Assembly (NCBI GenBank): GCA_041485045.1
Contig: JBGPIW010000001.1
Span: 1-32,611 of the forward strand
Source: Gemmatimonadota bacterium
Lineage (GTDB): Bacteria; Gemmatimonadota; Gemmatimonadetes; Gemmatimonadales; GWC2-71-9
Length of the DNA stretch: 32,611 bases
Direction: 5' to 3'
Every line of letters begins with the position of its first letter. The first letter of the stretch is position 1. Below, piece by piece: positions 1 to 32,611 of this stretch. The notes below the pieces were generated by a model. That model did no database searches. It was not told where the DNA came from and worked only from the letters and a program-made list of their open reading frames with translations. A program made the position numbers and the translations under genes.

Positions 1-466
1 CGGGAGCGTGGACGTCGAGCGTACGAAGGCCCTGCTGGGTGTGTCGCGGCCGCTGTCGGTCACGTTTCACCGGGCGTTCGACTTCACCCCGGACGCCAAC
101 GCTGCCCTCGACACGCTCATGCAGCACGGCATCGATCGCGTCCTGACATCCGGACAAGCACCCACGGCCGTCGAGGGAACCCAGACTCTCGCGCGGCTCG
201 TGACGCGGGCGTCGGGCCGAATCGCCATCCTCGCCGGCGGCGGCTTGAACGAGGAGAACATCGGCCGCGTGGCGGAGCTGTCGCGCGTGCGGGAAGTGCA
301 CGTGCGGGCCACCGCCCTGCTCGAGAGTCCCGCCTCCTACCGTCCGCGCCATCTGTCGCTGCAGAAGCAGCCGCTCCCCAACGAATTCGACCGCGCCGTG
401 ACCGACCCCGAGCGCATCCGGCGGATTTCCGGCATCCTGGAAAAGATCGACCCCCCCGTCGCATGA
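1..466 (+). CDS. cutC: Copper homeostasis protein CutC, C-terminal part (5' end lies outside the window)
   Basis: The frame is open from the window edge (track ORF 8..466) with stop TGA at 464-466. The motifs VTFHRAFD, DRVLTSGQ and ILAGGGL are typical of CutC TIM-barrel proteins. The 152 aa seen are shorter than a full CutC, so the gene is 5'-truncated by the window. Confidence 0.8.
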   Translation, partial: GSVDVERTKALLGVSRPLSVTFHRAFDFTPDANAALDTLMQHGIDRVLTSGQAPTAVEGTQTLARLVTRASGRIAILAGGGLNEENIGRVAELSRVREVHVRATALLESPASYRPRHLSLQKQPLPNEFDRAVTDPERIRRISGILEKIDPPVA

Positions 467-500
467 ACCGGGGGGGTCGAGAAATGCGCGTCCGCCCTCG

Positions 501-1475
501 TTACGGGTACGACTTGAGGCAGCCGCCCGAGCCGGCGTTGACCCAGTTGCGCTGGATGAGGTAGTCCTTGCCGGCGATATTCATGTTGGCCACGGCGCCG
601 TTCCCGGTCGTATAAGTCGTGCCGAACGTCCAGGCACACTTGTCCGCGTTCTCCTGTCCCCGCCGGTCGTACCAGGCGTTCAGGTCGGGGTCGGTGGCCG
701 CTTCCTCGATCTCGTGGGCGAGTGTGTTGACCTCGGCGTCCGCCGCGAAGTCACTATTGGGAGAGCCGTTGAGCGCCGTACAGCCGCTCACGAAGTCGGC
801 GTTGTACGGCTGCGCGGCATACTTTATGTCCCGGCCGTTCGAGGTGAAGTGACCGTGGTAGGCGCAATACTGCGAGCCGAAACCGCCGCCCAGGTTCACT
901 CCGGGTCCCGTGAACACGAGGTAGACAGTGGCTGCGTCGAACGTCAGCGCCCCGCTCGTGAACCCGCCCACGATCAAGCTCTGGATCGCCGCGTCGGAGG
1001 GGCTGCTACCGGGGTTCGTGCCGGTCACCCAGAATCTCGAGTATGCGATACTGTTGTTGACGTGAACGCCGTTGCCGTCGAAGTACGTCGTGTTGATGTT
1101 GAAGTAGGGGGAGCCGCCGAGAGTGCGCAGGAACGCGCCGACGAGCGAACCGTCCTGCGTACCGGTCCCGGTGCCGCTCGCGGGTCCACCTGAGTAGATA
1201 GCGTTCTGACTCCAGTAGATCGCGACGACCTTGGTGAATTGAAGAATCGGGCCGCCGTGATAAAAGATGCCGGTGTTGCCGCCCTTGCCTCCCGGCTTGG
1301 CCCGGTTGTCCAAACCCGCGGCGACGGCCCGGGTCGGCATGACGTGGATCCGCTGCTGGGAGCCGGCGACGTCCAGGAATGACGGTGCGGCCGGTTGGGT
1401 AACGGTGGACGAGTCGCTGCACGCGACGGCGAGCATCGCACCACCCACGAGTACAACGGGAAGGCGAAGTCTCAT
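501..1475 (-). CDS. Secreted lipoprotein of the EXORDIUM / phosphate-induced protein 1 (Phi_1) family
   Basis: This is the C-terminal 324 codons of the 994-aa track ORF, with ATG at 1475-1473. It opens with a signal peptide and lipobox, MRLRLPVVLVGGAMLAVAC|SD. By recall it aligns block-by-block with plant EXORDIUM: IFYHGGPILQFTKVVAIYWS vs YHNGPLL..VNLIWYG; GSQYCAYHGHF vs MSRCGTHGH; and a C-terminal NxxGKDYLIQRNWV..GGC vs NAYGANGRKFLLPALYDP..SAC. Confidence 0.65.
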   Translation of the reverse strand: MRLRLPVVLVGGAMLAVACSDSSTVTQPAAPSFLDVAGSQQRIHVMPTRAVAAGLDNRAKPGGKGGNTGIFYHGGPILQFTKVVAIYWSQNAIYSGGPASGTGTGTQDGSLVGAFLRTLGGSPYFNINTTYFDGNGVHVNNSIAYSRFWVTGTNPGSSPSDAAIQSLIVGGFTSGALTFDAATVYLVFTGPGVNLGGGFGSQYCAYHGHFTSNGRDIKYAAQPYNADFVSGCTALNGSPNSDFAADAEVNTLAHEIEEAATDPDLNAWYDRRGQENADKCAWTFGTTYTTGNGAVANMNIAGKDYLIQRNWVNAGSGGCLKSYP

Positions 1476-1541
1476 GCGGACGATCTCCTGGGTATCGAGG
1501 TACATCGGAACGATAATGTCCGGTCTCGAATTGCACGACTC

Positions 1542-3206
1542 ATGCCAACCCGCCGCGACGCGCTGAAACGATTGGCCGCCATCGGCGGTACGTTGCCCGG
1601 CCTGCGCCTGCCCGGCCTGTGGTCCGCGGACGTCACTCCTCCCCCCCCGCTCGCCGTCCCCACGGCGGCGCAGCTGGCCTGGCAGGACCTGGAGTTGGGC
1701 ATGTTCGTCCATTTCGCCCCCAATACCTGGCAGGAGAAGGAATACGACGACCTGTCCACCCCGCCTGCGGACCTCATGCCGCAGGTCGACACGGCGCAAT
1801 GGGCCGAAACCGCGCTGGCCCTGGGAGCCCGCTACATCGTGCTGGTCGCGAAGCACGCCGGGGGGTTCTGCCTGTGGCAGACCGATACAACCGACTATGG
1901 CATCCGCGCGACGCCGTGGCGCGGCGGACGTGGGGACGTCATGGCCGATCTCGCGACTGCCTGCGCTCAGCGTGGCCTCCGGCTCGGCGTGTACCTCTCG
2001 CCGCGCGACGACAAACACGGTGCCGGGCTCTCGGGCCGCTGCGCCACTCCCGAGGCACAGGCCGCCTATGACGAGGTGTATCGCCGCCAGCTCACCGAGC
2101 TGCTCACGCGCTACGGTCCGATCGCCGAGTTGTGGCTCGACGGCTCGAGCGTGGTGCCGACGGGCGACATCGTCTCGGCCCACGCTCCGGATGCGATGGT
2201 CTTTCAGGGACCGCAGGCCACGATCCGCTGGGTGGGGAACGAGAACGGGTTCGCGCCCTACCCCTGCTGGAACGCGCTCGCTGCGCCCGACGCGCGCACC
2301 GGCATCGCCACGGCGCTGCACGGCGATCCTGCAGGCGACGTCTGGATGCCGGTCGAGGTGGACGTCTCGATCCGCCGCCCCAACTGGTTCTGGAGCACGA
2401 CGAATCAGAGCAACCTGATGTCGCTCGACGACCTCGTCGAGATCTACTACCGCTCGGTCGGACGCGGCACGCAGCTGCTGCTGAACCTCCCGCCCGATCG
2501 CTCCGGCCGGATCCCCGAGGCAGACGCCCTCCGGGCCGCGCAGTTCGGCGAGGAGATCCGGCGCCGTTTCGGACGTAGCGTCATGGAGACCGCCGGGACC
2601 GGAATGAGCCTGATTCTCAGTTTGGAGGACCCGACGCGCGTCGATCACGTGATCCTGCAGGAGGAGCTGAGCCACGGAGAGCGGGTGCGCGCCTGGAAGC
2701 TCGACGGCTTCGCGTGGGGCCACTGGCGCTGGCTGGCGGAGGGCTCGGCGATCGGACACAAGCGGATCGTTCCGGTACCGCCCGACGGGTACACGATGCT
2801 CCGCGTGACGGCGACCCAGAGTGCAGGGGGATTCCCCACCTTCCGCCGATTCGCGGCCTGCAACACCGGCGCGGCGCCGCCGCCGACCTGGCAGGATGCG
2901 GCCCCGCTGTGGGCCGACGACACGGTCGGCCGCTGGAGCGGCGACAGCCTGAGTCTCGACTTGACGGAGAAGGCCGCCGCTACCGGCCGCTACCGGTTGC
3001 GGCTCGTTGCCGACGGCGGAGACGCGGTTGAGGTTCGAGACCCCGCGCTCCATATCGGGGAGACCGCCGCTCCCACGCTCGCGAATCCGGTGCCCGGCCG
3101 CCGCGACGCCCTGTTCCTGACGATCCCGCTGCCGGACAGCCGCGTCACGCTGCAGGCGCGCGTGCGGGGCGCCGCGAGCGGCACCATCCTCCTGCAACGC
3201 TGGTAA
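1542..3206 (+). CDS. Alpha-L-fucosidase (GH29) with twin-arginine signal peptide
   Basis: ATG at 1542. The N-terminus MPTRRDALKRLAAIGG is Tat-like. GH29 core blocks are present: GMFVHFAPNTW, YIVLVAKHAGGFCLWQT, RGDVMADLATACAQRGLRLGVYLSP. Stop TAA at 3204-3206. The part of the track ORF upstream of 1542 overlaps the divergent gene region. Confidence 0.8.
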   Translation: MPTRRDALKRLAAIGGTLPGLRLPGLWSADVTPPPPLAVPTAAQLAWQDLELGMFVHFAPNTWQEKEYDDLSTPPADLMPQVDTAQWAETALALGARYIVLVAKHAGGFCLWQTDTTDYGIRATPWRGGRGDVMADLATACAQRGLRLGVYLSPRDDKHGAGLSGRCATPEAQAAYDEVYRRQLTELLTRYGPIAELWLDGSSVVPTGDIVSAHAPDAMVFQGPQATIRWVGNENGFAPYPCWNALAAPDARTGIATALHGDPAGDVWMPVEVDVSIRRPNWFWSTTNQSNLMSLDDLVEIYYRSVGRGTQLLLNLPPDRSGRIPEADALRAAQFGEEIRRRFGRSVMETAGTGMSLILSLEDPTRVDHVILQEELSHGERVRAWKLDGFAWGHWRWLAEGSAIGHKRIVPVPPDGYTMLRVTATQSAGGFPTFRRFAACNTGAAPPPTWQDAAPLWADDTVGRWSGDSLSLDLTEKAAATGRYRLRLVADGGDAVEVRDPALHIGETAAPTLANPVPGRRDALFLTIPLPDSRVTLQARVRGAASGTILLQRW

Positions 3207-3215
3207 GGCTCGTCC

Positions 3216-5645
3216 ATGAAGACATCGTTCGCCGTTCTCATGCTGGTCACGGCCGCCTGCCGGCCCGCGACTCCGGATCGCCAGATCGCCGGTCAGGATC
3301 CGCGCCGCCTGCCGACCGGAGGTCAGCTCGATCCCGCCGGCGCATCGTCCCCCGTGGGACAGATGCCGCTCGGCATGTTCGCCGCGCCCGGCGGCCGCCG
3401 CTTGGTGCTGCTGCTCGGCGGATGGCGCGAGCACGGACTCCAGGTGGTCGACCGGGAAGGGCGTGTGACGCAGACGCTGCCGCAAGCGGCGGCGTTCGTC
3501 GGCCTCGCATTCTCGACGGACGGGAGCGCGCTGTACGCCTCAGGCGGCAACACCGATGTGGTCTATCGCTACCGCTGGGCGGACGACCGTGCGTCTCTCG
3601 CGGACTCGATCGTCCTGGCACCGCGCGCCGCGCGCGCCGACGGCACGCGTTATCCGGCGGGGCTCGCCCTGTCGGCGGACGGGCGGTCGCTGTACGTCGC
3701 CGAGAACCTCGCCGACTCCCTGGCGGTGGTGGACGTAGCCACGGGGACTGTCGTGCAGCGGGTGGCGACGGGGCGCTATCCATACGGCGTCGCCGTCGGG
3801 GCCGAAGGGGCGGTGTTCGTCTCCAATTGGGGAGGGAACACCCTCTCGGTCTTCGTCCTCGGGCCGGACGGGGGGCTCAGGCCCGCGCCGGCGGTCGCTG
3901 CCGGGCGACACCCATCCGCGCTCGTCGTGAACGGCAAAGGGACGCGACTGTTCGTCGCGTCGGGGAGCACCGACCGCGTGATGGTCGTGGATACGCGGGC
4001 GCGGCGCGTGGTGGCGACGCTGCTCGATCCACCCCCGGCGGGACCGGACGAGGGAACCACCCCGAACGCGCTGGCGCTCTCGGCCGACGGCACGCGCTTG
4101 TTCGCCGCCGAGGCGGACGCGAACGCGGTCGCCGTCTTCGACCTCAGCGCCGCGACGGCGGATGAACCTGCGGCCCGCGGCGCCGATGGACTCGCGGGAC
4201 GCATCCCCGTGGGTTGGTATCCGACGTCCCTCGCGGTGCTGGGCGACACGCTGCTCGTCGCGAACGGGAAAGGGTCGGGAACGGGCCCGAATCCCGACGG
4301 ACCGCAGCCAGGTCGGGCGCACCCCGACACGAGCTACACGCTCGGCCAGATCAAGGGGAGCCTCAGCATCATCCCACTCCCCCCTGCCGGCGGGATGGCG
4401 CTCGCGGCGCTCAGCGCGCGCGTCGAACGGGCCAACGGCTGGGACAGCGTCCACGCGGGTGGGCGCGCGTATCCGCCGTTCACTCACGTCATCTACATCC
4501 TGAAGGAGAATCGCACCTACGACCAAGTGTTGGGCGACCTCCCCCAGGCCGACGGCGATACGTCCCTGGTCCTGTTTGGGCGGTCGGTAACGCCGAACCA
4601 TCACGCGCTGGCGGAGCGCTTCGGGATCCTCGACCGGTTCTTCGTCAACGCCGAGGTGAGCGCGGACGGGCACAACTGGTCGATGGCCGCTTACGCCACC
4701 GACTACACCCAGAAGACCACACCCGCCAACTACGACGGCGGGGGCCGCACGTACGACTACCAGGGGGAGAATCGGGACCAGATCCCTGACGACGATGTGG
4801 CCGAGCCCGCCATGGGGTACCTGTGGGACCTCGTGCAGCGCGCGAATATCGGCTTCGCCAACTTCGGAGAATTCGCCGTCACCCGCACTGGCCCCGGCGG
4901 GACGAAGATCTACCGCGCGGTCAAGCCGTTCCTCGCGGCCCACACCGACAGCACCTATCCCGGGTGGGACCTGGCGATCCCGGACCAGCATCGCGTCGAC
5001 ATCTGGTTGACGGCGTTCCGGCGCTGGGTGGAGGCGGGCCAGATGCCGTCGTTCCAGATCATCTACCTGCCGCAAGATCATACATCGGGAGCCCAGGCGG
5101 GCGCTCCGACCCCGCGGGCCATGGTGGCGGACAACGACCTGGCACTCGGCCGCATCGTGCAGGCGCTCTCCACCAGCCCCTACTGGAAGAGCACGGTGCT
5201 GTTCGTCATGGAGGACGACGCCCAGAACGGGCCCGATCACGTCGACTCGCACCGCTCACCGCTCCTCGTCGTCTCGGCGTACAACCGGGGCGGCGTGTTC
5301 CACCGGTTCACCAACACCACCGACGTGCTACGGACGATGGAGCAGATACTGAAACTCGACGCGCTGTCGCAATTCGATCATTACGGCCACCCGCTGCGCG
5401 ACATCTGGCAGGATACGCCGGACACGACGCCGTACACGGTGCTGACGCCCGCCCTGCCGCTCGACGAGCGCAATCCGGCGCAAGGCCCGGCGGCGCGGGA
5501 CTCGCGGCGGCTGGACCTCGCGACGGTCGATGCCGCCGACATGGACTTGTTCAACCGGGTGTTGTGGATGGCCGTAAAAGGGGAACGGACACCCTACCCT
5601 GGGACGCACCGCATGTCGACGCTCGAGGCGCGGCGCTCCCGCTGA
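3216..5645 (+). CDS. Fusion of a YncE/YVTN-type beta-propeller with a phosphoesterase (PLC/AcpA, alkaline-phosphatase-superfamily) domain, secreted
   Basis: 809-aa ORF starting 10 nt after the fucosidase stop. It has an N-terminal signal/lipobox-like sequence (LMLVTAAC). Repeated propeller blades are visible (ALSADGRSLYVAENLADSLAVVD, VVNGKGTRLFVASGSTDRVMVVD, ALSADGTRLFAAEADANAVAVFD). The C-terminal half carries phosphoesterase-family blocks HVIYILKENRTYDQVLGDL, VTPNHHALAERF, DGHNWSMAA, IIYLPQDHTSG and VMEDDAQNGPDHVDSHRSP. Confidence 0.8.
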   Translation: MKTSFAVLMLVTAACRPATPDRQIAGQDPRRLPTGGQLDPAGASSPVGQMPLGMFAAPGGRRLVLLLGGWREHGLQVVDREGRVTQTLPQAAAFVGLAFSTDGSALYASGGNTDVVYRYRWADDRASLADSIVLAPRAARADGTRYPAGLALSADGRSLYVAENLADSLAVVDVATGTVVQRVATGRYPYGVAVGAEGAVFVSNWGGNTLSVFVLGPDGGLRPAPAVAAGRHPSALVVNGKGTRLFVASGSTDRVMVVDTRARRVVATLLDPPPAGPDEGTTPNALALSADGTRLFAAEADANAVAVFDLSAATADEPAARGADGLAGRIPVGWYPTSLAVLGDTLLVANGKGSGTGPNPDGPQPGRAHPDTSYTLGQIKGSLSIIPLPPAGGMALAALSARVERANGWDSVHAGGRAYPPFTHVIYILKENRTYDQVLGDLPQADGDTSLVLFGRSVTPNHHALAERFGILDRFFVNAEVSADGHNWSMAAYATDYTQKTTPANYDGGGRTYDYQGENRDQIPDDDVAEPAMGYLWDLVQRANIGFANFGEFAVTRTGPGGTKIYRAVKPFLAAHTDSTYPGWDLAIPDQHRVDIWLTAFRRWVEAGQMPSFQIIYLPQDHTSGAQAGAPTPRAMVADNDLALGRIVQALSTSPYWKSTVLFVMEDDAQNGPDHVDSHRSPLLVVSAYNRGGVFHRFTNTTDVLRTMEQILKLDALSQFDHYGHPLRDIWQDTPDTTPYTVLTPALPLDERNPAQGPAARDSRRLDLATVDAADMDLFNRVLWMAVKGERTPYPGTHRMSTLEARRSR

Positions 5646-5679
5646 GCGGCGGGCCGCGCTCTACTGGGTTCTTGCTGCG

Positions 5680-6069
5680 TTAACCGTCCCGCTCCAGGAA
5701 CGCCACCGCCTCTGCGAGGGAGCGGAACACACCGACCTGCTTCGTGCTGCGTCCCTCCAGCCGCCGGTAGCTCTCGTACATCCGCCCTAGCCCGAAGGCG
5801 TAGTCCCCGGGAGCCACGATCGCGAACTTCGACTGGGACTTGGTGGTGTCCATAGAGGCGGCCAGCTCGGCCAGCTGCTTGATGCGGTCCACCGAGCGCA
5901 GGTCGATCTTCTCGATGTCCGTCATGTCCATCAGCTCGTCGTACCCGCTGACTTCGAGCCGGGACCACACATCTTTCTGGTAGTTGAAGATGTCATCGCC
6001 GGTCAACGTGCCCCGGCCCGCGGCCCGCACCAGCCGTTTGGCATGGTCGATCGTGTATTCGATGGGCAT
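5680..6069 (-). CDS. Hypothetical protein, possibly STAS/SpoIIAA-like fold
   Basis: Track ORF 5680..6126. The internal ATG at 6069 (MPIEYTIDH...) is preferred as the start. It has high GC3 and a globular composition. The pattern of a short N-terminal beta region followed by FAIVAP..YAFGLGRMY recalls SpoIIAA-like DUF proteins. This is recall only. Confidence 0.5.
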   Translation of the reverse strand: MPIEYTIDHAKRLVRAAGRGTLTGDDIFNYQKDVWSRLEVSGYDELMDMTDIEKIDLRSVDRIKQLAELAASMDTTKSQSKFAIVAPGDYAFGLGRMYESYRRLEGRSTKQVGVFRSLAEAVAFLERDG

Positions 6070-6134
6070 GACCCCTTCAACTTGTGGTGCCCGGCTGGTC
6101 CGGACAAGCGCGTCCCCGGTCACCATATTCCATC

Positions 6135-7046
6135 ATGGACCTACAGCTCGTCATCCTCGCGGCTGGTCTCGGCAGCCGCTACGGCGGCGGCGGGCTGAAG
6201 CAGCTCGAGGCCGTGGGGCCCGGTGGCGCCACCCTGATGGAATACTCCCTCTACGATGCTCGCCGGGCGGGGTTTGGCGAGGCGGTGTTCGTGATCCGGG
6301 CCGAGATGGCGGAAGGGTTCGGGGACTTTGCGGCGGCGCGCTTCGGGTCCGGCGTCCCCTGGCGCACCGCGATTCAGCGGCTCGACGACGTGCCGCCGGG
6401 AATCGTCGTGCCGTCCGATCGTATCAAGCCGTGGGGCACGGCGCAGGCGGTGCTCTCGGCGGCGGAGATGGTGACCGGGCCCTGCGCAGTGCTCAACGCC
6501 GACGATTTCTACGGTGCCGAGGCATTTGCCGCGCTCGCGACGTTCCTCGGTGAGCACGCGACGGATCGGCCGCCGAGCCACGCGGTCGTCGGGTATCGGC
6601 TGCGCGACTCCGTCCCCGAAGGTGGGGCGGTGAACCGGGGAGCGTGCGGCGCCGATGCGGCCGGCTGGCTCGAGACGATCGACGAGGTGACCGGGCTCGT
6701 GCGCGCGGGCGACAGGAGCTTTACGGGGCGGGGGGAGAGTGGGGAGGTCCGGCTCTCCGGCGATGCGCTCGTCTCGATGAATCTCTGGGGATTCACTCCC
6801 GACATTTTCGACACATTGCGCCGTGGGTGGCGGGAGTTCTTCCATCAGAGCGCGCCGGGGGGACGCGAGTACCTCTTGCCGACGGTGGTGCGCGAGGCGG
6901 TAGGGCGGGGGGAATGCCGCGTGAAGCTGCTCGAAGCTGGGAGCCGGTGGTTCGGCATCACCCACCCGGCCGATCGGGCGGTGGTGTCGGACGCGCTGCG
7001 CCGACTCGTGGCAGACGGGCGGTACCCGGAGCGGTTGTGGGACTGA
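6135..7046 (+). CDS. Sugar-1-phosphate nucleotidyltransferase (NTP-transferase fold)
   Basis: The N-terminal glycine-rich signature MDLQLVILAAGLGSRYGGGGLKQLE is typical of sugar nucleotidyltransferases, and KPWGTAQAV and VLNADDFYG blocks are present. ATG at 6135 is chosen over the upstream GTG at 6084. Confidence 0.75.
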   Translation: MDLQLVILAAGLGSRYGGGGLKQLEAVGPGGATLMEYSLYDARRAGFGEAVFVIRAEMAEGFGDFAAARFGSGVPWRTAIQRLDDVPPGIVVPSDRIKPWGTAQAVLSAAEMVTGPCAVLNADDFYGAEAFAALATFLGEHATDRPPSHAVVGYRLRDSVPEGGAVNRGACGADAAGWLETIDEVTGLVRAGDRSFTGRGESGEVRLSGDALVSMNLWGFTPDIFDTLRRGWREFFHQSAPGGREYLLPTVVREAVGRGECRVKLLEAGSRWFGITHPADRAVVSDALRRLVADGRYPERLWD

Positions 7047-8155
7047 GCGGCAGGGTCGCGGAGGTCGCCCGCACGTTCCGGGTGGGTGGAGAGATCACCG
7101 GCATCGCCGCCGTGCCCGGCGGCCACATCAACGATACCTATCGGGTGGACGTGCGCCCTGAGGGTGGGGCGGGCCGGAGCTTCGTTCTACAACGGCTCAA
7201 CTCCGCAGTCTTCCGGCGGCCCGATCTCGTGATGGAGAACGTGGCGCGGGTCACGCGGCATGTCACCCTCGCGGCGGGGGCGGCCGGGCGGACGTCTCCC
7301 CTGGCTCCGCTCGTCCTCACCGATCACGGCGCCGACTGGCTCGCCGATCCCGCGGGTGGCGTATGGCGGATGTTCGTCTTCGTGGCAGGTTCGGTCGTGC
7401 GCGAGCGACCCCAATCGCCCGCCGATTGTGAGGCGGCGGGGCGTGCGTTCGGAGGGCTCCTGGTGCTCCTGGCACACTGGGAGGAAGCGCCGCTGCACGA
7501 GACGATTCCCGGATTCCACGACACCCGCGCCCGATTGGCTCAACTCGCGGGAGCGGTCCGCGCCGACGTCGCCGGCCGGGCTGCGGGCGTCCGCGCCGAA
7601 ATCGCGGCCATCGAGCAGGCACGCGGTCTCGCCGACGTCCTGCCCCCGCTGCTCGCCTCGGGTGAAGTGCCGGTGCGGGTCACTCACAACGACGCCAAGC
7701 TCTCCAACGTGCTGCTCGACGCGCGCATCGGGGCCCCGGTGTGCGTCGTCGATCTGGATACCGTGATGCCCGGCTCCGCCCTGTACGATTTCGGCGACTT
7801 GGTGCGCTCGACCGTAAGCCCCTCGGCGGAGGATGAGGAGGACCTGAGCGGGGTCGGCGTGCAGGTGGAGTACTTCGCGGCGCTGGCGCGGGGGTACCTG
7901 TCGGCAGCCGGGGCGGTGTTGACGACCCGGGAGCGCGACCTGCTGGCGTTCGCGGGGCAGTTGATCACCCTCGAGCAGGCGGCGCGCTTTCTGACCGATC
8001 ACCTGGCGGGGGACGTCTATTATCGCGTCGAGCGGCCGGGCCAGAACCTCAGTCGCGCCCGCAGCCAGCTCGCGCTGCTCCGGTCGCTCACCGCTCAGGC
8101 GCGCGCCCTGCAGGAAATGGTCAACCGCCTTGCATCCGCGGCGGCTGGGTCCTAG
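7037..8155 (+). CDS. APH-fold (aminoglycoside-phosphotransferase-like) kinase, N-acetylhexosamine-1-kinase (NahK)-like
   Basis: The likely start is GTG 7037, which overlaps the upstream stop (7044-7046) by 10 nt and suggests coupling. Motifs present are GGHINDTYRV (nucleotide-binding loop), a catalytic-loop VTHNDAKLSNVLLD and VVDLDTVMPGSALYDFGDL. The track ORF portion from 6644 to 7036 is an out-of-frame overlap with the previous gene. Confidence 0.7.
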   Translation: MGLSGRVAEVARTFRVGGEITGIAAVPGGHINDTYRVDVRPEGGAGRSFVLQRLNSAVFRRPDLVMENVARVTRHVTLAAGAAGRTSPLAPLVLTDHGADWLADPAGGVWRMFVFVAGSVVRERPQSPADCEAAGRAFGGLLVLLAHWEEAPLHETIPGFHDTRARLAQLAGAVRADVAGRAAGVRAEIAAIEQARGLADVLPPLLASGEVPVRVTHNDAKLSNVLLDARIGAPVCVVDLDTVMPGSALYDFGDLVRSTVSPSAEDEEDLSGVGVQVEYFAALARGYLSAAGAVLTTRERDLLAFAGQLITLEQAARFLTDHLAGDVYYRVERPGQNLSRARSQLALLRSLTAQARALQEMVNRLASAAAGS

Positions 8156-8187
8156 CGTACTGCCCGAACCTCTCGCGAGCCTTCCCG

Positions 8188-8535
8188 ATGGCTTCCAGCC
8201 GCACCGCCGCATTGAACCGGATGCACGTCGCCGTCAAGGAGCTGATGGACCAGCTCGAGCTGATCGGCAACGAGGCGCCCGAGGGTCTCGTGGAATTGAA
8301 GAGCGCGGTCGACGAGGTGCGGCTGCGGCTCTGGGGGGTGCTGATGGCCGCGCAATCCCCGGGCGACAAGGGATTCGGCGACCGGTTCCGGCTGCGCCGG
8401 GCCGGAGAGATCCTGCGGGGCATCATCAGCGACGTGGACGGCGGGAGGCTGGATCTCTCGAACGCGGAGGGCGGTGAGCTGGGGATCGTGGCGCGCGAGC
8501 TGGGAAGACGGGCGACCGAAGCGCAGACGGGGTAG
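8188..8535 (+). CDS. Small conserved hypothetical protein (paralogue A of 21695..22045)
   Basis: 115-aa ORF, predicted helical. It is clearly paralogous to the 116-aa ORF at 21695..22045. Shared blocks are GLxELKxAVDxVRxRxWxVLMAA and FxxRFRLRRAxExL....DVDxG. Confidence 0.6.
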   Translation: MASSRTAALNRMHVAVKELMDQLELIGNEAPEGLVELKSAVDEVRLRLWGVLMAAQSPGDKGFGDRFRLRRAGEILRGIISDVDGGRLDLSNAEGGELGIVARELGRRATEAQTG

Positions 8536-8847
8536 CTATCGCAGTCGGACCTTGAAGCCCCCTCCGTCCTCATCCTGCGACCAGTCGGCGACTACCGTGG
8601 GAAGTTGCTGCAACAGGGCGGCTACCTTGCGCTTCAGCACGGGAGGACCCGCCGAGCCTTTCCCCCTGCCTGTGATCACGTGAACGACAAGACCTGAGCC
8701 TCGCCGCTGCCAGCGCTCGAGGAAACTCCGCGCCGCCCCTGCCGCCTCCGCTGCCCCGAAGCCGTGCAGATCGAGCCGCTCGGCGACCGGCGCGTCGAGC
8801 AGGGGGTCGGAAGCATCGAATCGGGGAGTCCCCCCACGGCGTTTCAC
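8536..8847 (-). CDS. Smr-domain protein
   Basis: The block LDLHGFGAAEAAGAARSFLERWQRRGSGLVVHVITGRGKGSAGPPVLKRKVAALL matches the Smr domain (LDLHG ... ITGxG). The start is uncertain. GTG at 8847 avoids a 107-nt overlap with the upstream gene, whereas the track ORF extends to ATG 8988. Confidence 0.6.
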   Translation of the reverse strand: MKRRGGTPRFDASDPLLDAPVAERLDLHGFGAAEAAGAARSFLERWQRRGSGLVVHVITGRGKGSAGPPVLKRKVAALLQQLPTVVADWSQDEDGGGFKVRLR

Positions 8848-8881
8848 GAAGGCGCCAGTCGCCGACGACCGCGCCGAGCAA

Positions 8882-9934
8882 TCAGTGGCTGATCGCGAAG
8901 AACCACGCCGCGATGACCGGACCCCGCGGTGGACGAGATCCCGGCTGGGGCGGCGGAGCGTCCGGGGCCGGCGCTGGCGCCGGCCCATACTCGGGCTGGA
9001 AGAGATACGCCACGTGCTTCACCGGATCCACCGTGATCGTCTTGGCGCCGCGCATTGTGGCGACGGTGGCCACCACCCTGTACGTGTCCGGTGAATCCTC
9101 ATGCACGACCGTGACGTTGCTGTCGCGCCCCGCGGGGATGTAGATGAGCTGCTCCACCGGGTCCCACCCCAGAGCGTCCACCCCATCGCCGTTGGTGACG
9201 GTGGCCACGACTTTGCCGGACGCGGGATCCACCACCACGGAGGTCTTACCGCACCCGACGAAGATCCGGTTCGTGGTGCGATCGTAGGCGATGCCCGTCG
9301 GGCCCTCGCACGGGGTGAGCGGCCACGAGGCCTGCACTTTCATGGTCGTCACGTCGATCACCTGCATGGTGCTCGTGCCTTCGTTGTTGACGAAGATCCT
9401 GCCCTTGCCGTCGCTCGCCGCGCCTTCCGGCGAGTTGTCCTCGAGCGGGGCCGTGCCCACGATGTCGCCGGTGTTGGCGTCGAGCGCCACGGCGCTCCCG
9501 ATCGGGCGGCTGTGATTCGTGAGGATGATCCGGTTGGAGAAATCCTCGTACATGATGCCGTCGAGGCCGCCGGTGGAGATCGGGATCTTCTTGATCACCG
9601 CCAGGCTCCGGAGGTCGAACATGGTGACGGTCGAATCGCCGCCGTTGGTGGTGAAACCGTGGTTCGACTTGGGCGCGAGCGCGATCCCGTGGATCCGAGG
9701 CGTGTCGGGAATGTCGCCCAAGATCTTGCCCGTCGCCCCATCGATTACCAGGACGTGTGTCGCGCGGGACACGAAGACGCGGCCCGTGCCGGGCTCCGCG
9801 GTCAGGTAATCGGTGCCGCCGTCGCCGCCGATGCTGAATTTCGCGACCGTGAACGTTTGGGCTCGGCTGACGTCTGGCCACGCCAGGGCGAAGGCGATGG
9901 CGAACGCAGGAACGATCGCGGAGTGTCTGATCAT
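8882..9934 (-). CDS. Secreted YncE/YVTN-type beta-propeller protein with Pro-rich C-terminal tail
   Basis: ATG at 9934. The signal peptide is MIRHSAIVPAFAIAFALAWPDVSRA|Q. Repeated blades are visible (GRVFVSRATHVLVIDGATGK, DSTVTMFDLRSL, GRIFVNNEGTSTMQVIDVTTMK, NRIFVGCGKTSVVVDPASGK). Confidence 0.75.
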   Translation of the reverse strand: MIRHSAIVPAFAIAFALAWPDVSRAQTFTVAKFSIGGDGGTDYLTAEPGTGRVFVSRATHVLVIDGATGKILGDIPDTPRIHGIALAPKSNHGFTTNGGDSTVTMFDLRSLAVIKKIPISTGGLDGIMYEDFSNRIILTNHSRPIGSAVALDANTGDIVGTAPLEDNSPEGAASDGKGRIFVNNEGTSTMQVIDVTTMKVQASWPLTPCEGPTGIAYDRTTNRIFVGCGKTSVVVDPASGKVVATVTNGDGVDALGWDPVEQLIYIPAGRDSNVTVVHEDSPDTYRVVATVATMRGAKTITVDPVKHVAYLFQPEYGPAPAPAPDAPPPQPGSRPPRGPVIAAWFFAISH

Positions 9935-10071
9935 ATGATCCTCAGAAGTGGAGGCGGGCGGTCATGGTCTCCAATGTAGACGACTGGCTGGTGGTGCGCT
10001 GCTCCACTCGTTTCCCTCGTCATATAGGTTCCTCCTTCCAGACACTAATCCCTGACACCACCGAGCGCGCG

Positions 10072-10578
10072 ATGTCGCCCGAGGCCCTGGAGCTGGAGCT
10101 CGAACGCCTGCACCCCATGGCCCTCGGCTGGGCAATCGCCTGCTGTGGGGGTGACCGCCATGCGGCGGAGGACGCCATGCAAGCGAGCTACCTGAAAATC
10201 CTGGACGGGCGTGCGCGGTTCGAAGGTCGCGCCACCTTTCGCACCTGGCTATTTGCGGTGGTGCGGCGCACCGCGGCCGAGCAGCGACGCCGGGCCGCGC
10301 TGCGGCGGCTCTTGCCGCTCGCTGTCCTCGGGGCGACACCCGACGGCCGGCCCGACCCGGCGTCGGCGTTGGCAAGTTCGGAGGCGACCAGCCGGCTCGT
10401 GGCGGCGCTGAGCGACCTGTCGCCTCGCCAGCGCGAGGTGCTGCACCTGGTCTTTTACCAGGACCTGACGATCGGCGGGGCGGCGGATGTGATGGGGGTC
10501 TCCCTTGGCACCGCCCGCACCCACTACGAGCGCGGCAAGGCGGCGCTCCGGAAGCTGCTCGAGGAGGATCGGGAATGA
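10072..10578 (+). CDS. ECF-type RNA polymerase sigma-70 family factor
   Basis: ATG at 10072 (MSPEAL...). It has a region-2-like FRTWLFAVVRRTAAEQRRR and a region-4 HTH, LSPRQREVLHLVFYQDLTIGGAADVMGVSLGTARTHYERGKAALRKLL. Confidence 0.85.
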   Translation: MSPEALELELERLHPMALGWAIACCGGDRHAAEDAMQASYLKILDGRARFEGRATFRTWLFAVVRRTAAEQRRRAALRRLLPLAVLGATPDGRPDPASALASSEATSRLVAALSDLSPRQREVLHLVFYQDLTIGGAADVMGVSLGTARTHYERGKAALRKLLEEDRE

Positions 10579-10916
10579 CCGAGCGCGATGATCACGATCT
10601 GCACGACCGGTTCCAGGAGCTGCGTCGCGAAGACCTGGAGCACGCGACACCGTTCATGACGATGCTCGCGACCGCCCGGGCGCGGCGGACCGTACCACCA
10701 CGCCGCGGCGCCCTCAGGCTTGCGCCCGCGGTCGTCGCAGCCGTTGCTCTGTTCTTCCTCTTGAGCCGTCGGCATCGGGACGGGGTGCCGATCGACCTCG
10801 CGACCGTACGCTGGCAGGCGCCCACCGATTTCCTGCTCCAGCTCCCGGGCGAGGAGCTGCTGCGCACCGTACCAGAGTTCCTCACTCCACACGACCTTGA
10901 CCGGAGGATTCCATGA
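10575..10916 (+). CDS. Putative single-pass membrane anti-sigma factor
   Basis: Its start overlaps the sigma-factor stop (ATGA at 10575-10578). It contains one hydrophobic span (LRLAPAVVAAVALFFLL). The position immediately after an ECF sigma is typical for a cognate anti-sigma. No recognisable ZAS motif is present. Confidence 0.5.
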   Translation: MTERDDHDLHDRFQELRREDLEHATPFMTMLATARARRTVPPRRGALRLAPAVVAAVALFFLLSRRHRDGVPIDLATVRWQAPTDFLLQLPGEELLRTVPEFLTPHDLDRRIP

Positions 10917-11359
10917 AACTGCTTCGTATCGCTCTCGTCCCAGCCCTGGCCCTGGCCTTCGTCGCCACGGCCGGAGCGCAGCAGCCGACCCAGCCCCCGC
11001 AGCCGCCCGACGACCCGCTGGCGCGCGTGCTCTTCCCCCCGGAGCTCGTGATGCAGCACCAACAGGACATCGCGCTCCGTCCCGAGCAGCGCGCCACCAT
11101 CACGAAGGCGATCCAGGACTTCCAGGCGAAGGTGGTGGACCTGCAGTGGCGTATGCAGGAACAGTCGCAACGGCTTGTCGCCTTGCTCCAGCGGCCGGCG
11201 GTCGATCAGGCCGCGGCGCTGGCGCAGGTGGACGAGGTACTGGGAGTGGAGCGCGAGGTGAAGCGCGCGCACCTCGGGCTCCTGATCCTGATCAAGAACA
11301 CGCTGACGGCGGAGCAGCAGGCGCAGCTTACCGCGGCACGGGGGGCGGCGCTGCGGTGA
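10913..11359 (+). CDS. Periplasmic Spy/CpxP-family (LTXXQ-motif) protein
   Basis: Its start overlaps the previous stop (ATGA). The signal peptide is MKLLRIALVPALALAFVATAGA|QQ. The body is helical and Q/A-rich, with an LTAEQQAQL (LTXXQ) motif. Confidence 0.6.
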   Translation: MKLLRIALVPALALAFVATAGAQQPTQPPQPPDDPLARVLFPPELVMQHQQDIALRPEQRATITKAIQDFQAKVVDLQWRMQEQSQRLVALLQRPAVDQAAALAQVDEVLGVEREVKRAHLGLLILIKNTLTAEQQAQLTAARGAALR

Positions 11360-11372
11360 CGGCGTGGGCGCC

Positions 11373-11855
11373 TTACCGCCGCAGCCGCCGGATCTCCTCC
11401 AGGACCTCGATGTCCGCCGCGTCCTGGAGGCGACCGGTGCGCTTCGACGCGATCAGATCGTCGAGGCCGACGAGCGGAATCGGCACGCCCTCCACGTCCA
11501 CGACCTCCCCGCGGGGCGCCGCCTGCTCGTACTTGACCTGCCAGGCGACCGTGAAGACATCCACCGCGGGATCGTCGCCGATCACGGTGACCGGCCGCTT
11601 CAGGATCTCCGCCGCGGCCCATTCGCGCGCGAAGCCGTAGCCGACGCGCGCGAGCCCCTGAAGCACCCGCTCGGCGTTCGCTTCGGTCCGCTCGATCAGG
11701 ATGTCCACGTCTTCCGTCGCCCGCGCATAGCCGTGCAGGATGCACGCCACTCCACCGATCACGAGATACTTCGCTTCGGATCGGTTGAGCGCGGCACACA
11801 CTTGAGCTGCGATCGTCCGAGGGTCTACCCCCCGGCGCGGTTCGCCTTCTTCCAC
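11373..11855 (-). CDS. Nucleotidyltransferase-fold protein (putative toxin-like partner of the upstream RHH protein)
   Basis: The block KYLVIGGVACILHGYARATEDVDILI is the G[GS]..hG..R.T.D[IV]D signature of minimal NTase-fold proteins. C-terminally it has IPLVGLDDLIASKRTGRLQDAADIEVL. The GTG start at 11855 overlaps the RHH gene by 31 nt. An alternative GTG lies at 11801. Confidence 0.55.
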   Translation of the reverse strand: MEEGEPRRGVDPRTIAAQVCAALNRSEAKYLVIGGVACILHGYARATEDVDILIERTEANAERVLQGLARVGYGFAREWAAAEILKRPVTVIGDDPAVDVFTVAWQVKYEQAAPRGEVVDVEGVPIPLVGLDDLIASKRTGRLQDAADIEVLEEIRRLRR

Positions 11856-12205
11856 TCGTAGAAGTCCTCGTAGGAGTCGAATCCGATGACCTGGTGCCGC
11901 GGGCCACGCCCGCGGCGCCGCTGGCGCGCCAGGCGTGCCAGCTCCTCGGCCCGGCGCAACCGCTCTGCCGGCGAGCGGGCGAGATCGGTCGCCAGGTGCC
12001 GCCGGCGCGCCTCCGCCACTTCCGCGATCGCGTACACGGGCGCGTCGGCTTCCCGCACCTGTGCCGCGACTAATGGGGGGCCCTGGTACGCCCGCAACGC
12101 CTCGACGATCACCCAGCTGCGCGAGCGGTCGAGCTCCCGGGCCCGCCGGTCGGCACTCTGGAGGACGTCCCGGGGCAGCGTGATGGAAATTCGCTCGAAT
12201 GACAT
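11825..12205 (-). CDS. Ribbon-helix-helix (CopG/MetJ-type) DNA-binding protein, antitoxin-like
   Basis: The N-terminus ISITLPRDVLQSADRRARELDRSRSWVIVEALRAY is a canonical RHH (beta strand, helix, helix). ATG at 12205-12203, stop TAG at 11827-11825. Confidence 0.65.
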   Translation of the reverse strand: MSFERISITLPRDVLQSADRRARELDRSRSWVIVEALRAYQGPPLVAAQVREADAPVYAIAEVAEARRRHLATDLARSPAERLRRAEELARLARQRRRGRGPRHQVIGFDSYEDFYEWKKANRAGG

Positions 12206-12215
12206 TAGTATTACT

Positions 12216-12226
12216 CGATAATATCG
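12216..12226. promoter_or_regulatory. 11-bp palindrome CGATA-A-TATCG immediately upstream of the RHH gene (candidate autoregulatory operator)
   Basis: Read directly from the sequence: cgataatatcg at 12216-12226, 11 nt upstream of the RHH ATG. It sits in the only AT-rich patch of this intergenic region. Confidence 0.35.
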
Positions 12227-12269
12227 GATACGATCAACCTACAGCCGGAGGGCGCTCGCCGCAACCGGG

Positions 12270-12728
12270 TCACCGCACGGGCGCCACCGTGAGCTTTTTC
12301 AGCTCTTTCAAGAGGCGCCGCTGCGCCGTCGCGTCCTTCGCGGCAATGAAGATGGTGTCGTCCCCCGCGATGGTGCCGACCACGTCCCCCCACGCCATAC
12401 GATCGAGCGCCAGGCCCACCGCGCTCGCCTCGCCGGGCGGGGTGTGCAGCACGACGAGGGAGTCGCCCGCGGTCTCGATCCCGATGACGTCCTCGGCGAC
12501 GCGGCGCAGGTCGGGGTCAGGGGAATGCGCCGCCACCGACGGCTGCCGCTGGTAGGCGCCCCCCGACTTCACGAGGCGCAGTGCCTTGATGTCGCGGCTC
12601 ACCGACGACTGGGTGACGTCCCACCCCTCGGCCGCGAGCGCTTCGGCCAGCTCCTCCTGGGTGCGGATCGCTCGTGTGCTGATCAGCTCGAGGATCTTGA
12701 GGAGGCGCTTGCGGCGCTCGGCGCTCAC
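12270..12728 (-). CDS. argR: Arginine repressor ArgR
   Basis: It has a winged-helix N-domain (TQEELAEALAAEGWDVTQSSVSRDIKAL) and a C-terminal oligomerisation/arginine-binding block (VVGTIAGDDTIFIA). The GTG start at 12728 overlaps the argH stop (GTGA). Confidence 0.85.
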   Translation of the reverse strand: MSAERRKRLLKILELISTRAIRTQEELAEALAAEGWDVTQSSVSRDIKALRLVKSGGAYQRQPSVAAHSPDPDLRRVAEDVIGIETAGDSLVVLHTPPGEASAVGLALDRMAWGDVVGTIAGDDTIFIAAKDATAQRRLLKELKKLTVAPVR

Positions 12729-14110
12729 GGGGCGAAGACCTCGGGATCGAAGCCCGCCAACCGCTCGAGCGCGGCCGCGTAGCGGCGGCGCGCCTTGGTC
12801 CCCCACCGCCGCCGCGCGGCGAGACGCGCCCGCACGGGACCGAGGTCGAGGTTGCCGAGGCCGCCGGGACTCTTGCGACGCGCCAGCGGATCGGGCGCGG
12901 GGAACCGCTCGCCGCGTGTGACGGCAGCCGCCACGGCCCGATACGCGGCGCGGAACGGCTCACCTGCCTCCGTCCGGCGCAGCACCTCGTCGGTCGCGAG
13001 AGGGCCACCGGCGAGCAGCGCGGCTCCGCGCGCGCGATCGACATCGAGCTGCGGCACGACGGCGGCCAGCATCGCGAGCATCTCGCGGGTGCGATCGAGA
13101 CCGCGCAGCAACGGCTCTTTCAAGAGCTGGAAGTCGCGGTGATAGCCGCTGCCGAGCTTCGATTTGAGCGACAGGACCGCGACGAGGTCGGTGTCGAGCG
13201 CCGCGGCGCGGCCCCGGGTCAGCTCGAAGACGTCGGGATTGCGCTTGTGGGGCATCAGGCTCGACCCGGTGGCGAGCGCGCGCGGCAGGACCAGCAACCC
13301 ATACTCCTCGCCGCTGTACAGCACGGCGTCGGTCGCGAGCTTGCCCGCCTCGTGACCCAGCTCGGCGCACCAGGCGAGCACCGCGGCCTCGAGCTTGCCG
13401 CGGCCGTTCTGCACTGTTGCGACGTTGTGCTCCGGCGCGGCGAAGCCCAGGGCGCGCGAGGCGGCGGCGCGCTTCAACGGCAGCGGCACGCCGTACCCGG
13501 CAGCGCTGCCCAGCGGGCAGCGATCGATTCGCGCCCAGAGCGCGGGCAACGATTCGAGTGTGTCGAGGATGCCCTCGGCGAACGCCGCCGCCCAGAGCCC
13601 CGCGGACGACGGCATCGCGCGGCGCTGATGGGTGTACCCGGGCCACAGGGCAGCGCGATGACGCGCGGCGAATTGCGTGAGCGCTTGCGCCAGTGTCGCT
13701 GCCGAATCGTGGATCTCGAGCAGCGCGGCCTTGAGGTAGAGCCGGAGATCGCAGGCGATCTGGTCGTTGCGCGAGCGGCCGGTGTGGAGCCGTTGCCCGG
13801 CCGCACCCAGGCGACGCGTCAGCCACTCCTCGACGGCGGTGTGGGCGTCCTCCTGCCGGGCGCCGATGCGCAGCTTTCCGTCCTGGGCGGCCCGGAGCCC
13901 CGCCCGCAGACCGGCGCGCAGTGAGCGATGGTCCGAAGGCGAGAGGAGCCCTGACGCGCGCAACCCCTCGACGTGGCCCAGGCTGCCGATCACGTCCCAG
14001 GGGAGCAGCCGCGCATCCCAGTAGCGGTCGTCGCCAACTGTATAGGCGAGCATCTGCGCGTCGGCGCCGTCGCCGGTCTGCGACCAAAGCGTCCCGGGGC
14101 GGCGCTTCAC
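12725..14110 (-). CDS. argH: Argininosuccinate lyase
   Basis: Fumarate-lyase superfamily blocks are present: TGRSRNDQ, GYTHQRRAMP and the signature GSSLMPHKRNPD. The GTG start at 14110 overlaps the upstream stop (GTGA). The track ORF extension to 14221 is rejected. Confidence 0.9.
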   Translation of the reverse strand: MKRRPGTLWSQTGDGADAQMLAYTVGDDRYWDARLLPWDVIGSLGHVEGLRASGLLSPSDHRSLRAGLRAGLRAAQDGKLRIGARQEDAHTAVEEWLTRRLGAAGQRLHTGRSRNDQIACDLRLYLKAALLEIHDSAATLAQALTQFAARHRAALWPGYTHQRRAMPSSAGLWAAAFAEGILDTLESLPALWARIDRCPLGSAAGYGVPLPLKRAAASRALGFAAPEHNVATVQNGRGKLEAAVLAWCAELGHEAGKLATDAVLYSGEEYGLLVLPRALATGSSLMPHKRNPDVFELTRGRAAALDTDLVAVLSLKSKLGSGYHRDFQLLKEPLLRGLDRTREMLAMLAAVVPQLDVDRARGAALLAGGPLATDEVLRRTEAGEPFRAAYRAVAAAVTRGERFPAPDPLARRKSPGGLGNLDLGPVRARLAARRRWGTKARRRYAAALERLAGFDPEVFAP

Positions 14111-15195
14111 GTCAGATACTCCGCGGCGAGCCGCGCGTAGAACCCTCGCGCGGCCGTCACTTCCGACAGGGTCACCCACTCGTCGGGCGCGTGGCTGTTG
14201 CGGCTCGTGCCGGGCCCGCACTTGATGGCGTCGTGGTCCTTCAGGAACACCCAGTCGGAGCAGGTGGGGCTGCCGAAGCAGCGCGCCTCAGGCCGCACCC
14301 GCAGGGCCGCAGCAAGAAGGCGGGAGTTCGCCGGCGTCTCGCACGGAACGAGGCGGTCGGAGGTGACCACGACCTCGCTCTCGAGCGACTGCCGCAGCGC
14401 GTCGGCGATCTCGGTGTGCGACCAGGCCGGCGTGGTGCGCACATCGAGCACGGCGCGCGCCACGGGCGGCGTGACGTTGCGGCCCACCCCAGCCTCGAGC
14501 ATCGTCGGCGTGATCGTGGGGTGACCGAGCACCGGGTGGACGCGCTCACGCGCCACCCCCTCCAGCGCGATCAGGTCGCGCGCCAGTCGCTGCGTCGCGT
14601 TGACGAACCCGCCGCCATTGCCCGCTGCGGCGTCCGCGTACCCGGCGTGCCGCTGGTCGCCGCGCGCGACGAGATCGACCATCATCAGGCCGCGCTGGGC
14701 GACCGCGATATCGAGGTTGGTCGGCTCGCCCACGACGGCGGCGTCGATCGAACCCGCGGACGCGGCCAGCTCGGGCATAGACGTATGGCGCGTTTCCTCG
14801 CCGTAGCCCAGCAACACGAGCAGGCGGCCGCGCGGCGGGCCACCGCGCTGCACCACGTCGTGCGCGGCCGAGAGCATCGCAACCACGGATGCCTTGGCGT
14901 CGCCCGAGCCGCGGCCGTACAGCCTGCCGTCCTCGAACACCGGGGTGAATGGATCGCGCGTCCACCCCTCGCCTGGCGGAACGACGTCCAGGTGGGAGAC
15001 CAGCGCCAGGGTGGGACCGGGAGCCCGGCCCGCGATCTCGACCTTCACGCCACTGGCATCGCGCGTCACGGCCAAGCCCCAGCGGCGCGCGGCATCCTCG
15101 ACCTGCCGCGCCACGGCCTCCTCGCTGCCGCTCACCGACGGCGTGGCGACGAGCTCGGCCAGGAGGGCGATCTCAGTCGGCGAGGTCGGCTTCAA
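14107..15195 (-). CDS. M20-family deacylase (ArgE/DapE-like; acyl-citrulline or acyl-ornithine deacylase)
   Basis: M20 motifs are present: LALVSHLDVVPPGEGWTRDPF and LYGRGSGDAKASV. The only in-frame start is TTG at 15195, which overlaps the argB 3' end by 23 nt. Confidence 0.75.
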   Translation of the reverse strand: MKPTSPTEIALLAELVATPSVSGSEEAVARQVEDAARRWGLAVTRDASGVKVEIAGRAPGPTLALVSHLDVVPPGEGWTRDPFTPVFEDGRLYGRGSGDAKASVVAMLSAAHDVVQRGGPPRGRLLVLLGYGEETRHTSMPELAASAGSIDAAVVGEPTNLDIAVAQRGLMMVDLVARGDQRHAGYADAAAGNGGGFVNATQRLARDLIALEGVARERVHPVLGHPTITPTMLEAGVGRNVTPPVARAVLDVRTTPAWSHTEIADALRQSLESEVVVTSDRLVPCETPANSRLLAAALRVRPEARCFGSPTCSDWVFLKDHDAIKCGPGTSRNSHAPDEWVTLSEVTAARGFYARLAAEYLT

Positions 15196-16111
15196 GCTCC
15201 GACGTCTCCTTACGGCCGACGATCATGGTGCCGCACCCGACGCCGGTGAACACCTCGAGCAACAGCGAGTCGGGCGCGCGTCCATCGATGATGTGGGTGC
15301 GCTCCACTCCCTTGGTGGCGGCGCGGATGCACGCCTCGACCTTGGGGCGCATGCCGCCGATCAGGGCGCCGCTGGCCATGAGCTCGGCGAGATCGCCAGG
15401 GTCGGCGAAAGTGACGAGCGTAGCCGCGTCGTGCCGGTCGCGCAGCACCCCGGGCGCGCCGGTGAGGAAAATCAGCTTCTGGGCGTGGAGCGCCACGGCG
15501 AGCGCTTCGGCCACGGTATCGGCGTTGACGTTGTACACGCCGCCGTCCACGTCGCCCGCGAGGCTCGCCACCACCGGGACGAAGCGGGCGTCGAGCAATG
15601 TCTTCAGGAGGTGCGGGTCGACGCGGTCGATGTCGCCGACGTGGCCGTAGTCGATCACGCGCGTTTCCCCATCGTCATCTGTCACGGTGACGGGAGGACG
15701 GCGGTGTGCGGTGAGCAGCTCGCCGTCCACGCCGGAGATCCCCACCGCCTGGACGCGGTGCCCGCGCAGCGCCGACAGCACGGCGACGTTGAGCTGCCCC
15801 CCGTACACCATCGTCACGATCTCCAACGTCTTGTCGTCGGTGACGCGGCGTCCCGCCACCAGCTCGGGCTCGATGCCGAGGCGACGGGAGAGCAGGGTCG
15901 CCTGCGCACCGCCGCCGTGCACCACGACGATGCGGATGCCGAGCGAGGCGAGCAAAGCGAGCTGCGCCGCCACGCCATCCAGCACGTCTGCGTCGTCCAG
16001 CACCTCGCCGCCGAGCTTCACCACGAACACCCGGTCGCGATAGGCGCGCACGTAGCGCAACGCGCCCTTCAACCCCACGATCCCCCTCGCCGGCTCGATC
16101 GCCGCGGTCAT
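15173..16111 (-). CDS. argB: Acetylglutamate kinase (kinase domain only, 312 aa, no fused GNAT/NAGS domain)
   Basis: Amino-acid-kinase blocks are present: VVKLGGEVL, IVVVHGGG and YNVNADTVAEALA. ATG at 16111 overlaps the argF' stop (ATGA). The track ORF upstream extension to 16600 is rejected. Confidence 0.9.
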   Translation of the reverse strand: MTAAIEPARGIVGLKGALRYVRAYRDRVFVVKLGGEVLDDADVLDGVAAQLALLASLGIRIVVVHGGGAQATLLSRRLGIEPELVAGRRVTDDKTLEIVTMVYGGQLNVAVLSALRGHRVQAVGISGVDGELLTAHRRPPVTVTDDDGETRVIDYGHVGDIDRVDPHLLKTLLDARFVPVVASLAGDVDGGVYNVNADTVAEALAVALHAQKLIFLTGAPGVLRDRHDAATLVTFADPGDLAELMASGALIGGMRPKVEACIRAATKGVERTHIIDGRAPDSLLLEVFTGVGCGTMIVGRKETSELEADLAD

Positions 16112-17121
16112 GTCCGTCCTCCCATGAGTTCCAGCAGCAACGCCCGCTGGGCGTGCAGGCGGTTCTCCGCCTCGTCCACCACCACCGAATTCGGCCCGTC
16201 GAGCACCGCGTCGTCGATCTCGACGTTGCGGCGCACCGGCAGGCAGTGCATCACGATCCCGCGTCCGCCGCGGGTGGCGCGCAGCCGCTGTTCGGTCAGC
16301 CGCCACGCCCGGAACGGGGTGCGCAGCGCCCGCTCTTCCTCTGGGCGCCCGAACGCCTCGAGCGAGCCCCAGCTTTTCACATAGACGGCATCGGCGCCGG
16401 CGAGCCCCGCGTCCAGGTCGTCGCACAGCCGGGCCGAGCCTCCCGCTTCGCGGGCCAGTCGCTCGATGAGCGCCTGATCCTCGGGGTCGAGGTCGAATCC
16501 GGGCGGGCGGGTGAGCACCACCTCCATGCCGAGCTGCGCCGCGGCGAGCGCCGCGCTCGCGGGCACGGCGGTCGGGAGCGCCTTGGGGTGCCAGGCCCAC
16601 ACCAGCGCGAACCTCTTGCCGCGCGGATCACCGAGCCGCTCGCGCAGCGTCATCGCGTCGGCCAGCGCCTGACACGGGTGGCGGCGCGCCGACTCGAGGT
16701 TGATTACCGGCTTGTCCGAGAAGCGCGCGAAGTCTTTGATGAGGCGATCCTCGCGCTCGGCGGTCCAGTCGGTGCCCTTGGGGAAGGCGCGCACGGCGAG
16801 CGCGTCGGCATAGCGCGCCAGCACGCGGGCCGCCTCAGTGACGTGCTCGACCGTCGCACCGTCCATCACGGCGCCGGGCTCGGTCTCGAGCGCCCAGCTC
16901 CCCTTGCCGGGCTCGAGCACGAGAGCGTGGCCGCCGTGCAGGAACATGGCCGTTTCCATGCTGCTGCGGGTGCGGAGGCTCGGGTCGAGAAACACCATCG
17001 CCAGCACTTTGCGCTCGAGCCCGCCCGTGATCTCGCCGCGCTTCACGCGCGCCGCGAGCGCCAGCAGGCCATCCACCGCCTCCGGGCTCCAGTCCTCGAG
17101 GGCGAGGAAGTCGCGCGACAC
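16108..17121 (-). CDS. argF: N-acyl-L-ornithine carbamoyltransferase (ArgF'; AOTCase/SOTCase type, not a classical OTCase)
   Basis: It has SLRTRSS in place of the OTCase STRTR, together with HPCQALAD, HCLPVRRNVEIDDAVLD and DEAENRLHAQ. By recall it is collinear with Xanthomonas N-acetylornithine carbamoyltransferase. The GTG start at 17121 shares 1 nt with the argD TAG. Confidence 0.85.
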   Translation of the reverse strand: MSRDFLALEDWSPEAVDGLLALAARVKRGEITGGLERKVLAMVFLDPSLRTRSSMETAMFLHGGHALVLEPGKGSWALETEPGAVMDGATVEHVTEAARVLARYADALAVRAFPKGTDWTAEREDRLIKDFARFSDKPVINLESARRHPCQALADAMTLRERLGDPRGKRFALVWAWHPKALPTAVPASAALAAAQLGMEVVLTRPPGFDLDPEDQALIERLAREAGGSARLCDDLDAGLAGADAVYVKSWGSLEAFGRPEEERALRTPFRAWRLTEQRLRATRGGRGIVMHCLPVRRNVEIDDAVLDGPNSVVVDEAENRLHAQRALLLELMGGRT

Positions 17122-18287
17122 TAGCGCAGCACCTCGGCGAGGCCGGCGAGCAGCCGGTCGGCTTCGGCTGTGCTGAGGGTGAGCGGTGGCATGAGGCGCA
17201 GCACCGTGGGGTCACTGGCGGTACCGGTGAGGATCCGCCGCGCGAAGAGGGCCTGTTGGATGTCGGCCGCCGGCCGGCCGAGGTGGAGTCCCAGGAGCAG
17301 GCCGCGACCGCTGACCCGCGAGACGCCGAGTGCCCGCGCGCCGCGCGTGAGCCGTTCTCCGATGGCAATCGCGTTCGCGATCAGCCCTTCGCCGTCGATC
17401 ACCTCGAGGGTGGCAAGCGCGGCCGCACAGACGACGGGGCCGCCACCGAAGGTGCTGCCCAGATCGCCCGTTTTGACGCCGTCGGCGAGTTTCGGACCCG
17501 CGACCACCGCGCCGATCGGCAACCCCGAGGCGAGCCCTTTGGCGAGCGTCAACGCGTCGGGCACGACCCCGTACGACTCGGCGGCGCTGAACGCGCCGCA
17601 GCGGCCCACGCCGCACTGGATCTCGTCGAAGATCAGGGCGGCGCCGCTGCGGTCGCAGGCGGCGCGCGCGGCGCGCAGGAACTCGGGGGCACAGTCCCGC
17701 GCGCCGGCGAGGCCCTGCACGGGCTCGACGATCACCGCGGCCGTGGTGTCGTCTACGGCGTGCTGCAACGCGGCGGCGTCGTCGAACGGCACCAGACGCG
17801 CGAGCGGCATCCCGGCGCCCCGCGCCCACGCCTGGTACTTCTCGCCGTCGGTGCACGCGAGCGTGGCCACGGTGCGGCCGTGCCAGCCGCCCGCGACGGC
17901 CACGACGCCGGATCGTCCCGTGGCGCGGCGCGCCAAATGCAGCGCGTTTTCGTTCGCTTCCGCTCCGGAATTGCAGAGGAAGACGCGGGCACCAGACAGC
18001 GGGCAGCGTGCCGCCAGCTCGGATGCCAGCCGCTCCCGCAGCTCCAGCGGCACCGCCGCTGAGTAGAAGAGGAGCGTTTCCGCCTGTCGCGCGATCGCCG
18101 CCACGACGTGCGGGTGACAATGTCCGGTGGATGCCACGGCATGACCGCCGTAGGCGTCGAGCCACTCGCGGCCGTCCGCGTCGATAAGCCAGGCGCCGCG
18201 GCCGCTCACGGGGCGCACCGGCATCTGTGCATAGACCGGGAGCAGGGCGTCCGCCGCTCGCTGCGGTGATGTCGTCGCCGTCAGCAT
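17121..18287 (-). CDS. argD: Acyl-ornithine aminotransferase (class III PLP aminotransferase)
   Basis: Class III aminotransferase blocks are present: LDAYGGHAVASTGHCHP, FLCNSGAEANE, LIFDEIQCGVGRCG and PDALTLAKGLASG (PLP lysine). ATG at 18287 overlaps the argC stop. Confidence 0.85.
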   Translation of the reverse strand: MLTATTSPQRAADALLPVYAQMPVRPVSGRGAWLIDADGREWLDAYGGHAVASTGHCHPHVVAAIARQAETLLFYSAAVPLELRERLASELAARCPLSGARVFLCNSGAEANENALHLARRATGRSGVVAVAGGWHGRTVATLACTDGEKYQAWARGAGMPLARLVPFDDAAALQHAVDDTTAAVIVEPVQGLAGARDCAPEFLRAARAACDRSGAALIFDEIQCGVGRCGAFSAAESYGVVPDALTLAKGLASGLPIGAVVAGPKLADGVKTGDLGSTFGGGPVVCAAALATLEVIDGEGLIANAIAIGERLTRGARALGVSRVSGRGLLLGLHLGRPAADIQQALFARRILTGTASDPTVLRLMPPLTLSTAEADRLLAGLAEVLR

Positions 18288-19306
18288 GGGTACATCGCCG
18301 ACAGGCGCAGCCCCGCGGTCTCGTCGAGTCCCAACGCCAGATTCATCGCCTGCACCGCCTGGCCGGCGGCGCCCTTTACCAGGTTGTCGATCGCCACGCT
18401 GACCTGCAGCTCCGTGCCGTCCTCGCTCGCGGCCGCGTGAATCAGCGCGTCATTCGTGCCGACGGCGTGGGTCAATTCGGGCGGTCGGGCGGTCAGGCGG
18501 ACGAACGGGCGCCCCGCATAGGTCGAGCGGTACGAGGCCGCCACATCGCCGCCCTGTTCGAGGCGGGCGTGCAGCGTGAGGTAGATGCCGCGCACGAACG
18601 GGCCCGCGTGGGCCACGAGTCGCGGCACGGTGCCGTTCCCGCCGCCCCCCGTCCAGCGCCGCCACTGCTCGGTGATCTCGGCGTCGTGGCGGTGGCTCAG
18701 CACGCCGTAGGCGAACACGTTGTGGGCGCGCGCCGGGTGATGCGTCGTGGGCTTGGGACCGACGCCGGCGCCCGAGCTGCCGGTGATCGCGTACAGGGCC
18801 GGCGGGGCCGCGAGCGCGACGCGGGCGATCGGATACAGCGCTAGCGCGGCCGCGGTGGCGAAGCAGCCGGGGACCGCGATCGCGTGGGCGCCCTGCAGCG
18901 ACTCTCCGCACACATCCGCCAGCCCATAGACGAAGCGGGACCGGAGGGCGGGCGATGCGTGGGCGCCGTAATAGCGTTCATGCAGGGCAGGGTCGCGTAC
19001 GCGGAAGTCGCCAGCCAGATCCACCACGAGGCGAGGCTCGGCGGCGAAGATCTCCCCGGCCAAGCGGGAGGACTCGCCGTGCTCGAGCGCAAGAAAAACC
19101 GCATCGCACCCGCGCGCCGCCTCGCCTGGGGCGGTGTCCACGAACGCGGCCTCGCTCGAGGCGAGCGCCGGATGCACGTCGGCCAGCGGGCGGCCCGCCT
19201 GGCTGCGGCTCACGGCCACGCATTTCGTCACTTCGGGGTGCTGCGCCAGGAGCCGCAGCAGCTCACCGCCGGCGTAGCCGCCGGCGCCGATGACCGTGAC
19301 CTTCAC
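18281..19306 (-). CDS. argC: N-acyl-gamma-glutamyl-phosphate reductase
   Basis: The N-terminus VKVTVIGAGGYAGGELLRLL is a Rossmann motif, and the active-site Cys block is AIAVPGCFATAA. The GTG start at 19306 overlaps the stop of gene X (GTGA). Confidence 0.9.
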   Translation of the reverse strand: MKVTVIGAGGYAGGELLRLLAQHPEVTKCVAVSRSQAGRPLADVHPALASSEAAFVDTAPGEAARGCDAVFLALEHGESSRLAGEIFAAEPRLVVDLAGDFRVRDPALHERYYGAHASPALRSRFVYGLADVCGESLQGAHAIAVPGCFATAAALALYPIARVALAAPPALYAITGSSGAGVGPKPTTHHPARAHNVFAYGVLSHRHDAEITEQWRRWTGGGGNGTVPRLVAHAGPFVRGIYLTLHARLEQGGDVAASYRSTYAGRPFVRLTARPPELTHAVGTNDALIHAAASEDGTELQVSVAIDNLVKGAAGQAVQAMNLALGLDETAGLRLSAMYPC

Positions 19307-20400
19307 GCCGCCGCGGGGGCGGCAGACCCTGCCGCCCGTTCGGGGGAGACCGCCTCGCGCACCACCCCGACGAGCGCTGGCGCCTCGCGCAGCGCGTTGT
19401 GGGCGGGGAGGCCCAGGGCGGTGCGCACGTACTCGCGGCCGACCTCGTTGTCGGTGGCGGGTCCGCTGATCACCGTGATCGGCAGCCGGTATTCCCGGCG
19501 GTACAGCTCGGCCACGCCCCAGCAGCCGACCGGGTCGGGCGCGCACAGCACATGGGCGCCGGCCACCGCCATCAACTCCGGGTCGCGCAGGATATCCTGC
19601 ACACCGTAGTCGCCCAGGATGCCGTCGCCCAGCTCCGCCACGATCACGTCGGGGCGGCCGCTCGGGAGGGCGGCGAGCCGGTTGAGGATTGCCTTGGCGA
19701 GTGGGACCGTCATCCCCGCGTGCGTGCTGGCCGCGCCGGCGTCGTTGAAGGTGAGGGCGTCGGCCGCGCCTGCGTCGAGCATCGACAGGGCGTCGCGCAT
19801 CAGCGACACGCCGGTGAGCTTCGCCGCGGCCACGCGCATGCCGCTGCGCGACAGCCCGCGCACCAGCTCCGTCGCGGCCACCGTCTTCCCGGCGTTCATG
19901 CAGGTGCCGGCCACGTACACCACCGGCACGATGCAGTCGAGCCGGTCGGCGGGGGGAATCGCGTGGTCGCGGATGTGGGCCGGCCGTCCGACCCGGTCAC
20001 CCAGCTCGGGGAAGGCGAGCACGGCGCCCAGCACCTCCGCCGTGAATGGTGCACCGATCTCAGGGTTCGCCGACGTGCACGTTCCCAGGATGCCGCCCAG
20101 GTTCAGCACGTGAATCACATCGCCCACGGCGATCTGGTCGGGCACGACGCCCGCGTAGCCGCGCAGCGCGCGCCGCGCGCCCAGGGTGCCGGCGAGCACG
20201 TCGCCGGCGCGCAGCGAGAGCATGCGGCCGGTCCTGTCCTCGATCGTGTTGTAGGTGCTCTTGTCCTCGAGAATGCGCACCGCGAGCACGTAGCCTTCCT
20301 CGGCCACGATGGCATCGCCCACGATCACTTCACGGGGGAGCGCGGCATTCTTGGTGCTGCTCGAGATGCGGTCCAGCCGGATCCGCGTGGTCACGACCAT
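19303..20400 (-). CDS. Uncharacterised 365-aa protein with a Walker-A-like loop, embedded in the arginine operon ('gene X')
   Basis: ATG at 20400 is preceded by AGGAG 5 nt upstream and lies 11 nt after the argG stop. The protein runs MVVTTRIRLD...VVYVAGTCMNAGKTVAATELVRGL...KLTGVS...VAELGDGILGDYG. GC3 is high. The track ORF 19303..21726 upstream of 20400 is a shadow of argG. Confidence 0.7.
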   Translation of the reverse strand: MVVTTRIRLDRISSSTKNAALPREVIVGDAIVAEEGYVLAVRILEDKSTYNTIEDRTGRMLSLRAGDVLAGTLGARRALRGYAGVVPDQIAVGDVIHVLNLGGILGTCTSANPEIGAPFTAEVLGAVLAFPELGDRVGRPAHIRDHAIPPADRLDCIVPVVYVAGTCMNAGKTVAATELVRGLSRSGMRVAAAKLTGVSLMRDALSMLDAGAADALTFNDAGAASTHAGMTVPLAKAILNRLAALPSGRPDVIVAELGDGILGDYGVQDILRDPELMAVAGAHVLCAPDPVGCWGVAELYRREYRLPITVISGPATDNEVGREYVRTALGLPAHNALREAPALVGVVREAVSPERAAGSAAPAAA

Positions 20401-20411
20401 GGTGGCTCCTG

Positions 20412-21605
20412 CTAGCGGGCGGCCGCGCGCGCGGCCAAGAGGGACGGGATGGCGGCGACGCGGGCGAACGCTCGCGCCTCGTCCCCGGTCCACAGCCGGG
20501 GCTCCTCGCCGTAGGTGGCGACGGCGGGATCCATCATGGAGAACGGACTGCGGACGCCGGTCACCTGAAACCGTCCCGGCGCCAGGCGGACGCGCGTCTC
20601 GCCCGTGACGCGCTGCTGCGAGCTGGCGATCAGCGCCTCGATGTCGCGCAGCGCCGGATCGAAGTACTGGCCTTCGTGCAGCCGGTCGCCGTAAAAGCGG
20701 CCGAGCTGATCCTTCCAGAACGTCTGCCAGCGCGTGAGCACCAACTTCTCCAGCTCGCGGTGCGCGTGGATCAGCACCAGCGCGGCGCCGGCCTCGAAGC
20801 CGATGCGGCCCTTGATGCCGAGCGCGGTTTCGCCGGTGTGCGTGTGGCGCCCGATCCCGTAACGCTGCGTGAGGGCGCCGAGGCGCTCGACCAAGGCGGG
20901 ACCGGCGAGCGGCGCGCCGTCCAGGGTCGTGGGGAGGCCCAGATCCCAGCCGATCACGATCTCGGCCGGCGCGGGAGCGTCGGACGGCGGGTCGAGCAGC
21001 TCGGCCGGCGGACCGGTCCAGGGGTCGTGGGTCCAGCCGCCGCCCCAGGTCGTGCCCCAGAGCCCGGCGTTGACGGAGTAGGCGCCGGCCTGCGGCGGGA
21101 CGGGGAGCCCGCGCGCTTCGAGCCAGGCGATCGCCTGCGGACGCGTGAGGGTGGCGTCGCGGATGGGGGTCAGGATGCGCAGATCGGGCGCGAGCACCCG
21201 GAGCGCTACGTCGAACCGGACCTGGTCGTTGCCGGCGCCGGTCGAGCCGTGGGCCACGGCGGCCGCGCCGACCTCGCGCGCGACGGCGACGAGGGAGATC
21301 GCCTGCTGGGTCCGCTCGGCGGCGACCGACAGGGGATAGACCTCGCCGCGCAGCACGTTCCCCTGGATGAGGAAGCGGACGAAGCGGTCGAACACCGGCG
21401 CTCGGCCGTCCACGGCGTGGTGGCGGACCGCGCCCACGGCCAGGGCCTGCGCGCGAATGCGTGCGCGGTCGGCGTCCGAGGCCCCGCCGGTATCGACCCA
21501 GACGGTGTGCACCGTCCAGCCGTCGGCGGCGAGCTTGGCGGCGCAGTAGGACGTGTCGAGGCCGCCCGAGAAGGCGAGGACCAGCGGTCCGCTGTCGTTC
21601 TGCAT
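20412..21605 (-). CDS. argG: Argininosuccinate synthase
   Basis: The N-type ATP-pyrophosphatase motif LAFSGGLDTS is present, plus blocks AHGSTGAGNDQVRF and GRIGFEAG. ATG at 21605-21603. Confidence 0.9.
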   Translation of the reverse strand: MQNDSGPLVLAFSGGLDTSYCAAKLAADGWTVHTVWVDTGGASDADRARIRAQALAVGAVRHHAVDGRAPVFDRFVRFLIQGNVLRGEVYPLSVAAERTQQAISLVAVAREVGAAAVAHGSTGAGNDQVRFDVALRVLAPDLRILTPIRDATLTRPQAIAWLEARGLPVPPQAGAYSVNAGLWGTTWGGGWTHDPWTGPPAELLDPPSDAPAPAEIVIGWDLGLPTTLDGAPLAGPALVERLGALTQRYGIGRHTHTGETALGIKGRIGFEAGAALVLIHAHRELEKLVLTRWQTFWKDQLGRFYGDRLHEGQYFDPALRDIEALIASSQQRVTGETRVRLAPGRFQVTGVRSPFSMMDPAVATYGEEPRLWTGDEARAFARVAAIPSLLAARAAAR

Positions 21606-21609
21606 AGTG

Positions 21610-21643
21610 CATAATTATGCGAATCCGCGCGGCGGAAGGCAAG
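21610..21643 (-). promoter_or_regulatory. Putative sigma-70-type promoter of the arg operon (TTGCCT-17-CATAAT) with an overlapping ARG-box-like palindrome GCATAATTATGC
   Basis: On the minus strand the -35 TTGCCT lies at 21643-21638, followed by a 17-nt spacer and the -10 CATAAT at 21620-21615. The perfect 12-bp palindrome GCATAATTATGC at 21610-21621 covers the -10. The argG ATG begins only 9 nt after the -10 hexamer and no SD is visible. Confidence 0.45.
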
Positions 21644-21694
21644 GGGTGGATCGGGGAGGATGGTGGCGGTGGATCTGGAGGGTAGGTTAGCTCG

Positions 21695-22045
21695 ATGACG
21701 AACGACCGCCCCACCGCTCTGGGCAACCTGCAGATCGCCGTGATGGCGTTCGAGCGTCAGCTCGGCGCGCTGGAAGAAGTCCCGTCGTCGGGCTTGGAGG
21801 AGCTGAAGGGGGCGGTGGACGACGTCCGGATGCGGATCTGGAGCGTCCTCATGGCCGCGAATTCGAAGGACTACCGGGGCTTCCTCGAGCGGTTCCGGCT
21901 GCGGCGCGCCGCGGAATCGCTGCAGGCCCTGGCGGCGGACGTGGATGCGGGGGTGCTCCACCTCGGCCACCGCGAGGCGACAGATCTCGCCGACGCGGTG
22001 CAGGAGGTCGAGAAGCGGTTGCGGAAGACTCTCAAAGTGCTGTGA
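21695..22045 (+). CDS. Small conserved hypothetical protein (paralogue B of 8188..8535)
   Basis: 116-aa ORF with GGAGGG about 12 nt upstream of the ATG. It aligns along its whole length with the 8188..8535 product. Confidence 0.6.
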   Translation: MTNDRPTALGNLQIAVMAFERQLGALEEVPSSGLEELKGAVDDVRMRIWSVLMAANSKDYRGFLERFRLRRAAESLQALAADVDAGVLHLGHREATDLADAVQEVEKRLRKTLKVL

Positions 22046-22070
22046 AGGATAGAACCCTTCACCATCCTCC

Positions 22071-23831
22071 CTAGCGCCCCCACATTTTCGGCATCAGCCT
22101 CCACAGCCACACACCGCTCACCACGAACACGGCCAGCCACATGATCGCTTGGGGCGTTCGTCCGTAGAGCGCACTCCCCGTTCCGAACAGTCCGGCATAG
22201 ATGAACGCGCAGCCGAGCACCCACCCGAGCAGTGACTGGGGCAGGCTGTCCGGCGAGGGCGCGAGGCCAGTCTCGCGGCGGATCGACTCCCATCCTGGTC
22301 CGGCTGGTCGCACCAACTTGTAGAACGTGAGCAGCGTTCCCCGATCGGTGGGCGGCGCGAGATAGGCAACCGTAACCCACACCAGCGTGGTGGCGGCGAC
22401 GGTGAGGATGAGGGAGATGTGCCCGGGCACGGGGTGTCCCGCTTTGGCGGCGATCGCGAACCCGATCGCGACCACGAACGAGCTGACCATCGCGGCCACT
22501 TCACTCCAGGCGTTGACGCGCCACCAGAACCAACGCAGCAAATAGATGAGCCCGGTTCCCGCGCCCACTGAAAGGATCAGGTCGAACGCCTGTTTGGCCG
22601 TTCCCAGAGCATAGGTGACGAGCGCCGCGATGACCATCAGCAATGCCGTCGTGGCCCGCCCCACGAACACGTAATGCTTTTCGGTCGCACCCTTGTTCAG
22701 GAAGCGACGGTAGAAGTCGTGGACGAGGTAGGAGGTGCCCCAGTTGAGATGCGTCTCGATCGTCGAGCGATACGAGGCGAGCATTCCGGCGATCATGAAC
22801 CCCAGAAACGGAGCCGGGAGAAACCGATACATCGCCGGGTACGCCATATCGTTGCCGATGAGGCTGCGATCGATATACGGATAGGCGCGTGCGATGTCGG
22901 CGAGCTGCGGGTACACCACCGTGGACGCCAATGCCACCAGGATCCACGGCCACGGCCGCAATGCGTAGTGCATCACATTGAAGATCATGGTGCCGACTAC
23001 GGCATCCTTTTCGGTGCGCGAGGCGAGCATGCGCTGCGCGATGTAGCTCCCTCCGCCGGGCTCCGCCCCGGGATACCAAACCGACCACCACTGGATGGTC
23101 AATGGAATAATCAACACGGAAAGCGCGAGCCCCCAGTCGCCGAAATCGGGGATCAGCCGCAGCTTCTTGGGATCGATCTGGGCGATCAGCCCGGAGATGC
23201 CACCGACTTCCGGTTGTTTCAGGGCGAAGTAGGCGAGCGCGAAGGTCGCCGTCATGGTGATGCCGAATTGGATCGAGTCGGTGACCAGCACGCCCCACAG
23301 ACCGGACACGGACGCGAAGAACACCGTGACAACGCCCATCAACAGCAGCGTCTTCTCCATGGGCCAGCCGAGCACGATGTTGGCGATCTTCGCCGCGGCG
23401 AGGTTTACTGTCGCCATGATTACGCAATTGAAGAACAGGCCGAGGTAGACCGCCCGGAAGCCGCGGACGAAGGTCGCGGCTTTTCCCGAGTAGCGCAGCT
23501 CGTAGAACTCGAGATCGGTCAGCACGCCCGAGCGGCGCCAGAGGCGGGCATAAAAGAACACGGTCAGCATGCCGGTCAGGAGGAACGACCACCACAACCA
23601 GTTCTCCGCCACGCCACTCTCGCGCACCATGTTGGTGACGAGATTCGGGGTGTCGGTCGAGAAGGTCGTGGCCACCATCGACACGCCGACCAGCCACCAA
23701 GGGGCGGCCCGACCCGACGCGAAGAACTCGGTGGTGTTCTTGCTCGCCCGTCGGAAGAAAAAGAGTGCGGGCAAGAACGACACCGCGATCGAGATAACGA
23801 CGACGGTCCAGTCAGCGCTCGTTATGTGCAT
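22071..23831 (-). CDS. Sodium:solute symporter family (SSF) transporter
   Basis: It is a multi-pass hydrophobic protein, and the N-terminal block FFASGRAAPWWLVGVSMVATTFSTDTPNLVT is typical of SSF. ATG at 23831 (MHITSADWTVV...) is preferred over the track start at 23963. Confidence 0.8.
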   Translation of the reverse strand: MHITSADWTVVVISIAVSFLPALFFFRRASKNTTEFFASGRAAPWWLVGVSMVATTFSTDTPNLVTNMVRESGVAENWLWWSFLLTGMLTVFFYARLWRRSGVLTDLEFYELRYSGKAATFVRGFRAVYLGLFFNCVIMATVNLAAAKIANIVLGWPMEKTLLLMGVVTVFFASVSGLWGVLVTDSIQFGITMTATFALAYFALKQPEVGGISGLIAQIDPKKLRLIPDFGDWGLALSVLIIPLTIQWWSVWYPGAEPGGGSYIAQRMLASRTEKDAVVGTMIFNVMHYALRPWPWILVALASTVVYPQLADIARAYPYIDRSLIGNDMAYPAMYRFLPAPFLGFMIAGMLASYRSTIETHLNWGTSYLVHDFYRRFLNKGATEKHYVFVGRATTALLMVIAALVTYALGTAKQAFDLILSVGAGTGLIYLLRWFWWRVNAWSEVAAMVSSFVVAIGFAIAAKAGHPVPGHISLILTVAATTLVWVTVAYLAPPTDRGTLLTFYKLVRPAGPGWESIRRETGLAPSPDSLPQSLLGWVLGCAFIYAGLFGTGSALYGRTPQAIMWLAVFVVSGVWLWRLMPKMWGR

Positions 23832-23914
23832 GGGAGCTCGGAGTCCGGAGTGGAAACGGGTTGCGCTAAGATAGGGACGGGCGAGGATGCCGCAACAGAC
23901 CTTATATTCACCCG

Positions 23915-25951
23915 ATGCGCGCATCGGCCTCCTACCCAATCGTCCTCGCCTGTCTCGCCGCACGGCTCTCCGCCCAGCAGCCGGCCACCCTCAACTTGAT
24001 GCCGGTTCCAAAGGCGGTCACCCTCGGGGAGGGGCGCCTGCGGCTCGACTCGAGCTTCACCGCCACCCTCACGAGGTTCCACGACGCCCGGCTCGAACGG
24101 GCGGTGGCGCGCACGATGGGGCGGCTCGCCCGCCGCACGGCGCTCACCCTCGTGCCCACTCCGGTGCCAGACTCCACCGCGCGGCTTGCAATCACCACCG
24201 CGGCTGCGGGGCAGGTCGTCCAGACCGAAACCGAGGACGAGTCGTACACGCTGGACGTGGCCCCGACGGGAGCGTTGTTGGCCGCCCCGACGGTTGTTGG
24301 CGCTCTCCGCGGTCTCGAGACGCTGCTGCAGCTCGTCGCGTCGGACAGCGCGGGGTTCTACCTCCCGGGGGTCCACATCGAGGACGCACCGCGCTTCCCA
24401 TGGCGCGGGCTGCTGGTGGACGCCGGCCGTCACTTCGAGCCGGTCGAGGTGATCGAGCGCACGCTCGACGGCATGGCCGCGGTGAAGCTGAACGTGCTGC
24501 ACTGGCACCTGTCGGAGGACCAGGGGTTCCGCGTCGAAAGTCTGCGCTATCCTCTGCTTCAAAAGAAGGGCTCGGACGGGCTCTATTATACGCAGGCGCA
24601 GATCCGCGAAGTGGTGGCCTACGCGCGCGATCGCGGCATCCGCGTCGTGCCCGAGTTCGACATGCCGGGCCATGCGTCGTCCTGGTTCGTCGGGTACCCG
24701 CGTTTCGCCAGCGGCTCCGGCCCGTACGAAATCCAGCGGACCTGGGGGGTGTTCGACCCGACTTTCGACCCGACCCGCGAATCGGTCTACGCCTTCATCG
24801 ACCGCTTCATCGGGGAGATGGCCCCGCTCTTCCCCGACCCCTACTGGCACATCGGCGGCGACGAGGTGAACGGCGTGGAATGGGACGCCAACCCCCGCAT
24901 CCGGTCGTTCATGCGGCTGCACCACCTGGCCGACAACGCGGCGCTGCAGGCGTACTTCAATCAGCGGCTGACGCGCATCCTGACGCTGCGCGGCAAGCGG
25001 CTGGTGGGCTGGGACGAGATACTGAACCCGGACCTTCCCGCGACGGCCGTCGTGCAGTCGTGGCGCGGGCTCCAATACCTCCCCTCCACCGTGCGGGCGG
25101 GGCACCGCGCGATCCTCTCGGCGCCGTACTACCTCGACCACATGGACTCCGCCGAGGACCACTATCTGGACCCGCTGCCCGACTCGCTCGGCCTATCCCC
25201 GGAAGATGCGGCGCGGGTCCTCGGGGGCGAGGCGTGCATGTGGGGGGAGCACGTCGGACCCGAGACGATCGACTCGCGGATCTGGCCGCGGCTCGCGGCG
25301 GTGGCGGAGAAGTTGTGGTCGCCCGCAGCGGTGCGCGACGTCCACGACATGTACCGGCGCCTCGCCGTGACGAGCCTGCGTCTGGAGGAGCTGGGGCTGT
25401 CGCACACGCTGCACACCGAGCGCATGGTGCGGCGCGCCATCGGCAACGGCCCGGATTTCCAGGTCCTGATGGCCCTGCTCGAGGTGTCGCAGCCCGTGAG
25501 GTTCGGCCAGCGCCAGCGGCTCGAGCCGATGACGCAGGCCACCCCGTTGACGCGGTTGGTGGATGCCGCGCGACCCGATCCGCCGGCCCGCTGGAGCTCA
25601 CTCACCTTCATCGAGCGGCTCCTGGCCGACAGCGGCCGCACACCGGCGATCGCAGACACGCTGCGCGCTGAATTCCAGCAGTGGCGGGCGTTGGCGCCGG
25701 CGGTCCATGCCGCGGCCGTGCGCGCCCCGTTGGCGGGGGACGCTGTGCCCGCCGCGGAGGCTCTGGGACGGGTGGCGGATATCGGGTTGGCCGCCCTCGA
25801 TCGCGTGCAGGGACGCACGCCCGCGACCGCGGCGTGGCAGGACTCCGCCCGCGCGGTGCTCGACAGCGCGACCGGACCGCAGGGCCTGCTGCGCCTCGTG
25901 GTGGTGGACGCCGTGCGGTGGTTGGTGGAGGTCGCGCCGGTCAGGCGCTAA
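23915..25951 (+). CDS. Beta-N-acetylhexosaminidase (GH20), secreted
   Basis: The signal peptide is MRASASYPIVLACLAARLSA|QQ. GH20 catalytic blocks are present: IEDAPRFPWRGLLVDAGRHF, LNVLHWHLSEDQGFR, VVPEFDMPGHA and HIGGDEV. Confidence 0.85.
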   Translation: MRASASYPIVLACLAARLSAQQPATLNLMPVPKAVTLGEGRLRLDSSFTATLTRFHDARLERAVARTMGRLARRTALTLVPTPVPDSTARLAITTAAAGQVVQTETEDESYTLDVAPTGALLAAPTVVGALRGLETLLQLVASDSAGFYLPGVHIEDAPRFPWRGLLVDAGRHFEPVEVIERTLDGMAAVKLNVLHWHLSEDQGFRVESLRYPLLQKKGSDGLYYTQAQIREVVAYARDRGIRVVPEFDMPGHASSWFVGYPRFASGSGPYEIQRTWGVFDPTFDPTRESVYAFIDRFIGEMAPLFPDPYWHIGGDEVNGVEWDANPRIRSFMRLHHLADNAALQAYFNQRLTRILTLRGKRLVGWDEILNPDLPATAVVQSWRGLQYLPSTVRAGHRAILSAPYYLDHMDSAEDHYLDPLPDSLGLSPEDAARVLGGEACMWGEHVGPETIDSRIWPRLAAVAEKLWSPAAVRDVHDMYRRLAVTSLRLEELGLSHTLHTERMVRRAIGNGPDFQVLMALLEVSQPVRFGQRQRLEPMTQATPLTRLVDAARPDPPARWSSLTFIERLLADSGRTPAIADTLRAEFQQWRALAPAVHAAAVRAPLAGDAVPAAEALGRVADIGLAALDRVQGRTPATAAWQDSARAVLDSATGPQGLLRLVVVDAVRWLVEVAPVRR

Positions 25952-26433
25952 TCGCGGAGTCTCGCCTACGGATATCCGCCTGAGAACTCCAAGGAGGCGT
26001 GACCAAAGGGTACGCGGCCGACCCTGCCGCTTCCCCCTCTCCGCCACGAACCTTGTGGAGTTCGCAGGCCCGTCGGGCAAACATCAGGGCAAAACCCCTT
26101 GAAAGTCCCGTGCCATGGTAGGTTAGGCGTGCGCCGCGGACCTTCAATCCGCGGTCCGCCACGAGCCGAAATTCAGGCGGCAATGCGCATACCCAAGAAG
26201 TCATCGTCTTCGTTTATCCCGAGGAGCGCTCGCACCTACGAATGACCCTTGAGCCTAGGGAGTCTTTGAGCACAAATGGCGCGCTGATCTCACTGGTTCT
26301 AGGCGTGAGTTGTTCGCTCACTTTTGGGGGGAATTAGCCGCCACGCGCCTAGCCACGGGTGGCTCTTCCGCACACACTTGGAAAATCCTGTCGGGTGATC
26401 TTCTCTTCAGGTACACTCGGGTGTTCGGGATAG

Positions 26434-26466
26434 GCAAAAGAAGGGGGCGGACTAGCCCGCCCCCTT
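26434..26466 (-). terminator. Rho-independent terminator downstream of the ABM-fold gene
   Basis: The 10-bp GC stem AAGGGGGCGG / CCGCCCCCTT (26441-26450 / 26457-26466) has a 6-nt loop. On the minus strand it is followed by CTTTTG. Confidence 0.55.
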
Positions 26467-26531
26467 CTCCGAACCGACCGGTCGGCCTAGAACAGACCGG
26501 AGCTACGAGCGGCCGAACAGACCGGTCAGCC

Positions 26532-26846
26532 TTAGTTCCTTGCGGCGATCTTGTGGAAGGTCGAGTTCGAAACCTCGTAGGCCTCAACCTTCGGCGTTCC
26601 CTCAACCACCTTCGTCAGGCTCTTCAGCACCTGCGGATAGATGTCGCGGCTATAGGTGTCCGCGTTCTCTTTGCTATCCCACAGACTGATCGCTACCGCT
26701 TCGGCGCGGTCCGGGGCGACAAACGAAATCTCGTCCCTGAATCCGTTCTGTTTCCGAAGCAGGGGCAGGACGTCCTTCTCCAGCGTCTGGGTAAACTCAC
26801 CGGCCGTGTTGGCCTTCAGATGCAGGGACACATTGCGTGCGTACAT
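26532..26846 (-). CDS. ABM-fold (antibiotic-biosynthesis-monooxygenase-like, dimeric alpha+beta barrel) protein
   Basis: 104-aa ORF with AAGGAGG 6 nt upstream of the ATG. The pattern MYARNVSLHLK...FVAPDRAEAVAISLWDSKENADTY is typical of ABM/Dabb small proteins. Confidence 0.6.
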   Translation of the reverse strand: MYARNVSLHLKANTAGEFTQTLEKDVLPLLRKQNGFRDEISFVAPDRAEAVAISLWDSKENADTYSRDIYPQVLKSLTKVVEGTPKVEAYEVSNSTFHKIAARN

Positions 26847-26924
26847 AGCGACCTCCTTGGTGGTGGCTCAACTCAACTATGGACTTCAGTTAACTACTGT
26901 AGTTGACACTTCCTCAACTTCTTC

Positions 26925-26955
26925 AACATATGCTAGTGTACTGTACTTGTCAAGT
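26925..26955 (-). promoter_or_regulatory. Strong sigma-70-type promoter of the ABM gene (ACTTGACAAGT ... TATGTT)
   Basis: On the minus strand the -35 TTGACA lies at 26953-26948, followed by a 17-nt spacer and the -10 TATGTT at 26930-25. The -35 is embedded in the palindrome ACTTGACAAGT (26955-26945). From the start of CTTGACA through the end of the -10 hexamer, 24 of 30 nt are identical to the groES promoter. Confidence 0.55.
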
Positions 26956-27238
26956 ATATCCGGCAAACTGCCGTATCGTTCTCGGGCGATTAACTTTCTA
27001 TGGTTAAAGAGCAAAGTCGCCCCTATCAGGAATCGTAAGGTAGACGAGGCTACCGTGCCCTGCGCCGCGTTCGCAGCCGGCTGGTCATCCTCCGCGCCGA
27101 GGCGCTGGTCCGATGAGCAACATCTATGGCTGGCCCGACGAGCTGGTGGCGACCATCAGGCGATAGGGGTGGGGATGCACCTTTCACCGCTGCGCAGCCT
27201 ACTCGCTGTCCGTTAGACGGCGCCTCAACCTCCCATCC

Positions 27239-27360
27239 ATGCCCGACCTTCTCGAACGTTTACAGAGCTGGTATCACCTCATGGTGACGGCGACTGGGAG
27301 CACGACGCCAGCGTAACCATCGAGACACTAACCACCTTCTTGGAATGGGCAGAGAAGTAG
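27239..27360 (+). pseudogene. Frameshifted and truncated remnant of an Imm53-like immunity protein gene
   Basis: The ATG at 27239 gives MPDLLERLQSWYHLMV..., stopping at 27316. A shift of one nucleotide near 27280 gives GDGDWEHDASVTIETL..., stopping at 27360. Joined, this reads LxRLQxWY....GDGDWEH...V.IETL, the N-terminal signature I recall for Imm53 proteins. The downstream DNPGW part is missing. Confidence 0.45.
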
Positions 27361-27553
27361 GGCCGGGGTCAAAACGCGCGTCGTCGAACAAGCGCGTGAG
27401 CTGGCGGCGCATAGATTAGGGAATGGATTGATCTTTCCGCGCGGCGCAGCTCAAGCGCCGTCCGTTAGGCATCCGCATCCACGATGCCTCTCTCGGCGGC
27501 GGCCAGGGAACGCGCGGTGATCGTCGAAGCATTCCCGGTCTGCGGAGGGCGTT

Positions 27554-28390
27554 ATGGGTGACGTGCTGCTGGCCATCCTCGCCGGCGTCGGCCTCTACCT
27601 CTTCTCCGGCCTGCGGGTGCTGCGCGAGTACGAGCGCGCGGTCTACTTTTTCCTCGGCCGCTCGTGGGGTTCCAAGGGGCCGGGGCTGATCTATCTGCCG
27701 ACGCTGTTCGCGCAGATGCAGAAGGTCAGCCTGCGCGTGATGGCGGTCGACATCCCGCCGCAAGACGTGATCACCCGGGACAACATTTCGATCAAGGTGA
27801 ACGCCGTCCTCTACATGCGGGTGCAGGATCCGGTGAAGGCGGTGCTCGGCGTGGAGAACTACCTCTACGCCACGAGTCAGCTCGCCCAGACCACGCTGCG
27901 ATCGATGCTGGGCGAGACGGAACTCGACGAGCTGCTTGCCAACCGCGAGAAGATCAACGCCATCCTGAGGCAGATCATTGACCAACGCACCGCGGACTGG
28001 GGGATCGAGGTCTCGGCGGTCGAAGTGAAGGACGTGGACCTGCCCCCCGAAATGAAGCGCGCCATGGCGCGCCAGGCGGAGGCCGAGCGCGAGCGGCGCG
28101 CCAAGATCATCAACGCCGAAGGCGAGTTCCAGGCGTCGGAGAAGCTGGCGCTGGCGGCCGCCGTGATCGGCCGCGAGCCGGCGGCGATCCAGCTGCGCTA
28201 CCTCCAGACCGTGACCGAGATCGCCTCCGAGAACAACTCGACCACGATTTTCCCGATTCCGATCGACCTCTTCAAGGGCCTGCTCGACGCCGTCGGCCGG
28301 CGGGGCGACAGCACCGTGCCCGCCCTGCCGGTGCGAGGGTCGGGCGAGGCGCTGCCCCCGGTCCCCGACAAGGACAAGGTGCCGGCGTAG
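27554..28390 (+). CDS. SPFH/band-7 (stomatin/slipin-like) membrane protein
   Basis: GGAGGG lies 4 nt upstream of the ATG. An N-terminal TM helix is followed by the blocks [44 protein letters not shown] and a coiled-coil [13 protein letters not shown]. Confidence 0.85.
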
Positions 28391-28425
28391 ACATGGCGGG
28401 CGAGCTGATCAGCTAGGAAGCGCTC

Positions 28426-28456
28426 GGCCGGATCATCCCGGCCGCCCGCCGGGCGG
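28426..28456 (+). terminator. Possible terminator (two overlapping GC hairpins) after the SPFH gene
   Basis: The hairpins are GGCCGG-atcatc-CCGGCC (28426-28443) and CCGCCC-gcc-GGGCGG (28442-28456). They are followed by TTATCAATTCAATT. The T-tract is imperfect. Confidence 0.35.
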
Positions 28457-28589
28457 TTATCAATTCAATTCGGGTTAGACTGAATCGATAGACCGCGCAG
28501 AGAGCGCCGGAAATGGTGCCGCCTATCTCGGGATGCAGCAGGCCGCGACTAAAGCGCGTTCCGTGAGGCTGACCGGGGCACTACGCAGT

Positions 28590-28835
28590 TCAATTTTCTG
28601 GCGGGTGAATCCAGATGGGGCCGGCCCGGACCTCAGTACTTCGGTCGAGACGCAGGGAGTGCTGGCGGAGGAAGGCCAGAAGCGCCTGCACTGCGGTCTC
28701 GCTGGCAAGCTCGGGATGGCCAAAAACGGCGACCTCGATAGTCGATCCGGCTGGCACTTTGCCGTCGAGGATGCCCTGCTTCAGCTCCGGGATGGAGCGG
28801 TAATCACTCGGTGTTCTACTCCGGCTAGGAGTCAT
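28590..28835 (-). CDS. Hypothetical small protein (81 aa), last gene of the BON operon
   Basis: Track ORF 28590..28856. ATG at 28835 is preferred, since AGGGGA lies about 12 nt upstream. GC3 bias is consistent with coding from DYRSIPELK onward. I recognise no family. Confidence 0.4.
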   Translation of the reverse strand: MTPSRSRTPSDYRSIPELKQGILDGKVPAGSTIEVAVFGHPELASETAVQALLAFLRQHSLRLDRSTEVRAGPIWIHPPEN

Positions 28836-28931
28836 GGCCCAAGACATTCCCCTCACCCGCTCCGAAGCTTCATGTCATGCTCGGCGGAGTCGTGGTGCGA
28901 GGTCTTCGTCCCCGTTGGCTCCCTGAGCGCC

Positions 28932-29360
28932 TCACCCGATGTGGCCGCGTCCTCGCTGGGCGATGAGTTGCTCCAAGTGTCCCCAGATCTCGGGCCTGAT
29001 GCTGTCCGCCAGCTCCTCGTTCTTCTCACCGAGCATCACGGCGATTGCGCTCGTGTCGAGGCCGGCGATGCGGCACTCCTCGATCACGCCGGTGAAGTGA
29101 ATCCGGGCCTCCCGGATCATCGGACCGAACAGCCTCGCCCCGTCGCCGCGTACTCCCAGCGCCAGGGCGAGCAGATAGAGGTCTCGGGCGCCGTCAAGGC
29201 GGTCCGCAAGGTATTCCCGGGCCCCGTGTGACCCCTCCTGTGGGTGCGGGCGCACTGGGTCGCCGTGATAGTGCTCGTGCCGAGCCAAGGGGTTCGAGCC
29301 CTTCTTGTAGACCTTCTTCGTGCCACGATGGTCCTTGCTCTTCCCCTTGTCTCGAGCCAT
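28932..29360 (-). CDS. Hypothetical protein (142 aa) with a basic/His-rich N-terminus
   Basis: ATG at 29360 has GGGGGA 5 nt upstream. The N-terminus is MARDKGKSKDHRGTKKVYKKGSNPLARHEHYHGD, followed by a helical body. GC3 is high. I recognise no family. Confidence 0.5.
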   Translation of the reverse strand: MARDKGKSKDHRGTKKVYKKGSNPLARHEHYHGDPVRPHPQEGSHGAREYLADRLDGARDLYLLALALGVRGDGARLFGPMIREARIHFTGVIEECRIAGLDTSAIAVMLGEKNEELADSIRPEIWGHLEQLIAQRGRGHIG

Positions 29361-29415
29361 TGCCGTCCCCCGTCTCACGATGGGGCTGCGATGGGCCCCG
29401 TCCTTTGCAGCAGCG

Positions 29416-30084
29416 CTACGCCGCGTAGGTCAGGGCGTCCTGAACCTTTCGGACGCCCGGGGTGGCCCAGGCCGCCCGCATCACCTCTTCGCGCTCTGCC
29501 CATGAGTGGATCGTGCCACGGAGCGTGACGCCGCCACCTTCCGCAGTGTCCACCGTGATTCGCTGGGCATCAGTCTCCGCACTCCGCGTGAGCGCTGCCT
29601 TGATGTGTTGCTTCACATCGATCGATCTCCCCGAGGAGGGAGTGACGGCGATCTGATTGGTGACTCCTTTGACCCCGACGAGGTAGCGAACGGCCCCATC
29701 CGCGGCCGCACGTTGATACTGCCAATCCACTGTGCCTTCGAGGGTGATCCATCCGTCGCGAACCGAGGTCTTGATAGTGCGTTCGGGCACCTCGACGTCC
29801 CAGCGCAGCGCGTCGGCCACAGCCTTCGCGAGGTCTGCGTCGCTGCGGGCGTGCAGGTCGGGCAGGGACACATCCATGTGTTCCACGACAACGTTGACGC
29901 CGCTCACGCGTTCCGCGTCATGGTAGGCCGCGAGCTTCGCGGCATACGTCGGCGCGGATCCACTCAGCGTGACCACCCCGCCTTTCGCCGAGACGGCGAT
30001 TGCCTTCACGTCCACTCTCGGATCGAACGCCAATTCGTCCCTGACGTCCCGCTCCAGGTCCTTATCGCTTTTGGGCTGCCACAT
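29416..30084 (-). CDS. BON-domain (OsmY-like) protein with three BON repeats
   Basis: ATG at 30084 has AAGGAG 7 nt upstream. Three repeats of the BON pattern are present (D.eL...V...L..d..v....i.V....G.VtL.G.V): IAVSAKGGVVTLSGSAP, IKTSVRDGWITLEGTVD and ITVDTAEGGGVTLRGTIHS. Confidence 0.8.
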   Translation of the reverse strand: MWQPKSDKDLERDVRDELAFDPRVDVKAIAVSAKGGVVTLSGSAPTYAAKLAAYHDAERVSGVNVVVEHMDVSLPDLHARSDADLAKAVADALRWDVEVPERTIKTSVRDGWITLEGTVDWQYQRAAADGAVRYLVGVKGVTNQIAVTPSSGRSIDVKQHIKAALTRSAETDAQRITVDTAEGGGVTLRGTIHSWAEREEVMRAAWATPGVRKVQDALTYAA

Positions 30085-30557
30085 ACCCCAGCTCCTTTCC
30101 GCAGGCCTGCACACCGAGATCCTCATGAATCGGAACCCTCGCGTGCTCCTAACAATTAGAACTCAGCGGGGATGAAAAAAACAGTAACCCGGGATGAGAG
30201 ATCGGCGGTCGCATAAGATGCAAGAAACCGGGTGTAGTTGGGCCGACAACTGTCGTGCGGCAAACAAGCAGGAAAAATCGCCTAAGATCTGGCCCCAGAC
30301 TGGCAACTCGCGGTGGATATCCCATAACCCGTCAATCCAGCACCGGACGTCCGATTAATGCTCCGCGACCCGGGAGACGATGCTCTACTCGCCTGAGCAG
30401 ATCTCTATGGTGACGCTGTCCCCTTCGTAGAACCTCCTCATCGCCGCCGATCAAGAGCCAGCGGGCAACGATCACCGGGCCCAGGAACCCGAGCCGTGCG
30501 CCGGTCCATGTCGTCCTTGCCTCCTGCAGCGAGAGAGCCTCGCGCAACCTCACGAGC

Positions 30558-31463
30558 CTACGGCGTGCTGAAATGCAGCGGGTCCCGCAAGCTCTGCAGC
30601 TCCCGGTAGTAGTAGAGGGCCGTGGGCCGCTTGTGCCTGAACTTCAGCTGCTTGAGGAGCTCGACTTCCTCCGGGGTCGCGGTGCCGCTGAGGGAAGGAT
30701 TCTGAAGGAATTCCTGGAGCCCCGGCTCTTCGCTGACGGGCTGTTCGGTTTCCCGCTCGACAAACTCGAATCGCTTCGCCTGCCCTGGGACGACGCTGTG
30801 GTTCAAGACAACCTCCAGACCGAACGTCGCGAGGTCAATGTCCCAGGATTCAATCAGCGGATCTAAGAACGAGACGCAGTTCTCAGCGGACACGTGAAAG
30901 ATGTCCGTATCGAGGAACTCGAGCACGATGACCCGCATCTCCTCATAGCTGCGACCGCTGAGTTGGGCCACCATGCGGAGCCAGTAGTCATTCCCGAGTT
31001 CGTCTTTCGCCACGCGCTTGACCACGTTCAGCAGCGTACGGGTGACGAGGCGTTCGAGCTCGCCGAAGGGCTGCTTTTCAAAAATCGCGCGGATGTGTTT
31101 TTCCTTCTCACGATTGGACTTGCGCAGGATCAACTCACGAAATTCGTGATACAGGGGTACGGGTGCCTCCCCCAATTCCCGCTTTAATTCTTCCTTGCGC
31201 TGGAGATCCGCCAGTTTGGCCAGTTCCCCGCTCGGAAGCTTCAAGAACTTGTCCATGCGGCCATAGATGTCGGTGCGGCTAGGCGCGGGAGGCGCCTTTT
31301 TCCGCGTCAGTAACTGAGAGATGTAGGAGTCGGTCACGCGGGCGGCGCGGGCGAGATCCTGCTGCTCCAACCCCAATTCCTCCAGCCGGTGCCGGATCAC
31401 CAATGGGACGTCCACGGGGTTCCTCCTGGGCCGAGTTGACTCCTTGACCATACCGTTAATCAT
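30558..31463 (-). CDS. XRE-family helix-turn-helix regulator with an uncharacterised ~220-aa C-terminal domain
   Basis: The N-terminal HTH is IRHRLEELGLEQQDLARAARVTDSYISQLLTRKK. The remainder matches no family I recognise. The gene is visibly AT-richer than the neighbourhood. It is encoded divergently from groES. Confidence 0.7.
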   Translation of the reverse strand: MINGMVKESTRPRRNPVDVPLVIRHRLEELGLEQQDLARAARVTDSYISQLLTRKKAPPAPSRTDIYGRMDKFLKLPSGELAKLADLQRKEELKRELGEAPVPLYHEFRELILRKSNREKEKHIRAIFEKQPFGELERLVTRTLLNVVKRVAKDELGNDYWLRMVAQLSGRSYEEMRVIVLEFLDTDIFHVSAENCVSFLDPLIESWDIDLATFGLEVVLNHSVVPGQAKRFEFVERETEQPVSEEPGLQEFLQNPSLSGTATPEEVELLKQLKFRHKRPTALYYYRELQSLRDPLHFSTP

Positions 31464-31487
31464 TTAACCGTACTATGTTAATCATTT
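31455..31487. repeat. Two exact 11-bp direct repeats GTTAATCATTT spaced 22 bp apart at the XRE gene start
   Basis: Read directly from the sequence: gttaatcattt at 31455-31465 covers the ATG, and the second copy at 31477-31487 overlaps the putative -10. The first copy forms the inverted repeat GTTAA-tcat-TTAAC with the following bases. Confidence 0.7.
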
Positions 31488-31503
31488 GTGGCAAAACTTG
31501 CAA
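31475..31503 (-). promoter_or_regulatory. Putative promoter of the XRE regulator gene (TTGCAA-17-TAACAT), short or no leader
   Basis: On the minus strand the -35 TTGCAA lies at 31503-31498, followed by a 17-nt spacer and the -10 TAACAT at 31480-31475. The ATG lies 11 nt downstream of the -10. Confidence 0.4.
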
Positions 31504-31515
31504 GGTGAATGGTTC

Positions 31516-31578
31516 ACTTGACAAGTCAAGTACACCAATATATGCTCACCAATCAGCAAACTGCTAATAGTTAACTGA
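31516..31578 (+). promoter_or_regulatory. groES-groEL promoter (ACTTGACAAGT ... TATGCT) plus a conserved downstream TAGTTAACTGA box
   Basis: The -35 TTGACA lies at 31518-31523 inside the palindrome ACTTGACAAGT (31516-31526). A 17-nt spacer precedes the -10 TATGCT at 31541-31546. The box TAGTTAACTGA at 31568-31578 contains the 8-bp palindrome AGTTAACT. Confidence 0.55.
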
Positions 31579-31632
31579 GATCCGCCGTTAAGTCACTTGT
31601 GCGGTTTTCCTTCAGTGTGGAGGCGGAGCATC

Positions 31633-31941
31633 ATGGTCACTGCGACGAAGAGCAGACTGAAGATCTTCCCGCTCGCCGATCGGGTAGCCATCCGGCCGAC
31701 GGAAGAGACCGAGGAGATGAAGGGTGGTCTCTACATCCCGGACACGGCCAAGGAGAAGCCGATCCAGGGTGAGGTCATCGCCGTCGGGCCCGGCCGGATG
31801 GAAAAGGGGCAGCGGGTCCCGATGGAGCTGAAGGGGGGGGACCGGGTTGTCTACGGGAAGTACGCCGGCTCGCAAGTCGAGCTGGGAGACGAAGAGATCA
31901 TCCTGATCAAAGAAGCCGACGTCATCGCCAAGCTCAGCTGA
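31633..31941 (+). CDS. groES: Co-chaperonin GroES
   Basis: ATG at 31633 has GGAGG about 10 nt upstream. Typical GroES sequence is present: [45 protein letters not shown]. The track ORF start at 31597 is rejected. Confidence 0.9.
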
Positions 31942-31957
31942 GCGGAGAGAGGAATAG

Positions 31958-32611
<654 letters not shown>

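Follow-up and report, generated by a model that had tools for sequence, protein, structure and literature searches.

In arginine synthesis the committed step is N-acylation of glutamate. No other step is so often "missing" when the pathway is reconstructed from genomes. The closest described case comes from a GapMind preprint of 2026, which predicts an N-succinylglutamate synthase role for the Steroidobacter protein ACG33_RS14135 (A0A127FCT3) and its homologs; the host is a prototroph without ArgA, and the homologs are found almost always in arg operons and never together with ArgA homologs (bioRxiv 10.1101/2024.10.14.618325). The ArgF' proteins adjoining this family carry A/P/S/V or I/T/Q, not Glu, at position 92, and ACG33_RS14135 has a Foldseek match to PDB entry 7XRJ with an E-value of 1.4e-7 (bioRxiv 10.1101/2024.10.14.618325). 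The entry is DgcN, described in the same preprint as a D-glutamate N-acetyltransferase (bioRxiv 10.1101/2024.10.14.618325).

Here we describe a gene from a Gemmatimonadota genome, called X below, that very probably belongs to the ACG33_RS14135 family, judging from shared description and context. Both proteins have no family assignment and are encoded in arg operons with argG, argC, argD, argF', argB, argH and argR, sometimes with an M20-type argE; both have an ArgF' neighbour with V, A, I or Q in place of Glu92, and the same role is proposed for both. The two differ in that an M20 deacylase is encoded in the X cluster described here but reportedly not in Steroidobacter. No Steroidobacter-labelled protein was found among the matches listed in our protein searches or cluster look-ups with X. 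X thus appears to be a further member of an already predicted family, the role prediction having been published first as a preprint; our analysis adds a confirmation from a further phylum and sharpens the question of mechanism.

An arginine operon with one extra gene

The window (the whole stretch of DNA analysed, 32,611 nucleotides) contains nine tightly coupled genes on the minus strand at 12270-21605, in the order argG-X-argC-argD-argF'-argB-M20-argH-argR:

20412..21605, minus strand: argG, argininosuccinate synthase, first gene of the operon (Pfam PF00764 and PF20979)
20406..20410, minus strand: Shine-Dalgarno sequence AGGAG of X, read directly, within the 11-nt argG-X spacer and 5 nt before the ATG
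19303..20400, minus strand: X, 365 aa, ATG start and TGA stop; candidate N-succinyl-L-glutamate synthase with two domains
18281..19306, minus strand: argC (Pfam), its GTG start overlapping the X stop (GTGA)
17121..18287, minus strand: argD, N-acylornithine aminotransferase (Pfam Aminotran_3; NCBIfam argD family)
16108..17121, minus strand: argF', N-acylornithine carbamoyltransferase (NF003384, 413 bits against a cut-off of 288)
15173..16111, minus strand: argB, N-acylglutamate kinase, 312 aa, kinase domain only (Pfam AA_kinase at residues 28-276; TIGR00761)
14107..15195, minus strand: M20 deacylase of the ArgE/DapE family, presumed N-acylcitrulline hydrolase (Pfam Peptidase_M20 and M20_dimer; TIGR01910)
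12725..14110, minus strand: argH, argininosuccinate lyase (Pfam Lyase_1)
12270..12728, minus strand: argR, arginine repressor (Pfam Arg_repressor and Arg_repressor_C)

Eleven nucleotides separate argG from X. Further down, X and argC overlap by 4 nt (GTGA), argC and argD by 7 nt, argD and argF' by 1 nt, and argF' and argB by 4 nt (ATGA). The argR ORF was first called as 12270-12806; its start is most likely the GTG at 12728, in GTGA overlap with the argH stop. A preliminary description of this DNA had proposed both the nine-gene minus-strand operon and the overlapping start and stop codons, and the Pfam/NCBIfam gene calls and our reading of the junctions agree with it on each. The AGGAG that it assigned to X also exists, but sits inside the 11-nt spacer and not 11 nt past the argG stop.

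We found neither an ArgJ nor a GNAT domain in the 32.6-kb window with Pfam and NCBIfam; ArgB is a kinase only, with no GNAT domain, and X itself has no GNAT or ArgJ domain. Within the window, the preliminary description was therefore right that ArgJ and GNAT/NAGS are absent and that ArgB is kinase-only. The operon covers every step of arginine synthesis except glutamate N-acylation, and its sole extra gene is X, which is coupled in translation to argC. Since only the first enzyme is missing, X is probably that enzyme. ArgA, S-NAGS, BT3761 and ArgJ are functional analogues of X, for which the same reaction is predicted, and their folds are unrelated to that of X. The Bacteroides protein BT3761, a GNAT-type N-succinylglutamate synthase, resembles X in context: it belongs to an operon of the succinyl type and there it, too, adjoins argG and argC.

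X is a real, conserved gene. A protein search gave 2409 homologs at E<=1e-3, X matches 1442 cluster representatives at 50% identity, and intact copies at 70-94% identity were found in at least about 160 Gemmatimonadota loci. Its AlphaFold2 model has a mean pLDDT of 92.3 and a pTM of 0.90, and a chance ORF in high-GC DNA is ruled out by the conservation and the confident fold. The peptides VVYVAGTCMNAGKTVAATEL, KLTGVS and VAELGDGILGDYG, quoted in the preliminary description, were all located in the X sequence. No Pfam or NCBIfam family matched X above its cut-off. We rejected the reading of X as a substitute for ArgB or ArgE, as the operon already has both.

The two domains of X and their relation to BioD and DgcN

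Alignments, the AlphaFold2 model and structure searches divide X as follows:

19966..20400, minus strand: N-terminal all-beta domain, aa 1-145 (AlphaFold2 secondary structure; conservation in alignments)
19345..19929, minus strand: C-terminal SIMIBI-type P-loop domain, about aa 158-352 (Foldseek, PDB profile search, hhalign)
19882..19908, minus strand: Walker A loop GTCMNAGKT, aa 165-173, with the BioD-type spacing G-x5-GKT
19810..19821, minus strand: KLTG motif, aa 194-197, with K194 invariant (alignments)
19621..19635, minus strand: ELGDG motif, aa 256-260, where a beta strand ends (alignments)

The assignment of the C-terminal half to the SIMIBI class of P-loop domains, similar to BioD, SRP GTPases and HypB, is supported by sequence profiles and by the predicted structure, and the preliminary description had made the same call. 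With the model of X, Foldseek returned 157 PDB matches at E<=1e-3, the best of them SRP54/FtsY, BioD and HypB (E 5e-6 to 1e-4). A direct PDB search with the X sequence gave no match; the profile of the X family matched BioD, FtsY and MobB, with BioD 3FGN the best (E 1.2e-4). Aligned to E. coli BioD by hhalign (71.5% probability, E 3.6e-5, 25% identity over 101 columns), the Walker A loop of X falls on BioD G8-T16, with K172 on K15 and T173 on T16, and E256 falls on the Mg-site Glu115 (EGAGG); K194 falls on the catalytic Lys37 in both hhalign and the profile search. In the alignments G171 and K172 are invariant and T173 near-invariant (at least 90% conserved), and E256 and G258 are conserved to 90% or more. 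The BioD-like SIMIBI signature, that is Walker A GxxxxxGK[ST], a conserved Lys following strand 2 (BioD K37) and an acidic residue closing the Walker B-like strand (BioD E115), is thus complete in X. For the curated BioD-like families X scores below cut-off (AAA_26 15.2, CbiA 14.7 and MobB 15.8 bits). BioD and X share the alpha/beta fold, the Walker A spacing and the Lys37 and Glu115 equivalents; the similarity is only remote, however, and X has an extra beta domain of 145 residues, a Met where BioD has Thr11, and a context of arginine rather than biotin synthesis.

Could X be a non-catalytic NTPase accessory, either a metallochaperone for the M20 enzyme of the G3E/HypB kind or an assembly or regulatory factor? 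HypB 2hf8 is among the best matches by target-normalised TM (0.60, rmsd 4.6 A), X has weak MobB and CobW-like Pfam matches, and M20 enzymes need metal ions. We consider such a role very improbable. X is also present in clusters without M20, no NKxD and no Cys/His metal-binding motif is conserved across the family, and the entry step would stay unexplained. An N-domain that is large, conserved and dedicated, together with a Lys194 of the BioD type, speaks instead for a substrate-binding enzyme.

This N-terminal domain is presumed to bind substrate. S14, G36, E54, G74, R76, G84, P87, G103, G106 and G125 are near-invariant in it, and Foldseek found no significant PDB match for it (best E-value 0.14).

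The preliminary description had correctly placed a P-loop at the C-terminus behind a beta-rich N-terminal part; its comparison of this layout to DUF1611 and DgcN is not supported as family membership. PF07755 (DUF1611_C) scores 18.8 bits on X against a cut-off of 25, over 44 residues (158-201) around the Walker A loop, and 34 of the 63 X family members match it weakly, no more strongly than CbiA or MobB. DUF1611_N, a Rossmann-like domain, matched none of the 63 at E<=0.1; X has in its place the all-beta domain without PDB relative. The family profile retrieved no DUF1611 chain from the PDB at E<=10, and 7XRJ, the structure matched by ACG33_RS14135, is not among the 50 best Foldseek PDB matches of X. 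On profiles and model, then, X is not a member of the DgcN/DUF1611 family, and the analogy to an acyl-CoA transferase therefore reduces to the fold class. Plasmid proteins annotated as "DUF1611 domain-containing" were considered as a bridge between X and DgcN and rejected: they are X-like paralogs, with PF07755 at 16-21 bits (below cut-off) and no PDB DUF1611 match.

DgcN and X do share a SIMIBI-like P-loop domain at the C-terminus and, on our prediction, would act alike in N-acylating glutamate at its alpha-amino group. They would differ in the glutamate isomer (D for DgcN, L for X) and in the acyl group (acetyl for DgcN, probably succinyl for X). DgcN is catabolic and acts alongside the racemase DgcA, whereas X would be anabolic and belongs to an arg operon; we found no racemase or epimerase gene in the 32.6-kb window.

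Gene order around X and the specificity residue of ArgF'

We collected the 80 closest loci each from a genome and a metagenome scan. All were Gemmatimonadota-like, so these scans add no taxonomic breadth. All 131 informative loci of this set have argC as the next gene downstream of X, and all but four have argG directly upstream. Homologs of X from other lineages (30-55% identical) also keep a conserved arg order. The arrangement argG-X-argC-argD-argF'-argB-M20-argH recurs in Thermoanaerobaculia (L084), in a bin labelled "Woesearchaeota" (L172) and in a bin of unknown lineage (L166), in which the X homolog groups with one labelled Planctomycetales. Close variants were found in Spirochaetes (L173) and in L081 and L169; these three clusters are otherwise complete and have no M20 gene. 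Bins of Acidobacteriota, Planctomycetota and Spirochaetota likewise have X directly upstream of argC. X as a BioD-like, ureido-forming substitute for ArgF' was discarded, since ArgF' is found in nearly all clusters.

The neighbouring ArgF' bears on the acyl group. Val in place of Glu at position 92 of ArgF' reportedly confers specificity for N-succinylornithine (Shi et al. 2007, as cited in bioRxiv 10.1101/2024.10.14.618325). In the window, the position of Xanthomonas Glu92 is occupied by Val91 (codon 16849-16851), which predicts an N-succinylornithine-specific enzyme. The best PDB match of this ArgF' is 3L06, with Val in the Glu92 column, where 3M5C has Glu and 3L02 has Ala. The equivalent residue beside X is Val in 94 of 96 loci, Ala in one and Gln in one, and never Glu; in seven X clusters of other lineages it is V, I, A or Q. 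All ArgF' proteins adjoining X have the acylornithine transcarbamylase motif KSW.

One cluster fits the entry step less readily. In Ca. Gottesmanbacteria (GCA_030679255.1), X is found with argG, ArgF' (Ile at position 92), argH and M20, and argB, argC and argD are absent within 10 kb, which is odd for a glutamate-acylating enzyme. X might thus act in arginine synthesis on something other than glutamate, for example by N-acylating ornithine, or by returning the acyl group from N-acylcitrulline or N-acylornithine to glutamate as ArgJ-like enzymes would. This would account for the Gottesmanbacteria cluster and would also cover the missing deacylase of the three clusters without M20; Steroidobacter, too, has no recognisable ArgE (bioRxiv 10.1101/2024.10.14.618325). 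Against this, the tightest and universal partner of X is argC, which acts on a glutamate-derived intermediate, and not ArgF' or M20, and the window already encodes an M20 deacylase. We know of no precedent for transacylation with a P-loop fold, and argB, argC and argD may lie elsewhere in the Gottesmanbacteria genome. A role away from glutamate seems improbable to us.

Predicted reaction and acyl donor

The preliminary description had suggested X as the missing glutamate N-acyltransferase. This is the best-supported reading, given the missing step, the synteny across phyla, the succinyl-type ArgF' and the same prediction in the preprint. We think it likely that X N-acylates glutamate at the pathway entry. 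If it does, the acyl group is quite probably succinyl, and a CoA thioester is slightly favoured as donor over ATP plus free acid. Specifically, we propose, with a probability of roughly 0.6, that X is the committed-step enzyme of a succinyl-type arginine pathway, converting L-glutamate to N-succinyl-L-glutamate; our preferred donor is succinyl-CoA. ArgB, ArgC and ArgD would take this product to N-succinylornithine, ArgF' (Val91) would carbamoylate it, the M20 deacylase would free citrulline, and ArgG and ArgH would complete the pathway under regulation by ArgR. In the enzyme, the all-beta N-domain and the BioD-like P-loop domain would form a cleft, in which K172/T173, K194 and E256 may bind the acyl donor by its phosphate-bearing part, while the conserved R76, E54 and S14 may bind the glutamate.

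As the entry enzyme, X would be a non-orthologous replacement of ArgJ and of the GNAT-type synthases (ArgA, S-NAGS, BT3761), and would add a third type of N-acylglutamate synthase, unrelated in structure to GNAT enzymes and ArgJ. Arginine prototrophy could then be called correctly for several abundant, mostly uncultured phyla of soil and sediment.

Succinyl-CoA is proposed as donor by analogy with DgcN (Yu et al. 2023, ISME J), which reportedly uses acetyl-CoA. The active site itself raises another possibility. In BioD, K15, T16, K37 and E115 bind Mg-ATP and stabilise the phosphorylated intermediate, and their counterparts K172, T173, K194 and E256 are invariant or near-invariant across homologs of 29-56% identity. 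These residues are the catalytic set of ATP-dependent BioD-type ligases, and phosphoryl transfer would fit them better than thioester aminolysis. X could thus be a CoA-independent ligase using ATP or another NTP, with chemistry modelled on the carboxylate phosphorylation of BioD, CobQ and CTP synthase: succinate would be converted to succinyl phosphate, and attack by the alpha-amino group of glutamate would give N-succinylglutamate, ADP and Pi. This is possible but doubtful. It agrees with the BioD matches in the profile search, hhalign and Foldseek (target-normalised TM 0.50-0.54), and X paralogs are found clustered with RimK-type and ATP-grasp amide ligases, enzymes that depend on ATP. On the other hand, BioD Thr11 pairs with a conserved Met of X, hhalign leaves the equivalent of BioD Asp54 (D203?) unplaced, and we identified no nucleotide-base recognition motif in X. 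No P-loop enzyme other than DgcN is, to our knowledge, characterised as N-acylating glutamate, and DgcN is described as an acetyltransferase.

An ATP-dependent succinate:L-glutamate ligase of this kind, built from a BioD-like P-loop and a beta domain without solved relative, is a tentative proposal; if it holds, X would bring new chemistry to the committed arginine step, with the ligase occurring widely across Gemmatimonadota, Acidobacteriota, Planctomycetota, Spirochaetota, Elusimicrobiota and CPR bacteria. Under either donor, the preferred succinyl-CoA or ATP with free acid, the choice between the two and the N-domain without solved relative make the X family well suited to enzymology and structural work. 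X paralogs adjoin enzymes that act on N-acyl acidic amino acids, namely an AstE/AspA-family deacylase, RimK-type ligases and M20 enzymes, which agrees with a role of X in glutamate N-acylation; should X be a ligase, the products of its paralogs would be further compounds of this class, in archaeal clusters of osmolyte-like type and in biosynthetic clusters of phosphonate type.

The arginine operon and its missing step

The arg operon lies in a Gemmatimonadales source genome of ~72% G+C and consists of nine minus-strand genes, named with Pfam and NCBIfam:

20412-21605, minus: argG (Pfam/NCBIfam)
19303-20400, minus: X, 365 aa
18281-19306, minus: argC (Pfam/NCBIfam)
17121-18287, minus: argD (Pfam/NCBIfam)
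16108-17121, minus: argF', N-acylornithine carbamoyltransferase (NF003384, 413 bits against a cut-off of 288)
15173-16111, minus: argB, 312 aa, AA_kinase domain only
14107-15195, minus: M20 deacylase of the ArgE/DapE family (Pfam/NCBIfam)
12725-14110, minus: argH (Pfam/NCBIfam)
12270-12806 as called, minus: argR, probable GTG start at 12728

An 11-nt spacer with AGGAG inside separates argG from X; X and argC overlap in GTGA, argC and argD by 7 nt, argD and argF' by 1 nt, and argF' and argB in ATGA. The argR start is most likely the GTG at 12728 instead of 12806, which yields a 152-aa protein and a GTGA overlap with argH (12725-12728), and the apparent 82-nt overlap disappears. The packed nine-gene operon and the kinase-only ArgB of the preliminary description were thus confirmed, as was its statement that ArgJ and GNAT proteins are missing: neither was found among the remaining genes of the window, which encode a fucosidase, a sigma factor, an SSF symporter, a GH20 enzyme, and Band 7, BON and GroEL proteins.

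The window ArgF' matched Xanthomonas N-acetylornithine transcarbamylase structures with 332 bits, 3L06 being the best, and carries Val91 in the residue-92 column (Xanthomonas numbering), where 3L06 has Val, 3M5C Glu and 3L02 Ala. At the equivalent position, 94 loci have V, one has A and one Q. Seven clusters from other lineages have V, I, A or Q there, in every case together with KSW, the motif of acylornithine transcarbamylases. The specificity changes to N-succinylornithine when E92 is replaced by A, P, S or V (Shi et al. 2007, as cited in the GapMind 2026 preprint, bioRxiv 10.1101/2024.10.14.618325). Judging from this residue, the arg pathway of the window is of the succinyl type. In one locus of unnamed lineage (L169, 14735-15883), the ArgF' beside the X homolog has Gln at the Glu92 equivalent, a rare variant also noted in that preprint.

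Two further features of the window lie outside the operon. Directly downstream of argR is a pair of overlapping minus-strand genes (11373-12205), which could be a toxin-antitoxin-like module:

11825-12205, minus: CopG-type ribbon-helix-helix protein
11373-11855, minus: DUF6036 nucleotidyltransferase-like protein

The G+C content falls to 0.57-0.59 at 26001-27000 and 30001-32000, against ~0.72 in the arg operon, and the ORFs at 26310-27216 had no Pfam match; these segments are possibly of foreign origin or atypical in another way.

Distribution and genomic context of X

X is a real, widespread protein without annotation. We found 2409 homologs at E<=1e-3, and 1442 matches to 50%-identity cluster representatives (910 at E<=1e-10). 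Nearly all source-named matches are called "hypothetical protein", and one JGI record "dethiobiotin synthetase". Their labels include Gemmatimonadales, Thermoanaerobaculia, Pyrinomonadaceae, Planctomycetota, Deltaproteobacteria/Pseudomonadota, Spirochaetes, Elusimicrobiota, Chloroflexi, Ca. Gottesmanbacteria, and Woese- and Aenigmatarchaeota bins.

The Arg proteins of the window were searched with tblastn against 169 fetched loci, which are mostly Gemmatimonadota and therefore not independent. With enough sequence available, argC was directly downstream of X in 131/131 loci, and argG directly upstream in all but 4; the full nine-gene order was present in 41. More telling is the context of X homologs from other lineages, which are only 30-55% identical:

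L084 (Thermoanaerobaculia), L172 ("Woesearchaeota" bin) and L166 (lineage unnamed, X homolog clustering with a Planctomycetales-labelled one): argG-X-argC-argD-argF'-argB-M20-argH
L173 (Spirochaetes): argG-X-argC-argD-argF'-argB-argH
L169 (lineage unnamed): X-argC-argD-argB-argF'-argH-carAB
L081 (lineage unnamed): X-argC-argD-argB-carAB
L167 (lineage unnamed): argG-X-argC
L082 (Planctomycetales) and L168 (lineage unnamed): X-argC

ArgJ and an operon-embedded GNAT are absent from all nine clusters. The M20 gene is missing from several (L081, L169, L173), and Steroidobacter is likewise reported to be without M20-type ArgE (GapMind 2026 preprint). The cluster of Ca. Gottesmanbacteria GCA_030679255.1 (L171, 8552-15833) has argG, an 80-aa ORF, X, ArgF' (Ile92), argH, M20 and, as a second knotted transcarbamylase, a protein of 390 aa; argB, argC and argD are all absent within 10 kb. 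This arrangement is unexplained if X acts on glutamate only; either the three genes sit at another place in the genome, or ornithine or some other amine can serve as a substrate of X.

Fold and family of X

The AlphaFold2 model of X (52-sequence alignment; pLDDT 92.3, pTM 0.90) has two domains: an all-beta N-terminal domain (residues 1 to ~145; pLDDT 90.4 when modelled alone) and an alpha/beta P-loop domain (residues ~158-352). Foldseek found nothing significant in the PDB for the N-terminal domain (best E-value 0.14, TM-scores <=0.31). For the P-loop domain there were 157 PDB matches at E<=1e-3, the best 50 being SRP54/FtsY NG domains, dethiobiotin synthetases and HypB, and a PDB search with a profile of 63 diverse X homologs returned M. 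tuberculosis BioD first (E 1.2e-4), then FtsY and MobB. The SIMIBI-type fold suspected at first reading is thereby borne out.

The same reading had likened X to DUF1611 and its D-glutamate N-acetyltransferase DgcN, which proved right for the fold class and wrong for the family. No Pfam or NCBIfam family exceeded its cut-off for X; the top ones below it were DUF1611_C (18.8 bits, cut-off 25), confined to the Walker A loop (residues 158-201), and MobB (18.5 bits). Among the 63 homologs, weak matches were about equal for CbiA (38), MobB (35) and DUF1611_C (34), with none to DUF1611_N. The profile search retrieved no DUF1611 structure at E<=10, and the DgcN structure 7XRJ was not within the best 50 Foldseek matches. 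We therefore reject X as a DgcN/DUF1611 member. RefSeq probably misassigns the X-like paralogs encoded on two Rhodobacterales plasmids (L175, 7974-10744; L176, 7887-10525), retrieved with tblastn, as "DUF1611 domain-containing protein": they score 16-21 bits on PF07755 (cut-off 25) and match no DUF1611 structure. In both plasmids a long ABC transporter ATP-binding protein comes after the X-like gene.

Across homologs of 29-56% identity, G171, K172 and K194 are invariant, and T173, D203, E256, G258 and D289 in the C-terminal domain and S14, E54, R76 and several glycines in the N-terminal domain are at least 90% conserved. Using hhalign, the X family aligned to E. coli BioD (sequence checked against 1A82) with 71.5% probability (E 3.6e-5), pairing K172 with K15, T173 with T16, K194 with K37 and E256 with E115; in established BioD biochemistry these residues serve Mg-ATP and the phospho-intermediate. 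The BioD T11 column holds a conserved Met in X.

Predicted function of X and its paralogs

The best available explanation is that X converts L-glutamate to N-succinyl-L-glutamate, which would feed ArgB; we give this prediction a probability of roughly 65%. It follows from the only missing step, the tight coupling to argC, the succinyl-type ArgF' and a published anti-correlation with ArgA. The GapMind 2026 preprint predicts this role for Steroidobacter ACG33_RS14135, whose homologs it finds "virtually always" in arg operons and never in the company of an ArgA homolog; the Steroidobacter host, which lacks ArgA, is prototrophic. In 90% of the neighbouring ArgF' proteins residue 92 is A, P, S or V, in the rest I, T or Q, and ACG33_RS14135 itself weakly resembles DgcN in Foldseek (7XRJ, E 1.4e-7, rmsd 5.6 A). 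The preprint reports no experiment on the role. Its description fits X in all checkable respects, including the odd Gln variant, and on this match of descriptions the two very probably belong to one family. X is thus very probably a new member of an already predicted enzyme family; what would be new is its donor chemistry, together with an N-terminal domain without a solved relative. In Bacteroides, the glutamate-acylating step has been assigned to a GNAT, BT3761, encoded beside argG and argC, which makes a non-orthologous displacement at the operon position of X plausible.

To our knowledge, DgcN is the one characterised P-loop glutamate N-acyltransferase. By analogy with it, the donor would be succinyl-CoA, a choice we mildly favour given the predicted function. 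A serious rival is an ATP-dependent succinate:glutamate ligase working through succinyl phosphate, since the strictly conserved BioD-type set K172, T173, K194 and E256 is as expected for ATP-dependent carboxylate activation; we consider it unlikely. For the predicted N-succinyl-L-glutamate synthase, R76, E54 and S14 would be candidate ligands of glutamate or succinate.

The contexts of X paralogs agree with a chemistry of N-acyl acidic amino acids. Those of archaea are ~30% identical to X and lie outside arg operons; the loci are:

L177/L178, 8984-14316: archaeal block, X-like gene at 10001-11029
L170, 10001-15260: Aenigmatarchaeota block, core as in L177/L178, two ATP-grasp genes
L174, 4736-13424: cluster on Priestia megaterium plasmid NZ_CP085446.1

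In L177/L178 the paralog is preceded by an AstE/AspA-family (succinylglutamate desuccinylase/aspartoacylase) gene and followed by genes for a RimK-type ATP-grasp ligase, a 270-aa protein and a C39-like protein, amid ion-transport genes (Trk, Na+/H+ exchanger, MS-channel). The block has the appearance of a module making an N-acyl-Asp/Glu peptide, which could be an osmolyte. The Priestia protein (WP_252285593.1; 25% identical to X, tblastn E 3e-23) is encoded near an OTC-type carbamoyltransferase, two ATP-grasp ligases, a split TPP enzyme, an M20 peptidase, an LLM oxidoreductase and a PEP-mutase family gene, and this cluster resembles a phosphonate-type biosynthetic cluster reusing the trio of X, transcarbamylase and M20.

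Follow-up and report, generated by a model that had tools for sequence, protein, structure and literature searches.

Candidate operators and a putative XRE-family repressor of a chaperone stress regulon in soil Gemmatimonadota

The promoters of groES and of a gene for an ABM-fold protein, both located in a 32,611-nucleotide stretch of Gemmatimonadota DNA (the window), carry two kinds of inverted repeat, O1 and IR2, which we consider to be conserved candidate operators of an apparently undescribed chaperone stress regulon in soil Gemmatimonadota. The motif is conserved among genomes, is restricted to chaperone-type genes and is linked to an xre gene. We put at about 0.6 the probability that the product of this xre gene, located in the window at 30558-31415, is an autoregulated repressor of a small proteostasis regulon and that its paralogs act likewise in other genomes.

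Promoters and inverted repeats in the window

According to the sequence-only reading, groES and the ABM-fold gene share a near-identical promoter and a downstream box, and a direct recount of the two 30-nucleotide promoters bore out its alignment, with the same base at 24 of 30 positions. The 19-nucleotide promoter core CTTGACAAGTNNAGTACAC is found in the window at 26936-26954 (minus strand) and 31517-31535 (plus strand) and nowhere else, against an expectation of 0.01, and allowing up to three mismatches added no further match. A consensus scanner called TTGACA-17-TATGTT (26953 to 26925, minus strand) at the ABM promoter and TTGACA-17-TATGCT (31518-31546, plus strand) at the groES promoter, each agreeing with the consensus at 10 of 12 positions; these were the sole strong sigma-70-like sites called in the two upstream regions. 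The features with which we are concerned are as follows.

26532-26846, minus strand: ABM-fold gene (104 aa), assigned by fold match and a putative regulon member by its motif
26890-26906, minus strand: IR2 of the ABM leader, TCAAC-TACAGTA-GTTAA; its right arm is TAGTTAACTGA at 26886-26896
26937-26958, minus strand: O1 of the ABM promoter, TATACTTGACAAGTACAGTACA; contains the -35 TTGACA (26953 to 26948); the -10 is TATGTT (26930 to 26925)
26990-27007, plus strand: TTAAC-N8-GTTAA of the xre-leader type, followed by AAGTCGCCCCTATCAGGAATCG; position and layout as in xre leaders
30558-31415, minus strand: gene for the XRE-family regulator (285 aa), with an N-terminal Cro/C1-type helix-turn-helix (HTH) and a region of about 200 aa (residues 90-285)
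31464-31481, minus strand: IR2 of the xre promoter, TTAAC-CGTACTAT-GTTAA on the plus strand; overlaps the inferred -10 TAACAT
31513-31534, plus strand: O1 of the groES promoter, TTCACTTGACAAGTCAAGTACA; inner repeat CTTGAC-AA-GTCAAG; -35 at 31518-31523 and -10 TATGCT at 31541-31546
31557-31574, plus strand: IR2 of the groES leader, CAAAC-TGCTAATA-GTTAA; left arm degenerate; TAGTTAACTGA box at 31568-31578
31633-31941, plus strand: groES (Cpn10, E 1.4e-29)
31959 to beyond the window end, plus strand: groEL, 3' of groES

The -35 hexamers had been placed within the palindrome ACTTGACAAGT, and there they are, but the element runs beyond that 11-mer, from about 3 nucleotides upstream of it to AGTACA in the spacer. 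The downstream box, TAGTTAACTGA, is likewise present, not as a palindrome standing by itself but as one half, the right arm, of TyAAC-N7/8-GTTAA(C), an inverted repeat. In its extended form, TAGTTAACTGA(N2)TCC, it has two copies in the window, at 26881-26896 (minus strand) and 31568-31583 (plus strand), and TAGTTAACTGANNTCC is confined within the window to the ABM and groES leaders; the expectation is 0.00 in each case. The bare 11-mer with two mismatches is not significant alone (0.63 expected in the window). O1 and IR2 are absent at the other genes of the window (BON, SPFH and GH20), and it is an SPFH/Band-7 gene and a BON-domain gene that lie between the ABM-fold gene and the xre gene. Near-identical sister contigs (L001 and L002) have the gene order groES-groEL-hsp20.

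The reading frame at 30558-31463 had been taken to encode the XRE protein. It does represent a gene, whose most likely start is not the ATG at 31463 but the GTG at 31415, which has a ribosome-binding site (AGGAGG) and is conserved in homologs. The promoter of xre can be placed by conserved position at TTGCAA (31503 to 31498), 17 nucleotides and TAACAT (31480 to 31475), a site at which the consensus scanner made no call.

A further repeat reported upstream of the ABM promoter, TTAAC-N8-GTTAA at 26990-27007, was confirmed, and the window holds one other perfect copy, at 31464-31481 in the xre leader. The repeat at 26990-27007 sits at the position that it would have in an xre leader and is followed by AAGTCGCCCCTATCAGGAATCG, as compared with AAGTCGGCCCCAGGAGGAATCCCGTG in intact xre leaders. 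Probably a divergent xre paralog has been lost here, and the repeat is what is left of its decayed 5' end. No XRE coding remnant was found beside the ABM-fold gene in a tblastn search with eight ABM-linked paralogs. If the ABM promoter has indeed lost an xre partner of its own, the groES-linked XRE would be the protein that acts on it, in trans. Between the relic leader and the SPFH gene there are some 540 bp (27010-27550) without a convincing gene, with a GC content of 62-63%, below the 70-75% of coding regions upstream in the window.

The groES leader contains at 31579-31618 an insertion of about 40 nucleotides (ATCCGCCGTTAAGTCACTTGTGCGGTTTTCCTTCAGTGTG) relative to orthologs with short leaders (L014, L035, L041 and L049), in which IR2 abuts the ribosome-binding site. 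The insertion is kept in one clade, and its RNA fold is not significant (z = 0.67), with almost no covariation.

Conservation of the motif and its linkage to xre

We scanned one genome from each of about 185,000 species for exact matches to ACTTGACAAGTNNAGTAC-N8-ANNNT, a pattern with 18 fixed bases, and recovered 66 loci, all but a handful of which were in metagenome-assembled genomes (MAGs) of Gemmatimonadales or other Gemmatimonadota. A few were labelled Rokuibacteriota, Nitrospirales, Acidobacteriota, Deltaproteobacteria, Eisenbacteria or Actinomycetes, which could reflect mis-binning or gene transfer, as MAG taxonomy labels may be unreliable; one match in Terrisporobacter looks like chance. 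The first open reading frame 3' of the motif encoded an ABM-like protein in 26 cases, GroES in 23, HSP20 (PF00011, E 6e-24) in 17 and a Big_5 plus Ice_binding lipoprotein in four, counts that take in the window and its sister contigs, the remainder being singletons or miscalls. So few loci in so many species, nearly all at chaperone-type genes, exclude the possibility that the motifs are generic features of strong promoters. The suggested further members dnaK, clpB, htpG and lon did not materialize, none of them lying behind the strict motif in the species scan, and, with dnaK, clpB and lon outside it, the system is not the whole of the heat-shock response.

When 70 promoters were aligned in register, conservation extended beyond the fixed positions to T-G-T before ACTTGAC, to A after AGTAC, to the -10 (TA...T) and to a downstream AAC...TAGTTAA block. 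As had been suggested, orthologous groES upstream regions were also compared, and O1 is kept in L011, L012 and L014 despite diverged flanks.

An XRE homolog (50-91% identity; tblastn with the XRE protein of the window as query) adjoins the motif in most loci, whatever the target gene, and at 47 of 67 motif sites the homolog starts divergently within 200 nucleotides. More than 100 loci in all have an XRE gene divergent from a promoter with the motif. Meanwhile, 18 of the 67 sites have no neighboring xre, as at the ABM promoter of the window, and the frequency of such promoters makes regulation in trans plausible.

Because the scan fixed 18 positions, which make up most of O1, the species-scan set is biased. 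We therefore assembled a motif-blind set of 80 metagenome loci picked by similarity to the XRE protein alone, 78 of which had enough upstream sequence. The core CTTGACAA was present 60-135 nucleotides upstream of xre in 73 of the 78. The divergent gene in the aligned loci was ABM-like in 46 cases, groES in nine and hsp20 in five, and loci without a homology match included at least two more divergent small heat-shock genes and one pirin-like gene. The consensus of the 73 aligned loci is T.taCTTGACAaGT.aAGTa.A...TA...T, in which AGT and A of the spacer are conserved at 1.6-1.8 bits, although sigma-70 imposes no constraint there; the outer arm of O1 is variable in this set. XRE and GroES are about equally conserved across the same loci (79-91% and 82-91% identity, respectively).

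These comparisons support the proposal that the ABM and groES units are co-regulated by a palindrome-binding factor, and the divergent neighbor at 47 of 67 sites and the core in 73 of 78 loci favor the adjacent XRE protein, which had been named as a possibility, as the candidate factor. The idea of a non-CIRCE stress regulon likewise gains support from the restriction of the motif to chaperone-type genes in dozens of genomes.

Both elements could be delimited by comparison. O1 is a palindrome that spans the -35 of target promoters and the adjoining half of the spacer; it has the form (G)TACTTGAC-AA-GTCAAGTAC at groES-type promoters and TGTACT-TGACAAGTNN-AGTACA at ABM and HSP20 promoters. Its better conserved arm is the one inside the spacer; because the -35 hexamer falls within O1, some of the conservation of this element is no more than that of the promoter. 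IR2 is an 18-bp inverted repeat, TyAAC-N7/8-GTTAA(C), located in target leaders and at the -10 of xre; examples are GTCAACTA-CAG-TAGTTAAC at the ABM gene of the window and TCAAC-TACGAAAA-GTTAA at the groES gene of L014. With one mismatch allowed, IR2 was found in 54 of 73 target leaders (2.5% of shuffles) and in 61 of 73 xre leaders (1.2% of shuffles). TTAAC-N8-GTTAA is present in every xre leader compared and overlaps a conserved TAACNT located 17 nucleotides after a TTGCMA -35. Measured from the center of O1, the distances to IR2 peak at 22, 44 and 58 bp toward the target and at 38 and 48 bp toward xre (by our own count, 44.5 bp for groES, 52 bp for ABM and 48.5 bp for xre in the window), and these discrete spacings on both sides indicate the order IR2 - O1 - IR2 over a pair of back-to-back promoters. 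Loci of a second operator class combine an O1 of the form CTTGAC-N2-GTCAAG with an IR2 over the target -10, and many of them resemble the matches labelled Acidobacteriota.

Some loci depart from the common arrangement. In L026, L033, L045, L065 and L074 the gene paired with xre through an O1/IR2 promoter encodes a Big_5 plus Ice_binding (DUF3494) lipoprotein, and the XRE protein is a separate paralog (62-67% identity); thus the module is not limited to classical chaperones. Four loci (L056, L064, L068 and L032) have an ABM-like gene divergent from hsp20 with no xre between them; each gene has its own O1, the two copies lying back to back about 20-25 bp apart. On two independent contigs, L039 (at about 2880, minus strand) and L122, the O1/IR2 promoter is followed by a conserved 47-aa open reading frame that resembles the N-terminal part of GroES only, MA(N/T)LPKSPI(K/E)PKSEIKILYS...

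The XRE protein scores 23.2 bits against Pfam HTH_3 (cutoff 23), placing its N-terminus among Cro/C1-type HTH domains, and 24.3 bits against HTH_31, below the cutoff of 27; there is no Pfam match in residues 87-285. In an AlphaFold model (pLDDT 79, pTM 0.47) the N-terminal HTH is followed by a long linker helix and then by a C-terminal region of alpha/beta type. Foldseek matched the HTH only (residues 1 to about 90), with HigA, ClgR and the 434 and P22 repressors at probability 1.0, and DdrO too. The family has more than 8000 protein matches, the best listed being at least 83% identical, and 137 clusters at 50% clustering with E<=1e-30; a profile search for diverse homologs returned the same clade again (at least 82% identity). 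Whatever the operator class, the recognition helix reads VTESYISQLL without variation. L005 (5883-6390, with fragments at 1-700 and 1891-2181) holds a population variant of the window locus in which only the HTH of XRE, about 112 aa, remains and is joined to a C-terminal piece of BON. BON and SPFH fragments are duplicated there, and an Imm53 gene has been inserted. Either the regulator has naturally lost its C-terminal region in this variant or the contig is a chimera of assembly. In L011 a DarT-Macro (DarTG-type) toxin-antitoxin pair at 7378-9325, about 4 kb from the xre-groES module, is probably unrelated to it.

The label "ABM-fold" that had been given to the 104-aa protein holds at the level of predicted fold. 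Its AlphaFold model (pLDDT 78.5) matches LsrG and ABM monooxygenases in Foldseek (TM about 0.7, E 1e-6), has the secondary structure E-H-E-E-H-H-E and conforms to a ferredoxin-like beta-alpha-beta-beta-alpha-beta fold. There were 166 PDB structure matches at E<=0.001, among them LsrG, SnoaB and ActVA-Orf6 at TM 0.65-0.76. By sequence, the Pfam ABM (PF03992) score falls short of its cutoff (14.1 bits against 23.1, E 0.056), ABM and YdhR both being below threshold (E 0.04-0.06), and no PDB sequence match was found. The fold class has a precedent in the "stress-responsive A/B barrel" proteins of plants, SP1/HS1 among them. The family has more than 8000 protein matches, and its genes are often embedded among chaperonin genes: ABM-groES follows a divergent xre in L016, L019-L021, L046, L067 and L079, groES-groEL-ABM occurs in L034, L049, L055 and L060, and the metagenome set has 10 ABM-groES operons. 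The presence of ABM-like genes inside chaperonin operons argues strongly for a functional link to proteostasis.

A repressor model and its alternatives

In our model XRE would bind both O1 and IR2 in the absence of stress and would repress rather than activate, shutting off groES-groEL-hsp20, the ABM-fold gene and xre itself. O1 spans the -35 hexamer and the adjoining half of the spacer, and IR2 lies in the early transcribed region or, in the second class, over the -10. Heat or proteotoxic stress would then inactivate XRE through its C-terminal region, for which candidate routes are intrinsic thermolability as for RheA, chaperone titration as for HrcA/GroEL, and proteolysis as for DdrO/IrrE. 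The ABM promoter in the window would be served in trans by the groES-linked XRE. Given that the target promoters are near-consensus sigma-70 promoters, they should need no activator, and the location of IR2 across the -10 of xre implies negative autoregulation. Thus, near-consensus promoters together with sites over the -35 and spacer, past the -10 and over the regulator's own -10 point to a negatively autoregulated repressor. The nature of the target genes makes heat or proteotoxic stress the likely signal, and, because neither the ice-binding-like family nor the pirin-like gene belongs to the classical heat-shock set, the signal may extend beyond heat.

It is possible, if rather unlikely, that two regulators are at work, XRE binding IR2 only, as a classical autoregulatory site over its own -10, and an unlinked factor binding O1, or the reverse. 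The arms of the two elements do differ, in sequence as well as in spacing (CTTGAC-N2-GTCAAG or TGTACT-N10-AGTACA for O1 and TTAAC-N8-GTTAA for IR2), so that one dimer could not bind both in the same way and a second factor is conceivable, and it is IR2 that marks xre promoters and O1 that marks target promoters, the ABM-HSP20 pairs carrying two copies of O1. There is precedent in Helicobacter and Campylobacter, where groES is under the dual control of HspR and HrcA (PMC6032397, PMC7464140). Against a second regulator, however, the half-sites are related (GTyAA[G/C] in both, with right arms of IR2 often reading GTCAAG(T)), O1 and IR2 travel together even at promoters without a neighboring xre, and no second regulator gene is linked to them. 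The invariant recognition helix of XRE fits contacts to invariant DNA (CTTGAC, GTyAA) and is compatible with either site as its target.

That XRE activates chaperone promoters in the manner of ClgR seems to us improbable. ClgR, which has an HTH of Cro/C1 type and activates clp, lon and chaperone genes, is indeed among the structural matches to the HTH, and O1 lies about 45-65 nucleotides upstream of the putative xre transcription start, as is typical of activator sites. But the target promoters combine 10 of 12 consensus positions with a 17-nucleotide spacer, O1 overlapping the -35 and spacer and IR2 downstream of or over the -10 are in repressor positions, and the -10 of xre is itself covered by IR2. 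The least probable is that the similarities reflect the shared ancestry of duplicated xre-target modules that are no longer co-regulated, or that IR2 is an RNA leader hairpin. The relic xre leader at the ABM promoter does mark the two regions as paralogous modules; yet modules whose XRE proteins are 50-90% identical keep the motif columns only, with their flanks randomized. As part of the transcript, the IR2 of target leaders can fold into a short stem, but at xre promoters IR2 overlaps the -10 and is thus partly untranscribed, and the leader fold (z = 0.67) shows no covariation. RNA-level control as the main mechanism was also considered and rejected: there was no Rfam match in the window, the fold of the groES leader was the one just given, and covariation was almost absent.

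Second-class ABM and HSP20 leaders (L102, L104, L114, L116, L124, L131, L134, L149 and others, and also L022 and L066) have a long conserved 5' UTR containing a CCCUUGGCC-N-GACAACCAAGGAG hairpin that would pair with the Shine-Dalgarno sequence in the fashion of an RNA thermometer. RNAalifold predicts the Shine-Dalgarno stem; its pairs are invariant, and hence it receives no support from covariation.

Relation to known heat-shock control systems

Textbook accounts of bacterial heat-shock control rest on a few systems, namely sigma-32, HrcA/CIRCE, HspR/HAIR, CtsR and RheA. In soil, few phyla are more abundant than Gemmatimonadota, whose stress regulation is, to our knowledge, essentially unstudied. 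A literature search of incomplete coverage found no published description of an XRE/O1/IR2 system, which is absence of evidence only. We regard it as evenly balanced whether the proteins described here constitute a phylum-wide, undescribed regulator family, with a Cro/C1 HTH, a sensor region of about 200 aa without known fold and IR2 - O1 - IR2 sites, that substitutes for HrcA/CIRCE at groESL in many members of Gemmatimonadota (and in some MAGs that bear the label Acidobacteriota, Rokubacteria or Nitrospirota) and has the ABM-fold protein as a core, operon-embedded chaperonin partner. Were this so, a new regulator family and new operators would be added to bacterial heat-shock control, the ABM-fold gene inside groES(L) operons would be a testable candidate for a new chaperone-associated protein, and the repressor and operator might provide a compact pair for a stress- or temperature-inducible switch. 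As the XRE and ABM-like families each have more than 8000 matches, the regulon annotation would, if our reading is correct, be usable in thousands of MAGs.

Among regulators with an HTH of the same kind, ClgR controls protein-quality-control genes and has a Cro/C1-type HTH that structurally matches that of XRE, but the protein has about 100 aa, is an activator and recognizes a different motif upstream of promoters. DdrO/IrrE, which governs the radiation/desiccation response of Deinococcus, offers an XRE-family repressor of a stress regulon whose palindrome overlaps promoters. The C-terminus of XRE has a weak local similarity to the C-terminal segment of DdrO, including ...L-R-G-K-R-P, that is not significant (E 0.011-0.024 with the full-length query or profile and 0.1-0.6 with the C-terminal region alone or its profile). 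The aligned segment, GLQEFLQNPSLSGTATPEEVELLKQLKFRHKRP, is suggestive of a DdrO-like C-terminal domain, but E stayed at 0.01-0.6 and did not improve with a profile, and we treat the similarity as a lead only. Unlike DdrO, XRE has an extra middle region of about 130 aa and its putative targets are chaperone rather than DNA-repair genes; no IrrE/ImmA-type (COG2856) protease was found among the called genes of the neighborhood.

HspR/HAIR likewise joins a repressor to an inverted repeat at chaperone promoters, and the CTTGA..TCAAG of HAIR superficially resembles CTTGAC-N2-GTCAAG. HspR, however, is a MerR-family protein whose usual targets are dnaK and clpB, and HAIR is absent in the window, as had been reported: the sole match to CTTGAGT-N7-ACTCAAG has three mismatches, at chance level, and lies inside the xre coding sequence rather than at a promoter.

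In layout the closest system is RheA/hsp18 of Streptomyces albus, in which the gene for the repressor and a small heat-shock gene are transcribed divergently and share an intergenic operator. The RheA operator covers the -10 and transcription start of the repressor's own promoter, providing for autoregulation, and the regulon is small and dedicated (PMC11754652). The same architecture is seen here, with a divergent putative repressor and IR2 over the inferred -10 of xre (IR2 being present, as noted, in most xre leaders), a match of architecture only. Unlike the RheA system, this one has groESL and an ABM-fold gene among its putative targets and two types of operator that differ in sequence; its regulator has 285 aa, as against about 25 kDa for RheA.

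In function the closest system is HrcA/CIRCE, in which groESL is under negative control, as we suppose here, with a sigma-70 promoter and an inverted repeat between promoter and start codon. The regulators differ, XRE having a Cro/C1-type HTH and not being HrcA, and the operator sequences are unrelated. The window contains no CIRCE (TTAGCACTC-N9-GAGTGCTAA) with up to three mismatches, in agreement with the sequence-only reading, and CIRCE is also absent from the groES promoters in 0.92 Mb of loci, with the exception of L117 (around 860) and L121 (1500-1560, minus strand). In these two loci a groES gene about 91% identical to that of the window stands behind a CIRCE-like TGGGCACTC-N9-GAGTGCTAT instead of O1/IR2, directly downstream of a divergent xre-ABM module that keeps O1. 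The CIRCE-like element in place of O1/IR2 at an orthologous gene suggests that the two are functionally equivalent and that the systems are interchangeable there. It looks like the replacement of one regulatory system by another, and, if our reading is correct, groES in these genomes would present a natural case of regulator replacement between CIRCE and O1/IR2.
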